From an uncultured Verrucomicrobiota bacterium (GTDB lineage: Bacteria; Verrucomicrobiota; Kiritimatiellia; CAIQIC01; Lenti-01): a stretch of DNA of 64,000 nucleotides. Positions 1-64,000 of the stretch are shown here, one piece after another. Both the position numbers and the translations under genes were made by a program. Each line of letters starts with the position of its first letter. Positions within the stretch are counted from its first letter, which is position 1. Location of the stretch: positions 42,002 to 106,001 of the forward strand of contig CAYMTY010000003.1 in assembly GCA_964393515.1 (NCBI GenBank), written 5' to 3'. A model generated the notes under the pieces. That model saw nothing but the letters and a program-made list of their open reading frames with translations, was not told the origin of the DNA and did not search any database.

Positions 1-9958: not shown

Positions 9959-11728
9959 TTATTCGGCCAATTCAAGTATTTCCGGCGTGACGCGGCCGAC
10001 CAGTTCGCGGCAGGCATTCAGCACTTCCGCCCCGGTGGCCATGCCCTGCGCGGCCCGGGCCAGTTCGCACGCCTCGTCAAACCGGATGTGGCGGATGACA
10101 TCCTTGACCAGCGGCACGGCGCCGGGGCTCGCGCTGAGCTCCTCGACGCCGAGCCCCACCAGCAGCGGGGTCAGGACGGGCTGGCCGGCGACTTCCCCGC
10201 ACACCCCGGTCCAGACGCCGTGCCGGCGGCCGGCCTCGACGGTGCGCCGGATCAGCTGCAGCACCGCCGGATGCGTCGGCTCGTAGAGGTGCGCCACCCG
10301 CTCGTTGCCGCGGTCCACCGCCAGCGTGTACTGCACGAGATCGTTGGTGCCGATGCTGAAGAACTTGACCGCGGGGGCGATCAGGTCCGCCGTCAGCGCC
10401 GCGGAGGGGATCTCGATCATCGCGCCCACCTCGACCTGCGGGTTGAAGGTCAGCCCCGCGGCGGCCAGTTCGGTCTTGCATTCTTCCAGCAGGGCGTTGG
10501 CCTGCGTCACTTCGCCGGCGCTGCTCACCATCGGATACATGATCCGCAGCTGCGGATTGTGGGCCGAGGCGCGCAGCAGGGCGCGCAGCTGGGTCTTGAA
10601 CATCGCCGGCCGCGCCAGGCACAGGCGGATCGCGCGCCAGCCCAGGAAGGGGTTGGCCTCGTCCGGCAGCTTGAAGACGGCCGGCAGCTTGTCGCCCCCG
10701 AGGTCCAGCGTGCGGATGATGACCGACTCCGGCAGGATCCGCTTCGCCACCTCGGCGTAGGCCAGATACTGCCGCTCTTCGGACGGCTCGCCGCCGTCGG
10801 CCAGGAACAGGTATTCGCTGCGGAACAGGCCGATTCCGCGCGCGCCGCGCGCCCAGGCCGCCGCAACGTCCGCCGGCATCTCGATGTTCGCCGCGAGCAT
10901 CACGGCATGTCCGTCGAGCGTGGTCGCGGACTCGTCCCGCAACGCCGCGAGGCGCTTCTGGATGACGGCCCGGCTGCGGGCGATGCGGCCGTAGTCCGCC
11001 TCCTGCGCGGGCGACGGATGCGCCACCAGCAGTCCCCGCACGCCGTCGAGAATCACCCGGTCGCCGTCCTGCAGCAGGCGGCACACGTCCCGCAGGCCGA
11101 CGATCGCCGGCAGTTCCATGGCGCGCGCCATGATGGCCGTGTGCGACGTGGGACTGCCCAGTTCCGTCACCACGCCCAGGATCTTGCGGCGGTCGAAGGC
11201 GGCCATTTCAGAGGGGGCGATGTCCCGCGACACCACCACCCGCGGCGCCTCCAGACCCGCCAGGGGGTCGCCCCCCCCGCCCCCCAGGTTCCGCAGGATG
11301 CGCCGGGTCACGTCCCGGATGTCGGTGGCCCGTTCGCGCAGGTAGTCGTCCTCCATCTGCAGCAGGGTCTGGGCATAGCGTTCCGACACCGCCACCAGGA
11401 CCGTCTCGATGTTGACGAGCTTTTCGCGGACTTCGCGGTAGATTTCGTCCACGAAGCTGGGGTCGTCCACCACGTGCAGGTGAGCCTCGAAAATGCCGGC
11501 GCTTTCGCTGCCCATGGCTTCGCCGACCCGCTGCTGGATCTCGTTGAGCTGGCGGCGGGTGGCGATCAGGGCCTCCTCGAAACGGATCAGTTCGCGCGGC
11601 ACGTCCTCCGCGGGCAGGGCGTATTCGCGCACCGGCTGGTCGTCCGCCTTCAGCAGCAGGACCGGCCCCGTCGCGAGGCCCGGCGCGGCCCCGATCCCCC
11701 GGAGTTCGAGTTCCCGCTGGGGTTTCAT
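9959..11728 (-). CDS. ptsI: Phosphoenolpyruvate-protein phosphotransferase (PTS Enzyme I)
   Basis: N-terminal PEP-utilizing domain, central phosphohistidine domain and C-terminal PEP-binding domain (GGxTSHAAI-like motif SPTSHTAIMAR). Start chosen at the internal Met (MKPQRELELRGIGAAPG). Confidence 0.9.
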   Translation of the reverse strand: MKPQRELELRGIGAAPGLATGPVLLLKADDQPVREYALPAEDVPRELIRFEEALIATRRQLNEIQQRVGEAMGSESAGIFEAHLHVVDDPSFVDEIYREVREKLVNIETVLVAVSERYAQTLLQMEDDYLRERATDIRDVTRRILRNLGGGGGDPLAGLEAPRVVVSRDIAPSEMAAFDRRKILGVVTELGSPTSHTAIMARAMELPAIVGLRDVCRLLQDGDRVILDGVRGLLVAHPSPAQEADYGRIARSRAVIQKRLAALRDESATTLDGHAVMLAANIEMPADVAAAWARGARGIGLFRSEYLFLADGGEPSEERQYLAYAEVAKRILPESVIIRTLDLGGDKLPAVFKLPDEANPFLGWRAIRLCLARPAMFKTQLRALLRASAHNPQLRIMYPMVSSAGEVTQANALLEECKTELAAAGLTFNPQVEVGAMIEIPSAALTADLIAPAVKFFSIGTNDLVQYTLAVDRGNERVAHLYEPTHPAVLQLIRRTVEAGRRHGVWTGVCGEVAGQPVLTPLLVGLGVEELSASPGAVPLVKDVIRHIRFDEACELARAAQGMATGAEVLNACRELVGRVTPEILELAE

Positions 11729-11744
11729 GGCCGCGTTTGGTCCG

Positions 11745-12047
11745 TCAGTCCTCGAAGAACTTCTGTGCGAACAGCTCCGCCACGGCAGCCAGGGCTTCCG
11801 CCGCATCCGCCCCCGTGGCGTGGAGCTTCAGCCGGGCCCCGTGGTTGCCCTCCAGGGTCAGCAGGCCCATGATGCTCTTGGCGTTCACCTTGACGCCGTT
11901 CTTTTCAATCAGGATCTCGCTCTGGAAGCGGGCGGCCGCCTTGACCAGCAGGGCGGCGGGGCGCGCATGGATCCCGTAGCGGTTCAAAACCGTCACCTCG
12001 CGCGTCAGCGGCCCACCGGCGTTCGCCCTGGCGGTTTCCGGACTCAT
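11745..12047 (-). CDS. ptsH: Phosphocarrier protein HPr
   Basis: GIHARPA His-15 region; conserved Ser-46 region (KSIMGLL). ATGA overlap with hprK. Confidence 0.85.
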   Translation of the reverse strand: MSPETARANAGGPLTREVTVLNRYGIHARPAALLVKAAARFQSEILIEKNGVKVNAKSIMGLLTLEGNHGARLKLHATGADAAEALAAVAELFAQKFFED

Positions 12048-13003
12048 GCTTCATCCTTCCGGGACAGGGCGACCTTGAGCTTCTCGTCGAGTTCGCGGGC
12101 GGCGTCGTGGCCCATCTGCTTCAGGCGCTGGTTCAGCGCGGCCACCTCGACCACGTGGGTCAGGTCGCGCCCCGCCGCCACCGGCACCCGCAGCAGGGGA
12201 ATCTCGACGCCCAGGACGTTGCGGCTGGCGGCGTCCAGTCCGGTCCGGTCGATGTCGTCCTCGCCGCCCCCGTTCTTGCGCATGCAGATGATCAGGTCCA
12301 GGCGCCGCTCGTTGCGCATCGAGGAGATGCCGAACAGGCGCGGCACATGGATGATGCCCAGGCCGCGGATCTCCATGTGCTCGCGGGTGATTTCGACGGC
12401 GGAGCCCTGGATGGTGCCGGTGCTGTCCAGTTTCAGCACGACGGTGTCATCCGCCACGAGGCTGTGGCCGCGTTCGATGAGGGCCAGGGCGATCTCGCTC
12501 TTGCCAATGCCGGGCTCCCCCTCCAGCAGCACGCCGACCCCGTTGATCTCGACCATGGTGCCCGGCACGCGGATGCGCGGGCTGGTCAGGTTCTGCATCA
12601 GCACGGTGGCCGCGTTCATGAAGTGGCCGGTCACCAGGTGCGTCCGCAGCACCGGCAGGAGCAGTTCCTCGGCCACCCGCCGGATGTAGGCCGGCGCGTG
12701 GCGGCCGCGGGACATCACGTAGCCCGGCACCCGCCCGAGGGCGCGGAAGCGGGCCAGGCGCTCCTCGGGCGGCAGGCTGCCCAGGTAGGTCATCTCGGCG
12801 AGGCCCAGCACCTGGATGCGGCGGTTGGCGAAGTAGCGCAGGAAGCCGGCCAGCGCCAGCCCGGGCCGGTTCAGGGCCACCTCGGTGATTTCGCGCCCGA
12901 CCGCGGCCTCCGGATTGGCCTCCCAGTCCATCTGCAGGGGCCTTTGGGCCGCCGCAAAGAAGTCGGCCACGGTGATCCGGGGGCTTTCGGCTGTTCGCCA
13001 CAT
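12044..13003 (-). CDS. hprK: HPr kinase/phosphorylase
   Basis: Walker A GEPGIGKSE and the conserved HprK C-terminal domain. Confidence 0.9.
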   Translation of the reverse strand: MWRTAESPRITVADFFAAAQRPLQMDWEANPEAAVGREITEVALNRPGLALAGFLRYFANRRIQVLGLAEMTYLGSLPPEERLARFRALGRVPGYVMSRGRHAPAYIRRVAEELLLPVLRTHLVTGHFMNAATVLMQNLTSPRIRVPGTMVEINGVGVLLEGEPGIGKSEIALALIERGHSLVADDTVVLKLDSTGTIQGSAVEITREHMEIRGLGIIHVPRLFGISSMRNERRLDLIICMRKNGGGEDDIDRTGLDAASRNVLGVEIPLLRVPVAAGRDLTHVVEVAALNQRLKQMGHDAARELDEKLKVALSRKDEA

Positions 13004-13038
13004 GGGGTCGGGCTCCGGGGGTGCTGCACCGCGGGCCG

Positions 13039-13377
13039 TCAGGCCTCGGGCGCCGCCTCCACATCCGCCAGCCGCTGGCGCTCGTGGTGCTTTTCGATCA
13101 TCTTCTCGCGGTGCTTGCGCAGTTGCTTGTCCATCTTGTCCGCCGCCGCGTCGATCGCGGCGTACAGGTCGTTCGTGGTCTCCTGCGCCACTTCGCGCAG
13201 CTTGTCGCGGCCCTGCACGACGACCTCCGCCGTGAAGCGGTACTTCTCGTGCGAGAGGATCGCGTGGGCGTTCTCGATCCGCGGATAGCCGGCCAGCACG
13301 GGCCCGAGCCGGCCGTCCACGTAGCTCTTCAAGCCTTCGTTCACCGTCACATTCCGACCGGTAATCTGAATGTCCAT
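13039..13377 (-). CDS. hpf: Ribosome hibernation promoting factor (sigma-54 modulation protein family, short form)
   Basis: MDIQITGRNVTVNEGLKSYV...; typical HPF/RaiA/YfiA fold sequence. Confidence 0.85.
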   Translation of the reverse strand: MDIQITGRNVTVNEGLKSYVDGRLGPVLAGYPRIENAHAILSHEKYRFTAEVVVQGRDKLREVAQETTNDLYAAIDAAADKMDKQLRKHREKMIEKHHERQRLADVEAAPEA

Positions 13378-13423
13378 CGCGGTTTCCTTTCTGTGGTTCG
13401 TGGTTGCGCCGTAAATTCCCGGT

Positions 13424-14143
13424 TCACATGCGGAACGCCTTGCCCAGGTACTTCTCCCGCGCCTGCGGGTCGTTGACGAGGAATTCGCGGGGGCCTTCGG
13501 TGAGCACCTCGCCCGAATAGATCACGTAGGCCCGGTCCACCACCGAGAGCGTCTCGCGCACGCTGTGGTCGGTGATCAGGATGCCGAGCCCGCGCTGCTT
13601 CAGGTCGCGGATGATCTGCTGCACGTCGTAGACCGCCAGCGGATCCACGCCGCTGAACGGCTCGTCCAGCAGGATCAGGGCGGGATCGGTCACCAGCGCG
13701 CGGGTGATCTCGAGCCGCCGGCGCTCGCCGCCGCTGAGGGTGTAGGCCTTCTGCCCGGCCAGGTAGCCGATCTTCAGCTCCTCCAGCAGGAACTCCAGCC
13801 GGCGGCGCCGTTCGCGCGTCCCGATCGGCAGGGTCTCGAGGATGGCCAGCACGTTCTCCTCGACGGTCAGGTTGCGGAAGATGCTCGGCTCCTGCGCCAG
13901 GTAGCCCAGCCCCATCCGCGCCCGGCGGTACATCGGCAGGCGGGTGACGTCTCGCCCCTTGAAATAGACCCGCCCGCGGGTCGGCCGGATCAGCCCCGTA
14001 ATCATGTAGAAGCAGGTCGTCTTGCCCGCCCCGTTGGGCCCCAGCAGCCCCACGATCTCCCCCTCGCGCACGTTCATGTCCACGCCGTTGACCACCCGGC
14101 GCCGACGGTATTCCTTCACCAGCCCGCGCGTTTCGATCAGCAT
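13424..14143 (-). CDS. lptB: LPS export ABC transporter ATP-binding protein
   Basis: Walker A GPNGAGKTT, ABC signature LSGGERRRLEI, Walker B ILLDEP. Start at MLIETRGL. Confidence 0.9.
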   Translation of the reverse strand: MLIETRGLVKEYRRRRVVNGVDMNVREGEIVGLLGPNGAGKTTCFYMITGLIRPTRGRVYFKGRDVTRLPMYRRARMGLGYLAQEPSIFRNLTVEENVLAILETLPIGTRERRRRLEFLLEELKIGYLAGQKAYTLSGGERRRLEITRALVTDPALILLDEPFSGVDPLAVYDVQQIIRDLKQRGLGILITDHSVRETLSVVDRAYVIYSGEVLTEGPREFLVNDPQAREKYLGKAFRM

Positions 14144-14230
14144 GCCTTCTCGAACCGGCTCGGTCACTACCGCTTCCTCATGTCCGTTAGAATACCCCGC
14201 CCGCCCCCGTTTCGGCAAGCCGCTTTTCGC

Positions 14231-14758
14231 CTAGCGCTTGAATAAACTGTCCTCTTCGTCGAAATCCTCGGAGTAGACCACCAGGCGGGCCCGCGGCTTG
14301 CATTCCAGCCGCTGCTCGTCCCGCCAGAAGGTGATGACCTCGCCTTCGAGGATATTCCGGCCCTGCATCACCTGGGGGGGACCGCCCGCCAACACGATCT
14401 TGCCCGTCACCACGTCGTAGGTCGCCACGTCCGAACGGGCCTTCTTGTCGCCCTGGGTCAGCAGCACCTTGCCCTCGGCCTTGATCGTCTGCGCCCCGCC
14501 CTCCTCGGTGAAGATGATCGTCAGCTTGTTCGCGCTCAGTTGCAGGCGGGGGTCGTTCACCACCACGTTGTTCTCGAACAGGGCGAATTTCTGGATATAG
14601 TCGAACGTCAGCTTGTCCGCCGTCACCACCGTGGCGTCAGGCGCGGCTTCCAGCGACCGGCCGTCGTCCTCGAGCGCGGCCCCCGCCGGCCCGCCCGCCA
14701 GCAGCCCGCCGGCCAGCGCCAGCGCCAAAATCCATCTCGACCTCGTGTCCATGTTCAT
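14231..14758 (-). CDS. lptA: LPS transport periplasmic protein LptA (OstA-like)
   Basis: Signal peptide then OstA-like beta-jellyroll sequence; position between lptC and lptB. Confidence 0.7.
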   Translation of the reverse strand: MNMDTRSRWILALALAGGLLAGGPAGAALEDDGRSLEAAPDATVVTADKLTFDYIQKFALFENNVVVNDPRLQLSANKLTIIFTEEGGAQTIKAEGKVLLTQGDKKARSDVATYDVVTGKIVLAGGPPQVMQGRNILEGEVITFWRDEQRLECKPRARLVVYSEDFDEEDSLFKR

Positions 14759-15240
14759 TCCTCTCCTGTTTCCTCGGCCGGGGCCGCTTCCGCCGCCGGC
14801 CCCGGCGCGGCTTCCACCAGGCCCTTGTTCACCTGCGATGACAGGATCACCCGGGCGTTCTGGAAAATCTGGAACTGTTCGTTCTCGCCGTTCCACGCAT
14901 AGCCGTCGCCGGTCAGCACCGCCTTCTCCGTCACGATGCGGATCGGCGCCTTGGAGGCCGCCCGCTTGCGGTTCGGGTCGTAGGCGCACTCCGGCGACAG
15001 CACCCGCGCGGTGATCTCGCCGGCGCGGAAGATTTCGATCTTCAGCCCGGTGAGCTGGATGATGCCGTCCTGCAGAAAGGTGGCGGTTTCGCCGTAAAGC
15101 TGCTGCTTCAGCTTGCCGTCGGCGTCGTATTCCGGCAGGCGGAAGCCCTTGACGGCCTGTCCCGCCAGCTGCTGGCCGAACGCCGCCGCCGCCAGACCCG
15201 CGCCCAGCGCCGCCGCCCCGAGCGCCCTACGCCAGCTCAT
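14755..15240 (-). CDS. lptC: LptC-like LPS transport protein
   Basis: N-terminal anchor and LptC-like beta domain; ATGA overlap with lptA; operon position. Confidence 0.55.
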   Translation of the reverse strand: MSWRRALGAAALGAGLAAAAFGQQLAGQAVKGFRLPEYDADGKLKQQLYGETATFLQDGIIQLTGLKIEIFRAGEITARVLSPECAYDPNRKRAASKAPIRIVTEKAVLTGDGYAWNGENEQFQIFQNARVILSSQVNKGLVEAAPGPAAEAAPAEETGEE

Positions 15241-16069
15241 CGATCCTCCGGCACTGCCGCCACAGCGGCCCGACCGTGGCCAGCGGCAGCGCGTTGTCCT
15301 TGTCCGATTTCGCCTGCGGCGGATTCCGGTGGACTTCCCAGAACAGGGCGTCGCAGCCTGCGGCGGCCGCGGCCCGGGACAGGTACGGCACCCAGCGGCC
15401 GTCGCCGCCGGTGCCCGCGCCCCGCCCGCCGGGCAACTGCACGCTGTGGGTGGCGTCGAACACCACCGGATAGCCGAACTCCCGCAGGATCAGCAGGCTC
15501 CGGAAATCGGCCACCAGGTTGTTGTAGCCGAAGCTCGCGCCCCGTTCCGTCAGCAGGATGCTCTTGTTCCCCGTGCTCTCGACCTTCTCGATCACGTGGC
15601 GCACGTCCCACGGCGCCAGGAACTGGCCCTTCTTGATGTTGACCACCCGCCCGCTCTCGCCCAGCGCCACCACCAGATCCGTCTGCCGGCATAGGAAAGC
15701 CGGCAGCTGCAGGATGTCCGCCACCTCCGCCGCCGGCTTCACTTCCGAGACCTGGTGCACATCCACGAGGATCGGCACGCCGAATTTCTCCTTGATGCCC
15801 GCCAAAATCTCCAGCCCCTGCGCCAGCCCCGGCCCGCGGAACGCGCGGATGCTCGTCCGGTTGGCCTTGTCGTACGACGCCTTGAAGACGAGCGGAATCT
15901 TTTCCTTCTGGGCCAGCGCCGCCAGCCGCGCCGCCAGTTCGCAGGCCATGGCGCGGCTCTCGAGCACGCACGGCCCCGCGATCAGCGCCAGCGGCGCGCC
16001 GCCGCCGAAACGCACGCGCCCCGCCTTCACCGCCTTGACCGGCGCCTTGGGAAACGGATTCTTCGCCAT
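15227..16069 (-). CDS. kdsA: 3-deoxy-8-phosphooctulonate (KDO-8-P) synthase
   Basis: Full-length KdsA similarity (LIAGPCVLES..., VPILVDVHQ...). Confidence 0.9.
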   Translation of the reverse strand: MAKNPFPKAPVKAVKAGRVRFGGGAPLALIAGPCVLESRAMACELAARLAALAQKEKIPLVFKASYDKANRTSIRAFRGPGLAQGLEILAGIKEKFGVPILVDVHQVSEVKPAAEVADILQLPAFLCRQTDLVVALGESGRVVNIKKGQFLAPWDVRHVIEKVESTGNKSILLTERGASFGYNNLVADFRSLLILREFGYPVVFDATHSVQLPGGRGAGTGGDGRWVPYLSRAAAAAGCDALFWEVHRNPPQAKSDKDNALPLATVGPLWRQCRRIDELA

Positions 16070-16079
16070 GCCGCGCTCC

Positions 16080-17051
16080 TCAATTCTTCGCCAGGCAACC
16101 CTGCACGTATTCGCGGACGCCGTCCTCGAGCGGCGTGAACGCCCGTGCGTAGCCCGCGGCCCGGAGCTTGCCCATCTCCGCCTGCGTGAAATACTGGTAC
16201 TTCCCCCGCAGCGCCTCCGGCATCTCGATATACTCGATCCGCGGCGGCAGCCCCAGGGCCGCGAACACCGCCTTGGCCAGGTCGTTCCACGACCGCGCCT
16301 GGCCCGTTCCGCAGTTGAACAGCCCCGAAGCCTTGGGATTCTCCCCGCAGAACAGCGTCACGTCCACGGCGTCCTTCACCCAGACGAAGTCGCGCACCTG
16401 CTCGCCGTCCTTGTATTCCGGCTTGTACGACTTGAACAGTTTCACCGCGCCGGTCGCGCGGATCTGGCCATGGGCCTTGTGGACCACCGAGCGCATGTCG
16501 CCCTTGTGGTCCTCCCCCGGTCCGTACACGTTGAAATACTTCAGCCCGGCGATTTTCTCCAGCAGGCCGTTGCGCAGCGCCCACAGGTCGAACAACTGCT
16601 TCGACATCCCGTACATGTTCAGCGGCACCAGCCCCGGCGTCGCTTCGTCCGCGTCCGAATAGCCCCGCGCGCCATCGCCATAAGTCGCCGCGCTTGAGGC
16701 GTACACGAACCGCGCTCCATGCCCCAAACACCACTCGCACAGCTCGCGGGTGTACTGGTAGTTGTTGTCCAGCAGGTAGTTGGCGTCGGTCTCCGTGGTG
16801 CTGCTGCAAGCCCCCAGGTGATAGACTGTTTGGATCGCCGGCAATTCGTTCGCGCGAAAGGCCTCCCGGAGGCGCGCGCGGGGCCAGACATCTTCAAACT
16901 TCAACCCGCGCAGGTTCTTCCAGCGCTCGTCCGCGCCCAGATCGTCCACCACCAGGATGCGTTCCTCCCCGCGGCGGTTCAATTCCGCCACCACGTTGCA
17001 CCCGATGAACCCGGCCGCTCCGGTCACTATTGTCCAAGACTTTTCGGCCAT
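16080..17051 (-). CDS. hldD: ADP-L-glycero-D-manno-heptose 6-epimerase
   Basis: Rossmann motif TGAAGFIG; SDR/epimerase motifs. Matches HldD/RfaD along the full length. Confidence 0.9.
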   Translation of the reverse strand: MAEKSWTIVTGAAGFIGCNVVAELNRRGEERILVVDDLGADERWKNLRGLKFEDVWPRARLREAFRANELPAIQTVYHLGACSSTTETDANYLLDNNYQYTRELCEWCLGHGARFVYASSAATYGDGARGYSDADEATPGLVPLNMYGMSKQLFDLWALRNGLLEKIAGLKYFNVYGPGEDHKGDMRSVVHKAHGQIRATGAVKLFKSYKPEYKDGEQVRDFVWVKDAVDVTLFCGENPKASGLFNCGTGQARSWNDLAKAVFAALGLPPRIEYIEMPEALRGKYQYFTQAEMGKLRAAGYARAFTPLEDGVREYVQGCLAKN

Positions 17052-17176
17052 CCCAAACTGCCTTTCAAGGTCGCCACCCTATCACCCCCCCGCTGTCACC
17101 GGCAAGCCGCAAACGCACGCGTCCCGGCCGCTTTTCCCTTGCGCGCGCGACGATGGATACCCCATACAAGACAGGC

Positions 17177-17776
17177 ATGAACCTGCTGGCGCACCTGCAC
17201 CTCTCCGACGGCTGGCCGGTGCCCGTTGCGGCCGGCAATCTGCTCGCCGATTACCTGCGCCGGTTCGGCGCCGGGCTCCCGGATGCCGGCATCTCCGACG
17301 CCGGCTTCGCGGAGGGCGTGCGCCTGCACCGCGCCATCGACGCCTTCGCCGAGGCGCATCCGGGGCACCGCGCCGCCCGCGCCGGCCTCTCGCCCGCCCG
17401 CCGCCGCCTGGGCGGCATCATCGTGGACGTCGCCTGCGACTTCTTTCTCTCGCAGGATTGGCCGCGCTATTCTGCGGTCCCCCTGCGGGAGTACGTTGGC
17501 GCCCGGCTCGCAGCCATCCAGGTCTTTCTGCGCGGCCATGCCACGCCTCTGCGCGTCCTCCTCGACCGGGCCATTGCCGAGGAATGGCTGCTCGCCTACG
17601 GCACCCCCGAGGGCCTGCGCCTCACCTTCGAGCGCATCTCCCGCCGCTCCCCCGCCGCCGCCCCCCTCCGCGGCGCCGAGGAGGAGATCCTCCGCCAGCC
17701 CGAGCCCCTCCGCGCCGCCTTCGTCGACTTCTATCCCGCCCTCCGCGCCCGCTTCCCCGCCCCGCCATCCCACTGA
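17177..17776 (+). CDS. acpH: Acyl carrier protein phosphodiesterase (AcpH-like)
   Basis: MNLLAHLHLSDG...NLLADYLR resembles the AcpH N-terminus (MNFLAHLHLA). Alternative start at 17153. Confidence 0.7.
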   Translation: MNLLAHLHLSDGWPVPVAAGNLLADYLRRFGAGLPDAGISDAGFAEGVRLHRAIDAFAEAHPGHRAARAGLSPARRRLGGIIVDVACDFFLSQDWPRYSAVPLREYVGARLAAIQVFLRGHATPLRVLLDRAIAEEWLLAYGTPEGLRLTFERISRRSPAAAPLRGAEEEILRQPEPLRAAFVDFYPALRARFPAPPSH

Positions 17777-18031
17777 TTGCAATCGGCGGATCTCGTTGAC
17801 TTTCCACTACGGTGTAAAACCACAGAGGGGGCCGGATTATTCATGCCTCGTCAACCGCAGGATTCATTTTCCGACAGCTTATGGCGGATGCCTGGCTAAT
17901 GTTTCGATGGTATTCGACCTGTGCGGAGGGGGGATCTGAATCGCGCCCGAATCAAGAATTGACCGGATTAAGAATTATTAATAATCTATCGATAACCAGA
18001 ATCGGAGAAACAGGTTAGAAAGGTTGAATCC

Positions 18032-18640
18032 ATGAAAATCGCACCTGTCGTCACGTGGGTGGCTTGTCTTGTTTTGCCAGCGGCGGCACGGGCAGCATCG
18101 ATGCTGTTCTCCGCAGGATGGTTCATTCCATCCGAATCGGACTGGGACGTTTATACAACCAGCCGGAAGGATGCATTCCAAAACGGTTCGATCTACATCG
18201 CCCTTGGTTTTGAAAATTCTTTATCCGATTACCTGGCCTTGCGAGTTGAAGGTGAAGGCTTGCCCGGCGCCGATATTCTCGGGAAACGTTCATCCGGTGG
18301 TTTGGTCCGGATTGGCACGACGGACATCGGAACCCTCGGTCTCCGCGCAGGATTAACCTGGTATCCATTTCATAAAACCACTGAATCCCAATCCTTTTTC
18401 TTGGGCGCCGGCGCGGCGTACCGCTACGCTAAGGTCCTGGTTTACCAGGAAGGACGGGATGGCTATGCCCGGCATGACACCACTTCCGACTCCGCAATCG
18501 GCCCCTATTTTCTGGCGGGCTTCCGCATCAAATGGTTTTTCTCGGAAGTCAACTACGACATCCTGAGCCTTTCGAAGGCGGGCATGCCGGAATCCATCGG
18601 TGGGCTCACGTTGAAGGCGGGCTGCATCTTCACGATCTAG
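18032..18640 (+). CDS. Outer-membrane beta-barrel protein (porin-like), low-GC gene
   Basis: Signal peptide, alternating amphipathic strands, C-terminal aromatic. GC far below the window average, with an AT-rich upstream region (17780-18030). Confidence 0.6.
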   Translation: MKIAPVVTWVACLVLPAAARAASMLFSAGWFIPSESDWDVYTTSRKDAFQNGSIYIALGFENSLSDYLALRVEGEGLPGADILGKRSSGGLVRIGTTDIGTLGLRAGLTWYPFHKTTESQSFFLGAGAAYRYAKVLVYQEGRDGYARHDTTSDSAIGPYFLAGFRIKWFFSEVNYDILSLSKAGMPESIGGLTLKAGCIFTI

Positions 18641-18735
18641 GCCTTTACTGAGCCACACCATTATTCCGCACCACGGGCTTGCACCGCGGGTTGACAGGGC
18701 CGGCACTCCCCGTTATGTTTCCCCCCGACATGAAT

Positions 18736-18810
18736 GGCGCGGTAGCCAAGTGGTAAGGCGAGGGTCTGCAAAATCCTTATGCATCGGTTCGATCCCGATC
18801 CGCGCCTCCA
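18736..18810 (+). tRNA. tRNA-Cys (anticodon GCA), CCA encoded
   Basis: Cloverleaf folded by eye: 7-bp acceptor GGCGCGG/CCGCGCC, discriminator U, anticodon loop CUGCAAA, T-loop TTCGATC. Confidence 0.8.
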
Positions 18811-18867
18811 GTTTCCATTCCGTCCCCGGCGCCCCTCGGCGCCGGTTTTTCTGACCGGGGCCCCGGC

Positions 18868-21564
18868 ATGATCTCGCCGCATCTCCAGCCGGCCGCGGAG
18901 GTTCTGACAGCCCTGCGCAGCGCCCGCAACGGCCTGTCCGCCGCCGAGGCCGCCGCCCGCCTCGCCGCTCACGGCCCCAACGAGCTGCAGGAAACCATCT
19001 CCCGCCCCGCCTGGAAAATGCTCCTGGCCCAGTTCGGCGAGCCGATGATCCTCATCCTCGTCGCCGCCGCCGCGCTTTCCCTGGCGCTGGGCGACTATGT
19101 CGAGGCGATTGCCATCCTGGCCATCGTGGTTCTCTTCGGCGTGCTGGGCTTCATCCAGGAATACCGCGCCGAAAAGGCCATGGCCGCCCTCAAGCAGCTG
19201 GCCAGTCCGACCGTCCGCGTCCGCCGCGACGGCACCCTGCGTGAAATCCCCGCGCGCGAACTCGTTCCGGGCGACATCGTCCGCCTCGAGGCCGGCAATA
19301 TCGTTCCCGCCGACCTGCGCCTGCTGGAGTGCGCCAATTTGCAAGTCATGGAGGCGGCGCTCACGGGCGAGTCGGAGGCCGTTGCCAAGCAGATTGGAGC
19401 GCTCGCGGACGCGGACCTCCCGCTGGGCGACCGCAAGAACCTCGCCTTCCTCGGCACGGTCGTCGCCCACGGCCGCGGCGAAGGCGTCGTGGTCGCCACC
19501 GGCATGCGCACCGAACTGGGCCGGATCGCCGGGCTGATCCAGCGGATCGATGAAAGCCGCACGCCGCTCCAGCGTAAGCTGGCGCAGGTGGGCAAGCACC
19601 TCTCGCTCGCAGGCCTGGGCGCGGCGTTCGCCATCCTCGCCATCGGCCTCCTGCGCGGGGAGCGGTTCACCGACATGCTCCTGACGGCCGTAAGTCTCCT
19701 GGTGGCCGTTGTCCCCGAAGGCCTGCCGGCCGTCATCACCGCCACGCTGGCCCTGGGCGCGCGGCGCATGCTCAAGCGCCACGCCCTCATCCGCAAGCTG
19801 CCGGCCGTGGAAACCCTCGGCTCCGTCACCGTCATCTGCACCGACAAGACCGGCACCCTCACCGAAAACCGGATGACCGTCACCCGCCTGCACACCCTGC
19901 ACCGGGATGTCTTCCTCGACAGCGAACCGGCCGCGCCGGCCTTTCCCGCCCCCGCAGACGCGCCGGAACTCCTGCCGCTGCTGCTGGCCGCCGCGCTGTG
20001 CAACGACGGCCACCTCGTCTTCGAGGAATCCGGCCGCCCCCTGCGTCGGATCGGCGATCCCACCGAAACCGCCCTGCTGGCCGCCGCCGAACGCTTCGGC
20101 ATCGTTACGCAGTCCCTCCGCGAGGAATTGCCGCGAATCGCGGAATTCCCGTTCGACTCCGACCGCAAGCGCATGGCCACCTTGCACCGCGGCGACACTG
20201 GCGACTACCCCCTGCCCGCGGCCATGGCCGCGGCCGTGCTGGCGGCCGTCAAGGGCTCGCCCGACGGCCTGGCCCGGCTCGCCACCCGCGTCCTCGATGA
20301 AGGCCGCATCGTGCCGCTGACCGATGACATGCGCCGCAAGTTCCAAGCCGACCACGAACGCATGGCCAGCGAGGGCATCCGCGTGCTGGGTGTCGCCTTC
20401 CGCACTTTCGCCGCCCCGCCCCCCGCCCAGGCAAAGGCCGCCGAGATCGAATCCGACCTCGTCTTCTGCGGGCTGGCCGGCATGCTGGATCCCCCGCGCG
20501 CGGCCGTGCGCGCCGCCATCGCCAGCAGCCACGCCGCCGGCATCCGTACGGTCATGATCACCGGCGACCACCCGCTGACTGCCGTCGCCATCGCCCGCAA
20601 CCTGCGCCTGGCGCCCGGCGGAGAAGATCCCGATGTCCTGACCGGGGCCGATCTGGCGGCGCTTTCCGCCGAGAAACTGGCCGCCCGCGCCGGACATGTC
20701 TCCGTCTACGCCCGGGTTTCGCCCGAGGACAAGCTGCGGATCGTCGCGGCCCTCCAGCGGCGCGGACAGATCGTCGCCATGACCGGCGACGGCGTGAACG
20801 ACTCCCCCGCGCTCAAGCGGGCCGAGATCGGTGTGGCCATGGGCATCGCCGGCACCGATGTCGCCAAGGAGGCCTCCAAGATGGTCCTCCTCGACGACAA
20901 TTTCGCGACCATCGTTGCCGCCGTCGAAGAGGGCCGCACGATCTTCGACAACTTGGTGCGCTTCCTCAAGTTCTCCTTCGGCGGCAACCTCGGCAAGGTG
21001 CTGGTGATGATGCTGGCGCCGCTGGCCGGCATCGGCGCCATGGCCCTGCGCCCCCTGCACCTGCTGTGGCTCAACCTGCTGACCGACGGCCTGATGGGCC
21101 TTGGACTCGGCCTGGAGCCGCCCGAACCGGATGTAATGGACCGGCCGCCGCGGCCGCCCGCCGCCCCGGTGTTCGACCGGGCCGCCATTCTGCATGTCAG
21201 TTGGATGGGCGGGTTCATCTGCGCCGCCGCGCTCCTGCTGGCGGGGGTCTGGCACCAGTACGGGTTCGGAAACGGCGAATGGCAGACGGTGCTGTTTTCA
21301 GCCATCGGTTTCGCGCAGGTCGGCCAGGCCTGGGGCCTGCGGGCGCTGACGGAAAAACCCTTCCGATTCGGCCGCAACCGGGCGCTGGCCGGCCTGACGT
21401 TCCTGACCCTGGCCCTGCAGCTGGTCGTGGTCTACGTCCCGGGCCTGGCCCGGGCGTTCCGGCTCTCCCCGCTTTCCCCCGCCGGCCTCGCCGCCACCGC
21501 CGCCCTCGGCGCGCTGGTCTTCGTCCTCGTCCATCTCGAACGCCGCCGCCCCCGTCGGCGCTGA
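18868..21564 (+). CDS. Cation-transporting P-type ATPase (P2-type, Ca2+/Mg2+-like)
   Basis: DKTGTLT phosphorylation motif, TGDGVNDSPALKRAEIGVAMG hinge motif, 10 TM segments. Confidence 0.9.
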   Translation: MISPHLQPAAEVLTALRSARNGLSAAEAAARLAAHGPNELQETISRPAWKMLLAQFGEPMILILVAAAALSLALGDYVEAIAILAIVVLFGVLGFIQEYRAEKAMAALKQLASPTVRVRRDGTLREIPARELVPGDIVRLEAGNIVPADLRLLECANLQVMEAALTGESEAVAKQIGALADADLPLGDRKNLAFLGTVVAHGRGEGVVVATGMRTELGRIAGLIQRIDESRTPLQRKLAQVGKHLSLAGLGAAFAILAIGLLRGERFTDMLLTAVSLLVAVVPEGLPAVITATLALGARRMLKRHALIRKLPAVETLGSVTVICTDKTGTLTENRMTVTRLHTLHRDVFLDSEPAAPAFPAPADAPELLPLLLAAALCNDGHLVFEESGRPLRRIGDPTETALLAAAERFGIVTQSLREELPRIAEFPFDSDRKRMATLHRGDTGDYPLPAAMAAAVLAAVKGSPDGLARLATRVLDEGRIVPLTDDMRRKFQADHERMASEGIRVLGVAFRTFAAPPPAQAKAAEIESDLVFCGLAGMLDPPRAAVRAAIASSHAAGIRTVMITGDHPLTAVAIARNLRLAPGGEDPDVLTGADLAALSAEKLAARAGHVSVYARVSPEDKLRIVAALQRRGQIVAMTGDGVNDSPALKRAEIGVAMGIAGTDVAKEASKMVLLDDNFATIVAAVEEGRTIFDNLVRFLKFSFGGNLGKVLVMMLAPLAGIGAMALRPLHLLWLNLLTDGLMGLGLGLEPPEPDVMDRPPRPPAAPVFDRAAILHVSWMGGFICAAALLLAGVWHQYGFGNGEWQTVLFSAIGFAQVGQAWGLRALTEKPFRFGRNRALAGLTFLTLALQLVVVYVPGLARAFRLSPLSPAGLAATAALGALVFVLVHLERRRPRRR

Positions 21565-21576
21565 TTCCCCCGCGGT

Positions 21577-22659
21577 TCAGGGATCGTCGGCGGGTTCTGC
21601 TCCCGCGGGGCTGCGCTCGAAACGCGGATCGTTCTCGTCGAAACGGAAAACGATCTCCTGTTCCCGGTCCAGGTCGAGCCGGGCGTTGAAGTCGTCGTGG
21701 GTGTCGGCGGTGAACGCGGCCGCAGCCGGATCGGTGACCAGCCGGGAACCGCCATTGACGCGGAACTTGTATTCGTGGCGGCCGGGACCGAGCCGCTGGC
21801 GCGCTTCCCAGATGCCGGCCCCGGTCCGCGCCAGCGGCAAGATCCCCTCCCAGTCGTCCAGGAAGCTGCCCATGAGCTCCACGCGGTTGATCTGGGCCGG
21901 AAGCCGGATGCGCGGCAGGACGCAGCGCATTTCCGGAGGGGTCTTCTCCTCCGGCGTGATTTCGGCCGTCGCATGAACCCGGTCGTAGCCGGGCGCCGCG
22001 ATGCGCACGTCGTAGCGGTTGACCGGCAGTTCGATGGCGAAGCGGCCTTCCGCATCGGTTTGGGCGCGCCAGGTGGCGCGCGCTTCGACCGGTCCCCCGG
22101 CCACGGCCGGGCGGGCCCGGATGCGGATGCCGGCGTGCACGGGCCGGCGGCCGTCCCAGGTTTCCACGACGCCGCCCAGGGTCCGCCGGAGCGCCGCCAG
22201 TTCCCCAACGGCCTGTTGCGCCAGCTGCGGGAAGCGGGCCTGCACGGCGGCGCGCCATTCCGCCGCCGGCCGCGCGGGTTCCGCGCCGGCGGTTTCCTCC
22301 TCGGCCATGCGCAACAGGGCGCGCGCGGCGGCCTCCTGCACCTCCCGCACTTCGGCCGGCGCCTCGGCCGGGGCGGCCAGCAGCTCGAGCTGCCGCGCGG
22401 CGGCCTCGTTCCGGCGGCCCAGCAGTTCCAGGCACAGCCCCGCGCGCCACCGCGCCCGGGCCGCGAGCCCGGCGCCGGCGGCGGGATCGGCCGCGACCTG
22501 TTCGTACGCCGCGCAGGCCGCGGCGGGATCGCCCGCCCCGCGCTCCAGGAACAGGGCGTTTTGATAGGCCTCCGGCGGCGGAACGGCCGCGGCCAGCGCC
22601 GCGCCGGCCGCCAGGATCGCGCCGGCGTTCAGAAGTCCAAATGGAAGGCGGATTTTCAT
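21577..22659 (-). CDS. Secreted protein with TPR-like region, carboxypeptidase-regulatory-like domain and C-terminal CBM48/early-set-like domain
   Basis: Signal peptide MKIRLPFGLLNAGAILAAGAALAAA; DAEGRFAIELPVNRYDVRIAAPGY; VELMGSFLDDWEG...HEYKFRVNG. ATGA overlap with the upstream response regulator. Confidence 0.55.
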   Translation of the reverse strand: MKIRLPFGLLNAGAILAAGAALAAAVPPPEAYQNALFLERGAGDPAAACAAYEQVAADPAAGAGLAARARWRAGLCLELLGRRNEAAARQLELLAAPAEAPAEVREVQEAAARALLRMAEEETAGAEPARPAAEWRAAVQARFPQLAQQAVGELAALRRTLGGVVETWDGRRPVHAGIRIRARPAVAGGPVEARATWRAQTDAEGRFAIELPVNRYDVRIAAPGYDRVHATAEITPEEKTPPEMRCVLPRIRLPAQINRVELMGSFLDDWEGILPLARTGAGIWEARQRLGPGRHEYKFRVNGGSRLVTDPAAAAFTADTHDDFNARLDLDREQEIVFRFDENDPRFERSPAGAEPADDP

Positions 22660-23342
22660 CGCTTGAACTCGTAGCCGTGGGTGCGGACGGTCAACAGGTG
22701 CTCGGGCCGGCGCGGATCGCGCTCGATGCGCTGGCGCAGGGTGGTCACGAAGCGGTCCACGGTGCGGTCGGTCCCCTCGTAGTCGGCTCCCCACACGTGG
22801 TCCAGCAACTCCGCGCGCGTGAACGCCCGGCCCGGATGGAGCACCAGATACTCCAGCAGCGCGTACTCCCGCGGCGTGAGCTCCACGGCCTGCTCCCCGC
22901 GGCGCAGGACCCGCGCCGCCACGTCCAGCACGTGCCGGCCGAAGGCGATCCGCGGCGCCGACCCCCGCAGCGTCGCGCGCAGCAGGAGCGCCTTGATCCG
23001 CGCCACCAGCGTTTCCATCTTGAACGGCTTGCGCACGAAATCGTCCGCGCCGAGCTGGAAGCTGAGCAGCTCGTCCTCGTCGCCGGTCTTGGCCGTCAGC
23101 ACCAGGACCGGCACACCCAGGTTGCGGCGGCGCAGCTCCTGGCAGACCTCGAACCCGCTCCGGCCGGGCAGCATGACGTCCAGCAGGACGAGGTCGGGGC
23201 GCTCGGCCTGCGCCACGCGCAGCGCCTCGTCGCCGTCGCCCGCGGACACGACCGCGTATCCGTAGTCCGGAAGCGCGATTTCCAGGGCGGTGCGCAACGG
23301 CAGGTGGTCTTCCACCACGAGAATTTTCTTGCGAACGTTCAT
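22656..23342 (-). CDS. OmpR-family response regulator
   Basis: Receiver domain (DD, D in LLDVMLP, K in KPF) plus winged-helix C-terminus (LTPREYALLEYL...GYEF). Confidence 0.9.
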   Translation of the reverse strand: MNVRKKILVVEDHLPLRTALEIALPDYGYAVVSAGDGDEALRVAQAERPDLVLLDVMLPGRSGFEVCQELRRRNLGVPVLVLTAKTGDEDELLSFQLGADDFVRKPFKMETLVARIKALLLRATLRGSAPRIAFGRHVLDVAARVLRRGEQAVELTPREYALLEYLVLHPGRAFTRAELLDHVWGADYEGTDRTVDRFVTTLRQRIERDPRRPEHLLTVRTHGYEFKR

Positions 23343-25411
23343 GGCTGGCCTCCGGTTTCCGGAGCCAGCGGCAGCCGGATTTCAAACACGGCCCCCTCGC
23401 CCGGCGCCGAACGGGCCGTGACCTCACCCCCGTGGGCGCGCACCAGTCCCCGCACGATCGCCAATCCGAGCCCCAGGCCCGGCACCCGCGCCGCGAGACG
23501 GCGGTCGGCCCGAAAGTACGGCGTGAACAGGTGGCGCAGCGTGCGCGCATCCATGCCCGGCCCGTCATCGGCCACCTCCAGCACGGCCTCATCCCCGGCG
23601 CGGCGCAGCGCCAGGCGCACGTCCACCGGCCCGGCGCCGTGCTTCACCGCATTCTCGACCAGGTTGCGCACGATCTCCCCGAGCGCCGCGCGGTCGAATT
23701 CGCCGGCATAGGCGCCGGGCGCGAAGGTGAACGCCAGCCGGCCGGCGTCCACGCCGGTTTCGGCCGGCAGCCGGCGGACGATCTCCGCCAGCCAGTCATC
23801 CAGGCGGCCCGGCTCCCGGTCCAGCCGCATCGTTCCCGCGCGCTGCCGCGCGAAATCCAGCAGCCGGTCGCTGAGCCGCACCAGCCGCCGGACCTCGTCG
23901 CGCAGCAGGGTGCGCACCTGCGCGTCCGTGGCCGGCTCCGCCGCCGCGCCGCGCCGCGCCAAGGTGTCGGTCAGCACGGCCAGGGAGGCGATGGGGGTTT
24001 TCAACTCGTGGCTGATGCGGTCCACCACGTCGGCCTGCAACGCGGCGACGCGCAGCGAACGCCGCAGATAGGCGAACGGCAAGAGTAGCCCCAGCAGGGC
24101 CAGGATGACGGCGCCGCCCAGGAGCGCCGCCCGGGTTTTCGATTGCGAAGCCGCCAGCGTGGCCCACAGCGAAGCGGATTCCAGCCGGTATTGGAGCGCC
24201 CAGTCGTCCAACGGCGCCGGCAGCGGCTGGCGCATCGCGGCGGCGTCCCCGGTCCCCGGCCGGGCCGGCGTAATCCATTCGGCGCGGCCTCCCAACCGGG
24301 CCACCAGTTCGCGCCGCGCCGGCTCCAGCAGGCCGGCCCGCAGGGCCGCCGGGTCGCTCTCAAAGGCAAGCCGGGCGCCGCCGGGCAGCGTCGCGCGGGT
24401 ATCCACCAGCAACCGGGTTCCCCCGCTCACGGCCGCGGGCAACGGCACGGCCTCGAAATCGTGCTCCCCCGGGAAAGCGGGAAGCGGAAACGGCCCCGGG
24501 CCCTGTTCGCGGATGAAATTCTCGAGCGCGGCGCGGGCGGCCGCCAGCCGTTCCACCCGCTCCCGGGCCGCGCGCTGCTCCTCCGCCTCCGCTTCCGGCC
24601 AGGCCGGCAGGCGCGCCACCACGGTTTCGAGTTCATCGAGGCCCAGGTCCAGGCCGCGCTCTTCGCTGGCGGCCAGCAAGGCTTGGCCCCAGCGCCGGGC
24701 GCGGTCTTCGTCGCCGGCCTGTTGCGCCAGTTCAACGGCCTGCAGCAAAGGCAGCACCGGCGGCGCCTCGGCGGCCTCGGCAAACGCAGCCAGCATGCGC
24801 TCGTAATGATCCAGCGCCGCGGGCAGGTCTCCGAGTCGCTGCGCGCACCAGGACATTTCCGCCCACAGGGCGGCGCGCACGCCGGCCGGCGTGCGCGGTT
24901 CGGCCACCACCCGCCGGTAAGGCTCCAAGGCGCGCGCGGGATCGTTTTCCACCCACAGCGCGCGCCGGGCCGCCTGCAGGTCCGCCCGGGCCGGGTGCAC
25001 GGTTGACAGGCGCGGCAGGTCGTCCGCCGGCAGCCGGCCGGCCCGCGGCCCGACCAGCCGGCCCGCCGCATCCAGCGCCAGCACCGCCCGGATGCCGTCC
25101 CGTGCCAGTTCCGGCCGCTGCGCCTCGATCCAAAAGGCCGGGACGGACGGCGGCAGCGCGCGCAAGGGCCCCGCCGCCCGCGCCAGCCAGTTGTCCAGCC
25201 GGCGCCGGACCTCCCGGCCGGTGTCTTGCAATTCATGGCGGCAGGCCTCCCGCTGCTGCGCCCGGGCCGCCTCGTGCAGGCTGCGCACGCTCAACCAGGC
25301 CAGGAAGACCAGCAGGATGCACGGCGCCACGACAAAGACGACCAGCGCCGCCATCAGGCGCCGGACTTCGCGGCGGGAATATAGTTGCGCACCCATCGTG
25401 GAACCCAGCAT
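23339..25411 (-). CDS. Sensor histidine kinase with large TPR-like periplasmic domain
   Basis: TM, ~400-aa periplasmic region, H-box ISHELKTPIASL, HATPase_c N/G boxes. Confidence 0.85.
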   Translation of the reverse strand: MLGSTMGAQLYSRREVRRLMAALVVFVVAPCILLVFLAWLSVRSLHEAARAQQREACRHELQDTGREVRRRLDNWLARAAGPLRALPPSVPAFWIEAQRPELARDGIRAVLALDAAGRLVGPRAGRLPADDLPRLSTVHPARADLQAARRALWVENDPARALEPYRRVVAEPRTPAGVRAALWAEMSWCAQRLGDLPAALDHYERMLAAFAEAAEAPPVLPLLQAVELAQQAGDEDRARRWGQALLAASEERGLDLGLDELETVVARLPAWPEAEAEEQRAARERVERLAAARAALENFIREQGPGPFPLPAFPGEHDFEAVPLPAAVSGGTRLLVDTRATLPGGARLAFESDPAALRAGLLEPARRELVARLGGRAEWITPARPGTGDAAAMRQPLPAPLDDWALQYRLESASLWATLAASQSKTRAALLGGAVILALLGLLLPFAYLRRSLRVAALQADVVDRISHELKTPIASLAVLTDTLARRGAAAEPATDAQVRTLLRDEVRRLVRLSDRLLDFARQRAGTMRLDREPGRLDDWLAEIVRRLPAETGVDAGRLAFTFAPGAYAGEFDRAALGEIVRNLVENAVKHGAGPVDVRLALRRAGDEAVLEVADDGPGMDARTLRHLFTPYFRADRRLAARVPGLGLGLAIVRGLVRAHGGEVTARSAPGEGAVFEIRLPLAPETGGQP

Positions 25412-25424
25412 TCCATCCGGATGT

Positions 25425-25480
25425 TACCGGATTGTTACCGGAAATCCGCTCAAAAACATGCAAACGGTAACAATCCGGTA
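25425..25480. promoter_or_regulatory. Perfect 16-bp inverted repeat (TACCGGATTGTTACCG ... CGGTAACAATCCGGTA, 24-bp spacer) in the divergent promoter region
   Basis: Seen directly between the HK start (25411) and the phosphoesterase start (25526). Confidence 0.5.
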
Positions 25481-25525
25481 GCAATGAGATGGCAGGCTGG
25501 CCGCGGAAAACAAGGAGAACGGCCC

Positions 25526-28500
25526 ATGAAATCCATCCGATTCCCGCCGCGAATGCATATCGCCCTGCTGCTGGCCGCGGCGTGCGCCGCGGGTTCCGCC
25601 GAGGCCGCGCTCGTGCGCGGACCCTACCTCCAGATGGGCCATTTCACCAACCGGGCCACCGTGGTCTGGCGCACGGATTCCTCCGCCGACAGCGCGGTGG
25701 ACTACGGCCTCACCCCCGCCTACGGCATGACCGCCACCGGAACCAGCGGCTACCAGCACGAAGTGACGCTCACCGGCCTGGGGCCCGGCACCACCTACTT
25801 CTACCGCGTCCGCAGCGGGGGCGTCCCGCTCGCCACCAACAGCTTCCGCAGCGCCAAGGCCCCCGGCGCCCCCTTCCGCATCGGCGTCTTCAGCGACGCC
25901 CACCAGGGCGGCTCCGCCGCCATCGGCAACCTCCTCGCCCTGGTCGCGCCCGACCTGCTCCTCGCCGCCGGCGATGTCACCGACGACGGCCTCTATTCCG
26001 ACCTGGACAACAACCTGTTCTCGAAGATGGGCGCCGTCCTGGCCGCGGCGCCGCTCTACTGGACCCCCGGCAACCACGACGTCCGCGACGGCTTCGCCGC
26101 CTGCCGGGAGGCGTTCGTCCTGCCCGACAACGAACTGAGCTACTCGTTCGAATACGCCGACGCCCTGATCGTCTCGCTCAACGCCGAGGACCTGCCCGGC
26201 CCCGCCTGGCTCGCCTCCACCCTCGCCACTTCGTCCAAGCCGTGGAAAATCGTCATGTTCCACGAACCCGCCTATTCGCCCGACGGCGGCCACGGCGAGC
26301 ATGAAACCATTCGCGACCAGTACGTGCCGGTGATGGAGCAGCACGGCGTGCAGCTCACCCTCTCCGGCCACAACCACTTCTACTGGCGCAGCGCGCCCAT
26401 CCACGGCATCACCCATCTGATTTCCGGCCCGTCCGGCAACCGCACCCGCGAAACCGGCGGCATCCCCTGCTATTCCCAATGGGCGGTCAACGGCACCGCG
26501 GCCCAGACCTTCATCGTGCTCGACATCGCCGGCACCGTCCTGCGCATCCGCACCTACGACGCCCTCGGCAACTGCCTCGACGAGGCCGCCGTGGACCGCG
26601 CCTGCCCCTTCGCGCTGGACGGGCAGCTCGACGCCGCGGCCGCCCAGGTGACCGCCCGCGGCGGCGGCCAGACCCTCTGGGCCGCGCAATCGAACGGCTA
26701 TCTCTACGTGGCCACCCAGGACGCCGGCGAAGGCCAAGACGCCTTCCTCTTCCTCGCCAGCGCCCCCGACGCCCTCACCAACGCCGCCCCGTGGGGCAAG
26801 GCCGGAACCGCCCCGGCCCATGACGCGTTCCTCGCCGACGAAAACGACAACAACTACAGCCGCGGCTTCGCCGAGGACGGCCTGGCGGCCGATGTCGCCC
26901 TGGTGCGCACCGCCACGCCCTGGTGCAACGGCGGCGTGCTCGAAGGCGTGATCGACCTGAATGCCTATTTCGGCGGCGCCGTGCCGGATTCGGTCTTTCT
27001 GGCGGCCGCCCTCTACGCCAACGGCGCGGGCGGCGCGCTCAGCGCCGCTTCCCAATGCCCCGCCGGCAACGGCGACGCCAACCTCGACGCGGGCGAAATG
27101 TTCGAAATCGAGTTGGCCGACTCCGGCGGCCCAGCCGGGCCCGCCCCCGCCGCCACCTTCGCGCCCGCCGCCCCGGCTGACTGCGGCCAGCTCGCCGTCC
27201 TCTTCAACGCCGCGACCTCCGCCCTCGCCACCGCAACGACCGTCACCGCGTTTTATCATTTCTCCACCAATGACGACGACTGGGCCTCCGCCGCAATGAC
27301 CCGCACCGGCACCAACACCTTCTCCGTCACATTCGCCACCCTCCCCGACAATGCCCCCCAGTGCGAGGTCTGCTTCACCGACGGCGTCAACTGGGAGAAC
27401 AACGGCGGCGCCAACTGGCAGGTCGCCATCCGCGACTGCGAGGCGCCCCAGACCGTCGACGGCGTCACCCTGGTGCCGGGCGTGCCGGTCGCCGGCCACG
27501 CGGTCACCGTCACCTACAATCCCGCCGGCCGCCCCCTGGCCGGCGCCGGCGCCCTCAACCTCCACCGCGGCTACAACCGGACCGAGGGCTGGACCCCCGT
27601 GCCCGGCGTTTCCATGGCGCCGGCCGGCGCGGAGTGGACCCACACCTACACCATTCCCCCGGCCGCCACCGAAATCTCCCTGTGCTTCAACGACGGCACC
27701 ACTTGGGACAACCGCGGCGGCGCCGATTGGATCTTCGCCGTGGTCCCCAGCGACCTCCCGCCCGTGCCGGACGGCGTCGTCATCACGAATCCCGCCGCCG
27801 CCACGGTCCATGTCGCCCACGCCACCGCCCAGTTCGCCTGCCAGGGCACCGCCGGCACCAATCTGGCCGGACCGCTCTCCTGGACCAATCTCGCCACCGG
27901 CGGCGGCGGCACCTTCGCGCGCGAGTCGTATTGGCTGCAGGAGATCCCCCTCGCCCCCGGCGACAATGAAATCCGGATTGCCGGCGTCATCGCCGGCACC
28001 GAGGCCGGCAGCGCCACCGCGGCGGTGGACCAGGCCGCCGCCTATGCCGCCTGGACCAACGGCAGCGCCCAGGGCGCCGGGTGGAGCGACGGCTGGGCCT
28101 GCACCGTTGCCGGCGCGACCGCCGGGCACTTCCTCGATGCCGGTTCCGCGAACTGCTCCGCCGGCAACCCCGCCTTCGGGCTCTGGGCCAACGGCGGCGC
28201 CACCGCCCGCGCCCGGCGCAGCCTCGCCGAACCCCTGCAACCCGGCGACACCTTCTCCTGGCAGTTCGACAACAACTGGATCCAGGACGGCGGCTCCGCC
28301 GGCTTCTCCCTGGAAAACGCCGCCGGCGAACCCCTGCTCATCCTCTACTTCCTCGGCGGCGAACTCGCCTACAAGCTGCAGAACGGCGATCCCGAAATCC
28401 GCGACACCGGCATTTCCTGGACCGGCAGCGGCCTCGCGGTCGCGTTCACTTTAGATTCGGAAACCGGCTACACGCTCGCGCTCAACGGGGCCGCCTTCAC

Positions 28501-28927
28501 CGGCACCCTGGCCGCCGCCGCGTCCGGCACCGCCGTCCGCCAGTTCCAGGTCTGGAACTACAACTGCGGATCCGACATGGAACGCAACATCTACTTCAAC
28601 GACCTCCAACTCGTCCGCCCCGAACCGGGCGGCGGGGAGGCCTACAGCACCGCCACCCTCCACGTCGTCCGCGACGCGGACGGCGAACCGGCGCCCGTCA
28701 TCACCGGCCTCGCGGCGAGCGGCGCGGAAGGCCTGTGCTGCGGCCTTGCGGAAAGCGTCGCCGGCGCCGCCTACGCCATCTATGCCACCGAAACCCTGGC
28801 CCCCACCCAGAACTGGCAGGTGGTCGCCGGCACCGTCCAGATCGGCACGGGCGGCGCGCTGGAACTGCGCCTCACAAACGGCCTCCCGGCGGTCGGCTAC
28901 TACCGCATCGGCTTCACGCCCCCGTGA
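25526..28927 (+). CDS. Large secreted metallophosphoesterase (purple acid phosphatase-like N-terminus) with CBM-like repeats and Ala/Gly-rich C-terminal region
   Basis: Signal peptide MKSIRFPPRMHIALLLAAACAAGSAEA; AGGAG RBS; metallophos motifs (GDxxDxG as GDVTDDG, GNHD, GHNHFY); repeated W-x-N-x-G-G-A-N/D-W modules. Confidence 0.75.
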   Translation: MKSIRFPPRMHIALLLAAACAAGSAEAALVRGPYLQMGHFTNRATVVWRTDSSADSAVDYGLTPAYGMTATGTSGYQHEVTLTGLGPGTTYFYRVRSGGVPLATNSFRSAKAPGAPFRIGVFSDAHQGGSAAIGNLLALVAPDLLLAAGDVTDDGLYSDLDNNLFSKMGAVLAAAPLYWTPGNHDVRDGFAACREAFVLPDNELSYSFEYADALIVSLNAEDLPGPAWLASTLATSSKPWKIVMFHEPAYSPDGGHGEHETIRDQYVPVMEQHGVQLTLSGHNHFYWRSAPIHGITHLISGPSGNRTRETGGIPCYSQWAVNGTAAQTFIVLDIAGTVLRIRTYDALGNCLDEAAVDRACPFALDGQLDAAAAQVTARGGGQTLWAAQSNGYLYVATQDAGEGQDAFLFLASAPDALTNAAPWGKAGTAPAHDAFLADENDNNYSRGFAEDGLAADVALVRTATPWCNGGVLEGVIDLNAYFGGAVPDSVFLAAALYANGAGGALSAASQCPAGNGDANLDAGEMFEIELADSGGPAGPAPAATFAPAAPADCGQLAVLFNAATSALATATTVTAFYHFSTNDDDWASAAMTRTGTNTFSVTFATLPDNAPQCEVCFTDGVNWENNGGANWQVAIRDCEAPQTVDGVTLVPGVPVAGHAVTVTYNPAGRPLAGAGALNLHRGYNRTEGWTPVPGVSMAPAGAEWTHTYTIPPAATEISLCFNDGTTWDNRGGADWIFAVVPSDLPPVPDGVVITNPAAATVHVAHATAQFACQGTAGTNLAGPLSWTNLATGGGGTFARESYWLQEIPLAPGDNEIRIAGVIAGTEAGSATAAVDQAAAYAAWTNGSAQGAGWSDGWACTVAGATAGHFLDAGSANCSAGNPAFGLWANGGATARARRSLAEPLQPGDTFSWQFDNNWIQDGGSAGFSLENAAGEPLLILYFLGGELAYKLQNGDPEIRDTGISWTGSGLAVAFTLDSETGYTLALNGAAFTGTLAAAASGTAVRQFQVWNYNCGSDMERNIYFNDLQLVRPEPGGGEAYSTATLHVVRDADGEPAPVITGLAASGAEGLCCGLAESVAGAAYAIYATETLAPTQNWQVVAGTVQIGTGGALELRLTNGLPAVGYYRIGFTPP

Positions 28928-28940
28928 CGTCTCGCCGCGT

Positions 28941-28981
28941 TTTTCCACACGGTGGAAAAATATTTTCCACGGTGTGGAAAA
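28941..28981. repeat. Two tandem 19-bp palindromes TTTTCCAC-N3-GTGGAAAA (same family as the 51224-51378 array)
   Basis: Seen directly between convergent gene ends; followed by a CTCCGC flank as in the larger array. Confidence 0.55.
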
Positions 28982-28993
28982 CTCCGCCCGCGG

Positions 28994-29806
28994 CTACCAG
29001 AAGCGCCAGAAATGGTGCACGGGGCCGTGGCCCTGGCCCAGGCGGTAGTCCGCCCCCGCGCGGATGGCGCCGGCGATGTACTCCTTGGCATTGCGCACGG
29101 CGACTTCGATGCCGGCCCCCTGTGCCAGGTTCGCGGCGATGGCCGAGGACAGCGTACAGCCCGTGCCGTGGTTGTTGCGGGTCTCCACCCGTACACCCGG
29201 CAGGCGCACGATGCGCTTCTCTTCCCCGAGATACAGGCAGTCGTCGCTGCCGCCGCCCGCAAGATGGCCGCCCTTCACCAGCACGTTTTGGCAGCGGAGC
29301 CGGGCCAGTTCGGTCGCCGCGCCGGGCAGTTCGTCGAGCCGTGAAATCCGGTGGCGCAGCAGCTCTTCAGCCTCTGGAATATTCGGCGTCAGGATCTCCG
29401 CCAGGGGGATCAGGAAACTGACCAGCGCGGCCACGGCGTCGTCTTGCAGCAGCCGGTCGCCGCTCTGTGCGATCATCACGGGATCGAGCACGATGTGCGC
29501 CACTTGGTGATCCCGGAGCTTCCGCGCCACGGTTTCGATCAGCTCCGCCGAGTAGAGCATGCCGATCTTGACCGCATCCGCCCCGATGTCCGCAAGCACC
29601 GCATCAAGCTGCTGCGCCACGAACTTCACCGGCACCGGGTGGATCCCCGCCACGCCCTGCGTGTTCTGCGCGGTCAGCGCGGTGATCACGCTCAGGCCGT
29701 AGCACCCGTTGGCCGCGATGGTCTTCAGGTCGGCCTGGATGCCGGCTCCGCCGCCGCTGTCCGAGCCTGCAATCGTCAGCACCCGCCGATAGGTTTTACT
29801 GCTCAT
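28994..29806 (-). CDS. thiD: Hydroxymethylpyrimidine/phosphomethylpyrimidine kinase
   Basis: ThiD/PdxK ribokinase-like motifs (GSDSGGGAGIQADL, C-terminal GTGCTLSSAIAA). Confidence 0.9.
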   Translation of the reverse strand: MSSKTYRRVLTIAGSDSGGGAGIQADLKTIAANGCYGLSVITALTAQNTQGVAGIHPVPVKFVAQQLDAVLADIGADAVKIGMLYSAELIETVARKLRDHQVAHIVLDPVMIAQSGDRLLQDDAVAALVSFLIPLAEILTPNIPEAEELLRHRISRLDELPGAATELARLRCQNVLVKGGHLAGGGSDDCLYLGEEKRIVRLPGVRVETRNNHGTGCTLSSAIAANLAQGAGIEVAVRNAKEYIAGAIRAGADYRLGQGHGPVHHFWRFW

Positions 29807-29827
29807 GTGCTCCTTCTGGAAAAATCC

Positions 29828-29879
29828 GGATTATGGTATTTATAAATACCATAGTATGCTTTTTATAAATACCATAATC
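29828..29879. promoter_or_regulatory. AT-rich nested palindrome (perfect 20-bp ATGGTATTTATAAATACCAT plus outer GATTATGGTAT/ATACCATAATC arms) between thiE and thiD
   Basis: Seen directly; overlaps the thiE stop and precedes the thiD RBS. Confidence 0.4.
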
Positions 29880-30540
29880 ACCGTCCGTCCATTCCCGGGC
29901 GGCTCTTTTCCCGCGCCGCATCGATTTTCCGCCGCAGTTCCGCCGCCGCCATGCGCGGGTCCTCCGCCGCTACAATCGCCGACACCACGGCCACGCCGTC
30001 CGCCCCCGCCTGCACCACTTCCCGCGCGTTGCCCGCGTGGATGCCGCCGATGGCCACCAGCGGGATCTTCACGGCGGCACGAATCGCCTGCAGCCCCGCC
30101 AGGCCCAGCGGCGCGGCATGGTCCGTCTTCGTCGGCGTGGCGAACACCGGGCTGGCACCGAGGTAGTCCGCGCCCTCCCCCGCTGCGCGGACGGCATCCG
30201 CCACCGATTCCGCCGAGACTCCGATGATCCAGCCCGGCGGTCCCAGCCGGCGGGCGTCCGCTACGGGCAGATCTTGCTGCCCCAGATGCACCCCGTCCGC
30301 TTCCGCCGCCAGCGCAACATCCACGCGGTCGTTGATGATCAACGGCACGCCCAGCTCGCGCGTGGCTGCGCGCAGCGCGCGGGCCTCCGCCAGGAAGTCC
30401 CGCGTACCGCAGGCCTTTTCCCGCAACTGGACGCAGGTGACGCCGCCGGCCACCGCGGCGCGGACGATGTCCGCCAGGGGCCGGCCGCGCGCCAGTGCGC
30501 GGTCGGTCACGAGGTACAGCGTGTAGACGATGCGGGCCAT
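29878..30540 (-). CDS. thiE: Thiamine-phosphate synthase
   Basis: TIM-barrel ThiE sequence (YLVTD..., IGVS..., ADYLGASPVFATPTK, VAIGGI). Confidence 0.9.
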   Translation of the reverse strand: MARIVYTLYLVTDRALARGRPLADIVRAAVAGGVTCVQLREKACGTRDFLAEARALRAATRELGVPLIINDRVDVALAAEADGVHLGQQDLPVADARRLGPPGWIIGVSAESVADAVRAAGEGADYLGASPVFATPTKTDHAAPLGLAGLQAIRAAVKIPLVAIGGIHAGNAREVVQAGADGVAVVSAIVAAEDPRMAAAELRRKIDAAREKSRPGMDGR

Positions 30541-30541
30541 G

Positions 30542-31357
30542 TCATTCCTCCCGGATCCGGCCGCCGTGCCGCAGTTCCTCGGGGGTCAAGGCGTGCAAGG
30601 CATCGAGAAAACGGATCATGAACGAGCCGGGGCCGGCAGCCCCGTCCGCGGCATGTTCGCCGGCCAGGCCGTACAGGGCCAGGGCGGCCGCCGCCGCCTG
30701 GACCGGATCGGCCTCCACGGCCGTGAAGGCGCCGATAAGCGCGGTGGCCCCGCAGCCCATGCCGGTGATCCGCCCCATCAGCGGATGCCCGTTGGCCACG
30801 CGCAGCACGCGCCGGCCGTCCGTGATGAAATCCACCGGCCCGGTGACCGCCACGGGGGCGCCGAGTTCGCGCGCCAGTTCCCGGGCCTGGGCCGCAGCGG
30901 CCTCCACGCCATCGGCCGCATCCACCCCCCGGGTGTGCGCCGCGCCGCCGCCCAGCGCGAGGATTTCCGATGCGTTGCCGCGCACGAGGGTCACCCGGCA
31001 TTCGTTCAGAATGCGCCGGGCGGCTTCGGTCCGCAGTCGCGTCGCCCCGGCCCCCACCGGATCGAGAATCACCGGCACGCCCAGCGCCGCCGCCGTCTTC
31101 CCCGCCTTGAGCATCGCGGCGACCCAGGCGTCGTCCAGCGTCCCGAGGTTCAACACCAGGGCCTGCGCCAGCGCGACCATCTCTTCGACCTCGTTCTCCG
31201 CGTGGGCCATCACCGGCGCCGCGCCCGCCGCCAGCAGCACGTTGGCCGTGAAATTCATCACCACGAAGTTCGTGATGTTGTGCACCAGCGGCCGGACCTC
31301 CCGGACCTGCTTGAGGTTTTCGGCCGCCCGCGCAGCCAGGTTTTTTTCCGGACTCAT
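30542..31357 (-). CDS. thiM: Hydroxyethylthiazole kinase
   Basis: ThiM motifs (LVHNITNFVVMNFTAN, GTGCGATAL). Start at MSPEKNL. Confidence 0.85.
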   Translation of the reverse strand: MSPEKNLAARAAENLKQVREVRPLVHNITNFVVMNFTANVLLAAGAAPVMAHAENEVEEMVALAQALVLNLGTLDDAWVAAMLKAGKTAAALGVPVILDPVGAGATRLRTEAARRILNECRVTLVRGNASEILALGGGAAHTRGVDAADGVEAAAAQARELARELGAPVAVTGPVDFITDGRRVLRVANGHPLMGRITGMGCGATALIGAFTAVEADPVQAAAAALALYGLAGEHAADGAAGPGSFMIRFLDALHALTPEELRHGGRIREE

Positions 31358-32610
31358 GCTTTTTCCCTCCTGCCAAGCGAGATTGCCAAGTACACGGCCG
31401 CCGCCCCCGCGAAGCCCGGAATGGAAGCGCCGCCCGCAAACGCGGTTTGTGCGCAATACTGGTAAAGCCCGAACCCGGCGGCCCAGGCGGCCAGGGCCCG
31501 CCCATTCACGCCGCCGGCGTACCAATAGCGGCCGCGGCGGTACAGGTCCTCCGCCGCGTACGACCCGCGCTTCAGGATGAAGTAGTCCGCCAGCACCACG
31601 CCGAACAGCGGGCAAAACGCGGACCCGATGAACAGCAGGAAGCCTTCGTATCTGGTCGCGTCGAAGACCAGCGCGATCACGGTCCCCGCCAGCCCCCCCA
31701 GCAGCACCAGCGGGCGCAGGCCAAGCTTCGGGAACAGGCTCTGCGCGGAAACGGCGTTGGAATAGATGTCGAGAAAGGTCGTGGTCACGGTGGACAACAG
31801 CACGATCAGCAGCGCGGGGACCAGAAGCCGGTGCGCGCCCATGAGTTCCAGCAGCATCCCCTCCGGCGCGCCGGAGCCGGTGGCGATGGCCGCGACCAGG
31901 CCCACGGCATACATCCAGGAGCTGACGAGGAAATAACCCCACCAGGTGCCGCGGAGTCCCCGGCCGGGCACCGCCGCGAAGCGGGTGTAGTCGGACACCA
32001 GCGGCAGCCAGGAGATCGGCATGGCGATCACCAGGTCCAGCCCGACCATGAAGGGCATGGCCGGCGCGGACTTCGCGGCCAGCAATTCACGCCAGCCGTA
32101 GGTTTTCAGCGCCAGGACCGTCATCGCCACCGAGAGCAGCAGGAGCAGGACGACCCCGGCCTTCTGGAGCACTCGCCAGAACAGGTGGCCGGCCAGTGCC
32201 CACAGCGTGGTCAGCACGCCCAGGCCGACCGTCCAGCCGCGGGCGCCGGCGGCGCCGGCGGCGGGGCCCGCCGCCGCCTGCCCGCCGATCCACAGCATGA
32301 CTGCCGTCCAACCGACCAGTTGCACGATGTTGAGGAGAGCCGGCAGGATCGAACCGCGGTTGCCGAGCGCCCCGCGCGTTCCCACAATCGCCGGCACGCC
32401 GTGGCGGCTGCCGATCAGACCGCCCAGCGCCATGGGCGTGTTGCCGACCAAGTGCCCCGCCAGGACCAGCCCCAGACCCGTAAGCAGACCGAATGAAACC
32501 AGCAGTCCGCCGGCCCAGATCTCCGACAGGGAGATCGCCGCCCCCGCCCACAGCAGGAAGAAATCCCATTCCTTTAAATTCCGCTCGCGCCCTTCCACGG
32601 GCCCGCTCAT
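31354..32610 (-). CDS. cytX: NCS1-family permease, putative hydroxymethylpyrimidine transporter
   Basis: 12-TM cytosine/purine permease family; sits first in the thi operon downstream of a TPP riboswitch. Confidence 0.75.
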   Translation of the reverse strand: MSGPVEGRERNLKEWDFFLLWAGAAISLSEIWAGGLLVSFGLLTGLGLVLAGHLVGNTPMALGGLIGSRHGVPAIVGTRGALGNRGSILPALLNIVQLVGWTAVMLWIGGQAAAGPAAGAAGARGWTVGLGVLTTLWALAGHLFWRVLQKAGVVLLLLLSVAMTVLALKTYGWRELLAAKSAPAMPFMVGLDLVIAMPISWLPLVSDYTRFAAVPGRGLRGTWWGYFLVSSWMYAVGLVAAIATGSGAPEGMLLELMGAHRLLVPALLIVLLSTVTTTFLDIYSNAVSAQSLFPKLGLRPLVLLGGLAGTVIALVFDATRYEGFLLFIGSAFCPLFGVVLADYFILKRGSYAAEDLYRRGRYWYAGGVNGRALAAWAAGFGLYQYCAQTAFAGGASIPGFAGAAAVYLAISLGRREKA

Positions 32611-32707
32611 CGCCACGGCTTGTGCTCCTTCTTTCCGGACGCCGGGGAGCCTGCCGCGGCGGAACAAAAGCCGCGGTTCCATCGGGGAAACCACGGCTTG
32701 TTCACGC

Positions 32708-32806
32708 GATCCGCTGTCCCTGCGCTGGAATGATCCAACAGGTTCCAAGGGTTATCCCGCTGTACGGGAACTCTCAGCCCTCTCGATCGAGGACACCCCT
32801 AGCGAC
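32708..32806 (-). promoter_or_regulatory. TPP (THI-box) riboswitch upstream of cytX-thiM-thiE-thiD
   Basis: Minus-strand sequence CUAGGGGUGUCC...GGCUGAGAGU...ACCCUUGGAACCUGUUGGAUCAUUCCAGCGCAGGGA matches the TPP aptamer consensus (GGGG...CUGAGA...ACCCUUUGAACCUGAUCUGGAUAAUGCCAGCGUAGGGA). Confidence 0.85.
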
Positions 32807-32870
32807 CAGATTCAGTTGTCGCCGCCACCATACCACCCTGCCGACGGACGTCAAGCGGCACCGGGGAAAA

Positions 32871-33443
32871 TCACGGCGCGGCGGCCAACGCCCGATCGAT
32901 CGCGGCCACCAATTCCGGATCGTCCGGCTCGGTGCGGCTGCCGTAGTGTGCCAGGATCCGCCCGTCACGAGCGACCAGGAACTTGTTGAAGTTCCACGTG
33001 ACGGCGCCGCCGGTGTCCGGGTGCAGCGTCTTGTCCGTCAGGAAGGCGTACAACGGATGGATGTTCTTGCCCTTTACGGAGATCTTCGCGAACATCGGAA
33101 ACGTCACCCCGTAGGTCAGCGTACAGAACTGCTTGATTTCCGCCTCGGTTCCGGGTTCCTGGCCCATGAAGTTATTGGCCGGGAACCCCAGCACGACCAG
33201 CCCCCGGTCCGCGTAAGACCGGTAGAGTTTTTCCAGCCCGGCATACTGCCGGGTGAAGCCGCACTTGCTGGCGACATTGACGATCAGCAGCACCTTGTCC
33301 CGGTAATCCGCCAGCCGCACTTCCCGGCCCGCGATGTCCCGCACCGGGATGTCGTAGATCCTGTTCATGGGTTCTGCTCCTGGCGCGGGCGGCCCGTTGC
33401 CGAGCCCGGCCGCCCAGGCGCCGATGACCAGCCAAGTTTTCAT
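32871..33443 (-). CDS. Glutathione peroxidase (periplasmic, BtuE/Gpx family)
   Basis: Signal peptide; catalytic VASKCGFT, FPANNF/FPCNQF-like and WNFNKFLV motifs. Confidence 0.85.
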   Translation of the reverse strand: MKTWLVIGAWAAGLGNGPPAPGAEPMNRIYDIPVRDIAGREVRLADYRDKVLLIVNVASKCGFTRQYAGLEKLYRSYADRGLVVLGFPANNFMGQEPGTEAEIKQFCTLTYGVTFPMFAKISVKGKNIHPLYAFLTDKTLHPDTGGAVTWNFNKFLVARDGRILAHYGSRTEPDDPELVAAIDRALAAAP

Positions 33444-33558
33444 GATATCGCCGCGGTTTGCGTGGTCAATCTACGTCATCCCGGCCGTTTGGCAAACCGC
33501 CCCGGCCGGGACATCCCCTCCGGCGGCAATCCTCCCGGCAAATGCCTTCGCCCTGACA

Positions 33559-33690
33559 ACGATCTATTATAATACATCGTTCCGGCACGAGTCATGGTTT
33601 CATGCGTATTCCAAAGGGATTTCCGGCGCTCGATCTGCGGTTGTTCGGAACCGGCCCAGGCCATCCAACCGATGTATTACAATAGATCGT
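33559..33690. repeat. AT-rich ~21-bp inverted repeat pair (ACGATCTATTATAATACATCG / CGATGTATTACAATAGATCGT) spaced ~90 bp apart
   Basis: Seen directly in the gpx upstream region, 3' of the EPS locus. Each arm contains a TATTATAATA-like palindrome with a TATAAT hexamer. Confidence 0.4.
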
Positions 33691-33729
33691 CGGCGCCGCC
33701 GGCCCGGCCGGGCGGCGGCGGACGGCAGG

Positions 33730-36700
33730 CTAGAAGTTGTACTGGAGGCCGAGCGTGAGATCGTGCTCGGAGTAGTTGCGCAGGAAATTGATGTTGAGGC
33801 CCCCGATGAGGTCGAGGTGCCGCCAGAGCCGCTGGCGGTAGGTCCCGCCGAGGCCGACGAAGGTGTCCCAGTCGGCCGCGGGGCCCGCGCCGGCATACCA
33901 CGTGCCATCGGATTCGGCCCGGGCCTTGAGGTTGCGCCAGGCGTCCATGTCCTCGGGCCGGCCCTTCTCGCTCTGCTGGCCGAGCCGGAGGTCGAACTGG
34001 AAGAAATAGTCCTGGTAGGCGCGGCGGAGGCGGACGACGCCGGCGAACCGGGTGTCCCAATAGGGCGACCAGTAGAGGTCGGATTTCTCGTCCATGGTGT
34101 AGGTGCCGGCCTCGAGGCCGCCCCAGACCCCCTGCTTCTCAAAGAGCTGCCAGAACGAACTGCCGAAGAGCTGGACCATGGCGTTGTCGTCGTCGTAGCT
34201 CAGGTAGCGGGCGTTGGCGGCGACATCCCAGCTGTCGGCAATCTTCCAGCGGGCGTTGAGGCCGAAGCCGTCGTAGACAATTTCAGCCCGGGCGGACGGG
34301 ACCAGGTCGTGGTCGTAGAGCGCGACGAGCTGGAGGGCACGGTACGGCTGCCAGCCCACGGTGAGGGCGCCGACGATTTCGTCCTCCTCCTGTTCGGCCG
34401 GACCGCCGGGATCGAGCCGGAGGATCTTCTGGCCGAGGCTGGCGGTCAGGGTGGCCGTGTCGTTGATGCGCAGGGTGAGCGCGCCGCGCAACTCCTCGAC
34501 TTCGGCGTCGTAGGCGTAGGTCTCGATCCGGTTGGTCTGGACCTTGTTGATGACGGTGGTCTCGGTGGTGGTGGTGGTGGTGGTGGAGCCTCCGTTTGTC
34601 GCCACGGTGGTGGTGGAGCTGCTCGTGGAGGTTTCCGGCTGCTCGATGGTGTACCAGATGTTGGAAGTGACGGTCTGCTCGATGGTGCCGGCGCGATAGG
34701 CCGCCTCGGCGCCCAGGACCGCGGTGAGGTTGAGGCCGGCGCGGGCCTCGCCGGAACGCTGGAGGATGTCCTTGTTGGACTTGTTTTCCCGGTAGGCGCC
34801 GGCCCCGTAGATGTTCGACGGGCGCAGGCGGTGCCGGCTGGTGCCGGCGCGGTCGGCCTCGTCGGCGCCGGCGGGGGCCTGGGGGGCGGGAAGGCGGTTG
34901 CGGGTGTAGGCCTCCAACTCGCGCAGGAGCCGTTCGGGATAGCCGTCGCGGCGCAGCAGTTCGATCTGCTGTTCGGCCAGGAACGGCCGGTCCATGAGGG
35001 TGGCGATCTCGGCGCGCAGGCGGCGGGCCATGAAGACCGGATGGTTGGCCAGCACCTGTTCGAGGACTTCGCCGGCGTCCTCGTCCCAGCCGGGCTCATA
35101 GCGGCGGATCAGGAGGGGGTTCTCGCCGGCGCAGGTGTAGCCGAAGCGGTCCACGATGAAACCGGCCTGGTATTCGCGGTCGGCCTCGTTCAAGAGGGCC
35201 CGGACGGGATTGAGCAGGGGGGCGACGTTGCTCCCCTCCTCCTGGCCGATTTCGCCGTAAGGATAGGCAACGGCCATGGGTTCGTCGGGCGCGAGGCCGA
35301 GATGCCGCTCGATGCGGGCGCGGCTTTCCGAAAACTCGTTGCGGACGCGGCGGCTCCACTCGCGGAGGGTTTCAAGGCGGTGGCGCTCCGGCAGCCAGAT
35401 CCGGTTGGGCAGGTTGAACACCTTCGGGGAGGGTTCCGGGCCAGCCGGCTGGTCGGTGTTGGCATGCATCAGGTGGCTGCCGATCTGCCAGACCCCGGTT
35501 TCCCGGTAGGCGCGGATCTCCTCCCAGGCGGCATACATCGGGGCGTTGAGTTCCTCGAGGCTGGTGATGACGAACATGCCAAAGGGGATGTTCAGTTCCT
35601 GCGCGACCGGCGTGCCGAGGCTGAAGGAGCTGCGCAAGCCGTCGTCGAAGGTGACGACGGCCACCTTGGCCGGGCGGCGGTCCGCGGGCTTGCGGTCGCG
35701 CCGTTTGCCGGTGAAGGCGTAGCGCACGTTATCCACCTGCCGGGCCAGCCACGGCTTGGGGCCCGGGCGGTCGGGAGGCGGGGCGTTCCGGGCGAGATAG
35801 TCGGGCAGGTCCTGCGGGGCGAGGAAGGTGAAGCCCGCCTGGCGCAGCGCGACCAGGTGCTCGCGCAGGCGGCGGGTGGAGGTCAGGGCCATCCATTCGC
35901 TTTCGGTGAGGCCGTGGTAGAGCAAGGTCAGCACGGCGCCGCGGTCGCCGGCCTCTTCGAGCCGGTCGAGCGCCGCCAGCGCCTCCTGGTAGCGGCCGCG
36001 CTGGACTTCCAGGCGGGCCAGTTCCAGAAAGCGGTAGGGGTTGTCGGGCTGAAAGTCGTCGTACAGGGCCTCGAGCGCCTGTTCGGCGGCGGTGAAGTCG
36101 CGTTCGAGCATGGCGATCTCGAAGCGGGTGCGCAGGGCCTGCTGGTTGATGGGGTTGAAGTCCCGCAGGATGCGGTCCACGGCCTGCCGGGCCTTGACGG
36201 GCTGGTGGGCCATGAGGGCGATCTGCGCGTACTGGTTGAGCCAGGGCACGTAGGTGGGGATGACGGCGAGGGCCTCCTCGTACTGGTCCAGGGCGAGGGT
36301 CAGGGGCCAGCGCTTGGGATTCTGCCGGTGCAGGGTCACGAGGCGCGCGCCGAGCCGCACCCGCAGCCGGGCGCGGACTTCGGGATCTTTCGCGTCCTTG
36401 ATCAAGCCCCGCAGCGACCGGACCATTTCGTCGGGGCGCTGGGAAATTTCGGCCAGGTCGGCGCGCAGGTTCATGACTTCCCACAGGGCGGGATCTTCGG
36501 CAAGGACGCGGCGGGCCTGTTCATCGGCCTCGGCGAGGCTGCCGACCAGCATCAGGGCGCGGGCGTATTCGGTGCCGAACGCGCGGTTGTCGGGAATCAC
36601 GGCGATGATGTCGGTCCAGAGGTCGAGGGAGTCCTCGTAGCGCTGGACCAGCGGGTAGAAGCGGGCGAGGTCCACCTTGACGTCATAGCGCTGGTCGTCC

Positions 36701-37344
36701 TCCGCGATCAGCTTTTCGAGGATGGGGATGGCCTCGTCGAGGTGGCCGAGGCGGAACAGGTTCTGGGCATACCAGTAGCGGATGTCGTAGTTCTGGGGAT
36801 CGAGGGCCAGGGAGGCGCGCAGATGCGTGTCGGCGGCGCGCCAGTCGTTGCGCAGCAGGGCCAGCTGGGCCAGCAGGCTATGGGCCTTGGCCGATTCGGG
36901 GCGCAGGACCAGGAACTGCTGCCAGAGGCGGTCGGCCTCGTTGGTCTGGCCGGAGTGGTAGTAGCTCCAGCCCAGGGCCTCCCAAACGGCCTCGACGGTC
37001 GGCAGCTTGTCGAGCACGTCTTCCAGGAGGGGAATGGCGGCGGGGTAGTCCTGCTCCTGCATGAGGACGATGGCCCGTTCGAGGGTGTCGTCGGCCGGCG
37101 GCGCCGCCGGGGTTTCGGGCGGCGCGTACTGGAGTTCGAAGGGCGCGCGCTCCTCGGCGCCGCGGCGCGTGCTGCGGACCAGGCGGTCCACGGCCTGGGC
37201 CGCCGCGCCGGCGGAATCCGTCGCGGCCGGCGGGGCGGGTTCCCGGGCCGGGGTACCGGCCGCCAGCGCCCCGCACGCCGCGAACCAGAACCACGCCGCG
37301 GGCCGGCGCCAGCCGCCGCTTCTGTTTCTGCAACCGGTTTTCAT
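33730..37344 (-). CDS. Fusion protein: signal peptide + long TPR array + polysaccharide deacetylase (CE4/NodB) domain + C-terminal OM beta-barrel (PgaA/PgaB-like export component)
   Basis: Many TPRs. NodB motif VVTFDDGLRSS...; C-terminal beta-strands ending ...LGLQYNF (aromatic C-terminus). ATGA overlap with the upstream SGNH gene. Confidence 0.7.
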   Translation of the reverse strand: MKTGCRNRSGGWRRPAAWFWFAACGALAAGTPAREPAPPAATDSAGAAAQAVDRLVRSTRRGAEERAPFELQYAPPETPAAPPADDTLERAIVLMQEQDYPAAIPLLEDVLDKLPTVEAVWEALGWSYYHSGQTNEADRLWQQFLVLRPESAKAHSLLAQLALLRNDWRAADTHLRASLALDPQNYDIRYWYAQNLFRLGHLDEAIPILEKLIAEDDQRYDVKVDLARFYPLVQRYEDSLDLWTDIIAVIPDNRAFGTEYARALMLVGSLAEADEQARRVLAEDPALWEVMNLRADLAEISQRPDEMVRSLRGLIKDAKDPEVRARLRVRLGARLVTLHRQNPKRWPLTLALDQYEEALAVIPTYVPWLNQYAQIALMAHQPVKARQAVDRILRDFNPINQQALRTRFEIAMLERDFTAAEQALEALYDDFQPDNPYRFLELARLEVQRGRYQEALAALDRLEEAGDRGAVLTLLYHGLTESEWMALTSTRRLREHLVALRQAGFTFLAPQDLPDYLARNAPPPDRPGPKPWLARQVDNVRYAFTGKRRDRKPADRRPAKVAVVTFDDGLRSSFSLGTPVAQELNIPFGMFVITSLEELNAPMYAAWEEIRAYRETGVWQIGSHLMHANTDQPAGPEPSPKVFNLPNRIWLPERHRLETLREWSRRVRNEFSESRARIERHLGLAPDEPMAVAYPYGEIGQEEGSNVAPLLNPVRALLNEADREYQAGFIVDRFGYTCAGENPLLIRRYEPGWDEDAGEVLEQVLANHPVFMARRLRAEIATLMDRPFLAEQQIELLRRDGYPERLLRELEAYTRNRLPAPQAPAGADEADRAGTSRHRLRPSNIYGAGAYRENKSNKDILQRSGEARAGLNLTAVLGAEAAYRAGTIEQTVTSNIWYTIEQPETSTSSSTTTVATNGGSTTTTTTTETTVINKVQTNRIETYAYDAEVEELRGALTLRINDTATLTASLGQKILRLDPGGPAEQEEDEIVGALTVGWQPYRALQLVALYDHDLVPSARAEIVYDGFGLNARWKIADSWDVAANARYLSYDDDNAMVQLFGSSFWQLFEKQGVWGGLEAGTYTMDEKSDLYWSPYWDTRFAGVVRLRRAYQDYFFQFDLRLGQQSEKGRPEDMDAWRNLKARAESDGTWYAGAGPAADWDTFVGLGGTYRQRLWRHLDLIGGLNINFLRNYSEHDLTLGLQYNF

Positions 37345-38084
37345 TTCCAGTACTCCTCGATCAGGGCCAGGGCCAGGATGCGGGCGCCATCCGGCGTGAG
37401 GTGGATGCCGTCGACATCCCGCACGCGGATGGCGGCGGCGGTCTGGGGATCCATCAGGCGTTCGGCGTAGCCGCCGGTGCGGCGGTCCGCCACCAGCCGG
37501 CTGAAATCGTGGGCGATGACCTGTGGCCGGCCGGCCGCCTGGGCCGTGACAAGCCCGTTCAAGTGCCGCGCGAAGCCGTCCATGGTGGCATCGCGCATGG
37601 GCGGCAGCAGCAGCCAGATGACATGCTCGCAGCCGCCGGCCCGCAGGCGGTCCAGCGCCTGGCCGGCGCGGCGGGAATATTCCGCGTCCCATTCGGGCGT
37701 GCCCGGTTCGAGCGGGGCCCCGCCCCCGGCCAGTTGCATCGGCTGGCGGTCGTTGGCGCCCAGCGCCACCACGGCCACCTTGGGCCGGTGGGCCGCGCAC
37801 AGTTCGTCGATTTTGGCCAGCCAGTCGAAGGCATCGAGCCGCGCCAGCCCCGTGCCAATCCCGGAAAAGGAGGCGGTTTGGATCCCCGGGAGGCGCGCCA
37901 GTTCCCGTTCCATGGCGAAGCCCGGCAGCTTCATCATCGAATCGCCGATCATCAGGACGGGCGATGTCGCCCCGGGCAGCGCCGCCAGCGCGCCCGTCGT
38001 CCACAGGGCCGCGGCCAGCGCCCCGCCCCACCCCGTCCGGTGCCGGCCGGGGCCGGTTCTCTGTTTCGATGTTGCGGTGTTCAT
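37341..38084 (-). CDS. SGNH/GDSL-family hydrolase/acyltransferase (AlgJ/AlgX/PatB-like)
   Basis: Signal peptide; GDSMM block I; GANDRQ block III. Confidence 0.6.
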   Translation of the reverse strand: MNTATSKQRTGPGRHRTGWGGALAAALWTTGALAALPGATSPVLMIGDSMMKLPGFAMERELARLPGIQTASFSGIGTGLARLDAFDWLAKIDELCAAHRPKVAVVALGANDRQPMQLAGGGAPLEPGTPEWDAEYSRRAGQALDRLRAGGCEHVIWLLLPPMRDATMDGFARHLNGLVTAQAAGRPQVIAHDFSRLVADRRTGGYAERLMDPQTAAAIRVRDVDGIHLTPDGARILALALIEEYWK

Positions 38085-38121
38085 AGAATGAAATCTTAGC
38101 GGAATCAGGGGGGGACAACAA

Positions 38122-38397
38122 TTAAAATGGCGGGCGTTCGGCGTTCACAGTTTTTCCGAGAGTGCGGGCGAGGAAGGCGCGGGGCTGGTCGAGGCCGAGG
38201 GCCGCACAGGCGCGGGCGACGGGTGCGCTAGCGGCGACCCAGAAGGACCGCACGGGACCGTAGGGCAGGATTTCGTTGTTCCGGTGCAGGGACGCGGCGT
38301 TCAGCGCCAGCGCCAGCGTGTAAAAGACGAGCAGGCCCGTCCAGACCCGGCCCAGCGGAATTTCGGCGCGAGGCGGGGATTCCAGGATTGGTTTCAT
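38122..38397 (-). CDS. Small single-TM protein between the MBOAT and SGNH genes
   Basis: ORF track; hydrophobic segment GLLVFYTLALALNAA; position within the acyltransferase module. Confidence 0.35.
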   Translation of the reverse strand: MKPILESPPRAEIPLGRVWTGLLVFYTLALALNAASLHRNNEILPYGPVRSFWVAASAPVARACAALGLDQPRAFLARTLGKTVNAERPPF

Positions 38398-38407
38398 GCT
38401 GAGCTCC

Positions 38408-39898
38408 TCAAAACTGAAAATAGATGAACGGGGCCACGCCTTCCGGGCCCAGGGCCAGGATTACGGTGAGCGCAACGGCCGCGGCCGCGCCCAGGGCCCA
38501 CGCCGGCCAGGCGGACAGCCGCCGCCACACCCGCCACAGGCGGTCGCCGTCGAAAAACTGCGTCAGGAAGCCCGCCGCCACCATGGCCAGCGCCAGCCCG
38601 CTCCACAGGGTCGCGGCCGGCACGGCCGACCGCCATTGCACGAGGCCCCGCAGCAGGGCCGCCGCGGTTTCGAGATTGCCGCCGCGGAACAGGATCCAGG
38701 AGAAGCACACCACGTGGAAGATCCAGATCCGCCCAAGCCAGGCGACGGCGGGATGGGCCGGCGGCGCGTTCCGCCGGGAGAGGCCCAGCCACTCGCGCGC
38801 CTTGCGTTCGCCGGCCAGATAGACCCCGTGGAATGCGCCCCACAGCAGGAAGGTCCAGGCCGCGCCATGCCACAGCCCGCCCAGCAGGAAGGTCAGGAAC
38901 AGGTTGAGATAGGTGCGCCCCGCCCCCCGCCGCGAGCCGCCCAGGGGGATGTAGAGGTAGTCGCGCAGCCAGGAGGACAGCGAGATGTGCCAGCGCCGCC
39001 AGAAGTCCTGCAGGGTCGTCGCGAAATACGGCGCGTTGAAGTTGCCGGGAAAGCGGAAACCCAGCAGCAGGGCCGTGCCGATGGCGATGTCGGAATAGGC
39101 CGAGAAATCGCAGTAGATCTGGACCGCGTAGGCGTAGACCGCCAGCAGCAGGTCGGGGCCGGCGTAGCGTTCCGGCCAGGCGAACACGGGGTCCGCCAGC
39201 CGCGTGGCCAGCCAGTTGGCCACGACGATCTTCTTGAACAGGCCGCTCAGAATGAGGAACAGGGCCCGGCCGGCCTCGAGCGGCGCGGCGCGGCCCGGCA
39301 TGGCCTCCATCTGCGGCACGAGCGCGGCGGCGCGCACGATGGGCCCCGCTACGAGCTGCGGGAAAAAGGCCAGGTAGTTCGCGAAATCGAGCCACGAGCG
39401 CGCCGGGGCGGCCTGGCGGCGGTGGACATCGAGCACGTAGCTCAGCGCCTGGAAGGTGAAAAACGAAATGCCCACCGGCAGGACAATCTGCGACAGCCAG
39501 GGATAGACGGTCTCCTGCACTGCCACCAGCCCGCCCACCGCCGCCGGCCCCAGCGCCCGGCACAAGGGCCGCAGCAGCGGAAACAGCGTGTCGGCGACAA
39601 GGAAGCCGGTGTATTTGAAGAACGCCAGCAGCCCCAGGTTGAAGCCGACGGTCGCCGCCAGCAGGCCGCGGCGCGGCTGGCCGGCCACCGCCCGCCGGTC
39701 GAGTTCCCGGGCGGCGGCATGGTTTAGCAGGGCCGAGCCCAGCAGCAGCAGCGCGAACTTCCAGCTCCAGAAGCCATAGAAGAACAGGCTGGCGCTGAGG
39801 AGAAACGCCTTGCGCACCCGCGGCCGCCCCGCCAGCGCCCAGTGCACCTGGAACACCAGGAAGAAAAAGACGGCGAAGGCGGTGGTCGGAAAAAGCAT
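38408..39898 (-). CDS. Membrane-bound O-acyltransferase (MBOAT; AlgI/DltB/PatA-like)
   Basis: Multi-TM protein with the conserved MBOAT His region (...WRRWHISLSSWLRDYLYIPLGG...). Confidence 0.85.
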   Translation of the reverse strand: MLFPTTAFAVFFFLVFQVHWALAGRPRVRKAFLLSASLFFYGFWSWKFALLLLGSALLNHAAARELDRRAVAGQPRRGLLAATVGFNLGLLAFFKYTGFLVADTLFPLLRPLCRALGPAAVGGLVAVQETVYPWLSQIVLPVGISFFTFQALSYVLDVHRRQAAPARSWLDFANYLAFFPQLVAGPIVRAAALVPQMEAMPGRAAPLEAGRALFLILSGLFKKIVVANWLATRLADPVFAWPERYAGPDLLLAVYAYAVQIYCDFSAYSDIAIGTALLLGFRFPGNFNAPYFATTLQDFWRRWHISLSSWLRDYLYIPLGGSRRGAGRTYLNLFLTFLLGGLWHGAAWTFLLWGAFHGVYLAGERKAREWLGLSRRNAPPAHPAVAWLGRIWIFHVVCFSWILFRGGNLETAAALLRGLVQWRSAVPAATLWSGLALAMVAAGFLTQFFDGDRLWRVWRRLSAWPAWALGAAAAVALTVILALGPEGVAPFIYFQF

Positions 39899-39924
39899 GG
39901 CGGCTCCGGTTCCGGTTTCTCTCG

Positions 39925-42900
39925 TCAGGGCGGCGGCGGCAGCGCGAGCCGCCCGTCGGGGCCCAGCAGGTAGAGGCGGGGCGCAGTCCGGTCATGGTCC
40001 GCCGGCGCCGGCGGGGCGTCCGGAGCCTGCAGGGCCACCGCCCAGTCCGCCCGGCTTGGCGGAATCAGCACGCTGCCGAACGGGAGCTCGCGGAGCCGGA
40101 TTTTCTCGCCCGGCTTGGGCAGCAGGCCGTCGTTGGCCTCCGGCCGGGCCACCTGTTCGCCGCGGGATTCCTCGCCCGCGCGCGGCGTGTTCCACAGCGC
40201 GGCCTCGGTCTGCAGCACGAGGACGTTGGCCGGGTGCTCCTCGAGGGCGGCCGCCAGGGCAGCGAGCCACGGGGCGGGCGCGGGCGAGCGCCGCTTGAGC
40301 ACGGCGCCGGCCAGGCGGTTCGTCCGGATGAACTCCACCACCCGGGCCGGATCGATGTCGCCGTCGTAGGACAGATCAATGGCCGGCAGCAGGCGGATCT
40401 GGTGGAAGGCCGAGAACATCCGCAGCACTTCCGTCCCGGCCGGCAGGCCGGCCGGCAGGCTGCCGTCGGGATTCTGGAATACCCAGGCCGGCACGAGGGC
40501 GGAGAAGCCGCCCACGAACGGCCGCAGGCTGGCGACCTGCGCATTCGGATCGCCGGGCGGGACCAGCACCAGCGCCGGCGGCTGCGGTTCGCAGTCCATG
40601 CGCAGGATGCGCGCGCGCGCCACGCCCAGGTCGAACGCGAACGGCGCGATGCCCCACCAGCCGTAGGCGACCTCCGGGGGAATCCCCAGCGGGGCGTCGA
40701 ATATTTCGCTGCCGTTGACGAACCCGCGGACGCCGTCGCCGCGCACCTCGAGCCGCATCTTCAGGCCGCCGGGCGGGCGCACCCACGGGCGCACCTGGTG
40801 GGCCAGCATTTCGCCCGCGGCCCAGGCCTGCAGGTGGATGAACCCGTCCTCGTCGAAACCGAAGCGGATCATCGCGCGCGAACTGCGCCGGGCGTAGAGC
40901 CAGAAGAAGCCCTGCGATTCGTCCACCAGCACTTCCAGAAAGCCGTCGCGCAGGAGTTCCGAGCGCCGCAGGCGCAGGTAGGTCTCGGCCTGGTTGACGG
41001 CGGCGCGCAGCTCGTAGCGGCCGCGGTCCACCAGGCGGATCCCGGAAGAGGCGATCCAGCCGTCGGAGAGCTGGCCGGACTGGAAATCGTCGGACACGGG
41101 CTGCTCCAGCGGCAGGAAGTTCCCGTAGATTTCCCGCTGGCGGTCGTTGCGGCCGCGGGCCTGCGTGCGGATGAAATCGAAGAAGACGCCGGATTCGGGG
41201 TAGGTCAGCAGCTCCATTTCCAGCAGGGCGTGTCCGAACGGGATCCGGGCGTCGGGGGCGCGGGCCAGTTCCAGCAGGCCGTGCAGGGTCTGGTAGCGTT
41301 CCGCGGGGGTGTCCTGCAGGTTGAGGAGAGCGACCCGGGCCGGCAGATTCTGCGGCGCCTCGCGCACGAGGGTGGCGACCATGTCGCGAGCTTCGGTGCG
41401 GCGGCGGTGGCGGTCGAGCCACTGGGCCTGGGCGATCAGGATGTCGGGGTTTTCGGGAAAGATCCGGGCATAGAGGTTGAGTTGCTCGCGCGCCTCGTCG
41501 TCGCGGGCCATTTTCTCGAGGAGTTCCGCGCGGCGGACCACGAGCTGGATCTGGCCGGGGCTGGCTTCCAGGCTGCGGGTGAAGAATTCGAGGGCCCGCG
41601 GCAGGTCTCCCCGCTGAGAATGGGCCTTGCCGATCAGCGACAGCGCCTCCGCGCTCTGCGGATCCTCCTGCAGCCAGCGCTCCCAGCTGGCGATGGCCCG
41701 GCCGTAGTCGCCGTCCTGGTAGGCCAGGTAGCCTTCGCGGCGGAGGGCGTCCTGGCGGGCCTTGGGCGAGAGCTCCGCCAGCGGCAGCTGGCGCGTCGCC
41801 AGCTGGTAGTAGAGGTTCAGGTGCATGTCGGCCGCCGGCGGGGCCGGCACTTCCTCGGTCACCAGCACTTCCAGCCCGGCGTTTTCCAGCGCCGGGGCCA
41901 GCGCGGGGGTGTCGACGGCGATCACCGCGCCGGGGAACAGGGCGGCGATGGACGCGAACGAGGCCAGCCGCGCCACCGCGGCCGGGAATTGAATGGCCAG
42001 TTTCATGTTCCGTTCCTTTGTCTGTTGATGAACGCCTTGCAGCCAGGGGACGAGGGTGGCGATGTCCGCCGCAGCCACTTCCCGGCAGTCCAGATGGATG
42101 CCGTCCACGGCCATTGCGGCGGCCTCCTGGACCGGCAGTTCCGGCGGGATCTGTACGGCCAGGGCCGCGGACCGCAGGATGATGCGCGGCAGGATCCGGA
42201 TGCTGTGGATCCGGGCGTAGGTCCGGAGCGTGGGCTCGTCCCATTTCGGCAGCACCAGCGGGATGGCCTTGACCACGTCCATCCAGGGCGGGCTCACCGC
42301 CCCCAGCCGGTGGGCCTGCCGGCCGAGTTCCCCCATCAGGTAGAGCGGCGCGAAGGCCGGATCGGCTGGCCACTGCTTGAGCACGTGGTGCGGCCGGGGA
42401 AACTCCAGCGAGAGCACCTGCGCCGCGGCGGCGCCCGGTGCAGGGTCCCACACCTCCAGGCCGAACAGGCCGGGCTGGACGTCGCCCAGCAGGTCCAGCG
42501 GCTCCTTCAGCAGCATTTCGCCGTCGAGCAGCGCGAACAGGTTGCGGCCATGAATCGAGAGCTCGAGTTCGCGGATCTTGCCCGGCGCCGCGCCGGCGTC
42601 GCGAACGACCGCCTGCGTGAACTCCGCGGCGCCATACACCTTCTGGTTGACCCAGCAGTGGCCTTCCGTATCGAAAATGATGCGGACTCCGGCCTCGCCG
42701 CCGGGCAGCGCGTGCAGCCGGAGGCCGAACTGGCCGGCGACCACGCGGAATTTCATGCGCAGGGTGAAATCGTCGAACAGGTCGCTGGCGATCATCCAGG
42801 CCAGGGCCCCCGTGGTGGGCGGGAACGGGGTGTCCCGGGCCGCTTCGGGACTGACGGCTTTCAGCCACAGGGTCCCGTCGGGATATTCGGTCAGGCCCCA

Positions 42901-44055
42901 GTCCGTCAGCCAGCGGGCCGGGGCCAGCGGCTGCGTCAGGTTCCAGGGCAGGACAGCCCAGCCGGATTCCACGGTGTCCAAAAACTGCTCGAGGGACCAG
43001 TCCGGCCGCACCCGCAGGCGGTTGAGTATCCGCGGGTCGGTGTGGCGCGTGTTCAGCAGGAAGGGGCCCTGGGTAAAGCCCAGGCCGTAGAACCGGCCCA
43101 CTTCGCCCAGGTTCAGCACCCGCGTCGGCACGCCGCGGGGGTCGTACTGTCCGTAGTCGCCGTAGGGGAACGCAAAGGCCAGCGGCGACTGGTCCATGCC
43201 GGTCTTGAATTCGGCGGTCATTTGTTCGTGGTCGGCGCGGATCCGGGCGAGGAACTCCTCCGGCCGCTCCAGGCGCTTCTCGGCGGGGAACCACCGGGGC
43301 GTGGAGAAGAAGTTGCCGGTTTCGCCGGCGGGGCCGGCCGGGATGCGCTGGAAGCCCGCAAAGGATTCCGCGCCGATGTCCCAGGTTTCGGACCGCGCCA
43401 TGTCGCGCAGGATGGGCCACCGCAGCGCGCCCGGCTCCCGGTTGCGGATCGCGTCGGCGCGCACGAACATGACGGCCTTCCAGCGGTGGGCCCGGAGGAT
43501 GTCGCGGGTCTCCAGGTAGGAGCTGCGCTTGGCCTGGCCCAGGGTGACGAGGACGGCCTTGCGCGGCAGACGCCGGCCCGTCTCGTAGAACGCCTTCACG
43601 TCCGCCAGGCCGATGGGATTGTAGCCCCGCTCGCGCAGGGCCTGGATGTGCTGGCGGAACTGTTCGCGGCTGACCTCCTCGGGACCCTGCACCTTGCCGG
43701 CGCTGACGCCGCCGTAGGCCAGCGCGAGAAAGCTGTCCGCATCGCGCGGGCCGGTGGTTGCGGGCTTGAAGCGCAGCCGCTGGTAGATCGTCCGCGCCGG
43801 CACCCACAGCGCCACCAGCACGCAGATGCCCGCCAGCAGGTAGAGCCAGGCGCGCAGGTTGCGGTCGGCCCGCACCGGCTGCGGCCGCGCCCAGCCCGGC
43901 GGCGGGGCCGGCGGCGGCGCGGGGGGCGGCAGCGGATCCGGACCGGCCGCGGGGCTGGCCGGGACGACGGGCGGCGGCGGCGCGGGAGCGGCGGCCGGGG
44001 CGGAAAAATCTTCCGGGGCGCCGGCGGGGGGGATTGGGCGGAGCGGCCGGTTCAT
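39925..44055 (-). CDS. Large membrane-anchored multidomain protein: Pro-rich N-terminus + TM + polysaccharide deacetylase (CE4) + TIM-barrel glycoside-hydrolase-like region + TPR repeats (PgaB/PelA-like)
   Basis: TM LRAWLYLLAGICVLVALWVP; NodB-like region (VLVTLGQAKRSS...AVMFVRAD...); TPRs (YLAYQDGDYGRAIASWERWLQEDPQSAEAL...). ATGA overlap with the GT2 gene. Confidence 0.65.
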   Translation of the reverse strand: MNRPLRPIPPAGAPEDFSAPAAAPAPPPPVVPASPAAGPDPLPPPAPPPAPPPGWARPQPVRADRNLRAWLYLLAGICVLVALWVPARTIYQRLRFKPATTGPRDADSFLALAYGGVSAGKVQGPEEVSREQFRQHIQALRERGYNPIGLADVKAFYETGRRLPRKAVLVTLGQAKRSSYLETRDILRAHRWKAVMFVRADAIRNREPGALRWPILRDMARSETWDIGAESFAGFQRIPAGPAGETGNFFSTPRWFPAEKRLERPEEFLARIRADHEQMTAEFKTGMDQSPLAFAFPYGDYGQYDPRGVPTRVLNLGEVGRFYGLGFTQGPFLLNTRHTDPRILNRLRVRPDWSLEQFLDTVESGWAVLPWNLTQPLAPARWLTDWGLTEYPDGTLWLKAVSPEAARDTPFPPTTGALAWMIASDLFDDFTLRMKFRVVAGQFGLRLHALPGGEAGVRIIFDTEGHCWVNQKVYGAAEFTQAVVRDAGAAPGKIRELELSIHGRNLFALLDGEMLLKEPLDLLGDVQPGLFGLEVWDPAPGAAAAQVLSLEFPRPHHVLKQWPADPAFAPLYLMGELGRQAHRLGAVSPPWMDVVKAIPLVLPKWDEPTLRTYARIHSIRILPRIILRSAALAVQIPPELPVQEAAAMAVDGIHLDCREVAAADIATLVPWLQGVHQQTKERNMKLAIQFPAAVARLASFASIAALFPGAVIAVDTPALAPALENAGLEVLVTEEVPAPPAADMHLNLYYQLATRQLPLAELSPKARQDALRREGYLAYQDGDYGRAIASWERWLQEDPQSAEALSLIGKAHSQRGDLPRALEFFTRSLEASPGQIQLVVRRAELLEKMARDDEAREQLNLYARIFPENPDILIAQAQWLDRHRRRTEARDMVATLVREAPQNLPARVALLNLQDTPAERYQTLHGLLELARAPDARIPFGHALLEMELLTYPESGVFFDFIRTQARGRNDRQREIYGNFLPLEQPVSDDFQSGQLSDGWIASSGIRLVDRGRYELRAAVNQAETYLRLRRSELLRDGFLEVLVDESQGFFWLYARRSSRAMIRFGFDEDGFIHLQAWAAGEMLAHQVRPWVRPPGGLKMRLEVRGDGVRGFVNGSEIFDAPLGIPPEVAYGWWGIAPFAFDLGVARARILRMDCEPQPPALVLVPPGDPNAQVASLRPFVGGFSALVPAWVFQNPDGSLPAGLPAGTEVLRMFSAFHQIRLLPAIDLSYDGDIDPARVVEFIRTNRLAGAVLKRRSPAPAPWLAALAAALEEHPANVLVLQTEAALWNTPRAGEESRGEQVARPEANDGLLPKPGEKIRLRELPFGSVLIPPSRADWAVALQAPDAPPAPADHDRTAPRLYLLGPDGRLALPPPP

Positions 44056-45575
44056 CCGCGGGTCCCCCAGTGCTTACCGCGCACGGTGGCCATGGCCCAG
44101 TAGATCTGCCAGCTGAAGAACGCCATGTAGCTGAGCGTGTAGAGGAAGCCCGCCCACCAGTGGCGGCGGCCGGTCCGCTCCCAGTAGTGGAGCGTCCACA
44201 CCGCGGTGATGGCGCCGACCCCCAGCAGGTAGGACCAGGCCAGGTTGGCCCCGCCCGCCAGATAGGCCATCACCGGCGCCACCACGAGTGCGGAGATCAT
44301 GACCACGGGCTCGATGATCGGCATCCACATCATCGCGTACCAGGACAGGGCCGGCACCGGATGCTTGCGCCACATCCAGCGGCCCACCTTCACGATCTCG
44401 CGCAGGTAGGAGCGCGCCCAGCGCGCCTGCTGCCGCGTGTACTGCTGCCAGCCGTCCGGCGCGATCGTCGTCGCCAGCGCCTGGTCGTGGTAGACGACCT
44501 TGTAGTCGCGCAGGATCAGGTTCGTCAGGCTCCGGTCGTCGCCGAAATTGCCGTATTCACCCATCACCTTCGCATTCAGCCACTCGTCCAACACGTGCAG
44601 CACGCACACCCGCCGGTAGGCCGAGAAGCAGCCCGGCAGGCAGCTGACGCAGCCGCTCACGCTCTCCGCTGCCTTCATCACCTTGTAGGAAAAGAAGTAC
44701 CGGACGTCCTGCATGCGGGTCAGGAGGTTGGCCTGCGCGTTTTCCACGTCGCAATGCCCGCTGACGCCGCCGACGGCCGGATCGGTGAAGCCCTGCATCA
44801 GCTTCTGGATCGAGCCCGGGAAGATGAAGGTGTCCGAATCCACGCACACCATGTATTCGCCGCGCCCCAGCAGCACGCCCACCGCCCAGGCGTGGCTGAG
44901 CCCGCGGTTGGCGGCGAAATCCACCACCACCAGCTGCGGATGCCGCGTCTGCGCCGCCAGCATTTCCGCCAGCGTGCGGTCCGTCGAACCGTCGTTGACG
45001 ACCACGGCCTCGAGCTTGTCTGCCGGATAGCGGGCCGCGAAGATGCGTTCGATCGTCTGCCGGATCACCCGCTCCTCGTTCATGCAGGGCACCAGCACCG
45101 TCACGGTCGGTTCGTATTTCTGGTCCGGCGGCGGCACGTACATCGCGGCGATCAGGAAGCGCGACACGACGAACAGGCCCGCCACCAGCGAGTAGATGCT
45201 CACCAGCGGCTGGTAGAAGTAGTTCCCCGCGCTGCGCAGCTGCATGAACACCGCCGTCGCCAGCATCAGGATCGCCACCAGCAGGATCAGGGCCGCCAGC
45301 CACTTCGGCGGCCGGCGATACAGCTTCGCCATCCGGGCCCGCGCCACTTCCAGCGAGGGATAAGCGGCCGGCGGCGCCAGCGGCACCTCCGCCACGCTGC
45401 GCGCCAACGGCTTCCGGCAGTAGGGGCAGGTCACCGGCGCCGGCGTGCCATGCACATGCACCGTCACGCCGCAGGCAACGCACTGGCAACGCGTGATCCG
45501 CGCCGTCTGGACCTCTGGTCCGCCCTGTTCTGGCTTGTGCTCTGCTTCCATCGCGTTTATGAAATGATTGAACAT
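44052..45575 (-). CDS. Processive family-2 glycosyltransferase (PgaC/IcaA/NodC-like polysaccharide synthase) with N-terminal zinc-ribbon
   Basis: D, DxD (VDSD), and Q(QA)RW (QQARWARS) motifs; multiple TM helices; CxxC...CxxC N-terminus. Confidence 0.85.
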   Translation of the reverse strand: MFNHFINAMEAEHKPEQGGPEVQTARITRCQCVACGVTVHVHGTPAPVTCPYCRKPLARSVAEVPLAPPAAYPSLEVARARMAKLYRRPPKWLAALILLVAILMLATAVFMQLRSAGNYFYQPLVSIYSLVAGLFVVSRFLIAAMYVPPPDQKYEPTVTVLVPCMNEERVIRQTIERIFAARYPADKLEAVVVNDGSTDRTLAEMLAAQTRHPQLVVVDFAANRGLSHAWAVGVLLGRGEYMVCVDSDTFIFPGSIQKLMQGFTDPAVGGVSGHCDVENAQANLLTRMQDVRYFFSYKVMKAAESVSGCVSCLPGCFSAYRRVCVLHVLDEWLNAKVMGEYGNFGDDRSLTNLILRDYKVVYHDQALATTIAPDGWQQYTRQQARWARSYLREIVKVGRWMWRKHPVPALSWYAMMWMPIIEPVVMISALVVAPVMAYLAGGANLAWSYLLGVGAITAVWTLHYWERTGRRHWWAGFLYTLSYMAFFSWQIYWAMATVRGKHWGTRG

Positions 45576-45772
45576 TATACATTATCTTGGTCTGCTAAAG
45601 TAGAAAATAATAGGAAATTAGTAGAGTAAATCAAAAATCGGCTTTACCCCCTTTCTGGATTCAGGTTGCGTCCGCGGTTCGGCCGGTGGAAACCCGGCGG
45701 GCTCCCCGGGGCTCCGTTGACAGAGCCGGTCTGTGCGGATAAGCTGGGGTACTTCGAACGGAGGAAACAAAC

Positions 45773-46153
45773 ATGGCGAACATTCTGATCATTGACGACG
45801 ACAAGGCAGTCCGGGATTACCTCGCCACGCTGGTTTCCCGCTTGAACCATCAGGCTTTCCTCGCGGCCACTTGCGCCGAAGGCCTCGCCCAGATGGCCGA
45901 TCCGGCCATCGAAATCATCATCGCCGACATCTACCTGCCGGACACCCCGCCGCTCGATGAATGGATCGACCAGCTGAAGGCCCAGGCCGCCGGCCGCCCA
46001 CTCATCCTGATCACCGGTGAACCTTCGGAGGCGCTCAACGCCAAAGCCCAGAGCGGCGAAATCATGGCCTTTCTCACCAAGCCCTTCGAACTGGCCTTCA
46101 TCAAGGGCCTGCTGGCCCAGGCCCTGAAAATCCTGGCCCACCGGGAGAAGTAG
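45773..46153 (+). CDS. Stand-alone CheY-like response-regulator receiver domain
   Basis: DD pair (IIDDDK), phospho-acceptor D (IIIADIYLPD), T/S and K (TKPF) all present. Confidence 0.8.
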   Translation: MANILIIDDDKAVRDYLATLVSRLNHQAFLAATCAEGLAQMADPAIEIIIADIYLPDTPPLDEWIDQLKAQAAGRPLILITGEPSEALNAKAQSGEIMAFLTKPFELAFIKGLLAQALKILAHREK

Positions 46154-46167
46154 CGCGGGAACGGCCC

Positions 46168-46911
46168 ATGATCGACAAGACCCGACTCGGCATCCCCTTC
46201 CTGGACGACCACTTCGGGGGCATCTACCGCAAACGTCCCGCCTTGTGCGTCGGACGCCTGGGCAGCGGCAAGACCATCGCCGCGCTCCATGCTCTGCTGC
46301 AGAGCGTGCAAGAGGGCGAACGGGGCCTGATGCTCTCCGCCTGGCGGGCCCAGGACCTTGTCAGCGTCGCCGCCAATCTGGGCCTGCCCCTGGCCGCGGC
46401 CGTCGCCCAGGGCCGCGTCATCCTGCTCGAATACACCAACATCATGCCCTCCCCGGAGTTCGAGCAGAACCTCACCCTGCCGCCGGGCAGCTTCATGGAG
46501 TTCCAGAACATCATTGAAGCCAACGGCATCAGCCGCGTGGTCATCGATACCATCCTGCCGTGGGTCGCCATCCCGCAGGAGGACAAGCTCGCCCAGCATG
46601 TCTATTCCTTCGTCCACGCCATGGAGCGGATGGGCGTCACCAGCGTGTTCACCCTGCCCCGGCCCGCCTCGGCCCTGGCCTTCACCCTCCGAAACCTGGT
46701 CGAAGACCTCGTGCCCGTCGCCGTCACCCTGGATGTGGACGCCGGCGGCCGCCATACCCTTCTGGTGAACAAGTTCCTCGGCAGCGAAACCCTGCCTCCG
46801 CCCGTTTCCTTCTCCATCGTCCACGGCATGGGCATCGTTCCGGCCGCCGAACAGCCGCCCACCCCCGCCCCGCGCGCGCCGATCCGGTTCGCCGCCGCCT
46901 TCCCCCCCTGA
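46168..46911 (+). CDS. KaiC/RecA-superfamily single-domain ATPase
   Basis: GIPFLDDHFGGI... followed by Walker A GRLGSGKT and Walker B VVIDTI; KaiC-like layout. Confidence 0.6.
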   Translation: MIDKTRLGIPFLDDHFGGIYRKRPALCVGRLGSGKTIAALHALLQSVQEGERGLMLSAWRAQDLVSVAANLGLPLAAAVAQGRVILLEYTNIMPSPEFEQNLTLPPGSFMEFQNIIEANGISRVVIDTILPWVAIPQEDKLAQHVYSFVHAMERMGVTSVFTLPRPASALAFTLRNLVEDLVPVAVTLDVDAGGRHTLLVNKFLGSETLPPPVSFSIVHGMGIVPAAEQPPTPAPRAPIRFAAAFPP

Positions 46912-46937
46912 CGTGCGAGGATCGCGACAAGGACGCC

Positions 46938-47801
46938 ATGTACGCCGACTATTGGAATCTGAAGGGCAATCCGTTCCTCAATGTCATCGATCCGCGCTTC
47001 TGGTTTTCCAGCGAGCCGCACGAGGAAGCCATCGCCCGCTTCTGCTTCCTGGCCGAAAACGGCCGGCTGGCCGGCGTACTGACCGGCCCCTACGGCGTCG
47101 GCAAATCCGCCGTCCTCAAAACCGTCGCCGCCCGCCTCGAAGCCGGCCGCCGGCCGGTCCTCCGCCTGGATGCCATTCCCGGCGGCCAACTGCCCATGGC
47201 CCGCCAGATCCTCGCCAGCCTGCGGCTGGATTGCGCCGCCACGAACCTGCCGGAAGCCCTGATGAGCTTCTGGCAGGCCACCCAATACCGCGCCGACAGC
47301 CTGGTCCGCACCGTGCTGTGCTTGGACGAAGCCCACCAGCTCGCCGCCGACAACGGCCTCGCCCTCGTCCACTTCCTGACCAACCTCCGCCTCGTCAACC
47401 GCAAGACCCAGGTCGAGGAGCCGTTCTTCACCATCCTGCTCGCCGGGGCGCCCGAGCTCCTGCCCGCCTTGCAAACCCTGCCCTCCCTCCGGGAACGCAT
47501 CCAGATCGTCTACGAGCTGCCGCCGCTCACCGCCCCCCTCACTTCCGCCTACATCCAACACCATATGCGTGCCGTCGGCGGCGATATCTGGAGCTTCGCC
47601 GAAGACGCACTCGCCGCCATCTTCCGCCTTTCCGGAGGCCTGCCCCGGCGCATCAACCTCTTGTGCGACACCGCCCTCCTGCTGGGCTTCGCCGCCAAAG
47701 CCCCCCAAGTCACGCCAGCCATTGTGGCCCAGGCCGCCGCCGATGTCGGCCTCACCTCCCTCCCGCCCCCCGAACCCGTCCAACCCCGGAGCTGCCCATG
47801 A
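46938..47801 (+). CDS. ExeA/GspA/MshM-like AAA ATPase (PEP-CTERM-locus secretion ATPase type)
   Basis: N-terminal MYADYWNLKGNPF (ExeA-like FGL..PF motif); Walker A GPYGVGKS; Walker B LCLDEAHQL. Confidence 0.7.
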   Translation: MYADYWNLKGNPFLNVIDPRFWFSSEPHEEAIARFCFLAENGRLAGVLTGPYGVGKSAVLKTVAARLEAGRRPVLRLDAIPGGQLPMARQILASLRLDCAATNLPEALMSFWQATQYRADSLVRTVLCLDEAHQLAADNGLALVHFLTNLRLVNRKTQVEEPFFTILLAGAPELLPALQTLPSLRERIQIVYELPPLTAPLTSAYIQHHMRAVGGDIWSFAEDALAAIFRLSGGLPRRINLLCDTALLLGFAAKAPQVTPAIVAQAAADVGLTSLPPPEPVQPRSCP

Positions 47802-48121
47802 CGGAATGGAGCGAACTGTTTCTCAATCCCGTGACGGTCATTGCCATCCTGCTGGCGCTTTTCTTCGTAGCCATGACCTACTTCCGCCATCTCGGCGTGA
47901 AACACGCCCGCCAGGAACAGAACCGCGGCGGACACAAGCCCTACCAGGTCACGAATCCCTATGCCCCGCCGGCGCCTGTTTCCGCCGCCCCGCTCGACGC
48001 TCCCGCCGCCCCGCAACGGCTGGATCAAGCCCCGCCCCGAAAGGTGTTCCGCCAGATCGGCCGGGATCCGGCCGTCACCGGCGCCCGGGCAGGCGACTCC
48101 TCGGGCTACGTTTGGGAGTAG
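47798..48121 (+). CDS. Small single-TM proline-rich protein (ATGA-coupled to the ExeA-like gene)
   Basis: ORF track frame; TM VTVIAILLALFFVAMTYF. Confidence 0.4.
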   Translation: MTEWSELFLNPVTVIAILLALFFVAMTYFRHLGVKHARQEQNRGGHKPYQVTNPYAPPAPVSAAPLDAPAAPQRLDQAPPRKVFRQIGRDPAVTGARAGDSSGYVWE

Positions 48122-48128
48122 GCCCGCC

Positions 48129-50303
48129 GTGCGCCGGCATTGGCCAACGGCCCTGTGCTTCGCCGGCCTGCTTCTGCATGCCGCCGCCGGCCCCGCCGAT
48201 TTCGCCGCCATGGATAACCCGGCCGCGATCGTCCCCGGTGCGTCCGCGCCGCCGGCCCGCGCCGCCCCCGCCGGCGGTGTCGAATTCGTCCTGCCCTTCG
48301 CCGCCGGCCCCGATCGCGTCTACTGGGACATTCCCCTCGGCTCCTTCCCCGGCGCCGCCACCGTCATCGTGCTGGATTTCACCTGTCCCGATCCCGCCGC
48401 CACCCGCGCTCTCACCCTCCACCTGCGCATCGGCCATGAGTGGCTCTCCGCCCAGAAATCCATCGAAACCGCCGGCCGCCAGACGCTCGTCTTCCGGCGC
48501 GCCGATTTCGCCGGCGAAGGCGCCGGCGGCAACCCCGACTGGCGCCAGGCCGAAACCCTCCGGTTCTCCCTGTGGCGGGGCGCGGCCCGCGATGCCGTGC
48601 TGAGCCTGCACGCCATCCGGGCCGAAGCCGCCTCCGTCGCGGTCGTCGCCGGCACGGGGCCGTTCACCGCCCCCGGCGAAGGCGGCCTCGCCCGCCAATG
48701 CGCCGACCGCGCCCTGCGCCTGCTGGACCGCGCCGGCCTGCCGGCCGATCTGGTTTCGGACGAACTCGAGCGCCTCGACCTCCGTCCCTACCGCCTCCTG
48801 GTCCTGCCCTACAATCCCGCCCTGTCCCCGCGGCAGGCCGCGGTTCTCGCGCGCTTCGTCAAACGCCGCCAGGGACGCCTCGCCGTCTTCTACCTTTCCC
48901 ACGACCGGCTGGCCGCCGCCCTCGGTTTCAAATGCCTTCCCTACGCCACCCAGGCCGAAACCTGGCACACGGTTTCTTTCGACGCCCCGTCCGTTCCGGG
49001 CCTGCCGGCGTCCATGTCCCATTTCACCCAGCACCTGCTGCCCGTCCGCGCCGCCACTCCCGGCGCCCGCAACGTCGGCCGCTGGCTCGATGCCGACCAC
49101 AACCCCGACCGCTCGCTGCCCGCCTCCGCGGTTTCGCCGCGCGGCGTCTGGTTCTCGCACATCCCGCCGCGGGCCTCCCCCGCCGCCGTCCAATGGTTCC
49201 TCAGCGCCCTCACCGCCGCCGACCCTGCCTACGCCCCCGCCCGCGACCGGTTCCACGCGGCGGCGGAAGCCCGCGCGGCGCAGGTGCCCGGCGTCCTCGC
49301 CGCCGTCCCGGCGCCGGCGGATGAAATCCGCGCCGTCTGGAGCCGCCCCCTTTCCCCGCGCACGCGCGACGAAATCCTCGCCGCGCTCGCCGCCGGCGGC
49401 ATCAACACCCTTTTCGAACAGCTCGGCACCGGCGGCTATGCCCTTTACCAGGCCGGGGGCACCGTGCCCGAAGCCGCCCCCGGCAAACCGCGCGCCCGCG
49501 CCCCTTTCGACCGCATGCTCCTCTCCGCCCGCACCAACCATATGGAACTCCACGCCTGGGTCGTCTGCTGGAACCTCGACGGCCTGCCCGCCGAACGCCT
49601 CGCCGAACTGCGCGCGGAAGGCCGCCTCATGCAGGCCGCCGGCGGCCAGGAACTCCCCTGGCTCTGCCCCCTGCATCCGGAAAACCGGGCCGCCCTCCGG
49701 GCGCTGTTCTCCGACCTCGTCCGCCGCGGCGTCGCCGGCATCCACCTCGACTACATCCGCTACCCCGCCCGCGCCGGCTGCTACTGCCCCCGCCACCGCG
49801 CCGCCTTCGAAACGCACCTCGGCCGAAGCGTCGCCGCCTGGCCCGCCGACGTCCTCCCCGGCGGGCTCCACGCTGCCGCCTTCGAGCAGGTCCGCACCGC
49901 CGACCTGACCGCGTTCGTCGCCGCAGCCGCCCGGGAACTGCGCGCGCTCAATCCGGCCCTGCGCCTGTCCGCCGCGGTCTATCCCACACCCGCCGCCGCC
50001 GCCGAAAACGGGCAGGACTGGCCCGCCTGGCTCCGCGCCGGCGCCCTCGATTTCGCCTGCCCCATGCTGTACACGGCCGACCCCGCCCGCTTCGCCGACT
50101 GGCTCGACCTCTGCCTCGCTGCCGCCGCGCCCGGAATGATCCTCCCCGGAATCGGCACCGGCGCCGACGAGGCCCAGCTCGACGCCCTCGGCGCCGCGGA
50201 ACAGATCGCCGCCGCCCGCGCCCGCCGCTGCCCCGGCTTCGTCTTCTTCCCCCTCGACTCGGACCTCTCCGACCTGATCCTCCCCGCCCTCGTCCGGCCC
50301 TGA
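48129..50303 (+). CDS. Secreted GH-like TIM-barrel protein (GHL10/YngK-like C-terminal domain) with N-terminal beta-sandwich and GH42-trimerisation-like domains
   Basis: Putative GTG start giving signal peptide MRRHWPTALCFAGLLLHAAAGPA. C-terminal GINTLF...HAWVVCWN...GIHLDYIRYP typical of the GHL10 family. Confidence 0.55.
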   Translation: MRRHWPTALCFAGLLLHAAAGPADFAAMDNPAAIVPGASAPPARAAPAGGVEFVLPFAAGPDRVYWDIPLGSFPGAATVIVLDFTCPDPAATRALTLHLRIGHEWLSAQKSIETAGRQTLVFRRADFAGEGAGGNPDWRQAETLRFSLWRGAARDAVLSLHAIRAEAASVAVVAGTGPFTAPGEGGLARQCADRALRLLDRAGLPADLVSDELERLDLRPYRLLVLPYNPALSPRQAAVLARFVKRRQGRLAVFYLSHDRLAAALGFKCLPYATQAETWHTVSFDAPSVPGLPASMSHFTQHLLPVRAATPGARNVGRWLDADHNPDRSLPASAVSPRGVWFSHIPPRASPAAVQWFLSALTAADPAYAPARDRFHAAAEARAAQVPGVLAAVPAPADEIRAVWSRPLSPRTRDEILAALAAGGINTLFEQLGTGGYALYQAGGTVPEAAPGKPRARAPFDRMLLSARTNHMELHAWVVCWNLDGLPAERLAELRAEGRLMQAAGGQELPWLCPLHPENRAALRALFSDLVRRGVAGIHLDYIRYPARAGCYCPRHRAAFETHLGRSVAAWPADVLPGGLHAAAFEQVRTADLTAFVAAAARELRALNPALRLSAAVYPTPAAAAENGQDWPAWLRAGALDFACPMLYTADPARFADWLDLCLAAAAPGMILPGIGTGADEAQLDALGAAEQIAAARARRCPGFVFFPLDSDLSDLILPALVRP

Positions 50304-50352
50304 TTTTGGTTTTTTGTTTCTCCCGCCTGCCGCCGTCCGCTACACTGACTGC

Positions 50353-51204
50353 ATGAACCCGAACGCCCTTGCGCCCTACCTCGACCGCACCCTCTGGGCC
50401 GGCTCCTCGTTCAGCCTGACCCTGGGCGACGCCCTACTGGCCGCCCTGCTGGCCGCCGGCGGCTGGGCTGTCAGCCGTCTGGCCGCGGCATTCGTGGCCA
50501 AGCGGCTCGCCGTCCGCCTGCTGCATTCCCCCCGCGCGCGGGATCTCGCGCCGCGCTGGACCTTCTTCTTCCTGTGGGCGCTCTTCATCCTCGCCGCCCT
50601 GCGCGTCCTCGGCGTGCCGCTCACCCTGTTCCAGTTCCTCGGCGGCGCCATCGCCCTGGGCTTCGGCTTCGGCGCGCAGAATCTCTGCAGCAACCTCATC
50701 AGCGGCGTCATCATCCTCGTTGCCCGCCCCTACCGCGCCGGCGACATCGTCGAGGTCGACAACCAGGCCGGCACCGTCCTCTCGATCGGCCTGCGCGCCA
50801 CCGAAGTCCGCACCTTCGACGGCATCAACCTCGTCGTTCCCAACTCCAATTTCCTCTCGAACACCATTGTCAACCGCACCAACTACGAGCGCGCCCTGCG
50901 CGGCCTCGTCACCCTCACCGCCGCCTACGGGTCCGACTCGCGGCTCGTCGCCGAAACCCTTGCCGCCGTCGCCGCCGCCCACCCCGCCGTCCTCACCGCC
51001 CCCGGCCGGGCCCCCTGGGTCATCTTCGACGACTTCGGCGCCCACGGCCTCGTGTTCAAGCTCTTCTTCTGGGTCGACACCACCCGCGCCAGCGTCGCCG
51101 CCACCGCCAGCGACATCCGCCACGCCGTCCTCGAAGCTTTCCGCGAAAAAGGCCTCGCCATCCCCCTCCCCCAGCTCGACGTCCACCTCCCCAAGGCCCC
51201 GTGA
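50353..51204 (+). CDS. mscS: Small-conductance mechanosensitive channel (MscS family)
   Basis: 3 TM helices then the MscS beta-domain (GDIVEVDNQAGTVLSIGLRATEVRTFDGINLVVPNS). Confidence 0.85.
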   Translation: MNPNALAPYLDRTLWAGSSFSLTLGDALLAALLAAGGWAVSRLAAAFVAKRLAVRLLHSPRARDLAPRWTFFFLWALFILAALRVLGVPLTLFQFLGGAIALGFGFGAQNLCSNLISGVIILVARPYRAGDIVEVDNQAGTVLSIGLRATEVRTFDGINLVVPNSNFLSNTIVNRTNYERALRGLVTLTAAYGSDSRLVAETLAAVAAAHPAVLTAPGRAPWVIFDDFGAHGLVFKLFFWVDTTRASVAATASDIRHAVLEAFREKGLAIPLPQLDVHLPKAP

Positions 51205-51223
51205 GCCCTTCCCACCACCAGAG

Positions 51224-51378
51224 TTTTCCATGCTGTGGAAAAAAGTTTTCCATGGCGTGGAAAAATCCCGGAAAAGTTTTCCATGGCGCGGAAAAAACAG
51301 CCCTGTTTTTCCACACTGTGGAAAATATTTTTCCATGGCGTGGAAAAACCGCAAAAAAGTTTTCCATACTGTGGAAAA
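51224..51378. repeat. Array of six 19-bp imperfect palindromes TTTTCCAY-N3-GYGGAAAA with irregular 3-12 nt spacers (not CRISPR)
   Basis: Seen directly: units at ~51224, 51246, 51277, 51307, 51329, 51360. Each unit is two inverted TTTTCCACA-like 9-mers; the array is followed by CTCCGC. Confidence 0.6.
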
Positions 51379-51665
51379 CTCCGCTTTCCCGCCCGCCGTC
51401 CGCAGGACGTGGATGCCGGGGGTTTCTTTTGGATATTGACGGCGTCCCGCGTAAAAATAACCTGCGGATTTTTCGGAGATGCCGCTTCGCGGACGACCCG
51501 AGCAGGACTCCCGTCCGCGAGCGGTCGGCCTCAAAGCGGCAGAACGAAAAAGACGCGGGTTGGTTTTTACGCCCGACAAAATCCGAAAGAAATCCCCGCC
51601 CCTTCCCCCTCCGCTCCACCCCGCACTCCAGCCAACGCCGCCACCCCGCCGCCGCCTGACCCGCC

Positions 51666-53420
51666 ATGCTCCACCTCCTCCCAGCCCCCGCGTCCCTGCA
51701 GCTGCGCGACGGAACCCTGACTCTCCCGGCGCCGCCGACGGCCTGCGTCCCCGACCACCTCGACCCGCGCGTGGGCAAGGTCCTGCACGAGCTCTTCCCC
51801 GGGCTCCACCACATCGCCTGTCGCCAGCAGCGCGCCGCCCTCCGCCTCGAAACCGCGCCCGGCGCCCCCGAGGCCTACCGGCTGCGCATCACGCCGGTAT
51901 GCCTGGAAATCACCGCTGCCGGTGCCGCGGGCTTCTTCTACGCCCTGCAAACCCTCCGCCAGATCCTTCCGCAGAGCGGAGGCGCCTTGCCCTGCCTGGA
52001 GATCGAAGACGCCCCGGTCTTCCCCCTGCGCGGCTATTCCCTCGACGTCAGCCGCGGGCGCGTCCCGCGCCCGGAAATGCTCCAGCGCCGCATCCGCCTG
52101 CTGGCCAGCCTCAAAATCAACCACCTCCAGCTCTATTTCGAGCACCCCTTCCGCTTCCGCTTCGATCCGGACATCGCCGGCGCGGACGACGCCTACGACG
52201 CCGACGACCTGCAGGCGCTGGACACCTTTTGCCGCGAGCATTTCATCGAACTCGTCCCTTCCTTCACCTGCTTCGGCCACCTCGGCCGCATTCTTTCGCT
52301 TCCCCAGTACCGCGAGCTGGCCGAGGTCGAATTCCCGGCGCCTTCGTGGGCGGCCGCCACCTGGCGCCAGCGCCTGCACGGCGCGACCCTCAACTCCCGC
52401 GACCCCGACGCCCAGGAACTCCTGCGCCGGATCCTCGCCGAATTCCTCCCCTGTTTCTCCTCTTCCCGCTTCAACCTGTGCGGCGACGAAACCTACGACC
52501 TGGGCCGGCGCATGCCCAACGCCGCGCCCGCCGACCGCGCCCGCCAGTACACCGACCACATCCGCTTCCTGCAGAAGGAAGCCGCGCGCCACGGCAAGTC
52601 CCTCATGCTCTGGGGCGACATGCTCCTCCACCACCCCGACGCAATCTCCGCCCTGCCCGAAGGCTGCGAAATCCTCGACTGGGCCTACTTCCCTTCCAAC
52701 AAATTCGAAAAATGCGGCGAGTTCATCACGCGCGGCCTGGCCACCATCGTCTGTCCCTCCGTCCGCGGCTTCGGCCGGGTTTTCCCGGCGGTCGAAGAGG
52801 CCCGCACCGTCATCGCCGCCTACGCCCGCACCGGCCGGCGCCTCGGCGCGCGCGGCCTGCTGAACACTGACTGGGGCGACTACGGCCACTTCAACCTGCC
52901 CCCCGGCGCGCTCCACGGCCTCGCCCTCGGTGCACACCTCGCCTGGAATCCCGCCCACGACGAAACGGAAGCCTTCGACGCCGCCTTCTCGAAAATCCTT
53001 TTCGGCGCGGAGGACTTCCGCCCGGCCGGCCTCTTCCTGCGCGCCGGCTCCGTCCCGGAAAACCTCGCCGCCTGGCCCTTCCCGCCGCTCAAGGACCTCC
53101 CGCTGCCCGCCGACCCCGGCCCCGCACGCCATGTCGCCGAACAGGCCCCGCTCTGGGCCGAGGGCTTTGCCAACCTCAAACCCACCGCCTGGGCCGACGA
53201 AACCGATCTCGCCCAGCTCGCCCTCGCCTGCCGCTTCCTCCAGTTCAACGCCCTGGTCGCTTCCGGCGCCCCCGCCGGAAAAACCCGCCCGTTGCTCGAC
53301 GACCTCGAAAAGGCCTATACCCCGCTCTGGTTCGCCGAAAGCCTCCCCCGCGGCCTGCTGGACATCCATTCCCGCGGCTTCGAACCCATGCGGGCACTTT
53401 TGGATAAAGGCGTCACTTAA
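51666..53420 (+). CDS. GH20 beta-N-acetylhexosaminidase (cytoplasmic; no signal peptide). Its last codons are supplied by the inserted islet
   Basis: LEIEDAPVFPLRGYSLDVSRG (GH20 catalytic-domain start); catalytic region NLCGDETY (HxGGDE-like). Confidence 0.75.
   Translation: MLHLLPAPASLQLRDGTLTLPAPPTACVPDHLDPRVGKVLHELFPGLHHIACRQQRAALRLETAPGAPEAYRLRITPVCLEITAAGAAGFFYALQTLRQILPQSGGALPCLEIEDAPVFPLRGYSLDVSRGRVPRPEMLQRRIRLLASLKINHLQLYFEHPFRFRFDPDIAGADDAYDADDLQALDTFCREHFIELVPSFTCFGHLGRILSLPQYRELAEVEFPAPSWAAATWRQRLHGATLNSRDPDAQELLRRILAEFLPCFSSSRFNLCGDETYDLGRRMPNAAPADRARQYTDHIRFLQKEAARHGKSLMLWGDMLLHHPDAISALPEGCEILDWAYFPSNKFEKCGEFITRGLATIVCPSVRGFGRVFPAVEEARTVIAAYARTGRRLGARGLLNTDWGDYGHFNLPPGALHGLALGAHLAWNPAHDETEAFDAAFSKILFGAEDFRPAGLFLRAGSVPENLAAWPFPPLKDLPLPADPGPARHVAEQAPLWAEGFANLKPTAWADETDLAQLALACRFLQFNALVASGAPAGKTRPLLDDLEKAYTPLWFAESLPRGLLDIHSRGFEPMRALLDKGVT
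53281..53392. repeat. 112-bp direct repeat, left copy (3' end of the GH20 gene); identical copy at 56675-56786
   Basis: Exact 112-bp identity seen directly (AAACCCGCCCGTTGCTCGACGACCTCGAAAAGGCCTATACCCC...CGAACCCATGCG). Confidence 0.85.
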
Positions 53421-53558
53421 ATCCCCCCCCCCGCTATCCGGCCCGCACGGAGGCGGGCCCTCCATAAACCTGTTTTCGCATTTCACACTCTGGAGGGATG
53501 ACCTCCGTGTCGTCCGTCCCGGCCGGGCTCCTGCTGGCGCGGCAGACAGCCTTCGCCA

Positions 53559-55124
53559 TCACGGCCCGACACGGACGCGGTAATGCCCCATGGCGTTCGT
53601 GTCCGGAGGAAGCGCCAGAAATGCCGGTTTCGCCGTGGGCGGCAGGTTGGTGAATACCACTTCCCAGCTCGTGCCCGTGGCCGTCAAATCCACGCACCGT
53701 TCCAGATATTGCGTGGCCCGGCTGCCTCCCATCCAATTCACCCGGAATTGGTCGTTGGAAGCATCCACCCCCAGCATCGCCAGCCGCGAATCGGACTGCG
53801 TTGGATCGGTATCCGCCCGGACTTCCGCGCCGTCCGGCATGCCGTCCCCGTCGGAATCCGCCGCTGGATTCAGATATTCATAGGCACCCATGTCCATGAT
53901 GGCCACGCCATCGGCATTGCCGTCCAGCGGTCTCGGCACTCCGGCCAAATCGGCGCCCGGCGCCAGATCGGCATTGCTCCCCGCATCGATGCACGGGGAG
54001 TTCGACTGCAACCGGTAATCCCCAGCCACAAAATTGGTTCCGGACCAGTTGCCGGGATCGATGAATACCGGATCGTTCGTAATATTGCCCGCCCCATTCG
54101 TCGGCATCGGCACGGTACAGCAATTTATGAATATTCCATTGGAATAGTTATTTCCCCAATTCATGTAGACGATGCTGTTTAGCTGCGTACTGCAGGATGT
54201 GCCTCCGGCTCCCCACCGACCACTCTGGTTTCCAACAACCGTACAGTTGTTTAAAATGCATCTGTCCGCCCCTAATTGGTTGTTTACAACAATGCAATTG
54301 TTCAGTGTCGCTACACATCCCCCACTTCCCCAATTATTTACCAGTATGCAATTGTTTAGCTCAGATTGAGCCCCGCCAGCACAAAACACACCCCCACGGC
54401 CGTGGTTGTATGAGAATACACAGTTATTAATTACGGAATGTATAACAGTCCCAGAACCCAGATTTGTGTTGAAAAGAAAAAAGCAGTTGAAACACATACC
54501 CGATCGGACGGCACTACCAGTATAGCCAATATTATTCGTAAAAGTACAATCGATCATGGTCCCTCCGAAAGCAGCACCACCACGCCATGCTGCATTGCAT
54601 GAGAAGATGCAATTGGATACGATTACATTTGTGCCCTGACACCAGATTCCGCCACCATTCTCTTCTGTACCATTATTATCATTAACGGACGTTGAACCCT
54701 GGGCCAGCGTGAATCCAACAAGTGAAGCCCCATTTGTCAACCATACGCATCTCACTGAGTTGGGCCCCAAATTAAATACATATACTGTTGGATAATTTGT
54801 ACCCATAATCATGGTCGAATCCGGCCCATTCACCGACCGCAACGTAAGCGGCTTGTCGATCACGACCCGATTCGTAAGTGTGAAAACACCACCCGCCGGA
54901 CGTCCGCCCTTATCATAAATGCCGTTGGTGACCCAAACGGTATCGCCGGCGGCGGCGGCATCGATGGCGGCTTGGATGGTCTGCTTGGCGTTGGCCCACG
55001 AAGTGCCCGCGCCGGCATCGCTGCCCGAAGGCGAAACAAAGAACTCCGCCGCCCAAAGGTCAACCGCCGCCGCCAGCATGATTATCCAACCGATGGCATA
55101 ATAATGATTTCGGTTCCGGCTCAT
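53559..55124 (-). CDS. Secreted right-handed parallel beta-helix repeat protein (adhesin/lyase-like fold)
   Basis: Signal peptide; FVSPSGSDAGAGTSW...AAAGDTVWV N-terminal motif; many NN[CV] beta-helix rungs; Asp-rich calcium-binding-like segment; lower GC. Confidence 0.55.
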   Translation of the reverse strand: MSRNRNHYYAIGWIIMLAAAVDLWAAEFFVSPSGSDAGAGTSWANAKQTIQAAIDAAAAGDTVWVTNGIYDKGGRPAGGVFTLTNRVVIDKPLTLRSVNGPDSTMIMGTNYPTVYVFNLGPNSVRCVWLTNGASLVGFTLAQGSTSVNDNNGTEENGGGIWCQGTNVIVSNCIFSCNAAWRGGAAFGGTMIDCTFTNNIGYTGSAVRSGMCFNCFFLFNTNLGSGTVIHSVINNCVFSYNHGRGGVFCAGGAQSELNNCILVNNWGSGGCVATLNNCIVVNNQLGADRCILNNCTVVGNQSGRWGAGGTSCSTQLNSIVYMNWGNNYSNGIFINCCTVPMPTNGAGNITNDPVFIDPGNWSGTNFVAGDYRLQSNSPCIDAGSNADLAPGADLAGVPRPLDGNADGVAIMDMGAYEYLNPAADSDGDGMPDGAEVRADTDPTQSDSRLAMLGVDASNDQFRVNWMGGSRATQYLERCVDLTATGTSWEVVFTNLPPTAKPAFLALPPDTNAMGHYRVRVGP

Positions 55125-55158
55125 GCGCTTCCTCCAAAGAAATGCCCCACCAGTCTAT

Positions 55159-55992
55159 TCATTCGGCCATAAGAATTCCAACGAAAGTTGCCGAGATCGC
55201 GCGGCAAACCTCGGCAAACTCGATATCCTTGGCATAATCGAAATCCCGGCGATAGGTCTTCCAGCGCCCGGCCATGACCGCGCTGGCTTCGATTGCCCGC
55301 ATGATTTCCTTGTGCTGTTTCAGCAACTGAAACGTGCCGCGGCGCCTGGCGGTCGCCGGCAACGCCTTCCGCAGGACTTCCCAATCGATTTTCCAGGCAT
55401 ACAAGCGCCGCAACAAATGAACGTCGTAGAAGTCCCGCATCCGCGTGTTCAGATCGCCCCGCGCCAAGATGGTTTCCAGTTTCTCCGCCAGGATGGTTTC
55501 CAGGTTGTAGGCCAACACCCGGATGGCGCGCGATCCGGGCCGGACCGGATAATCGAACGGCATTTCGCGCGGCGTGATCTTGTCGCCCGTCGTGAGGTCT
55601 ACCTTCAAGGGCACCGCCATGGGCGGGCATTTCGCCTCCAGCGACAGCCGCAGACCGCCGTATTCGTCGCCTTGCCGGATCTCTTCGAGGCCCTTCACGG
55701 CGAACGAGACTCCGTCGTCGATCCGCACGGCGCAGATATCCCGGAACATCCGCCGAACGCCGGCGGCGGTGACCGGCATCCGCCGGATGGTTCCGTCCAT
55801 GTCCATCGTGGTCCGCGTGTCGAGTCCCGCCAGGGCGGAAATCAGCAATCCGCCCTTGAGAACGAAGTTCCGCCGATAGTTGGACAGCGAGATGCGCTCC
55901 AGCAACCGCTCCAACATGTGGTTTTGGAGGGCCAGCTGCGCGGAAATACCCTTTTTGCGCGCCACCATTTTCATCCGGGCCTTCAACTGCAT
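55159..55992 (-). CDS. AbiEii/AbiGii-family nucleotidyltransferase toxin (type IV TA / abortive infection)
   Basis: DUF1814-like sequence (VLKGGLLISAL...DMDGT...) with an NTase-fold GS...D.D motif; immediately downstream of the AbiEi-like gene. Confidence 0.7.
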   Translation of the reverse strand: MQLKARMKMVARKKGISAQLALQNHMLERLLERISLSNYRRNFVLKGGLLISALAGLDTRTTMDMDGTIRRMPVTAAGVRRMFRDICAVRIDDGVSFAVKGLEEIRQGDEYGGLRLSLEAKCPPMAVPLKVDLTTGDKITPREMPFDYPVRPGSRAIRVLAYNLETILAEKLETILARGDLNTRMRDFYDVHLLRRLYAWKIDWEVLRKALPATARRRGTFQLLKQHKEIMRAIEASAVMAGRWKTYRRDFDYAKDIEFAEVCRAISATFVGILMAE

Positions 55993-56000
55993 CGCCGGCT

Positions 56001-56594
56001 TCACAGCAACGTCTCCAGATAGGCTCGGACCCTGCTTTCCACGTGCAGCAGTTTCGCATAACTCGAAATTCGGGGAATGTTTTTGTCGCGCCGCCGGATA
56101 TATCGCTTGAAGGCTTCGGAAACGATCTGCGCATCGGTTCCACTGCGGCCCTTCAGGATGTCGCACAACGTCCGTTCCGCGTTGTAGGCCCGCACCGCAT
56201 GGCCGGCCGGCGTTTGTACCGCCACGACACCCAAGCCGTGCAGTTCCATTTTTACCCGATTGGTTCGGACATGCTCTTTCCGCAAGGCTCCGGTGTTATA
56301 ACCCGCGGGAAAAGTCATGCGGAACCGGTCGGGCGTACGATCGGTAAGCCCATGCAGAAACAACGCGGTCTCCAACGAAAAAACGCCCCGCTTGAACCGG
56401 CTTTGGATCGTCAAGAATTCGTCTTCCAGCGCTTTCGGCAGCATATAGACTCCGCGGTTCACCCGCTCCAGACGGCCGCTCGCCGCCAGCGCAGTTAGAT
56501 TTCCGCGCAGGATACCGGCCGCCGTCACTTGAGCCGCCGTCACGGTTCCGCCATGCCGGCGTGCGATTTCCAGGATTTTTCCGCTCCGTGTCAT
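56001..56594 (-). CDS. AbiEi-family antitoxin/transcriptional regulator
   Basis: N-terminal wHTH (ILEIARRHGGTVTAAQV...GRLERVNRGVYML) typical of AbiEi; operon with AbiEii. Confidence 0.65.
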   Translation of the reverse strand: MTRSGKILEIARRHGGTVTAAQVTAAGILRGNLTALAASGRLERVNRGVYMLPKALEDEFLTIQSRFKRGVFSLETALFLHGLTDRTPDRFRMTFPAGYNTGALRKEHVRTNRVKMELHGLGVVAVQTPAGHAVRAYNAERTLCDILKGRSGTDAQIVSEAFKRYIRRRDKNIPRISSYAKLLHVESRVRAYLETLL

Positions 56595-56674
56595 TGTCCC
56601 GAGATTGACTTTCATGCATGGATAATAGATATAAGCGTGCATGAATGTCAATTCGACTTTTGCCTCCGCCGCGC

Positions 56675-56786
56675 AAACCCGCCCGTTGCTCGACGACCTC
56701 GAAAAGGCCTATACCCCGCTCTGGTTCGCCGAAAGCCTCCCCCGCGGCCTGCTGGACATCCATTCCCGCGGCTTCGAACCCATGCG
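56675..56786. repeat. 112-bp direct repeat, right copy (displaced original 3' end of the GH20 gene)
   Basis: Identical to 53281-53392. Confidence 0.85.
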
Positions 56787-56910
56787 CCAACGGCTTGCCT
56801 AAGCCGGCGTTCGGCGAATTTGCCCGCGGGCCCGCGATTGCGCTTGCAAACGCGCCGTATTGTTATACTTTTGTTAAGGCGGAATGCCGTTGGAGCCATC
56901 GGAATAATCT

Positions 56911-57960
56911 ATGAGTCGTGCATCCAACAATCCCCTGCCAGGCAAGGCCGGCGGGACCCGCCGCGAAAAAATCTGTCGTTTGTGCACGCCGGTCCTGCTG
57001 CCCCTGTGCATCCTGCTCTACATCCTGGCCGTGGCCGGCTACGCCGTCTGGTCCTACCGCGAGCACAAGACCCGGCTGCTGGCGGAAATCGATTCCGGCC
57101 TGCTCCAGGCCGCCCGCAGCCTGAAATATCTGCTCGCGCCCGACTTCCACGACCGCGCGCTCGCGCCCGATTCCATCGGCCGGGACGAAGAGCTCCGCAA
57201 TCGGAAGCTGGTGACGGATTTCGGCGTCGAATCCGGCTTCAAGTGGGTCCAAACCATCGTCGAAAAGGACGGCGCGTTTTTCTTCTCCGCCCCGTCCGTT
57301 TCGGAGGAGGAAGCCCGCGAACGGGAATCGTGGTACTTCTATCCCTACGAAGACATCCCCGCGGAATTCGTCCAGGGCTTCCAGGACAACCAACCCGTCT
57401 TTCTCGAGTTCACCGACCAGTGGGGCACGTACCGTTCCATCGCCCTGCCGCAGCATGCGCCGGGCGGGCGCCGCTACCTGGCCAGCGCCGACCGGGACAT
57501 CAGCGACATCCGCCGCCTGCTCCGCCAAAACCTGCTGCAATCCACCGCCGTCGCCGCCTATTTTCTGCTGGCCAGCCTGCCCTTCCTGCTGCTCCTGGCG
57601 CACATCTACCGCGTGCATACGGTCGACCTGAAGCGCCTCAACGCCGAACTGCAGGATCACAAGGACACGTTGGAAATCCAGATCCGCGAGCGCACCGCCG
57701 CCCTCCAGCAGGAAACCAAACGCCTGCAGACCGCCCTCGCCAATGTCCGCACCCTGAGCGGCTTGCTGCCCATCTGCGCTTCGTGCAAGAAAATCCGCGA
57801 CGACAAGGGCTACTGGAACCAGTTGGAACTCTACATCCAACAGAACTCCGACGCCCAGTTCTCGCATGGCCTGTGCCCCGAATGCTTGGCCAAACTGTAT
57901 CCCGACCTCACCCTCGAGAAGCCTTTTCCCGGCGCCGAGGATCCGCCCGCTGCTCCTTGA
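56911..57960 (+). CDS. Membrane sensor protein: TM - periplasmic Cache-like domain - TM - coiled coil - C-terminal Cys4 motif (PICASCKKIRDDKGYW...HGLCPEC)
   Basis: ORF track; two hydrophobic segments flanking a ~160-aa extracytoplasmic region; conserved cysteine-rich C-terminal tail of unknown function. Confidence 0.55.
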   Translation: MSRASNNPLPGKAGGTRREKICRLCTPVLLPLCILLYILAVAGYAVWSYREHKTRLLAEIDSGLLQAARSLKYLLAPDFHDRALAPDSIGRDEELRNRKLVTDFGVESGFKWVQTIVEKDGAFFFSAPSVSEEEARERESWYFYPYEDIPAEFVQGFQDNQPVFLEFTDQWGTYRSIALPQHAPGGRRYLASADRDISDIRRLLRQNLLQSTAVAAYFLLASLPFLLLLAHIYRVHTVDLKRLNAELQDHKDTLEIQIRERTAALQQETKRLQTALANVRTLSGLLPICASCKKIRDDKGYWNQLELYIQQNSDAQFSHGLCPECLAKLYPDLTLEKPFPGAEDPPAAP

Positions 57961-58031
57961 CCCCCCCCGCCCGGCCGCCTTGCGCGCCGGCGGCGGATCC
58001 TCTATTCTGGACCCGTTTGCCGGACCTTGCC

Positions 58032-58376
58032 ATGGAAAACCCCGTGCCAGCCGCCGCCCCGCCGCCCACCCGGGCCGAACGCCTCAACCGCGCCTTCGGA
58101 CCCGTCGTCGCCGGGCTCATCATCGACTTCGTGGATCTGGCGACCTTCGGCCCCATCGGCCTTTACCTCGGCCTGCCCATCGGCGCCTTCGCCGGCTACT
58201 GGATGGGCCGCGCCCTCGCTCTCCCGAAGAAAACCTCCCTGCTCTGCGCGCTGGCCGCCGGCATCTACTGCATGATCCCCGGCACGGAAATGCTCCCGCT
58301 CGCCACCCTCGTCGGCGCCTGCGCCCGCTATTCCGAATCCGCCCCCAAGCCGCCCGCCCCCGCCCCCAAGCCATGA
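58032..58376 (+). CDS. Small 2-TM membrane protein, proline-rich tail
   Basis: C-terminal part of a longer track ORF; start at MENPVP; hydrophobic segments VVAGLIIDFVDLATFGPIGLYLGLPIGAFAGYW and LLCALAAGIYCMIPG. Confidence 0.4.
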   Translation: MENPVPAAAPPPTRAERLNRAFGPVVAGLIIDFVDLATFGPIGLYLGLPIGAFAGYWMGRALALPKKTSLLCALAAGIYCMIPGTEMLPLATLVGACARYSESAPKPPAPAPKP

Positions 58377-60127
58377 GCCGTCCCGGCCGCCTCTTCTTCG
58401 CCGCCGTCGTGCTCGCGATCCACACCGCCGCGGCCGGCCCCGTCCGCGTCTCCTTCCTCGACACCGACGCCGCCCGCGAAGACACCCTCCGCGCCTTCGC
58501 CCGCGCCGGCTGCGACACGAACCACCTCGCCGCGCTCCGGAAAGCCATCCTCCACTACTATCGCACCCCGCTCGCCCTCGACACCTCCGCCTTCCCGCCC
58601 GCCACGGATGGCTTCCGCGAGTTCGCCTCCATCTCCGGTTTCGTCGCCGCCCTCGGCACCAACCAGCTCTCCTTCCTGGACCACGACTTCGAGTTGAACT
58701 GCTACGACACGGCCGTGCTCCTGGCCGGGCCGGAGATGGATGCGGCCGTCGATCTGGAAACGCCGGGCGCCCCCTGGCTGGCCATCCAGGTCACCACCAA
58801 CTTCACCGAATGGCTGGAACCCGTGGTCTCGCTCGGCGATGTGGCCGCCATCGCCCATCCGGCCTGGTACACGGACTTCGTGCGGGACATCGCGCAGTAC
58901 GAATTCCCGGAAAAACACCGGATCCTCAACTCCGTCTTGTACCAGTACCAGACCTTGCCGCGGGACACCTCGGCGGAAACCGTCGCGGCGGAAACGCAGG
59001 CGGCCCTGCGGAGGCATTGGCAGCGCGGCGGCGTCCGGTTCCCGGAGAAGGTCTCCCTCATCCTGCTCCACCGCGCCCGCACCGAATACCACCTGGTGGT
59101 CACCGACCACGCCGGCGTGCTGCTCCAACAGGAAAACGGCTGGCTCTACCTTGAAAAGACTGGCGGCAAGGGCCCCTTCCTCCGGATCGATGTGAAAGAC
59201 CCCGCCGACCTCGCCGCCTACTTCGCCACCATGACCTGGCCGGACTATCCCTTCAATTACCTGTCGATCAACGATGATCTTTTCCTCGACGTTCCCCTCC
59301 GGCCGCGCGCCCTGCCGCAGTTCCTGCCCGTCGCCGAACGCGCCAAGCGGGCCATCCGCCGCCGCTGCGCCGAAATCTCCCCCGCCCCGCTCGACGCCCG
59401 CGGCTATGCTGCAACCGCCGAACTCAACCTCGTCCCCGGCGTCCGGCTGGAAGACATCCGCGCCGACTACGCCCAGGGCAGCGGCAACGAACTGGAAGGC
59501 AAGTTCCGCGCCGCCCACTCCTCCTCGGCGCTCGCCGCCAACACCTTCGGCCCCTGGCGCACCAATCCGCCGGCGCTGTGTCTGCATGGCTGTCCCGGCT
59601 ACACCGCCATGCAATTCGAGAAGAAATGCCCGACCGGCCTCGGCGGCATCCCGCCCCATCTCGACCTTCTGGTGGAAAATTCCAACGTCGTCATCGGCGT
59701 CGAATCCAAGTTCCTCGAAATCCTCACCCCCAAGCAGCCGAAATTCACGAAGAGCTACCGGCTCGAGAACCTGCCCCGGATGGAGCCGTGCTGGGCCGAG
59801 CTGCTGGAATCGCTCAAAACCGGTCCGAAGCAGTACCTCGACGCCGCCCAGCTCGTCCGCCACTACCTCGGCCTCCGCAACCGGCCGGAATGCCAAGGCA
59901 AGCGCGTCATCCTCCTCTACCTCTTTTGGGAGCCCGAAAACTGGGCGGACTTCCCCGAATACCGTCAGCACCGCGCTGAAATCTCCGCATTCTACGACCG
60001 CGTCAAGGACTCGGCCGTCGAATTCACCTGGCTCCCCTACGCCGATCTCTGGCGCATGTGGGATGCCCTCGGCTTCGCCTCTGACCACGTGCGGGAACTC
60101 CGCCGACGTTACGGCCTGGCCATTTGA
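58373..60127 (+). CDS. Secreted hypothetical protein with N-terminal transglutaminase-like Cys/His region and C-terminal PD-(D/E)xK-like motif
   Basis: Signal peptide MSRPGRLFFAAVVLAIHTAAAG; ELNCYDTAVLLAG and VVTDHAGV (possible Cys/His dyad); HLDLLVENSNVVIGVESKFLE (D...ExK). ATGA overlap with the preceding gene. Confidence 0.4.
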   Translation: MSRPGRLFFAAVVLAIHTAAAGPVRVSFLDTDAAREDTLRAFARAGCDTNHLAALRKAILHYYRTPLALDTSAFPPATDGFREFASISGFVAALGTNQLSFLDHDFELNCYDTAVLLAGPEMDAAVDLETPGAPWLAIQVTTNFTEWLEPVVSLGDVAAIAHPAWYTDFVRDIAQYEFPEKHRILNSVLYQYQTLPRDTSAETVAAETQAALRRHWQRGGVRFPEKVSLILLHRARTEYHLVVTDHAGVLLQQENGWLYLEKTGGKGPFLRIDVKDPADLAAYFATMTWPDYPFNYLSINDDLFLDVPLRPRALPQFLPVAERAKRAIRRRCAEISPAPLDARGYAATAELNLVPGVRLEDIRADYAQGSGNELEGKFRAAHSSSALAANTFGPWRTNPPALCLHGCPGYTAMQFEKKCPTGLGGIPPHLDLLVENSNVVIGVESKFLEILTPKQPKFTKSYRLENLPRMEPCWAELLESLKTGPKQYLDAAQLVRHYLGLRNRPECQGKRVILLYLFWEPENWADFPEYRQHRAEISAFYDRVKDSAVEFTWLPYADLWRMWDALGFASDHVRELRRRYGLAI

Positions 60128-60601
60128 CTACGATTGTTCCGCCGGACCGTCGTCTGGAAGGTTCTCAAGGTCATCCAGATCTTTATGTCGGCCGGATGCG
60201 CGCTTGTTGCGCAACAGATGCTCGCGGGAAATCAACTGGACAGGCAGGCCGTCGATGTCCGCCGTGACCCGGGCGGCATAACATTCCGCAAAATCCACCC
60301 CATCAATCTCGGTCAGCACCTCGATCCGCATCGGCGGCAAGCCCATGCGAATGATCTTGCCCCGCTCCTGGAACAAGGCCGGCTTCAGTTGGTCGTCCTG
60401 CATGCCAAACCGGTGGAAAACATCAACCAGTTTGGCGGCATTGTCCGGCGAGATGGCCACCCAAATGTCCATGTCAGCCGTGGCGCGCGGATAGCCGTGA
60501 TACCCAACGGCATAGCCGCCGATCAACAGATACTGAACGTCAGCGTCGTTCAGCAATTTCAAGAATTCTTTGAAGTCTTCGGGCAGTGTCTGCGCGGCCA
60601 T
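60128..60601 (-). CDS. Minimal nucleotidyltransferase-fold protein (MNT-like)
   Basis: LLIGGYAVGYHGYPRATADMDIWV fits the NTase hG[GS]x9-13Dh[DE]h motif. Start at MAAQTLPEDF; the track ORF has a longer N-terminus. Confidence 0.5.
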   Translation of the reverse strand: MAAQTLPEDFKEFLKLLNDADVQYLLIGGYAVGYHGYPRATADMDIWVAISPDNAAKLVDVFHRFGMQDDQLKPALFQERGKIIRMGLPPMRIEVLTEIDGVDFAECYAARVTADIDGLPVQLISREHLLRNKRASGRHKDLDDLENLPDDGPAEQS

Positions 60602-60787
60602 AGGCCACCTGTCGGTCCATTTGCACTGCGCGTAAACGCGCGCTCGTCGGCTGCCGTCGCCAGTACCCTTTGTCCGGGGTTTTGGCATGCAGATCGACAA
60701 CCGATAGTCTGATGCGATCCACTTTCACGGCTTTTATTCTACCCGTTGGCCACAGGAACAACAACCCGCAATTTGAATTCCCTTCGC

Positions 60788-62764
60788 CTACCAGCCGCGC
60801 CAGTGCGGCGACGGCGCAAAGCCGCCGGCCTGGTCCACCTGCAGCAGGTCGGGGTCGATCTCGTCGATGAACCGCGACGGCAGGCAGATCTGGAGCCCGC
60901 CGTCGCGCGACTTGCGCATCCGCGGCACGCACAGCCATAAATAGTCCTTCGCGCGCGTCACGGCGACGTAGAACAGGCGGCGCTCCTCGGCCGCGTCGGC
61001 CGCCTCCTCCAGCGAACGCGCCGCCGGAAACATCCCGTCCGCCAGCCACAGCACGAACACGGCCTGCCACTCGAGCCCCTTGGCCTGGTGCACCGTTGTC
61101 AGCCGGATCGCCTGGCCCGGCTGCCCTTTGGCGCGGTTCTGCTCGGCCTCGAGGTTCGTCAGCAGGGCCATCTCGCTCAGGAATTCGGCCGTGCCCTTGT
61201 ACTTGGCCGAAAACGCCATCAGTTCCTCGATGTCCTCCAGCCGCGACCGGGCGTTGTCGAACGTCTCCTCGGCGTACTCCCCGTAAAACGCCTCCGTGAA
61301 GCGGAAGATCAGCTCGTCGGGGCGGTCGAGCACGCGCCCGTCCTCCTCGCCCGCCGGGAACAGCTTCTGCGCGATGGCCGCCCACAACGGGCGGGCCTCC
61401 GCGGGCAGGCCCTCCGCCAGTTTGGCGCGCTTGGCGGCGTCGCGCAGGTTCCAATGCGCGCCGAGCGCGTGCCAGAGCGCCTGCGCCTTCTTCGGGCCCA
61501 CCTGCGGGAACAGCTCCGCCAGCCGCGCGAACGCCAGGGCGTCGGCGGGATTCGCCACCAGCCGCGGCAGCGTGCACACGTCCTTGATGTGCGCCTGTTC
61601 GAAGAAGCGCACGCCGCTCATCAGCACGTAGTCCAGCCGCGCCCGCGCGAGCTCCAGCTGCAGCTCCATCGAATGGTAGTGCGAGCGGTAGAGCACCGCG
61701 ATCTGCCCCGGCGGCACCGCGCCCGACTCGAGCAGCTGCCGGACCTTGGCCACCACGTAGCGCGCCTGGTGGCCGCCGTCCGTCATCTTCGCCAGCACCG
61801 GCTTCACCTCCGCCGCGCGCGTGGCCCGCAGCACCTTCTGGTACTGCTCGGGGTTGCCCGCGATGACCTGGTTGGCCACCGCCAGGATGCCGGGCGTGCT
61901 GCGGTAGTTCTCCTCCAGTTTGAAGACCTGCGCGCCCGGATAGCGCTGCTCGAACGACAGGATGTGCTGCACCTCCGCCCCGCGCCACGAGTAGATGCTC
62001 TGGAAGTCGTCCCCGACGGCCAGCAGGTTGCGGTGCCGCGCCGCCAGCAGGTCCACGAAGTCCGCCTGCAGCCGGTTCGTGTCCTGGTACTCGTCCACCA
62101 GCACGTGCTGCATCCGCTCCTGGTAGCGCGCCCGGACGTCCGGCTGCTCCTGCAGCAGCTTCAGACCGTTCACCAGCAGGTCGTCGAAATCCATCGCGTT
62201 CTGGGCGCGCTTGCGCTTCTCGTAGAGCGCCTGGACCTTGAGGACGCCGTCCAGATCCACGGTGTGCCCCTCGAAATGCTCCTGCACGGTCTCCTCCACG
62301 GGCGCGCCGCGGTTCGCCGCCAGCCCGAACACCGCTGCCAGCACGCCCGGCTTCGGGAATTTCTTGTCCTTGAGGCCCAGCTCCGCCACGCAGGCCTTCA
62401 GCAGGCGCTGGGTGTCGTCCTCGTCGAGGATCGTGTAGTCCGCGCCGTAGCCGAGCAGGGCGGCATGCCGCCGCAGCATCCGGTTGGCCGCGTGGTGGAA
62501 GGTGCCGCCCCACAGCCCGCCGACGTCGCCGCCGACCAGCTGCGCCGCGCGCGCGAGCATCTCGCCGGCGGCGCGGTTCGTGAAGGTCAGCAGCAGGATC
62601 CGCCGGGGGTCCACCCCGCGCTCCAGCACCAGCCACGCCACGCGATGCGTCAGCGTGCGCGTCTTGCCCGTCCCCGCCGCGGCGATCACCAGCACCGGGC
62701 CGTCCGGCGCCGTCACGGCGCGCAGCTGCGCCGCATTGAGGTGCTGGGCGGGATCGAACGCCAT
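60788..62764 (-). CDS. uvrD: UvrD/PcrA/Rep-family ATP-dependent DNA helicase
   Basis: Walker A AAAGTGKTRTL; helicase motifs II (VLVDEYQDTN) through VI (VAVTRAK). Confidence 0.9.
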   Translation of the reverse strand: MAFDPAQHLNAAQLRAVTAPDGPVLVIAAAGTGKTRTLTHRVAWLVLERGVDPRRILLLTFTNRAAGEMLARAAQLVGGDVGGLWGGTFHHAANRMLRRHAALLGYGADYTILDEDDTQRLLKACVAELGLKDKKFPKPGVLAAVFGLAANRGAPVEETVQEHFEGHTVDLDGVLKVQALYEKRKRAQNAMDFDDLLVNGLKLLQEQPDVRARYQERMQHVLVDEYQDTNRLQADFVDLLAARHRNLLAVGDDFQSIYSWRGAEVQHILSFEQRYPGAQVFKLEENYRSTPGILAVANQVIAGNPEQYQKVLRATRAAEVKPVLAKMTDGGHQARYVVAKVRQLLESGAVPPGQIAVLYRSHYHSMELQLELARARLDYVLMSGVRFFEQAHIKDVCTLPRLVANPADALAFARLAELFPQVGPKKAQALWHALGAHWNLRDAAKRAKLAEGLPAEARPLWAAIAQKLFPAGEEDGRVLDRPDELIFRFTEAFYGEYAEETFDNARSRLEDIEELMAFSAKYKGTAEFLSEMALLTNLEAEQNRAKGQPGQAIRLTTVHQAKGLEWQAVFVLWLADGMFPAARSLEEAADAAEERRLFYVAVTRAKDYLWLCVPRMRKSRDGGLQICLPSRFIDEIDPDLLQVDQAGGFAPSPHWRGW

Positions 62765-62769
62765 GGCGG

Positions 62770-64000
62770 TTACGCCGACCGGCCGGCCGCCGCCGCCACC
62801 ATGTCCGCCAGCGTCTGGTCCCCGAATCCCGCGCCGAGCCCCGACTCCAGCTTGGCCAAGGCTTCCTTGAGCGGGAGGTCCACCGTGAGCGCGCGCTCCA
62901 GTTCGGCGTGGCCGCCCCCCTCCCGCAGCAGCTCCGCCACCACGTCCTGGAGGCGGACCGTGTCCGGCGCGCGCATCAGCACGTAGCCGCCGTCGCGCCC
63001 GGCGACGGGCGCGAGATAGCCCTTGCGCGCCAGCAGCGCCACCAGCGTATTGACCAGGCGAATCGGCGCCCGGCTCCGGCGCGCGAAGTCCGCGGCGGTG
63101 AACAGCGGCTGCCCGCCGGCCATCGCCCGCCCCGCCTGGCGCAGGATCATCAGCGCCACGAGGATGCGCGCCCGCGCGCTGGCCGAGTCCGCCGCGCTCT
63201 CCAGCTGAAAGGTGTCCGAGTTCTGCAGCGCGAACGTGAACTCCGCCCCCAGCAGCAGGATCACCCAGGTCACGTACATCCACAGCATGAACACCGGCAC
63301 CGCCGCGAAGGCCCCGTAGATCTTGTTGTAGTTCGTCACCCCCGCCTGCATCACCGTGAACATCAGCATCCAGCCCAGGAACACGATGGTCGTCAGCAGG
63401 CTGCTGGTCAGGGCCGGGCGCAGCCGCACCCGCGTGTTGGGCACAAAGATGTACAGGAACCCGATCGCCAGCCACATGATCCCGAACGCCGCCAGGTTCT
63501 GCGCCCAGACGTTGATGTCGATGTCGAAATACGGGATCCGGCTGATCGCGATCTGGGCCTTCAGGGCGCCGGCCAGGCCGATCAGCACCGGCACCAGCAC
63601 CAGTACGCTCGTGTAGTTCGTGATCTGGCGCAGCAGGCTCCGGTTCTTGTCCACGCCCCAGACCCGGTTGAAGCTCTTCTCGATGTTCGCCAGCAGCAGC
63701 ACCGCCGTCAGCACGAAGAACGCCAGGCCGATCCCGCCCAGCGCCGCGAAGTTCGTCGTGTCCACGATGTCCAGCACCTTCAGGACAAAGGCCTGCCACT
63801 GCTCCGGCATCTCCAGGAACCAGTCCATCTGCGAAACCGCGGCCAGCTGGTCCTGCCCCAGCCCGAAGCCCTTGATCAGCGCGAAGCCCACCGCCAGGAT
63901 CGGCACCAGCGAGGCCAGCGTCACGAACGTCAGCGAAGAGGCGTGGATCGTCAGGTCGTCGTCCACGTAGCCGCGGATGAGCAGATGCCCCACCCGGATA
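62770..64000 (-). CDS. yihY: YihY/BrkB-family inner-membrane protein; N-terminus probably runs off the window end
   Basis: 6 TM helices with the YihY signature; the N-terminal region is shorter than typical, so the start likely lies beyond 64000. Confidence 0.75.
   Translation of the reverse strand, partial: IRVGHLLIRGYVDDDLTIHASSLTFVTLASLVPILAVGFALIKGFGLGQDQLAAVSQMDWFLEMPEQWQAFVLKVLDIVDTTNFAALGGIGLAFFVLTAVLLLANIEKSFNRVWGVDKNRSLLRQITNYTSVLVLVPVLIGLAGALKAQIAISRIPYFDIDINVWAQNLAAFGIMWLAIGFLYIFVPNTRVRLRPALTSSLLTTIVFLGWMLMFTVMQAGVTNYNKIYGAFAAVPVFMLWMYVTWVILLLGAEFTFALQNSDTFQLESAADSASARARILVALMILRQAGRAMAGGQPLFTAADFARRSRAPIRLVNTLVALLARKGYLAPVAGRDGGYVLMRAPDTVRLQDVVAELLREGGGHAELERALTVDLPLKEALAKLESGLGAGFGDQTLADMVAAAAGRSA

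What the first reader, a model, noticed from the sequence alone, without database searches (positions are those of the whole stretch)
25425..25480. Perfect 16-bp inverted repeat in the divergent HK / phosphoesterase promoter region
TACCGGATTGTTACCG and its exact reverse complement are separated by 24 bp. Each arm also contains a TTACCGG direct repeat. The site lies 14 bp upstream of the histidine-kinase start and ~45 bp upstream of the large secreted phosphoesterase gene. It is a strong candidate operator, possibly for the adjacent OmpR-type regulator; this would provide autoregulation or control of the divergent gene.
Basis: seen in the sequence. Interest (0 to 1): 0.5.

Follow-up and report, generated by a model that had tools for sequence, protein, structure and literature searches.

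The report
Response-regulator boxes in back-to-back promoters
The perfect inverted repeat is real, but it is made of four copies of an 11-bp unit that most likely bind the neighbouring two-component response regulator and drive two divergent promoters; this is a well-conserved but ordinary kind of bacterial control site, here in uncultured Verrucomicrobiota.

Summary
The 16-bp perfect inverted repeat (25425-25440 / 25465-25480, 24-bp spacer) exists. No such repeat appeared in 150 shuffles of the window. It is the overlap of two 22-bp boxes, each made of two direct copies of an 11-bp unit, (T/A)TG(T/C)TACCGGA. The boxes lie in opposite orientation.

In 12 distinct lineages of uncultured Verrucomicrobiota (kinase identity down to 42%), both boxes are nearly invariant while the spacer and linkers vary. 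Five variable bases beyond each box lies an invariant TG-n-n-A-n-n-n-T, the signature of an extended -10 promoter element. That places each box at about -42 to -21 of its own promoter, the PHO-box position, with no -35 hexamer.

The boxes always accompany the kinase/regulator operon, whatever the divergent gene is. In one lineage a relocated phosphoesterase gene carries its own box at the same distance. About 393 kb around unrelated regulators has none. Variation in the arms mostly breaks hairpin pairing, so an RNA or DNA hairpin is not supported.

Best reading: the adjacent OmpR/PhoB-family regulator binds as two head-to-tail dimers and activates its own operon and the secreted phosphoesterase gene. 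Binding, transcription starts and the sign of regulation are inferred, not shown. This is a new member of a known kind.

The parts
25421..25442 (+). Kinase-proximal box: two 11-bp units, ATGTTACCGGA and TTGTTACCGGA. It lies at about -42 to -21 of the predicted kinase-operon promoter on the minus strand.
   Evidence: PWM 40.0 bits. 17 of 22 columns are invariant in 11 lineages.
25463..25484 (-). Phosphoesterase-proximal box: two 11-bp units that read TTGCTACCGGA and TTGTTACCGTT on the minus strand. It lies at about -42 to -21 of the predicted phosphoesterase promoter.
   Evidence: PWM 34.8 bits. 13 of 22 columns are invariant.
25425..25480 (.). The perfect 16-bp inverted repeat as reported (arms 25425-25440 and 25465-25480). 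It is the overlap of the two oppositely oriented boxes.
25443..25462 (.). Spacer between the boxes. It is relatively A/T-rich. The 24 bp between the perfect arms is constant in length in 11 lineages and 5 bp longer in L019. The sequence is variable.
   Evidence: 2 of 20 columns invariant.
25490..25498 (+). Predicted extended -10 element of the phosphoesterase promoter: TG (25490-25491), one base, then hexamer CAGGCT (25493-25498). The transcription start is predicted near 25505.
   Evidence: TG, A(-11) and T(-7) are invariant or nearly so in 25 half-promoters, at a fixed offset from the box. Inferred; no mapped start.
25407..25415 (-). Predicted extended -10 element of the kinase operon on the minus strand: TG (25415-25414), one base, then hexamer AATGCT (25412-25407). 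The transcription start is predicted near 25400, which leaves a leader of about 4 nt.
   Evidence: same pattern and same offset. There are 8-11 nt between the hexamer and the ATG in all lineages. Inferred.
25512..25518 (+). Shine-Dalgarno sequence AAGGAGA of the phosphoesterase gene.
   Evidence: Conserved in the main-group alignment of seven sequences; (A/C)AGGAGA in all main-group rows (L015 has CAGGAGA); absent in that form from L028 and the L019 remnant.
25526..28927 (+). Secreted metallophosphoesterase, 1133 aa, with a signal peptide, a purple-acid-phosphatase N-terminal domain and a Metallophos domain. Starch-binding-module hits appear in orthologues.
23339..25396 (-). Sensor histidine kinase, 685 aa. 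It has two hydrophobic segments flanking a region of about 390 aa that matches no Pfam family, followed by HisKA and HATPase_c domains.
22656..23342 (-). OmpR/PhoB-family response regulator, 228 aa (receiver domain plus winged-helix Trans_reg_C). This is the proposed binder.
21577..22659 (-). Third gene of the operon: a secreted 360-aa protein with marginal CarboxypepD_reg and AMPK1_CBM (CBM48-like) hits.
   Evidence: Co-located with the kinase and regulator genes in every locus that extends that far.

Best explanation
The inverted repeat is a composite transcription-control site made of four copies of an 11-bp unit, (T/A)TG(T/C)TACCGGA. The units form two tandem pairs (22-bp boxes) that face away from each other. 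Each box sits at about -42 to -21 of its own promoter. Each promoter has an extended -10 element (TG-n-nAnnnT) and no -35 hexamer.

One promoter drives the operon for the kinase, the regulator and a secreted accessory protein, leftward. The other drives the secreted 1133-aa phosphoesterase gene, rightward.

Proposed mechanism: the phosphorylated OmpR/PhoB-family regulator encoded next door binds each box as a head-to-tail dimer. It stands in for the missing -35 contact and recruits RNA polymerase, as PhoB and PhoP do at PHO boxes. That gives positive autoregulation together with co-induction of the phosphoesterase.

Shown here:
- the repeat structure;
- its conservation;
- its constant association with the two-component operon;
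- the conserved TG/A/T pattern.

Inferred:
- which protein binds;
- the transcription start sites;
- activation rather than repression.
For: Repeat structure and conservation:
- The unit structure is 7-8 conserved bases plus 3-4 less conserved bases with an 11-bp period. This comes from 44 units and 25 half-promoters. It matches the definition of PHO boxes and the head-to-tail binding of this regulator family (PMC4415409; PMC11825685).
- A regulator of that family lies in the adjacent operon.
- Phylogenetic footprint: across 11 lineages with the same spacing, the left box has 17 of 22 invariant columns and the right box 13 of 22. The spacer has 2 of 20 and the linkers 0 of 9 (alignments). Kinase identity falls to 42% over this set.

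Promoter signature:
- Five variable bases beyond each box, on both sides and in every lineage, come T (23/25), G (25/25), n, n, A (25/25), n, n, n, T (25/25). These are exactly the bases that matter most in an extended -10 element (established knowledge of sigma-70 promoters).
- The box then ends 8-9 bp before the hexamer. This is close to the one-turn spacing of the Salmonella PhoP 'architecture I', which includes the autoregulated phoP promoter (PMC3335776).
- No canonical -35/-10 pair is present.

Association with the two-component system:
- The boxes stay upstream of the kinase operon when the divergent gene is a PEP-CTERM protein (L028 and L031).
- They also stay when the divergent gene is only a remnant (L019).
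- In L019 a phosphoesterase homologue about 4 kb away has its own box 42 nt before its ATG. The window has 41 nt.

Specificity:
- There is no other tandem site above 14 bits in the 64-kb window.
- There is none in about 393 kb around regulators of 45% identity or less.

The binder:
- The regulator is far more conserved than the kinase: 80-97% against 53-95% identity in the main group.
- Its recognition helix, GTDRTVDRFVTTLRQRIE, is almost unchanged across the nine main-group sequences: eight carry it exactly and L003 differs at two late positions (QHLE for QRIE), with one conservative D-to-E change in L012. This parallels the invariant motif.
Against: - No binding, footprint or expression data exist.
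- The transcription starts are predicted from sequence only.
- The -10 hexamers are weak apart from A(-11) and T(-7).
- The predicted kinase transcript would have a leader of only about 2-5 nt, which is unusual.
- Relative to each nearby promoter, the TGTTAC reading points away from the -10 element. This is the opposite of the usual PhoB/PhoP 'direct' orientation, if this regulator reads its half-site in the same polarity, which is unknown.
- The outer units also contain TA(A/G)CA(T/A). That could itself act as a -10 element, in which case binding would repress.
- Motif and regulator co-vary only weakly, so a paralogous regulator cannot be excluded.
- No regulon member outside the immediate neighbourhood could be examined.
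Confidence: 0.65

Rival explanations
1. Same protein and same boxes, but the regulator represses. Binding between -42 and -21, or over an alternative -10 inside the outer units, blocks RNA polymerase. That would give negative autoregulation and repression of the phosphoesterase until the signal removes the regulator.
For: Extended -10 promoters can work without a -35 contact (established knowledge), so a protein sitting at -42 to -21 could hinder rather than help. The outer units carry TAACAT or TAGCA(A/T), with T and A invariant (positions 17-22). OmpR/PhoB-family proteins act as repressors at some promoters (PMC11825685).
Against: The alternative -10 lacks a conserved final T (16 of 25) and has no conserved -35 partner. 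It also leaves the invariant TG/A/T pattern outside the box unexplained. The predicted -10 hexamers are too weak (CAGGCT, AATGCT) for strong unaided promoters. The geometry matches known activated promoters (PMC3335776; PMC11825685).
Confidence: 0.15
2. The site is a real operator, but another protein binds it. That could be a paralogous OmpR-family regulator, such as a global phosphate regulator acting on a phosphatase gene. It could also be an unrelated multimeric factor that reads the inverted symmetry.
For: The target gene is a phosphoesterase, and JGI labelled one kinase orthologue 'PhoR'. The best NCBIfam match of the regulator is PhoB. With the boxes centred 42 bp apart they lie on the same DNA face, which could suit a tetramer.
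Against: The PhoB and PhoR matches are far below the equivalog cut-offs: 203 against 296 bits and 117 against 334 bits, and the PhoR match covers the kinase core only. The site follows the kinase/regulator operon even where the divergent gene is not a phosphatase. No other regulator gene is conserved nearby. The spacing changes by 5 bp, half a turn, in L019, which argues against one rigid complex. The internal direct repeats do not fit a simple dimeric palindrome reader.
Confidence: 0.1
3. The inverted repeat acts as a nucleic-acid hairpin: an RNA stem-loop (attenuator, terminator or processing site) or a DNA cruciform.
For: Folded as RNA, 25405-25525 gives -50.9 kcal/mol with a z-score of -6.0.
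Against: Any perfect repeat gives such a fold. Across 11 lineages, variation in the arms is mostly pair-breaking. There are 10 unpaired cells and 2 G-U against 1 compensatory change, and the covariation score is matched by 60 of 500 shuffles. The element lies between two divergent start codons 129 bp apart, so neither transcript should contain both arms. The loop length changes by 5 in L019. No Rfam family reaches its threshold.
Confidence: 0.03
4. Chance repeat or a dispersed repetitive or mobile element.
For: None beyond its repeat nature.
Against: None of 150 shuffles gave such a repeat. The motif occurs only at this site in 64 kb. It holds the same syntenic position in every orthologous locus.
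Confidence: 0.01

Closest known systems
PHO box of PhoB (E. coli) and PhoP (Streptomyces, M. tuberculosis)
   Same: Both consist of two 11-nt direct repeat units, each with about 7 conserved and 4 less conserved bases. A head-to-tail dimer of an OmpR/PhoB-family regulator binds them. They overlap and replace the -35 region about one helical turn upstream of the -10 element. They often control secreted phosphatases and the regulator's own operon (PMC4415409; PMC11825685).
   Different: The motif differs: TGTTACC here, against CTGTCAT or GTTCACC. The regulator and kinase score far below the PhoB and PhoR equivalog cut-offs. The kinase has a sensor region of about 390 aa with no Pfam match instead of the PhoR layout. 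No pst or phoU genes are nearby. Two boxes are placed back-to-back for two promoters. The orientation of the half-site relative to the -10 element may be reversed.
Salmonella PhoP-activated promoters, architectures I and II (including the autoregulated phoP promoter)
   Same: The half-site is similar in sequence ((T/G)GTTTA-N5-(T/G)GTTTA against TGTTAC-N5-TGTTAC). The proximal box lies about one turn upstream of the -10 hexamer, with an optional second box further upstream (PMC3335776).
   Different: In architectures I and II the proximal box points toward the -10 hexamer. Here TGTTAC points away from the nearer -10 and toward the farther one. The organism, signal and targets are unrelated.
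AdeR direct repeat between adeRS and adeABC (Acinetobacter baumannii)
   Same: An OmpR-family regulator binds a direct repeat in the intergenic region between its own operon and its divergently transcribed target operon (PMC5766154, abstract seen).
   Different: One direct repeat was reported there. Here there are two oppositely oriented tandem pairs. The target there is an efflux pump, not a secreted phosphoesterase.
OmpR and RpaB (HLR1) sites with GTTAC(A) half-sites (recalled from my own knowledge, not tested here)
   Same: Tandem GTTAC-type half-sites with a 10-11 bp period. RpaB and OmpR are among the better NCBIfam matches of the regulator.
   Different: All these matches are far below the equivalog cut-offs. 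The flanking bases (TGTTACCGGA) and the genomic context are different.

Membership tests
Binding site of an OmpR/PhoB-family response regulator (tandem direct-repeat box) | Two or more direct repeats with a 10-11 bp period, each with a conserved core of about 6-7 bp followed by less conserved bases | tested here: met
   Four units with an 11-bp period and a core TG(T/C)TACC. In 44 units, T, A and C at unit positions 5-7 are 44/44 and positions 9-11 are variable. The definition is taken from PMC4415409.
Binding site of an OmpR/PhoB-family response regulator (tandem direct-repeat box) | A winged-helix (Trans_reg_C) response regulator is available, typically encoded next to the site | tested here: met
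   Receiver domain plus Trans_reg_C at 22656-23342. The closest solved relatives are MtrA, RegX3, PhoP and KdpE. The gene lies in the operon headed by the left promoter in every locus.
Binding site of an OmpR/PhoB-family response regulator (tandem direct-repeat box) | Activator-type placement: the box overlaps or replaces the -35 region about one turn upstream of a -10 element | tested here: met
   An invariant TG-n-n-A-n-n-n-T begins 5 nt after each box in 25 half-promoters. This places the boxes at -42 to -21. No -35/-10 pair was found. The promoter is predicted from conservation, not mapped.
Binding site of an OmpR/PhoB-family response regulator (tandem direct-repeat box) | Specific binding by the phosphorylated regulator (EMSA or footprint) and regulator-dependent transcription | not testable with these tools
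   Needs purified protein or genetics. All the organisms are uncultured metagenome-assembled genomes.
Canonical Pho regulon (PhoB/PhoR and PHO box) | The regulator and kinase are PhoB and PhoR orthologues | tested here: not met
   TIGR02154 PhoB scores 203.4 bits against a cut-off of 296.2. TIGR02966 PhoR scores 116.7 against 334.2 and aligns only to kinase residues 446-674.
Canonical Pho regulon (PhoB/PhoR and PHO box) | The motif matches a described PHO box consensus (CTGTCAT or GTTCACC) | tested here: not met
   The core is TGTTACC. The consensus sequences are quoted from PMC4415409.
Palindromic operator of a dimeric repressor | Two half-sites in dyad symmetry, close enough for one dimer (centres about 10-20 bp apart) | tested here: not met
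   The arm centres are 40 bp apart. Each arm is itself a direct repeat. The spacing changes by 5 bp in L019.
Structured RNA, terminator or attenuator hairpin | Base pairing preserved by compensatory changes, and both arms transcribed | tested here: not met
   1 compensatory change against 10 unpaired cells, and a covariation score within the shuffle range. The site lies between divergent start codons. No Rfam match reaches its threshold.
Sigma-54 promoter (suggested by TGGCA at 25490-25494) | GG at -24 and GC at -12 with fixed spacing on both promoters, plus an AAA+ enhancer-binding activator | tested here: not met
   The kinase-side element reads TGGAATGCTGGGTTCC, with no GC at the required position. 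L006 has TGCCAG. The regulator has no AAA+ domain.

The most novel reading that the evidence does not exclude
The four units may be the single switch of an undescribed envelope system in Verrucomicrobiota. Its components would be a sensor kinase with a large domain of no known family, a secreted CBM48-like accessory protein, and a 1133-aa secreted phosphoesterase with starch-binding-module hits. The accessory protein appears fused to a copy of the sensor domain in one lineage (L019 2281-4626). Such a system might sense or scavenge phosphorylated glucans.

In this reading two regulator dimers, held four helical turns apart on one DNA face, co-activate two promoters that lack a -35 element. One of these promoters produces a nearly leaderless kinase mRNA.
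Probability: 0.15. Interest if true: 0.55.

Novelty: new member of a known kind. Interest (0 to 1): 0.3.

Why it matters
The result gives an exact, testable DNA motif and promoter layout for an uncharacterised two-component system in uncultured Verrucomicrobiota. Almost no regulator-to-site assignments exist for that phylum. The position-weight matrix can be used to find the regulon in complete genomes. The conserved TG-n-nAnnnT pattern is indirect evidence for extended -10 promoters, and for a near-leaderless transcript, in this lineage. Mechanistically it fits the established PhoB/PhoP/OmpR picture, so it adds an instance rather than a principle.

Tried and rejected
- **Sigma-54 reading** of TGGCAGG-N-TGG. 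Rejected: the kinase side and L006 lack the GG/GC pair, and the regulator has no AAA+ domain.
- **Third regulator half-site** as the explanation for the conserved flank. Rejected: the invariant T, G and A fall where the unit requires G, T and C.
- **-10 elements inside the outer units** (TAACAT, TAGCAA) or -35-like TTGTTA/TTGCTA with partners in the spacer. No conserved partner hexamer exists and the final T is not conserved. Kept only as part of the repression rival.
- **Canonical sigma-70 scan**: 0 sites.
- **ECF-type GGAAC/CGT promoter**: no conserved CGT at the right distance.
- **RNA hairpin**: no covariation and no Rfam family.
- **Regulon search**: nothing else in the window. Whole genomes of these organisms could not be read, so the regulon beyond about 10-kb flanks is unknown.
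- **L021 and L022** (the P0020 and P0021 loci) turned out to be frameshifted copies of the L006 and L012 lineages and added nothing.
- **P0012** returned no DNA.
- **Co-variation of recognition helix and motif**: only weak. The low-GC subclade has DRF(I/V)TVLRQKIE and, wherever its boxes could be read (L019, L028, L031), TTATTAC units on the divergent-gene side. This does not prove who binds.

Full report
**1. The observation**

The sequence TACCGGATTGTTACCG lies at 25425-25440 and its exact reverse complement at 25465-25480, 24 bp apart. None of 150 dinucleotide-preserving shuffles of the 64-kb window contained a perfect inverted repeat of 16 bp or more with a loop of 60 or less. The repeat is therefore real and not chance.

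The symmetry extends imperfectly to 36-nt arms (25405-25440 / 25465-25500, 81%). On the left there is an exact direct repeat, TGTTACCGGA, with 11-bp spacing. On the right the two copies are cTACCGG and TTACCGt.

**2. Gene context**

- To the left, on the minus strand, lies an operon of three genes.
  - The first is a histidine kinase with HisKA and HATPase_c domains. About 450 N-terminal residues match no Pfam family.
  - The second is a 228-aa OmpR/PhoB-family response regulator.
  - The third is a secreted 360-aa protein with marginal CarboxypepD_reg and AMPK1_CBM hits.
- To the right, on the plus strand, lies a 1133-aa secreted metallophosphoesterase.
- The kinase ORF's first ATG (25411) is not conserved. 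The conserved start is 25396, which orthologues use and which is followed by codon-like variation. The repeat therefore lies 29 bp, not 14 bp, from the kinase start.
- The regulator is not an equivalog of any named regulator (best match PhoB, 203 bits against a cut-off of 296). Its nearest solved relatives are MtrA, RegX3, PhoP and KdpE.

**3. Related loci**

Kinase homologues from 95% down to 42% identity were recovered. All come from uncultured Verrucomicrobiota-type genome bins or metagenomes, many of them from wastewater.

The module of phosphoesterase, kinase, regulator and accessory protein is conserved, with an intergenic region of about 128 bp. Both halves of the repeat are nearly invariant in alignments, while neighbouring non-coding positions vary. 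Over 11 lineages with identical spacing, the invariant columns are:

| Segment | Invariant columns |
|---|---|
| Left box | 17 of 22 |
| Right box | 13 of 22 |
| Spacer | 2 of 20 |
| Two linkers | 0 of 9 |

**4. What the element is made of**

Forty-four units from eleven sequences give the 11-bp consensus (T/A)TG(T/C)TACCGGA. T, A and C at positions 5-7 are invariant and positions 9-11 are the most variable. The units form two tandem pairs of 22 bp each, 25421-25442 and 25463-25484, in opposite orientation.

A pair of 11-nt direct repeat units with about seven conserved and four less conserved bases is how PHO boxes are defined. It is also how OmpR/PhoB-family effector domains bind, head to tail (PMC4415409; PMC11825685). 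The perfect inverted repeat is the overlap of two such boxes.

**5. The conserved flanks**

I read each box toward its nearer gene and aligned 25 half-promoters: 12 lineages with two sides each, plus one extra box.

- After the box come five variable bases.
- Then come T (23/25), G (25/25), n, n, A (25/25), n, n, n, T (25/25), with the other positions free.
- This is the pattern of an extended -10 element, TGnTAnnnT reduced to its critical TG, A(-11) and T(-7). That reading rests on established knowledge of sigma-70 promoters.
- In the window the elements are TG 25490-25491 with CAGGCT 25493-25498 on the plus strand. On the minus strand they are TG 25415-25414 with AATGCT 25412-25407.
- Both boxes then fall at -42 to -21, ending 8-9 bp before the hexamer, and no -35 hexamer is present. 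The canonical promoter scan finds nothing.

This is the layout of activator-dependent promoters of this regulator family. Examples are Salmonella PhoP architecture I, which includes the autoregulated phoP promoter (PMC3335776), and the PhoP complexes in which the tandem dimer displaces the sigma region 4/-35 contact (PMC11825685).

The predicted starts are near 25505 and 25400. On the kinase side only 8-11 nt separate the hexamer from the ATG in all lineages, so the kinase mRNA would be nearly leaderless. These starts are inferences.

**6. Who binds**

The boxes follow the two-component operon rather than the phosphoesterase.

- In L028 and L031 (kinase 42%, regulator 65-67% identity) both boxes, the 24-bp spacing and both TG/A/T elements are kept. 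The divergent gene there encodes a PEP-CTERM secreted protein.
- In L019 (kinase 46%) both boxes remain upstream of the kinase, although only a 45-codon remnant resembling the phosphoesterase signal peptide is left beside them.
- Also in L019, a phosphoesterase homologue about 4 kb away carries its own tandem box 42 nt before its ATG. The window has 41 nt.
- A tandem matrix scan finds no other site above 14 bits in the window. It finds none in about 393 kb around 71 regulators of 45% identity or less.
- The regulator is much more conserved than the kinase, and its recognition helix is almost unchanged in the main group (eight of nine sequences identical).
- A low-GC subclade has the helix variant DRF(I/V)TVLRQKIE. 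Where its boxes could be read, the distal unit on the divergent-gene side reads TTATTAC. This co-variation is weak.

Together these points make the cognate regulator the most likely binder, but they do not prove it.

**7. Rivals**

- **Hairpin.** The fold energy is trivially strong. Arm variation is mostly pair-breaking, with 10 unpaired cells and 2 G-U against 1 compensatory change, and the covariation score lies within the shuffle range. The arms lie between divergent start codons. Rfam has no match at threshold.
- **Sigma-54, ECF or a third half-site** as readings of the flanks all fail on the invariant positions.
- **Repression instead of activation** cannot be excluded. The outer units contain TA(A/G)CA(T/A), and a protein at -42 to -21 of an extended -10 promoter could also hinder polymerase. 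This reading leaves the invariant TG/A/T pattern unexplained.
- **A paralogous regulator**, for example a true PhoB, cannot be excluded without whole genomes.

**8. Comparison, novelty and verdict**

The site works like a PHO box or PhoP box, but it is not a member of the Pho system. The regulator and kinase fail the equivalog cut-offs, the motif differs, and the kinase has a large sensor region of no known family. The divergent arrangement recalls AdeR between adeRS and adeABC (PMC5766154).

I rate it a new member of a known kind. It is a cleanly defined, strongly conserved regulator site with an inferred dual-promoter layout, in a phylum where such assignments are rare. It follows a familiar mechanism.

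- direct repeats, not the palindrome, are the functional units;
- there are two back-to-back promoters;
- the kinase start is at 25396.

Interest 0.3.

Noticed in passing
window 29829-29879 (between thiE 29878-30540 and thiD 28994-29806, both on the minus strand): This is the only other perfect inverted repeat of 16 bp or more in the window. It has 18-bp arms (GATTATGGTATTTATAAA) with a 15-nt loop and is very AT-rich in a genome of about 69% G+C. It contains a perfect 22-bp palindrome, TATGGTATTTATAAATACCATA (29832-29853), 26-47 nt upstream of the thiD ATG, plus a direct copy of TATGGTATTTATAAA. The thiE-thiD intergenic region of L009 is also AT-rich and partly similar (CATACTGTGATATTTGCAAATAGCATAA). 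It could be an operator or an intercistronic hairpin.
   Followed up: partly
L019 2281-4626 (+): A 781-aa protein that joins a paralogue of the kinase's sensor region to a paralogue of the accessory protein. The sensor part is 31% identical to kinase residues 26-424. The accessory part is 35% identical to accessory-protein residues 18-346 and carries an AMPK1_CBM hit. It lies divergent from the relocated phosphoesterase homologue. It looks like a duplicated module that lost the kinase core and the regulator. As a fusion it hints that the sensor domain and the accessory protein work together.
   Followed up: partly
window 25526-28927 and 21577-22659; orthologues in L004, L009, L012: The phosphoesterase orthologues carry starch-binding-module hits (CBM_25, CBM53). 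The accessory protein has glycogen-binding AMPK1_CBM hits. In the window's own proteins these are at or below the Pfam cut-offs (CBM26 17.7 bits against 28.1; AMPK1_CBM 25.9 against 26.8). This may point to a glucan-linked substrate or signal, but the evidence is weak.
   Followed up: partly
window 25396-25415 (minus strand): If the predicted -10 element (25412-25407) is right, the kinase mRNA has a leader of only about 2-5 nt and no clear Shine-Dalgarno sequence. The divergent phosphoesterase gene has a strong conserved AAGGAGA.
   Followed up: partly
window 28932-28989: A hairpin-like sequence between the convergent stop codons of the phosphoesterase gene (28927) and thiD (28994). It surfaced only as sub-threshold miRNA-precursor matches on both strands in the Rfam scan. 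It is probably a bidirectional terminator.
   Followed up: no
L019 5761-5898 (minus strand of the locus): A 45-codon ORF next to the kinase-upstream boxes. Its product (…CCRLFFSFVVIALLATNAKLAADD) resembles the signal peptide of the relocated phosphoesterase homologue. About 450 bp with no convincing gene follows it. It looks like a remnant of a deleted phosphoesterase gene whose promoter and box survived.
   Followed up: partly

Follow-up and report, generated by a model that had tools for sequence, protein, structure and literature searches.

Within the 64,000-nucleotide window analysed here (the whole stretch of DNA, from an uncultured Kiritimatiellia bacterium), positions 33730-45575 hold six co-directional genes on the minus strand with GC3 values of 0.85-0.91. 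The first-pass annotation had recognised this gene run correctly but drew the locus too small, since a conserved divergent operon adds positions 45773-50303. Domains were assigned through Pfam, NCBIfam and PDB searches, with which most of the earlier domain calls agree, the exception being a TIM-barrel region proposed for the 1,376-aa protein. The features are as follows, BIG and OMP denoting the two large proteins.

33730..37344, minus strand: OMP, 1,204-aa outer-membrane protein for polymer export and modification; TPR, PgaB-like CE4 and beta-barrel
37341..38084, minus strand: 247-aa SGNH protein (DUF459/PatB family), predicted periplasmic O-acetyltransferase; Pfam DUF459 158 bits (cutoff 27)
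38122..38397, minus strand: small one-TM protein, 91 aa; hydrophobic segment at residues 18-37
38408..39898, minus strand: MBOAT acyltransferase, PatA/AlgI/DltB-like, 496 aa; Pfam MBOAT 113 bits, DltB model 172 bits (sub-cutoff)
39925..44055, minus strand: BIG, single-pass inner-membrane protein, 1,376 aa; PgaB-like CE4 and TPR
44052..45575, minus strand: GT2 processive synthase, 507 aa; Pfam Chitin_synth_2 96 bits, GT2
45607..45634, minus strand: sigma-70-like promoter (consensus match), upstream of the synthase gene within the 197 bp between it and the divergent operon
45773..46153, plus strand: single-domain response regulator (receiver only); Pfam Response_reg
46168..46911, plus strand: KaiC/RecA-like ATPase, 247 aa; Pfam KaiC ATPase 76 bits, NCBIfam KaiC models sub-cutoff; syntenic
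46938..47801, plus strand: ExeA-type AAA ATPase; TIGR03015 110 bits (sub-cutoff), AAA_22; syntenic in 39 loci
47961..50303, plus strand: protein whose C-terminal domain is GHL10 (glycosyl-hydrolase-like 10); GHL10 52 bits, DUF4015; syntenic in 32 loci

ATGA overlaps, reported earlier for several junctions, are present at GT2/BIG (44052-44055) and SGNH/OMP (37341-37344), the other three junctions being gaps of 10-37 nt, and both overlapping pairs are predicted to be translationally coupled through this motif. The OMP start codon lies at 37344 (MKTG) and not at 37335. The promoter upstream of the synthase gene is the only such match between 33600 and 46200 and, together with gene spacing, suggests the operon structure adopted here.

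Synteny of the six-gene cluster extends to about 70 species-level Kiritimatiellia/PVC genomes, and because dozens of related genomes repeat its gene content and order it is not a chance arrangement. BIG directly follows the synthase gene in 69 of the 72 loci with enough flanking DNA, a count that includes a correction for two overlapping pairs, and the MBOAT, SGNH and OMP genes are colinear and compact in 31/32 loci, also where this block is inverted or relocated. Judged by these comparisons, the locus at 33730-50303 is conserved across the class Kiritimatiellia. Two distant loci, L081 and L083, share a triad consisting of a GT2 with HWGTR at its C-terminus, a membrane protein whose CE4 domain is dead and a TPR-CE4-porin; the acetylation genes are absent from both, and a GH18 (chitinase-family) gene adjoins one of them. 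An inner-membrane synthase, a periplasmic TPR scaffold, an outer-membrane beta-barrel and modifying enzymes, the generic set of synthase-dependent EPS systems, lie in one predicted operon, and domains, folds and synteny together uphold the initial view of a single locus of this type for polysaccharide synthesis, modification and export.

The synthase comprises an N-terminal zinc ribbon (conserved CxxC...CxxC; C32, C35, C50, C53), two N-terminal TM helices and then a GT-A domain with the motifs DSD, GDDRSLTN, QQARWARSYLRE and a C-terminal WGTRG. Both the zinc ribbon and the QxxRW motif (QQARW) had been identified correctly, and across 35 homologs DSD, GDDRSLTN, QQARW and WGTRG show little or no variation. 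The label of a PgaC-like synthase has to be abandoned: the PgaC/IcaA model (TIGR03937) gives 124 bits and does not reach its equivalog cutoff of 422, the best NCBIfam match is NodC (TIGR04242) and the top Pfam match is Chitin_synth_2, while the closest solved relatives are hyaluronan synthases (87-104 bits, the nearest two at 104 and 98), followed by chitin synthases (44) and, marginally, cellulose synthase BcsA (20), with PgaCD-type chains absent from the PDB matches. The DxD, G(D/E)DR, Q(Q/R)xRW and (S/W)GTR signatures of class I HAS, NodC and chitin synthases are all present together with best similarity to these enzymes, and on sequence grounds the protein belongs to their clade. NodC chitooligosaccharide synthase proper was rejected as an identity, at 157 bits against a cutoff of 550 and with no NodA/NodB-type cytoplasmic genes in the locus. 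Among all locus proteins, Pfam and NCBIfam return no match to PgaD or PilZ, which agrees with the lack of a PgaD-like gene remarked on earlier, nor was a c-di-GMP receptor of the usual kind found; UDP-sugar supply genes are likewise absent from the locus.

From N- to C-terminus, BIG contains a Pro-rich N-terminal stretch, a TM helix (residues 65-91), a PgaB-like CE4 domain (about 81-303), a beta-sandwich (382-561), an alpha/beta domain (570-735), a TPR block (745-978), a second beta-sandwich (987-1165) and a second alpha/beta domain (1170-1363). The PgaB-like and TPR regions therefore stand as first described, whereas the hydrolase-like TIM barrel is replaced in the model by two beta-sandwich plus alpha/beta units, both sandwiches being CBM66-like, and no hydrolase match was obtained by sequence or by fold. 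The CE4-like domain carries G115, G173/Q174, E230 and F235 where PgaB has H55, D114/D115, H184 and H189, and the catalytic set is kept by none of 52 close homologs and none of about 41 BIG-type representatives, although PgaB-like relatives show the HDDHH pentad under the same scoring. With all five residues (the catalytic His, the two Asp and the two His that bind metal) missing here and in all homologs, the locus does not encode two deacetylase proteins as had been supposed, and the BIG domain is, by its residues, a catalytically dead pseudo-deacetylase.

OMP, correctly described from the outset as a TPR-CE4-beta-barrel export protein, begins with a signal sequence (possibly with a lipobox), followed by TPR at about residues 79-473, a PgaB-like CE4 domain at about 470-800 and a 16-18-stranded beta-barrel (843-1204) ending in ...QYNF; N-terminal TPR followed by a C-terminal 16-strand-type barrel is the arrangement of the PgaA/PelB/BcsC porins. 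Of the CE4 domains in the locus, only this one has a near-intact catalytic set: YH, TFDD and the first metal-binding His are conserved. Its deacetylase activity is a prediction because the second metal ligand is Asn instead of His in the window protein, N and H alternating among homologs. The combination that defines PgaB, an active CE4 with a C-terminal GH153 hydrolase domain, does not occur in the locus.

The MBOAT and SGNH calls are confirmed by Pfam, the small protein between them has one hydrophobic segment, and the pair is, by family membership and motifs, of PatA/PatB type. The MBOAT protein has its catalytic His in WRRWH and a C-terminal FIYFQF (codons at 38411-38428), both kept in 38/38 homologs, the latter matching the FXYXXF motif that was defined, and its function demonstrated, for PatA (PMC12148441). 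In the SGNH protein GDS (Ser49) and DGIH (Asp225/His228) are intact, and 35-36 homologs all keep these catalytic residues. An AlgI/AlgJ-like pair, as proposed initially, is not what is found: the SGNH protein matches only the DUF459 and GDSL families, with no family match to AlgJ, AlgX or AlgF, and in the PDB it matches nothing but PatB (7tjb/7trr/8tlb) and the DUF459 protein 8gr2, although at 79 bits it does not reach the cutoff of 580 for the PatB equivalog NF045704. PatB acetylates chitooligosaccharides from acetyl-Tyr peptide donors (PMC12148441, PMC9487903). In about 26 related loci the 91-aa protein is likewise conserved, its gene lying between those for MBOAT and SGNH, and it has no family match in Pfam or NCBIfam.

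The response regulator of the divergent operon is syntenic with the synthase in 40/62 loci having enough upstream DNA, and it is this synteny that ties the operon tentatively to the secretion system. The ExeA-type ATPase resembles the XrtA/PEP-CTERM-associated ATPase, and the GHL10 protein, which has no PDB sequence match, is a candidate polymer hydrolase. The start codon of the GHL10 gene is uncertain.

From the observed domain identities, active-site states, folds and synteny we infer a mechanism in which sugar, linkage, acetylation position, protein contacts and regulation are all deduced. The GT2 enzyme would polymerise UDP-sugar(s), most likely UDP-GlcNAc into a beta-1,4 chitin-like chain, and thread the chain across the inner membrane, where membrane-anchored BIG, translationally coupled to GT2, would take it up in the periplasm. 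The pseudo-deacetylase domain of BIG may bind the chain rather than cleave it, its two CBM66-like sandwiches may bind glycan too, and its TPR block may dock on the exporter. The PatA-like MBOAT would transfer acetyl from acetyl-CoA to the Tyr of its C-terminal FIYFQF, from which the PatB-family SGNH protein would hand it on to a hydroxyl group of the sugar, probably O-6; the CE4 domain of OMP would strip some N-acetyl groups, and the polymer would leave through the PgaA/PelB/BcsC-type barrel. The GHL10 hydrolase may then trim or clear the polymer, and the response-regulator, KaiC-like and ExeA-like proteins may be control or assembly factors that replace the c-di-GMP receptor.

The identity of the product is where alternatives must be weighed. 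The best solved relatives of the synthase make hyaluronan, a heteropolymer, which speaks against a chitin-like chain, and JGI labels its homologs 'hyaluronan synthase'; the locus might then produce a hyaluronan- or heparosan-like heteropolymer, a GAG-like EPS whose GlcN is perhaps N-sulfated. In GAG biochemistry, N-sulfation requires earlier de-N-acetylation. By analogy, Pontiella, a cultured member of the Kiritimatiellia, secretes an N-sulfated hexosamine EPS, but a different gene cluster is indicated for it (PMC7356697). Moreover, neither a UDP-glucose dehydrogenase nor a sulfotransferase is encoded in the conserved locus or the rest of the window, and among curated families it is the NodC model that scores highest for the synthase, which leaves a GAG-like product unlikely while deserving some weight.

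A divergent PNAG (pga-type) system, with beta-1,6-GlcNAc as product and the functions of PgaB and PgaA spread over two large proteins, appears improbable, given a PgaC score far below 422 and also below the 157 of NodC, and given that GDDR, the terminal WGTR and the PDB ranking place the synthase with HAS and chitin synthases. PgaD and a GH153 domain are both absent from the locus, a GH18 gene lies beside one related locus, and PatB-type enzymes 6-O-acetylate beta-1,4 HexNAc glycans (PMC9487903), a position that the PNAG linkage would occupy. It is very hard to sustain a cell-wall role, in which MBOAT and SGNH would acetylate and the CE4 domains deacetylate peptidoglycan beside an unrelated synthase: peptidoglycan is indeed the only proven substrate of the DUF459/PatB family, and the organism has peptidoglycan enzymes (e.g., a D-Ala-D-Ala carboxypeptidase at 318-1505), but the SGNH protein scores 79 where the PatB equivalog cutoff is 580, the MBOAT-small protein-SGNH genes travel with the TPR-CE4-porin gene and appear translationally coupled to it, and a CE4 domain is fused to the polysaccharide-export barrel.

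Altogether, synthase-dependent secretion of a HexNAc exopolysaccharide or capsule by the locus at 33730-50303, through the mechanism proposed above, is the reading that we favour with reasonable though limited confidence. The product first predicted, a beta-linked HexNAc polymer that is O-acylated and partly de-N-acetylated, is retained as the most reasonable one on gene content, probably beta-1,4 and chitin/chitosan-like, and the locus is best read as one more type of synthase-dependent secretion system, devoted to such a polymer. The fuller proposal is more tentative: a hitherto unrecognised sixth kind of Gram-negative synthase-dependent system, ancestral to Kiritimatiellia and with simpler relatives elsewhere, would make a chitin/chitosan-type exopolymer of beta-1,4-GlcNAc, O-acetylated and partly de-N-acetylated and guided by a pseudo-deacetylase co-polymerase, with KaiC-like ATPase and response-regulator control instead of c-di-GMP.

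If correct, the locus would not only enlarge the set of synthase-dependent systems, with a polymerase of the hyaluronan/chitin-synthase lineage, not known with a TPR-porin exporter, but also illustrate three principles: retention of a dead deacetylase as a polymer-handling module, fusion of an active deacetylase straight onto the export pore, and recruitment of a PatA/PatB-type acetyl shuttle for exopolysaccharide. Since anaerobic digesters, rumen and sediments commonly harbour Kiritimatiellia, a class-wide surface polymer would bear on flocculation and host/phage interactions, as well as on the hexosamine-rich EPS reported for cultured Kiritimatiellia, and making chitosan-like or O-acetyl-chitin polymers with bacteria would have practical value.

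A literature search found no paper on the locus, in keeping with the earlier remark that its architecture was undescribed, nor any description of a HAS/chitin-synthase-type enzyme joined to a PNAG-, Pel- or cellulose-type outer-membrane exporter. Compared with PgaABCD of E. coli and BpsABCD, the synthase lies outside the PgaC family, PgaD, a c-di-GMP site and GH153 are missing, O-acetylation genes are present, and a near-intact CE4 (predicted active) is fused into the porin while a second, dead CE4 resides in the giant inner-membrane partner. The Pel system (PelA-G) uses the GT4 PelF with PelD/E/G where a GT2 synthase is used here, has PelA as a separate soluble protein and lacks the MBOAT/SGNH pair.

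Class I HAS, NodC and chitin synthases share with the synthase DxD, GDDR, Q(Q/R)xRW, WGTR and a predicted coupling of polymerisation to translocation, yet HAS and CHS act alone, NodC works alongside NodA/NodB in the cytoplasm and an ABC exporter, and, to our knowledge, none is coupled to a TPR/beta-barrel outer-membrane exporter. Unlike them, the synthase has an N-terminal zinc ribbon, and since it ends at WGTRG it has no counterpart of the C-terminal helices that Xenopus and Chlorella-virus HAS possess. With PatA/PatB the acetylation pair shares the MBOAT catalytic His, the C-terminal FXYXXF Tyr shuttle and a DUF459 SGNH with a Ser-His-Asp triad, but it is co-inherited with an EPS export gene, has a 91-aa membrane protein in between and is sub-cutoff for the PatB equivalog. 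BIG is presumably comparable to BcsB, which is likewise a periplasmic partner anchored in the membrane, has its gene directly behind that of the synthase and contains two carbohydrate-binding beta-sandwich plus alpha/beta repeats. Finally, although its SGNH protein is of the PatB/DUF459 and not the AlgJ/AlgX type and an AlgF/WssG homolog is absent, the locus follows the same logic as AlgI/J/F/X and WssF-I, namely an MBOAT O-acetylation module placed on a synthase-dependent system.

Many open reading frames occur on both strands of the window because its G+C content is about 68%, and third-position G+C singles out six minus-strand genes within 33730-45575, which the first-pass annotation had likewise described as co-directional:

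44052-45575, minus strand, synthase (GT2), 507 aa
39925-44055, minus strand, inner-membrane protein (BIG), 1,376 aa
38408-39898, minus strand, acyltransferase (MBOAT), 496 aa
38122-38397, minus strand, small one-TM protein, 91 aa
37341-38084, minus strand, periplasmic O-acetyltransferase (SGNH protein), 247 aa
33730-37344, minus strand, outer-membrane protein (OMP), 1,204 aa

The OMP start is the MKTG codon at 37344, in agreement with a database protein that is likewise 1,204 aa long and 100% identical. ATGA overlaps, previously proposed for several junctions, hold for GT2/BIG and SGNH/OMP, but the remaining junctions are gaps of 10-37 nt. A single sigma-70-like promoter match lies immediately upstream of the GT2 gene, none was found inside the six-gene block, and transcription as a single operon is weakly suggested.

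Homologs of GT2 with 52-84% identity are found almost exclusively in genomes labelled Kiritimatiellia, Lentisphaerae or Verrucomicrobiota (PVC bacteria), including the isolate 'Kiritimatiellaeota bacterium B1221'. In tblastn comparisons of the window proteins with 80 fetched loci, BIG directly follows GT2 in 69 of the 72 loci whose downstream flank reaches at least 1.5 kb, a count that takes in two loci with overlapping genes. MBOAT, SGNH and OMP are all present in 32 loci, and in 31 of these they form a compact colinear group; the block mostly stands immediately after BIG, is inverted in loci L041, L044, L063, L065 and L078, and lies upstream in L077. A divergent operon upstream of GT2 is likewise conserved together with the synthase gene across Kiritimatiellia:

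45773-46153, divergent, receiver-only response regulator
46168-46911, divergent, KaiC-like ATPase
46938-47801, divergent, ExeA-type AAA ATPase resembling the PEP-CTERM-associated ATPase
47961-50303, divergent, protein with a GHL10 glycosyl-hydrolase-like domain

Both the response-regulator gene and the KaiC-like gene occur in 40 of the 62 loci with enough upstream DNA. Because this operon is conserved, synteny extends the putative functional unit beyond the six genes, to about 33730-50303. Lack of synteny excludes the downstream glutathione peroxidase, permease and thiD/thiE genes, as well as two genes beyond 50303, MscS and GH20; the latter, a beta-N-acetylhexosaminidase-family gene at 51660-53420, 1.4 kb past the conserved locus, is therefore probably unrelated to it.

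Other features of the window include a very large RHS-repeat/YD-shell protein gene (2799-8918, about 2,040 aa), possibly a polymorphic toxin; a 1,180-aa protein (25385-28927) that combines a purple-acid-phosphatase N-terminal domain with a calcineurin-like phosphoesterase domain, ahead of a long unassigned C-terminal region; and a stretch at 54000-60127 in which G+C falls to 0.55-0.62, with a gene at 57758-60127 carrying a REase-ARP restriction-endonuclease domain and DUF4300. This stretch is possibly an acquired defence or mobile island.

The synthase had been called PgaC-like, a label that its scores do not bear out. Its best Pfam match is Chitin_synth_2, and against curated NCBIfam models it reaches 157 bits for NodC, 124 for PgaC and 45 for CelA, all far below the cutoffs, so that membership of either PgaC or NodC was rejected. 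Among PDB entries, the GT2 family profile matches hyaluronan synthases best (104 and 98 bits), followed by chitin synthases (44 bits) and cellulose synthase (20 bits). The motifs DSD, GDDRSLTN, QQARWARSYLRE and WGTRG, together with an N-terminal CxxC...CPYC zinc ribbon, vary little or not at all across 35 homologs. The protein ends exactly at WGTRG, which aligns with residue 508 of 601 in Xenopus HAS1 and residue 459 of about 570 in the Chlorella-virus HAS, and GT2 therefore lacks the final membrane helices of these enzymes; it may be speculated that BIG, which is translationally coupled to GT2, fills their place with its N-terminal helix. Family-model searches found no c-di-GMP receptor, PilZ or PgaD among the locus proteins.

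Of the two deacetylase proteins initially proposed, only OMP keeps the catalytic motifs. Residues ~81-303 of BIG align with the PgaB deacetylase domain, with every catalytic residue replaced (E. coli PgaB H55 by G, D114/D115 by G/Q, H184 by E and H189 by F), as is also the case in 52 of 52 close homologs. In a CE4 (deacetylase family) control of 150 representatives from a 1.84-billion-protein library, the HDDHH pentad is present in most PgaB-like relatives and in none of about 41 BIG-type proteins, defined as at least 1,200 aa with an N-terminal CE4 domain. BIG, in which a hydrolase-like region had been proposed, is better read as a predicted pseudo-deacetylase scaffold. Separately, many proteins of about 500-540 aa (P0317-P0392) match the BIG CE4 domain and first beta-sandwich with the full HDDHH retained, and apparently represent a widespread PgaB-like deacetylase-plus-sandwich family.

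OMP is a TPR-deacetylase-porin fusion, its Pfam TPRs and Polysacc_deac_1 domain agreeing with the TPR-CE4-beta-barrel export protein first described; its CE4 part (residues ~470-800) returns PgaB (23.5) and IcaB (22.6). The catalytic His (LLYHG) is conserved, as are TFDD and the first metal-binding His. Deacetylase activity is likely but not certain, because the second metal ligand is Asn, with Asn and His alternating among homologs. The N-terminal signal sequence (37270-37344), ...WFWFAACGALAAG, contains a possible lipobox Cys, and the exporter may therefore be a lipoprotein.

The acylation pair, first described as AlgI/AlgJ-like, is present, but of PatA/PatB type. The SGNH protein belongs to DUF459 (Pfam, 158 bits), matches in the PDB only three PatB structures and one DUF459 protein, and has GDS and DxxH motifs invariant among homologs, while the MBOAT catalytic His and terminal FIYFQF are found in 38 of 38 homologs. 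Between the two genes, the 91-aa membrane protein is conserved and carries a PYGP motif; family-model searches returned no family match for it. PatA/PatB systems are reported to be without a microprotein of this kind; a role as DltX analogue was rejected, as MBOAT already has FIYFQF and the small protein is without a family match. PatA auto-acetylates the Tyr of its own C-terminal FXYXXF motif, and PatB passes the acetyl group from this Tyr to peptidoglycan or chitopentaose (PMC12148441, PMC9487903). Since the SGNH protein scores 79 bits on the PatB equivalog model against a cutoff of 580, and the pair is co-inherited with the exporter gene, we read it as a putative PatAB-type module retargeted to the polymer.

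Two distant loci (L081/L082, with L081 at 6553-13597; L083, at 1-6860) have the core system without acetylation genes. Each comprises a GT2 of 40-42% identity also ending HWGTR, a TPR-CE4-porin, and a membrane protein of 580-620 aa with a dead CE4 domain, homologous to BIG's first half; across the three versions of the system, the catalytic motifs are in the outer-membrane protein and absent from the inner-membrane protein. In L081 a second GT2 is joined by a UDP-GlcNAc 2-epimerase, and L083 has a convergent GH18 (chitinase-family) gene. Because these loci carry the core without acetylation genes, the triad of GT2, membrane protein and TPR-CE4-porin appears to be the conserved machine and O-acetylation a Kiritimatiellia add-on. 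GT2 paralogs lacking BIG (L054 9977-13018, L053, L076 9827-11515; 56-64% identity) were discarded as a guide, their contexts being different and uninformative; in the Planctomycetota-labelled L053 and L054, GT2 is fused to a C-terminal extension of about 500 aa, without a Pfam match, near chemotaxis genes.

In the proposed mechanism, GT2 would polymerise the chain, translocate it across the inner membrane and pass it to BIG; PatAB-type O-acetylation would follow this handover, with partial de-N-acetylation at the exporter preceding export via the barrel, and the GHL10 protein would trim the polymer. No synthase-dependent system is known to do without a hydrolase or lyase, and the GHL10 protein is the likely candidate here. 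Kinship with DigH, which we take to be a GHL10 family member, was set aside as evidence, that membership being our own assumption. The E. coli enzyme hydrolyses denuded beta-1,4 peptidoglycan glycans (PMC12288456).

As the product, a chitin- or chitosan-like beta-1,4-GlcNAc chain is favoured on indirect grounds, because of the synthase clade and high NodC score, because the substrates of both families of modifying enzymes are GlcNAc-type residues of beta-1,4 glycans, and because a GH18 gene neighbours the related locus L083. The main rival, a hyaluronan- or GAG-like heteropolymer, would fit the EPS of Pontiella, which contains N-sulfated hexosamine (PMC7356697), but neither a UDP-glucose dehydrogenase nor a sulfotransferase was found in the locus or window. 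PNAG is less likely, given that GT2 scores and motifs place the synthase outside PgaC.

Five types of synthase-dependent system are distinguished in one survey, in which PVC bacteria go unmentioned (PMC7112194). In keeping with the first-pass annotation, no description of this architecture was found in the literature searched, which took in few subscription journals. All parts belong to known families and the scheme as a whole is the familiar synthase-dependent one, so the locus is not categorically new. What is unusual in comparison with known systems is the joining of a HAS/NodC/CHS-type synthase to a PgaA-type porin; the division between a pseudo-deacetylase (BIG) and a predicted active deacetylase (OMP); the deacetylase-porin fusion and the PatAB module; and, in place of c-di-GMP control, the KaiC-like, response-regulator and ExeA-like neighbours.

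Follow-up and report, generated by a model that had tools for sequence, protein, structure and literature searches.

By layout, the best analogue of the operon described here is the E. coli cellulose regulatory complex BcsE/BcsF/BcsQ. In that complex, the short transmembrane (TM) protein BcsF recruits BcsE, which combines a degenerate RecA/KaiC-like domain with REC* and GGDEF* modules, and BcsE also binds BcsQ, a P-loop protein (PMC7439463). Parts of the arrangement are also found in other systems: ArlH binds ATP without hydrolysis and acts as a modulator of the ATPase ArlI (PMC8978795), an EPS enzyme is switched on by direct action of a single-domain response regulator (PMC12802240), and ExeA-ExeB, an ATPase with a single-pass partner, is needed for secretin assembly through peptidoglycan (PMC4098917). 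The literature searched contained no description of a triad of receiver, KaiC-like protein and ExeA-like ATPase. This triad is encoded, together with a small membrane protein and a GHL10 protein, in the stretch of DNA from an uncultured Kiritimatiellia bacterium analyzed in this study (64,000 nt, hereafter the window), divergently from an operon with GT2 synthase, PgaB-like deacetylase-TPR, MBOAT and SGNH genes:

33730-39898, minus strand, partner operon genes 3-6 (gene calls and Pfam annotation of identical public contigs; Pfam), namely the following four
33730-37344, minus strand, TPR and CE4 deacetylase protein of 1204 aa, ending in ...QYNF
37341-38084, minus strand, SGNH/DUF459 esterase-like protein
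38122-38397, minus strand, 91-aa protein
38408-39898, minus strand, MBOAT O-acyltransferase
39925-44055, minus strand, partner operon gene 2, membrane-anchored PgaB-like CE4 deacetylase with TPR repeats, 1376 aa
44052-45575, minus strand, partner operon gene 1, GT2 processive synthase, NodC/PgaC/chitin-synthase-like
45576-45772, no strand, shared divergent intergenic region, 197 nt, GC 0.51
45634-45607, minus strand, promoter-like site of the synthase operon within the shared intergenic region
45717-45722 (TTGACA), N17, 45740-45745 (TAAGCT), plus strand, element upstream of the receiver gene
45773-46153, plus strand, receiver gene, 126 aa
46168-46911, plus strand, KaiC-like gene, 247 aa
46938-47801, plus strand, ExeA-like AAA+ gene, 287 aa
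47798-48121, plus strand, small membrane protein gene, 107 aa
48129-50303, plus strand, GHL10 gene, 724 aa

Profile searches with Pfam and NCBIfam recovered all five plus-strand genes with the domains that an earlier note, made from the sequence alone, had assigned to them, and the exact product of each is a gene call on public contigs. The five genes form one operon, since they are spaced by 14, 26, -4 and 7 nt and no convincing internal terminator was found in the unit. The previously noted ATGA overlap lies at 47798-47801 and translationally couples the small protein to the AAA+ gene. The shared intergenic region from which the synthase diverges, described as AT-rich, has a GC of 0.51 versus 0.70 for the locus, and its TTGACA-N17-TAnnnT element is also present in four relatives (L020, L024, L025, L027). 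The start codon of the ExeA-like gene was corrected to ATG 46938. A GHL10 start at ATG 47961 was rejected, as it would overlap the small gene, in favor of GTG 48129 with a signal peptide. Histidine kinase genes are not linked to the operon in any clade, the closest one within the window lying 20 kb off, a point against the reading preferred below.

The GT2 synthase carries a Cys4 zinc-ribbon-like motif at its N-terminus and matches Chitin_synth_2 (96 bits) and the NodC and PgaC models (157 and 124 bits, both under the equivalog cutoffs). PDB matches relate the 1376-aa protein to PgaB/BpsB deacetylases and the 1204-aa protein to PNAG deacetylases. The polymer is presumably GlcNAc-based and PNAG/chitin-like, partly de-N-acetylated and O-acetylated. 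No PilZ, GGDEF or PgaD-like domain was found in the cluster by Pfam, NCBIfam or public-contig annotation.

The five genes are kept beside synthase genes in about 80 loci, down to 26-30% identity, and the objection that they might not be conserved together in relatives failed. With 41 species-representative genomes and 36 metagenome loci of Kiritimatiellia-type PVC bacteria showing the same neighbors, the arrangement is far beyond chance. The receiver gene adjoins the KaiC-like gene in 39 of the 41 species-representative genomes, and the AAA_22 (ExeA-like) gene is adjacent in 34 of their 36 evaluable loci; under lenient evaluability, GHL10 is found in 17/23 loci of these genomes and GT2 inside the locus in 25/36. 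All carriers found are MAGs or metagenome contigs, and none of the 41 genomes is that of a named cultured isolate. Relatives retain the whole 11-gene cluster at 42-57% identity. Three gene orders occur: divergent as in the window, colinear behind the modification genes (L007, L048), and a colinear series of REC-PAS, KaiC-like, AAA_22, small TM (YKWN), GHL10, GT2 and deacetylase-TPR genes. The clade with this third order (clade 2) is only 26-31% identical to the window, and in one of its members (L081) the listed GHL10 open reading frame ends at the base where that of GT2 begins. In another locus with an AAA_22 protein of 36% identity (L052), the REC, KaiC-like and AAA_22 genes still lie beside GT2 and deacetylase-TPR genes. 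There are natural fusions as well, a clear one of receiver and KaiC-like protein (P0025), one of the KaiC-like protein, its tail motif and a Pro linker with AAA_22 (P0291), and a weak REC-like/KaiC-like case (P0313). Locus L055, 86-88% identical to the window at the nucleotide level, lacks window positions 33381-45772 with the entire synthase operon and also 46849-48617, comprising the KaiC tail, AAA_22, the anchor (the small protein) and the 5' end of GHL10. The synteny in three gene orders, the fusions and this co-loss bear out the earlier note in treating the genes as one functional unit linked to an EPS synthase. The pairing it called unusual is also rare: with clusters at 50% identity and KaiC-like representatives at E<=1e-30, the triad is limited to about 90 clusters among 1.84 billion representatives. 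The operon is conserved and previously undescribed, with a solid genomic tie to the synthase. We consider it fairly probable that the five genes are a dedicated regulatory/accessory operon of synthase-dependent GlcNAc-based polysaccharide secretion, specific to Kiritimatiellia-type PVC bacteria.

The receiver matches PF00072 in Pfam (E 6.6e-12). It has the full phospho-acceptor residue set (D8, D9, D52, S/T81, K103), kept in 41-43 of 43 orthologues, and this stand-alone CheY-like protein, as it had been called, is apparently phosphorylatable. Its clade 2 counterpart is a REC-PAS protein. The KaiC-like protein matches PF06745 (Pfam, 76 bits), scores 52.7 against a cutoff of 408 with the NCBIfam KaiC models, and is a single-domain KaiC/RecA-like P-loop protein with intact Walker A and B motifs. 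Aligned to KaiC CI, residues E77/E78 of KaiC fall on A58/W59; across the family, Glu is found at the first catalytic-pair position in 1/46 and at the second in 0/46 sequences, and Leu takes the Arg-finger position in 41/46. Its designation as an ATPase is therefore unlikely to hold. With Walker A and B kept but neither a catalytic Glu pair nor an Arg finger, it is probably a nucleotide-binding, non-hydrolysing adaptor. A Pro-rich linker leads to its conserved C-terminal PIRF(S/A)(S/A)AF tail.

The ExeA-like protein matches AAA_22 (Pfam, 46 bits) and TIGR03015 (NCBIfam, 95 bits). The latter score is far below the cutoff of 324.5 and exosortase is absent, so that the suggested PEP-CTERM character of the locus has to be dropped; L054, in contrast, is a true PEP-CTERM locus. 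The protein is soluble, with a complete conserved AAA+ motif set (Walker A, a D-E pair, N149, R151, R237) that suggests catalytic competence. Its AlphaFold2 (AF2) model (pLDDT 91.4) consists of a bare AAA+ base and lid, and neither a TM segment nor a peptidoglycan-binding domain was found by Pfam, the model or fold comparison. The 107-aa protein following it matched no Pfam or NCBIfam family. It has a single N-terminal TM helix with a predicted N-out/C-in topology, the C-flank being more positive than the N-flank in 36/36 orthologues; in all 36 the bulk is predicted to be cytoplasmic, with only about 8-15 residues outside. The disordered cytoplasmic tail contains KPYxVxNPY and FRQ[FIY]-like motifs and ends in YxWE in 35/36 orthologues (YKWN in clade 2). 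The label ‘small TM protein’ is therefore correct for the helix but too modest for a conserved family with a cytoplasmic tail and an invariant Y-x-W-[E/N] end.

The GHL10 protein (PF02638, Pfam, 52 bits) comprises a signal peptide, a beta-sandwich (about 50-175), an alpha/beta domain (about 185-345), a helical linker and a TIM barrel (about 400-724), with a motif H539-x-D541-Y542-x-R544-Y545-P546 that is invariant across 24 sequences. Its AF2 model (pLDDT 88.7, pTM 0.89) supports the predicted secreted hydrolase as a TIM-barrel enzyme; the PgaB C-terminal domain is among its nearest folds (Foldseek, 5e-11), the best match being Cwp19 (1.7e-13). DigH of E. coli is another GHL10-family member. 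Cwp19 is a GHL10 peptidoglycan-lytic enzyme (PMC6016235) and DigH a cell-separation glycosyl hydrolase (PMC12288456); that the best structural match is peptidoglycan-lytic and not an EPS enzyme counts against an EPS role of this domain.

These matches lend themselves to an unlikely alternative, in which the AAA+ and small proteins would resemble ExeA/ExeB (GspA/GspB) and GHL10 would, like Cwp19 or DigH, hydrolyse peptidoglycan glycans, opening or remodelling the cell wall for a TPR/porin export apparatus, with no regulation of the synthase. The AAA_22 protein indeed belongs to the ExeA/GspA superfamily, whose relatives are named ‘general secretion pathway protein A’ by JGI, ExeA-ExeB offers the precedent of an ATPase with a single-pass partner, and the PBP-type D,D-carboxypeptidase encoded in the window indicates that peptidoglycan is made. 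However, the bare base and lid of the AAA+ protein and the cytoplasmic bulk of the small protein do not fit ExeA and ExeB, and secretin and T2SS genes are absent from the cluster. The receiver, the KaiC-like protein and their fusions with each other and with the AAA+ protein would be left unexplained, and the abutment of the GHL10 and synthase frames in clade 2 also speaks against it.

It is very unlikely that the receiver forms with the KaiC-like protein, and perhaps with the ORC/TnsC-like AAA+ protein, a broader signal-transduction or nucleic-acid-directed switch that is merely co-regulated with the adjacent EPS genes and has no physical role in the secretion machine. Such a switch would agree with the modelled AAA+ fold, which comes nearest to ORC/Cdc6, TnsC and MuB, DNA-binding ATPases that act as initiators or in transposition, and with loci away from a synthase. 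Two of these have the REC and KaiC-like genes with AAA_22 and synthase not nearby, adjoining ABC/FtsX and ThiF genes (L044) or isocitrate dehydrogenase (L050); in L049, the REC, KaiC-like, AAA_22 and small-protein set adjoins STAS and GAF-PP2C signalling genes with no synthase nearby. L011 and L012 also have this set and no synthase nearby, and all five loci count against a dedicated EPS operon. Yet none of the proteins has a DNA-binding or other output domain (Pfam, NCBIfam, AF2 model), the AAA+ gene is coupled to that of a membrane anchor, synthase linkage persists through three rearrangements and down to 26-30% identity, and in L055 the loss of the synthase operon was accompanied by that of the AAA+ and anchor genes.

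A further reading, highly improbable and purely speculative, draws on split BY-kinases, in which the membrane protein CapA activates CapB-type kinases with its C-terminal tail. The small protein's tail might likewise enter the KaiC-like nucleotide site and supply, through the terminal Glu/Asn after Trp, the missing catalytic carboxylate of a membrane-dependent ATPase or autokinase timing polymer export. This would suit the retained Walker motifs, the absent catalytic residues, the invariant carboxy terminus and the fact that the KaiC-like chain has a YxWE end of its own in the unrelated P0268 and P0379 and in the deletion variant P0002. But P0379 is a 122-aa fragment, P0002 was produced by a deletion and comes from a decaying locus, and in clade 2 the terminal residue is Asn rather than Glu.

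As a dedicated regulatory operon, the reading we prefer, the system would be a variant of synthase-dependent exopolysaccharide systems, whose mechanism is our inference, as are the identity of the polymer, the enzyme substrate, the contacts between the proteins and which of them controls which. An unlinked histidine kinase would phosphorylate the stand-alone receiver, which may act on the KaiC-like RecA-fold adaptor, nucleotide-binding and probably non-hydrolysing, with ArlH and BcsE (its degenerate RecA-like domain) as parallels. The adaptor may in turn determine how the AAA+ ATPase oligomerises or how active it is, and the N-out/C-in protein would tether the complex to the inner membrane, with its cytoplasmic tail and Y-x-W-E end, and likewise the KaiC-like IRFS tail, as putative docking peptides. 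This membrane-proximal complex would gate or assemble the GT2 synthase, filling the slot occupied elsewhere by the c-di-GMP receptors PgaD, BcsE/BcsA-PilZ, PelD and Alg44. GHL10, exported to the periplasm, may bind or trim the nascent polymer like the PgaB C-terminal domain, BcsZ, PelA and AlgL.

With cyanobacterial KaiC and its KaiA/CikA-type (pseudo)receivers, the window shares the Pfam KaiC domain and a receiver-type partner, but its protein has one domain instead of two and lacks the catalytic Glu pair and Arg finger, and there is no KaiA or KaiB. A C-terminal tail on the KaiC-type protein is a further common feature; that of KaiC is functionally important, its A-loop/tail being bound by KaiA. 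ArlH (FlaH), which regulates the archaellum ATPase ArlI, likewise consists of one RecA/KaiC-like domain (about 230-250 aa, Walker A and B) and is matched by the KaiC-like family profile (PDB 4yds, E 1.5e-7); the proposed role, modulation of an oligomeric ATPase that works at a membrane machine, is also similar (PMC8978795). The partner in the window, however, is AAA_22 and not a T2SSE/ArlI-type ATPase, the machine is one of polysaccharide export with bacterial receiver input, and the KaiC-like family has an IRFS tail of its own.

The AAA_22 ExeA/GspA-type domain is shared with ExeA/GspA-ExeB/GspB, MshM and the XrtA/PEP-CTERM-associated ATPase (TIGR03015), as are the single-pass membrane protein gene that comes next and the occurrence of relatives in EPS loci (L054). 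The start of the window protein, MYxxYWNLxxxPF, resembles what we take to be the ExeA-family N-terminal motif. Differences are the missing TM segment and peptidoglycan-binding domain, the absence of secretin and exosortase, and a partner that is opposite to ExeB in bulk topology and has no T2SSB domain.

The PgaABCD system of poly-beta-1,6-N-acetylglucosamine (PNAG) resembles the window in its PgaC/NodC/chitin-synthase-group GT2, PgaB-type CE4 N-deacetylase domains and TPR-rich export proteins (PMC5933820), and in a periplasmic TIM-barrel protein, the PgaB C-terminal domain being matched by the GHL10 fold. Equivalog scores are nevertheless under the cutoffs (PgaC 124 versus 422; PgaB 82 versus 923), the deacetylase, TPR and hydrolase-like modules are spread over other, much larger proteins, and the window adds MBOAT/SGNH O-acetylation genes and lacks PgaD.

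From E. coli bcs, the window differs in a KaiC-like family without sequence homology to BcsE (hhalign probability 0.1%) that keeps the P-loop lost in the BcsE N-terminal domain, in a catalytically intact receiver that is a separate protein, and in the lack of a GGDEF*/I-site and thus of evident c-di-GMP sensing. With no such homology, the parallel to BcsE is one of analogy alone. Its small protein has no BcsF Pfam match, its NTPase is AAA+ (AAA_22) where BcsQ is a P-loop NTPase of another kind, the SIMIBI class, and its polymer is presumably of GlcNAc type instead of cellulose. Nonetheless, both have a divergent accessory operon (bcsEFG in E. coli) opposite the synthase operon, receiver-type and degenerate RecA/KaiC-like modules (BcsE), a partner that is a P-loop NTPase (BcsQ), a short N-out/C-in membrane protein encoded with a 4-nt overlap to the preceding gene (bcsE-bcsF), and a periplasmic polymer-acting enzyme at the operon end, BcsG there and GHL10 here.

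The region 45576-50303 holds five genes, all transcribed in the same direction, which form the module analyzed here:

45773-46153, + strand: receiver, 126 aa (PF00072)
46168-46911, + strand: KaiC-like protein, 247 aa (PF06745, 76 bits)
46938-47801, + strand: ExeA-like AAA+ ATPase (AAA_22), 287 aa, with TIGR03015 as best NCBIfam model
47798-48121, + strand: small protein, 107 aa, with an N-terminal transmembrane (TM) helix and without family match
48129-50303, + strand: GHL10 protein, 724 aa, carrying a signal peptide, GHL10 domain (PF02638) at the C-terminus

Successive genes are spaced by 14, 26, -4 (an ATGA overlap), and 7 nt, and gene calling on public contigs of identical sequence gives the same five products. 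The coordinates proposed in an earlier note hold overall, but the ExeA-like gene starts at 46938 and the GHL10 gene at 48129, with a GTG codon. The intergenic region shared with the divergent, leftward operon is 197 nt long with a GC content of 0.51 (0.70 for the locus) and includes a site resembling a promoter of the leftward operon. The receiver gene is preceded, at 28 nt from its start, by a TTGACA-N17-TAAGCT element, which recurs as TTGACA-N17-TAnnnT in four relatives. When a shared operator was sought by k-mers in the intergenic regions, just one promoter-like element was retrieved, in close relatives only. The Rfam matches over the whole window (a tRNA and a TPP riboswitch) are all located elsewhere, so the shared intergenic region contains no known riboswitch. 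The TPP riboswitch (32699-32810, - strand, 59 bits) lies just upstream of an ORF for a permease of the cytosine/purine/thiamine family with thiamine genes (Phos_pyr_kin, TMP-TENI) next to it, and this block (28994-33443) directly flanks the EPS operon.

The leftward operon encodes:

44052-45575, leftward: GT2 synthase of the NodC/PgaC/chitin-synthase group
39925-44055, leftward: CE4 deacetylase with TPR, 1376 aa, a PgaB-like deacetylase
leftward, same operon: an MBOAT protein, a 91-aa protein, and an SGNH/DUF459 protein
33730-37344, - strand: TPR and CE4 protein, 1204 aa

Designed TPR proteins aside, both large proteins match PNAG N-deacetylases (PgaB, BpsB) best in PDB sequence searches. The equivalog models of the synthase system all score below their cutoffs (PgaC 124 vs 422, PgaB 82 vs 923). 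This operon looks like a synthase-dependent system, the predicted product being a GlcNAc-based polymer that would be de-N-acetylated and O-acetylated. The cluster yielded no PilZ, GGDEF, or PgaD-like protein, and neither of the two large TPR/deacetylase proteins matched a porin when searched by sequence against the PDB. The 1204-aa protein ends in ...LGLQYNF, with a terminal Phe like that of outer membrane proteins, and its last ~500 residues have no family match; this tail may represent a PgaA/BcsC-like porin fused to the deacetylase.

Close homologues of the KaiC-like protein number 88, each at least 42% identical, and a profile search among 1.84 billion representatives recovered only about 90 clusters at E<=1e-30. 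Homologue names place the organism in the Kiritimatiellia of the PVC group, and four relatives with 42-57% identity keep the cluster in full. When each species was represented by one genome, the scan yielded 41 loci, all from PVC MAGs; the carriers found are all uncultured. Under a lenient evaluability rule, a receiver adjoins the KaiC-like gene in 39/41 evaluable loci, AAA_22 follows downstream in 34/36, GHL10 is present in 17/23, and a GT2 synthase is found inside the fetched locus in 25/36, with co-directional variants pushing GT2 out of reach. A second scan, with a more distant subfamily, gave 36 metagenome loci, many of which belong to a clade with KaiC-like proteins that are 26-31% identical. 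Here, one strand carries, in this order, a REC-PAS receiver, the KaiC-like protein, AAA_22, the small TM protein, GHL10, GT2, and the deacetylase-TPR protein; in one of these loci (L081) the end of the listed GHL10 ORF and the start of the GT2 ORF are the same base. In a third arrangement (loci L007 and L048) the modification genes are located upstream and co-directional, and another distant locus (L052) is divergent as in the window. The earlier note had made its proposal depend in part on the genes being conserved together, and this linkage recurs among both the 41 and the 36 loci. The genomic link between module and synthase is solid, and because it survives three rearrangements and this much divergence, we have strong evidence that the two share a function. 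The exceptions comprise three loci with the cytoplasmic set and no synthase within reach (L049, L011, L012) and two with only receiver and KaiC-like genes in unrelated contexts (L044, L050).

In three loci of the distant colinear clade (L062, L071, L081; e.g., L081 4828-7658), an MshE-like T2SSE ATPase and a T2SSF platform protein are encoded directly upstream of REC-PAS. The ATPase carries MshEN, its c-di-GMP-binding domain. This neighborhood recalls the MSHA pilus operon, which includes the ExeA-like MshM, and may be a coincidence.

One relative, contig L055, is 86-88% identical in nucleotides to the window (28954-51427 compared) and lacks window positions 33381-45772, thus the whole synthase operon, in a clean replacement. 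Positions 46849-48617 are missing too, and with them the KaiC tail, AAA_22, the anchor (the small protein), and the 5' end of the GHL10 gene. The KaiC-like protein left behind (P0002) ends in GYLWE, the terminus of the anchor. This single contig looks like whole-system decay after synthase loss and is in effect a natural knockout strain. The few unlinked loci with receiver and KaiC-like genes suggest a general signaling pair as an alternative, which leaves the synteny and the co-loss unexplained. Fused proteins also occur: P0025 joins a receiver to a KaiC-like domain, and P0291 carries a KaiC-like domain, the tail motif, a Pro-rich linker, and AAA_22 on a single chain. These fusions argue that receiver, KaiC-like protein, AAA_22, and anchor would work as one complex. 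A third homologue (P0313) has a weak, degenerate receiver-like extension (E 0.006), and P0317 was discarded as a second REC-KaiC fusion since the receiver extension is absent.

In the window, the operon is followed by genes for an MscS protein (50353-51204, + strand) and a GH20 beta-N-acetylhexosaminidase (51666-53420, + strand), the latter without obvious signal peptide and belonging to the dispersin B family. Both were rejected as module parts because they are not conserved beside the module outside near-identical strains (MscS and GH20) and L055 (MscS only). Between them lie six copies of a 19-nt palindrome, TTTTCCA-N5-TGGAAAA (51224-51378), an array partly conserved in L055. Two further copies follow a metallophosphatase gene (28942-28980), giving eight matches vs 0.01 expected by chance, and the arrays resemble REP-type intergenic hairpins or repeats of an operator. 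A stretch of lower GC at about 53500-60200 (0.49 at 54001-55000) encodes a secreted protein with TSP3 repeats, a toxin of the AbiEii type, and a REase-ARP nuclease; it is closely followed by a gene for a UvrD-like helicase (60788-63799) and is probably a horizontally acquired defense island. A 1941-aa RHS/YD-repeat protein (2799-8624, - strand), whose 3' end falls in a low-GC stretch (0.555 at 3001-4000), fits the usual pattern of polymorphic toxins that have exchanged their C-terminal domain. PTS enzyme I (PEP-utilizing enzyme) and HPr kinase/phosphorylase are encoded close together at 9959-13003 (- strand) of this Kiritimatiellia genome.

The receiver is a CheY-like single-domain protein (PF00072, E 6.6e-12) in which acidic pocket, phospho-acceptor Asp, Thr/Ser, and Lys are all present. 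Among 43 orthologues, D8 is kept in 41, D9 in 43, D52 in 42, S/T81 in 42, and K103 in 43. Because the pocket, D52, S/T81, and K103 are conserved, the receiver is very likely phosphorylated. The cluster contains no linked kinase, the nearest in the window being located at 23339-25411. Direct activation of an EPS enzyme by a single-domain response regulator has a precedent (PMC12802240).

The KaiC-like protein scores 76.1 bits against PF06745 (gathering score 26.6) and 52.7 against the NCBIfam KaiC equivalog (cutoff 408). Its single domain of 247 aa matches one KaiC half at a time, whereas KaiC is a tandem of CI and CII of about 500 aa. Walker A (G-x-x-G-[ST]-G-K-[TS]) is present in about 45/46 orthologues and the Walker B residue D127 in 46/46. 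The catalytic E77/E78 of KaiC, after strand 2, align to A58/W59; Glu occurs at the first position in 1/46 and at the second in 0/46, the family-wide residues being [GASN..][WYR..]. The Arg finger K-x-R-G of KaiC is replaced by K-F/Y-L-G, with Leu in 41/46 orthologues. The missing Glu pair and K-Y-[LQ]-G are common to the whole family of about 90 representatives, and true KaiC-type FEE and KxRG motifs appear only below this family. A clock KaiC was thus rejected on its one domain, missing catalytic Glu pair, and missing Arg finger. The earlier note had called the protein a KaiC-like ATPase; given its motifs, we prefer to read it as a putative nucleotide-binding adaptor, a role documented for ArlH in place of that of an ATPase (PMC8978795). 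The C-terminus consists of a Pro-rich linker followed by PIRFSSAF in the close clade or [IV]RFS[DNS][IV]I in distant clades.

A small protein is found in every locus with room for it. The C-flank of its N-terminal TM helix is more positive than the N-flank in 36/36 sequences, which indicates a predicted N-out/C-in topology. It contains KPYxVxNPY or PIKLxDPF, an FRQF-like motif in most cases, and a C-terminal Y-x-W-E in 35/36 (YKWN in clade 2, the distant colinear clade). Two KaiC-like representatives outside the close clade, P0268 and P0379, also have YxWE-type ends (AGYRWE, LYEWE), and this occurrence on both kinds of protein suggests that YxWE may be a portable docking peptide. Trans-activation through the Y-x-W-E tail in the manner of BY-kinases would be an attractive sub-hypothesis.

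The AAA_22 domain scores 45.9 bits against PF13401 (cutoff 27) and conserves Walker A, a D-E pair, N149, R151, and R237; the family has an invariant N-terminal M-Y-x-x-Y-W-N-L-x3-P-F. Its AF2 model (pLDDT 91.4) consists of a bare AAA+ base and lid, with ORC/Cdc6 and TnsC as nearest folds, and sequence searches gave no close solved relative. The earlier note had called ATPases of this kind characteristic of PEP-CTERM/EPS loci; membership in a PEP-CTERM system was rejected: the ATPase reaches 95.2 bits against TIGR03015 (XrtA/PEP-CTERM-associated ATPase, cutoff 324.5), and no exosortase was present among the genes scanned. In a true PEP-CTERM locus (L054), the ATPase is accompanied by EpsH and Wzz/Poly_export, without REC or KaiC-like gene.

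The GHL10 protein matches PF02638 with 52.2 bits (gathering 27.9), and its AF2 model (pLDDT 88.7) comprises a signal peptide, a beta-sandwich, an alpha/beta domain, and a TIM barrel. The top Foldseek match is the GHL10 peptidoglycan-lytic enzyme Cwp19 (E 1.7e-13, TM(target) 0.65), and the PgaB C-terminal domain is matched as well (5e-11). H539, D541, Y542, R544, Y545, and P546 (HxDYxRYP) are invariant in 24 sequences; the segment probably corresponds to the Asp196/Tyr197 active site of Cwp19 (PMC5765458). For the module, an ExeAB-like role in peptidoglycan remodeling or assembly has precedents in ExeAB (PMC4098917), Cwp19, and DigH and fits poorly with a soluble ATPase, an anchor facing the cytoplasm, and receiver and KaiC fusions.

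The reading with the best support is a putative regulatory complex close to the membrane that would control or assemble the synthase, of which we infer the mechanism. The receiver would signal to the KaiC-like adaptor and the adaptor to the AAA+ ATPase, the small protein would tether this complex at the membrane, and the tethered complex would control or assemble the synthase. GHL10 would be the periplasmic enzyme binding or trimming the polymer, for which every synthase-dependent system has a counterpart. To our knowledge, every well-studied synthase-dependent EPS (cellulose, alginate, Pel, PNAG) is activated post-translationally by a c-di-GMP receptor. In this cluster no such receptor is seen, and a conserved set of four cytoplasmic and anchor proteins is present instead. 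A more specific version, which we put forward tentatively and would ourselves call somewhat improbable, is so far unrecognized, c-di-GMP-independent phosphorelay control by receiver, pseudo-enzymatic KaiC-like protein (with IRFS docking tail), ExeA-like AAA+ protein, and YxWE anchor. YxWE would dock in one of the P-loop proteins or in the synthase. By convergence, the module would then match the enterobacterial BcsE/F/Q/R vestibule, and it would for the first time place the soluble ExeA-like ATPases widespread in EPS loci in a functional context.

The superfamily of each protein is known, as is synthase-dependent EPS as a type of system. The combination of receiver, pseudo-KaiC, ExeA-like AAA+ protein, and Y-x-W-E anchor on a PNAG/chitin-like synthase with no recognizable c-di-GMP receptor appears undescribed. 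Literature searches on the triad, or on a Kiritimatiellia EPS system of such type, returned nothing relevant from a library that is incomplete and leaves absence unproven, and no source in a cluster look-up names the module proteins. If confirmed, the system would show that such synthases can be gated by a second logic, based on phosphorylation, give the widespread, uncharacterized soluble ExeA-like ATPases of EPS loci a role, and add a bacterial hydrolysis-dead KaiC-like adaptor, like the archaeal ArlH. The cluster also gives Kiritimatiellia a candidate system for a matrix polysaccharide; the names of MAGs and samples that were matched point to anaerobic digesters, biofilms, and sediments. 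Its uncultured carriers limit how soon it can be tested, but with 11 genes it is small enough for heterologous reconstitution.

Among known systems, PgaABCD (PNAG) was compared first: PNAG-deacetylase structures are the best non-TPR PDB matches here, the PgaC and PgaB models remain below cutoff, and no PgaD was found. The cytoplasmic AAA_22 ATPase domain is common to ExeA/GspA, but here it forms a soluble protein without TM segment and periplasmic peptidoglycan-binding domain. In the place of ExeB/GspB, the adjoining small protein has no Pfam family and is in bulk cytoplasmic, and no secretin is found among the cluster genes. The single-domain architecture and motif pattern of the KaiC-like protein are compatible with a regulator of the ArlH/FlaH type, which binds ATP without hydrolyzing it and acts on a partner ATPase; that partner is ArlI there and would be AAA_22 here. 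In the cellulose system, BcsE combines a degenerate RecA/KaiC-like domain with a degenerate receiver and GGDEF*; BcsF, a short TM protein, recruits BcsE, which in turn delivers BcsQ, a P-loop protein (PMC7439463). Homology of the KaiC-like protein to BcsE was rejected by hhalign (probability 0.1% against E. coli BcsE), and the module contains no GGDEF/GIL or BcsF Pfam matches; without detectable BcsE homology, the relation is one of analogy or convergence, not membership. The E. coli-type cellulose (Bcs) locus is nevertheless the closest analogue. In E. coli, too, the layout is divergent, and bcsE and bcsF overlap by 4 nt; only the module types and layout of BcsE/BcsF/BcsQ are analogous to those described here.

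Follow-up and report, generated by a model that had tools for sequence, protein, structure and literature searches.

Palindromic repeats in bacterial spacers and genes

The BIMEs of E. coli and other enterobacteria are dispersed palindromic units that are located in transcribed spacers, are joined by linkers of fixed length, vary in copy number at conserved positions and have been proposed to form hairpins in mRNA. Rickettsia palindromic elements (RPE) are single elements of about 100–150 bp from an obligate intracellular alphaproteobacterium. Known clusters of DnaA boxes are few per genome, consist of individually oriented boxes and depend on the sequence of the box. The REP unit is defined as a palindrome of 20–40 nt with many dispersed, mainly extragenic copies; the described REP families comprise 20–100 units with stems of 5–13 bp, short loops, dimers separated by 1–2 bp, clusters and frequent G-T pairs, and their intragenic copies encode 20–82 extra residues (PMC3733652). 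Families that carry a CGTC tag have no dedicated transposase, and REP families are known in the verrucomicrobium Opitutus terrae (PMC3733652).

Here we describe an array of six short palindromes found at positions 51224–51378 of a 64-kb window, i.e., the whole stretch of Verrucomicrobiota DNA that was analysed. We consider it likely that this array belongs, as a single locus among many, to a family of short palindromic repeats that are interspersed in the genomes of one clade; the family is REP/BIME-like in its architecture and is probably maintained by a trans-acting factor or by a copying process.

An array of six palindromes downstream of mscS

As stated in the original prediction, the array is flanked by mscS and a GH20 gene. 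It starts 19 nt past the stop codon of the upstream gene, which encodes the small-conductance mechanosensitive channel MscS (50314–51204, plus strand), and in the window its end is separated by 288 nt, including a separate long hairpin, from the downstream gene for a protein of glycoside hydrolase family 20 (GH20; 51666–53420, plus strand). The six 19-nt palindromes are real, since sequence reading, a repeat finder and a pattern search agree on them, and the gaps between them (3, 12, 11, 3 and 12 nt) are as previously claimed. The units start at 51224, 51246, 51277, 51307, 51329 and 51360 and share the consensus TTTTCCAY-N3-RYGGAAAA. The narrower form TTTTCCAY-N3-RTGGAAAA fits five of the six units, whereas the third one (51277) reads GCGGAAAA and is correctly covered by the GYGG consensus proposed earlier.

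The units are given here without strand. Unit 1 (51224–51242, TTTTCCATGCTGTGGAAAA) has a T..G closing position and the minus-strand arm TTTTCCACA, and is followed after 3 nt by unit 2 (51246–51264, TTTTCCATGGCGTGGAAAA). Unit 3 (51277–51295, TTTTCCATGGCGCGGAAAA) is degenerate, with one arm mismatch, and is preceded by a 12-nt linker, ATCCCGGAAAAG, of the A-rich type that characterizes the repeat family. The second three-unit module is opened by unit 4 (51307–51325, TTTTCCACACTGTGGAAAA), a perfect 9-1-9 palindrome; unit 5 (51329–51347), which again reads TTTTCCATGGCGTGGAAAA, lies 3 nt downstream, and unit 6 (51360–51378, TTTTCCATACTGTGGAAAA) comes after the 12-nt linker ACCGCAAAAAAG. The whole array (51224–51378, no strand assigned) consists of two 72-nt three-unit modules with internal spacings of 22 and then 31 nt, and represents a tandem duplication of an 83-nt stretch with three units, the two copies being 83% identical and 83 nt apart.

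The array is not the sole copy in the window. A search with TTTTCCAYNNNRTGGAAAA allowing up to two mismatches returned eight matches in the 64 kb, the six array units and two units at 28941 and 28963, compared to none in 100 dinucleotide-preserving shuffles of the window. At the second site (28941–28981, no strand assigned), the units TTTTCCACACGGTGGAAAA and TTTTCCACGGTGTGGAAAA are separated by 3 nt. Two genes converge on this site, a phosphoesterase-like ORF (25385–28927, plus strand) and thiD (28994–29806, minus strand), and the pair lies between their stop codons. The hexamer CTCCGC directly follows unit 6 and is found in the same place at the second site. The GC content of the genome is 68%, and the stems of the units are AT-rich.

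A scan for tRNA and tmRNA genes gave nothing at the array locus, and an Rfam search of positions 50500–52500 (E-value ≤1) returned only chance microRNA-like matches on the palindromes and no known RNA family. A CRISPR array was rejected, in agreement with the original prediction: CRISPR loci combine repeats of 23–50 nt with unique spacers of comparable size and with cas genes, whereas the repeat described here has 19 nt and its 'spacers' only 3 or 12 nt. In addition, no cas families were present in the gene lists of ten loci around mscS.

Unit and module architecture of the repeat family

Units of this family follow a 19-nt plan: the ends are T4 and A4, and between them two complementary arm cores of 4 nt each enclose a centre of 3 nt. 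The stem has 7–8 bp, with three G-C pairs out of eight. The length of the loop is strictly kept. In 753 kb of loci, the pattern TTTCCA-N5-TGGAAA occurs 299 times, and loops of other lengths between 0 and 11 nt are absent except for one 7-nt case; the five central bases read C-R-S-Y-R or its complement. Altogether, 393 units were counted in the loci examined, where they form arrays of two to eight units, including pairs with a 3-nt gap. Start-to-start distances, counted only within the 20–34 nt permitted by the seed pattern, are concentrated at 22 nt (n = 99) and 31 nt (n = 95), with few cases at 30 or 32 nt and none at 23–28 nt. Larger distances of about 42, 52 and 62 bp were also seen, and some spacings of 51–62 nt conceal a degenerate unit.

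The most regular element is a three-unit module of 72 nt. When the 48 such modules were oriented by spacing, all of them showed one order, [CCAC..GTGG]-3-[CCAT..GTGG]-12-[CCAT..GTGG], in which a C..G unit (positions 8 and 12) is followed by two T..G units. The first gap, of 3 nt, is usually A/T-rich, and the second is an A-rich linker of 12 nt; the second half of the window array is one of these 48 modules. The 12-nt linker has a loose consensus, ATCGCGAAAAAG, and all 48 linkers differ in sequence, whereas arm positions 3–7 and 13–17 are constant at 98–100% among units chosen with no more than two arm mismatches. The combination of constant arms with 48 distinct linkers indicates that the modules are not recent copies of each other and that something keeps the arms constant.

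Arrays are internally unidirectional in 106 of 115 cases. Their T..G/C..A direction shows no bias with respect to the strand of the neighbouring gene (18:13) and does not correlate with the local GC skew (15/15/17/17). Pair statistics revealed that Watson-Crick combinations at positions 8/12 are rarer than under independence (179 vs 205 expected), while a weak covariation was detected at the outer pairs, G1-C19 (10 vs about 3 expected) and C2-G18 (5 vs about 0.7 expected). Particular genomes have their own arm variants, for example, TCTTCCA..TGGAAGA in JAVEUJ and GTTTCCA..TGGAAAC in CAZGMQ. The same loop is shared by units at different loci threefold more often within one genome than between genomes (0.21 vs 0.07). 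Neither a GTAG nor a CGTC tag appears in the position frequencies of the sequences flanking the units.

Dispersal across genomes and gene context

A scan for two units 5–19 nt apart, using one genome per species, identified at least 111 genome stretches, at least 99 of which belong to some 30 MAGs that bear the label Kiritimatiellia, Verrucomicrobiota, Lentisphaerae or Opitutia. Among the matches listed, one MAG has at least nine array loci, the MAG ADurb.Bin018 is the nearest relative, and 12 other stretches (from Bacteroidales, Prevotella, Streptomyces, etc.) contain different motifs and represent noise. The window and the loci selected by MscS (see below) hold about one array per 100 kb outside the mscS site, suggesting an estimated 30–50 arrays per genome. 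The original prediction had called for a genome-wide census, with hundreds of scattered intergenic copies as the mark of a generic REP element. The scattered intergenic copies were indeed found, but in numbers that correspond to dozens of arrays per genome rather than hundreds; a REP-like hairpin family, listed there as the third option, is the reading that they support.

Matches in viral contigs were limited to two, both of them the same three-unit module past a stop codon, and give no sign of a phage origin. Several contigs terminate in or beside arrays (e.g., L114, L144 and L115). Neither the motif nor palindromes of Kiritimatiellia could be traced in literature searches, which yielded no prior description of the family.

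Arrays reside mostly in presumably transcribed spacers, i.e., past stop codons, within operons and between convergent genes, and occasionally in frame inside genes. Among arrays with unambiguous gene calls, 37 lie between co-directional, 11 between convergent and 7 between divergent genes. The 148 proteins encoded next to arrays were assigned to 170 Pfam families, which recur only in orthologous groups such as pheS. This diversity of neighbours, together with the sites between convergent genes and inside ORFs, makes an operator for a gene-specific regulator unlikely, and the operator array for a dimeric regulator, proposed earlier as another option, is not borne out in its gene-specific form.

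In-frame arrays, which were accepted as intragenic only when domain homology was present on both sides, occur within three gene families encoding dihydroorotase, a nucleotidyltransferase and a DppB-like permease. The dihydroorotase array is found in L013 and in its orthologue L105, where it is preceded in frame by ...HAEDER and followed by HHLRRPRAAV... These orthologous proteins share 68% identity over 447 residues, a dihydroorotase was their best match in the PDB (E = 9e-45), and the flanking coding sequences of this group are 76–78% identical. The arrays themselves differ by an in-frame stretch of 51 nt, and their common 41 nt, which comprise palindromes and linker, are identical at 39 of 41 positions. 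In L075, a 62-codon array interrupts the nucleotidyltransferase domain, and in L015 the array lies in the loop joining the first two membrane segments of the DppB-like permease.

It should be noted that a GC3-based gene caller placed 42 of 115 arrays 'inside' ORFs, and several of those that were checked proved to be start-codon over-extensions. Most reading frames through the units are free of stop codons, which explains why several long ORFs of a crude gene caller traverse intergenic arrays. A search of array-encoded peptides against a collection of 5.8 billion proteins, the sensitivity of which was limited by the word index, returned only 11 short hypothetical ORFs. The arrays can mislead gene callers in this way: several long ORFs and the 11 short hypothetical proteins in public data are translated units.

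Stable positions with changing contents in orthologous spacers

Array flanks match between species in at least 11 groups, with 66–88% nucleotide identity in the coding flanks. To remove the bias of choosing loci by their repeats, we collected ten loci through MscS homologues (55–90% identity) without reference to the repeats. The spacer 3' of mscS contains four to six units in L114, L115, L116, L118, L120 and L121 and a single unit in L119, whereas L117 has three units of another arm dialect there. The distant loci L122 and L123, which have a lower GC content and 55–57% MscS identity, possess no units after mscS and no GH20 neighbour either. An array of seven units is found at the mscS–GH20 site of L082.

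Among the relatives, the array begins 16–47 nt past the mscS stop codon. In L082, L115, L118, L119 and L121, exactly 8 nt separate the last unit from the start codon ATG of GH20, and these 8 nt differ in sequence. The spacing of units in L115, 22-31-30-22-31, is identical to that of the window array, and the array of L118 has the opposite orientation to its orthologues at the mscS site. Finally, presence and absence of arrays differ between related genomes, as illustrated by an array in L179 compared to a plain 90-nt spacer in its relative L028.

A second arm dialect

In L117, the TTTTCCAY units of the mscS–GH20 spacer are replaced by units of the form TTTTACGT-TCT-ACGTAAAA (TTTTACGTTCTACGTAAAA), which keep the T4 and A4 ends, the 3-nt centre and the kind of linker and are spaced by about 31 nt. 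When metagenomes were scanned for pairs of TTACG-N5-CGTAA units, i.e., of the TTTTACGT type, 87 loci with 231 units were identified, mostly from a few samples; two single metagenomes alone have at least 22 and at least 28 loci of this dialect. The register is shared with the first dialect, as 135 of the 231 units are spaced by 31–32 nt. At 13 sites, arrays of the TTTTACGT type are orthologous to arrays of the CCAY type and are located at the corresponding point.

Both dialects are combined in the hybrid arrays of L065, L144, L131 and L157, and at the mscS–GH20 site hybrid arrays are reported for L144 and L205. The latter locus uses the second dialect at this site, although in the mscS flank it shares 91% identity with L114, which has the first dialect. 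Chimeric units, TTTTACGT-N3-GTGGAAAA, occur as well. Judging from its sequence, the RNA of a chimeric unit read on the T..G strand should still be able to pair, at the cost of a single mismatch and two G-U pairs, and on paper it could be a possible intermediate of a change from A-U through G-U to G-C at positions 7/13.

Evaluation of alternative explanations

The headline of the original prediction was a DnaA-titration or replication-control element with up to 12 DnaA-box half-sites. Only four of the 12 half-sites match TTWTNCACA, at 51234–51242 (minus strand), 51307–51315 (plus strand), 51317–51325 (minus strand) and 51370–51378 (minus strand), and the same is true for two of the four half-sites of the pair at 28941–28981; the non-matching half-sites read TTTTCCATG, TTTTCCATA, TTTTCCACG or TTTTCCGCG. 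The arm TTTTCCACA does fit the pattern, all six matches in the 64 kb fall within units (0.8 expected), and, according to the loop table, about 62% of family units hold at least one such 9-mer. A DnaA protein of this clade, if it has the usual specificity, would probably bind the units in vitro. However, no isolated DnaA boxes were found outside the palindromes in the window. The heptamer TTTTCCA is over-represented there (29 vs 3.8 in shuffles), and its isolated copies were rejected as monomeric boxes, given that they are mostly intragenic, have unrelated continuations and never read TTTTCCACA. Using tblastn with approximate E. coli queries, we detected no dnaA, dnaN, gyrB, rpmH or rnpA in the window or in the 111 array-bearing loci, and the search for origin-linked genes gave a single match, YidD, in L042. 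The GC skew, proposed earlier as a check along with the position of dnaA, is negative across 44–64 kb and does not switch at the array. Furthermore, dozens of loci per genome and arrays inside ORFs do not suit a titration site or an origin, and the orthologous spacer of L117, as well as 87 other loci, retains the same architecture with TTTTACGT-N3-ACGTAAAA arms that are not DnaA boxes. The switch of dialects by itself already largely refutes a cluster of DnaA boxes with a datA- or DARS-like role in the titration or reactivation of DnaA, or with a place in an origin, and such a cluster appears extremely improbable. In all probability, the array is neither an origin nor a datA-like sink for DnaA, nor does it serve as an operator for particular genes.

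The constant arms set against diverged linkers, the quantised spacing, the variants peculiar to single genomes and the exchange of dialects at the same loci point to a trans-acting factor or a copying process behind the REP/BIME-like family. The units may be recognised in a sequence-specific manner by a putative trans-acting factor; alternatively, a copying process could add units beside existing ones at a fixed distance. The predicted fold of the 196-nt array RNA has an energy of -77 kcal/mol (z-score -7.5), with units 1+2 and 4+5 forming 19-bp hairpins. The array fills the spacer in most relatives, which makes co-transcription of mscS and GH20 probable. The hairpins would then be placed between the two cistrons, where those of units 1+2 and 4+5 could alter the stability of the mRNA 3' end or decouple the expression of mscS from that of GH20, as has been proposed for REP and BIME. 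Several features fit a REP-like family less well. Searches of about 1.5 Mb of array-bearing loci by tblastn with an approximate E. coli query and by the HUH...Y motif, which may overlook distant homologues, revealed no RAYT (Y1/HUH transposase), no GTAG or CGTC tag accompanies the units, and dozens of copies are a low number for a typical REP family. In addition, the unusually stable positions and the near-invariant arms, which contrast with the diverged linkers, indicate selection on sequence rather than recent selfish spread. The weak AT-rich stems, the pair deficit at positions 8/12 and the unbiased orientation would suit the recognition of duplex DNA equally well, and the weak covariation of the outer pairs together with the fewer Watson-Crick pairs at 8/12 keeps an explanation of this kind alive.

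According to such an explanation, which we regard as unlikely but deserving of consideration, the units would be phased duplex-DNA sites of a clade-specific dimeric protein, e.g., a nucleoid-associated or chromosome-organising one, that oligomerises along one face of the helix, and the two dialects would reflect a changed or duplicated specificity of this protein. The near-invariant, AT-rich arms in a GC-rich genome, next to variable loops and linkers, are consistent with this, and so is the phasing, as half-sites are 11 bp apart and units follow at 22, 31, about 42, 52 and 62 bp, i.e., at near whole helical turns, although a degenerate unit is hidden in some of the 51–62-nt spacings. Pairing that is not favoured at 8/12 and an orientation independent of gene strand and skew also agree with protein binding. 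The chimeric units, with one arm per dialect, behave like independent half-sites, but should remain able to pair through G-U wobbles on one strand. Chromosome-organising proteins typically have a few dozen sites per genome, and the arrays amount to a few dozen positionally conserved sites. On the other hand, no candidate protein has been identified, the in-frame arrays of 41–186 nt in enzyme genes resemble insertions rather than evolved binding sites, and the sharing of loops and linkers within a genome, as well as the presence/absence differences, demands copying and not selection alone. A role confined to RNA, in which the array would either terminate transcription after mscS (intrinsically or in both directions) or control GH20 translation through a hairpin, seems improbable to us, more so than duplex-DNA sites. 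It would account for the onset of the array shortly past the mscS stop codon in all relatives, for its end 8 nt before the GH20 start in five of them, for the pair between convergent stop codons at 28941 and for the strong predicted hairpins; ACTTTTT follows the units in one orientation, and some arrays (L001, L003 and L082) have a GC-rich hairpin with a T-run as a linker. Nevertheless, the terminator scan flagged one unit compared to a mean of 1.3 in shuffles, and the AT-rich stems carry the T-run on their 5' side and an A-run, not a T-run, on their 3' side. One hairpin is enough for termination, whereas arrays have two to eight units, and termination has no need of an invariant arm sequence. 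Arrays are also found in ORFs and divergent spacers, with an orientation unlinked to transcription. Matches in a sigma-70 promoter scan were no more frequent than in shuffles.

A more far-reaching interpretation of the REP/BIME-like family, for which the odds in our view are rather poor, is that the arrays, far from being junk DNA, are host-maintained cis-sites of a clade-specific, sequence-specific putative factor, that their phased palindromes mark some 30–50 conserved operon junctions per genome, often exactly 8 nt upstream of a start codon, and that factor and sites co-evolve. If correct, it would mean a new system of operon punctuation or chromosome marking. It would also provide a natural experiment on a genome-wide change of recognition sequence, in which TTTTACGT-N3-ACGTAAAA was substituted for TTTTCCAY-N3-RTGGAAAA at 13 loci via hybrid arrays and chimeric units.

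Significance and comparison with known systems

The results remove a tempting but almost certainly wrong DnaA-titration annotation and add a well-defined family of palindromic repeats for Kiritimatiellia, a poorly studied lineage of the PVC superphylum. Its properties are unusually clean: loops of a single length, spacings of only two kinds, positions that are conserved, two dialects connected by intermediates, and copies in frame within genes. The family may serve as a good system for studying the upkeep and homogenisation of REP-like repeats that have no recognisable RAYT, and permits testing whether such repeats act as mRNA hairpins or as protein-binding sites.

Among known systems, CRISPR arrays are similar in having regularly spaced, partly palindromic direct repeats, and differ from the many small dispersed arrays of 19-nt repeats with semi-conserved 'spacers' of 3 or 12 nt described here. 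The DnaA-box clusters of E. coli (oriC, datA, DARS1/2) and Bacillus subtilis share with the array the clustering of TTWTNCACA 9-mers in a non-coding spacer; in the present family, however, the 8-3-8 palindrome is obligatory and the box is dispensable, being replaced by TTTTACGT in L117. Similar to RPE, in-frame copies of the palindromic repeats add peptide segments to proteins, whereas most arrays of 19-nt units are intergenic.

The GTAG and CGTC superfamilies of REP (Di Nocera et al. 2013, PMC3733652) have in common with the present family the stem length, short loops, clusters, dimers, G-T pairs and intragenic copies, and differ in their tags, neither of which flanks the present units. TTTTCCA and TGGAAAA are absent from the supplementary tables of that work (PMC3733652). 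The REP units of Opitutus terrae are GC-rich, as judged from the encoded peptides (e.g., VGPALAAG), in contrast to the AT-rich units described here. With its 19-nt unit, stem of 7–8 bp, 393 mainly extragenic units, dimers, clusters and intragenic copies, the family agrees with the definition of REP in both unit and dispersal, and the succession of unit types, the order of which is fixed like the length of their linkers, agrees with that of BIME, as an architectural likeness and not as homology to the Y and Z units of E. coli. Because it is not among the families of PMC3733652, carries no GTAG or CGTC tag and is accompanied by no RAYT in the roughly 1.5 Mb searched, we file it as a new REP/BIME-like family outside the tagged superfamilies. 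With REP and BIME of E. coli it shares short dispersed units, mosaic arrays, fixed linkers and conserved positions with changing copy number. The present units are shorter (19 nt), near-perfect palindromes and AT-rich instead of GC-rich, have no GTAG-type tag and no detected RAYT, and are present in dozens of copies rather than hundreds, with one arm sequence kept across about 30 species.

Array position and a conserved hairpin upstream of the GH20 gene

Among the mscS-GH20 orthologous loci, the GH20 ATG codon is located exactly 8 nt past the end of the last palindromic unit in five species (L082, L115, L118, L119 and L121), and the sequence of this 8-nt stretch varies among them. This arrangement puts GGAAAA at the position expected for a ribosome-binding site. 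Comparable short gaps were observed at pheS (loci L087 and L097), as well as after an ORF with a YidD domain (L099). At the L118 site (10884-11007), the array is reversed relative to the other orthologues and consists of C..A units (bases at unit positions 8 and 12) with a start-to-start spacing of 31-22-30-22 nt.

In the window, 288 nt separate the array from the GH20 start, and a near-perfect hairpin of ~180 nt was identified inside this region at 51417-51598 (-110 kcal/mol, z = -7.3, with 211 nt folded). The orthologous locus L116 keeps this hairpin with 10 compensatory base-pair changes and none broken among the 79 predicted pairs, and over the hairpin's central 62 nt L116 and the window do not differ in sequence; the beginning of the same element is also seen in L114. 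Most mscS-GH20 orthologues lack the hairpin, and their array adjoins the GH20 ATG. The predicted structure could represent a cis-regulatory RNA of GH20 or, alternatively, a palindromic element that inserted at this site. It occurs in one copy only, both in the window and across all loci compared; a search of Rfam gave no match, and no exact match of its core was found in metagenome contigs.

Further downstream, window positions 54001-56000 have a GC content of 0.55 vs ~0.68 in the rest of the window and overlap a 521-aa ORF (53559-55124, minus strand) with matches to beta-helix and bacterial TSP3 repeat. This region may be recently acquired DNA.

Arm dialects and genomic distribution of the arrays

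A second arm dialect, TTTTACGT-N3-ACGTAAAA, shares the register of the CCAY-type arrays and occupies sites orthologous to them. The two dialects also mix, both within arrays (hybrid arrays) and within single units, whose two arms then differ in dialect (chimeric units). Second-dialect or hybrid sites include L117 (10853-10934), L065 (5173-5243), L144 (1566-1699) and L131 (2357-2490), and second-dialect sites were found in 87 metagenome loci (L124 onwards).

Some arrays lie in frame inside genes and add 14-62 residues to the host proteins (e.g., ...FHSVEKSFPQCGK...), specifically, a nucleotidyltransferase (L075, 3764-3949), a DppB-like permease (L015, 4386-4457) and dihydroorotase, whose insertion is common to two species (L013, 4921-5013; L105, 5019-5059) and differs in length by an in-frame 51 nt.

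A single three-unit module is located directly past a stop codon in two related IMG/VR "viral" contigs (L112, 10040-10120; L113, 3820-3900), the sole matches among 2.9 million viral contigs. These contigs may be prophage, or host DNA from the clade bearing the arrays.

Several metagenome contigs terminate inside or beside arrays: L114 ends 234 nt past mscS, L144 stops within its array, and L115 (1-138) breaks off at a degenerate unit that lies downstream of thiD, suggesting that the palindromes break short-read assemblies. Array counts per MAG would thus be underestimates.

Terminator-like linkers

Some arrays have an extended linker, with the sequence (a)gtt(c/t)atcccgcg(t/c)gggcggga and TTTT after it; it occurs in L001 (~2710-2730), L003 (~3545-3568) and twice in the mscS-GH20 locus L082 (~553-575 and ~726-748). 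With its GC-rich hairpin and the T-run behind it, this linker resembles a classical intrinsic terminator set within the array.
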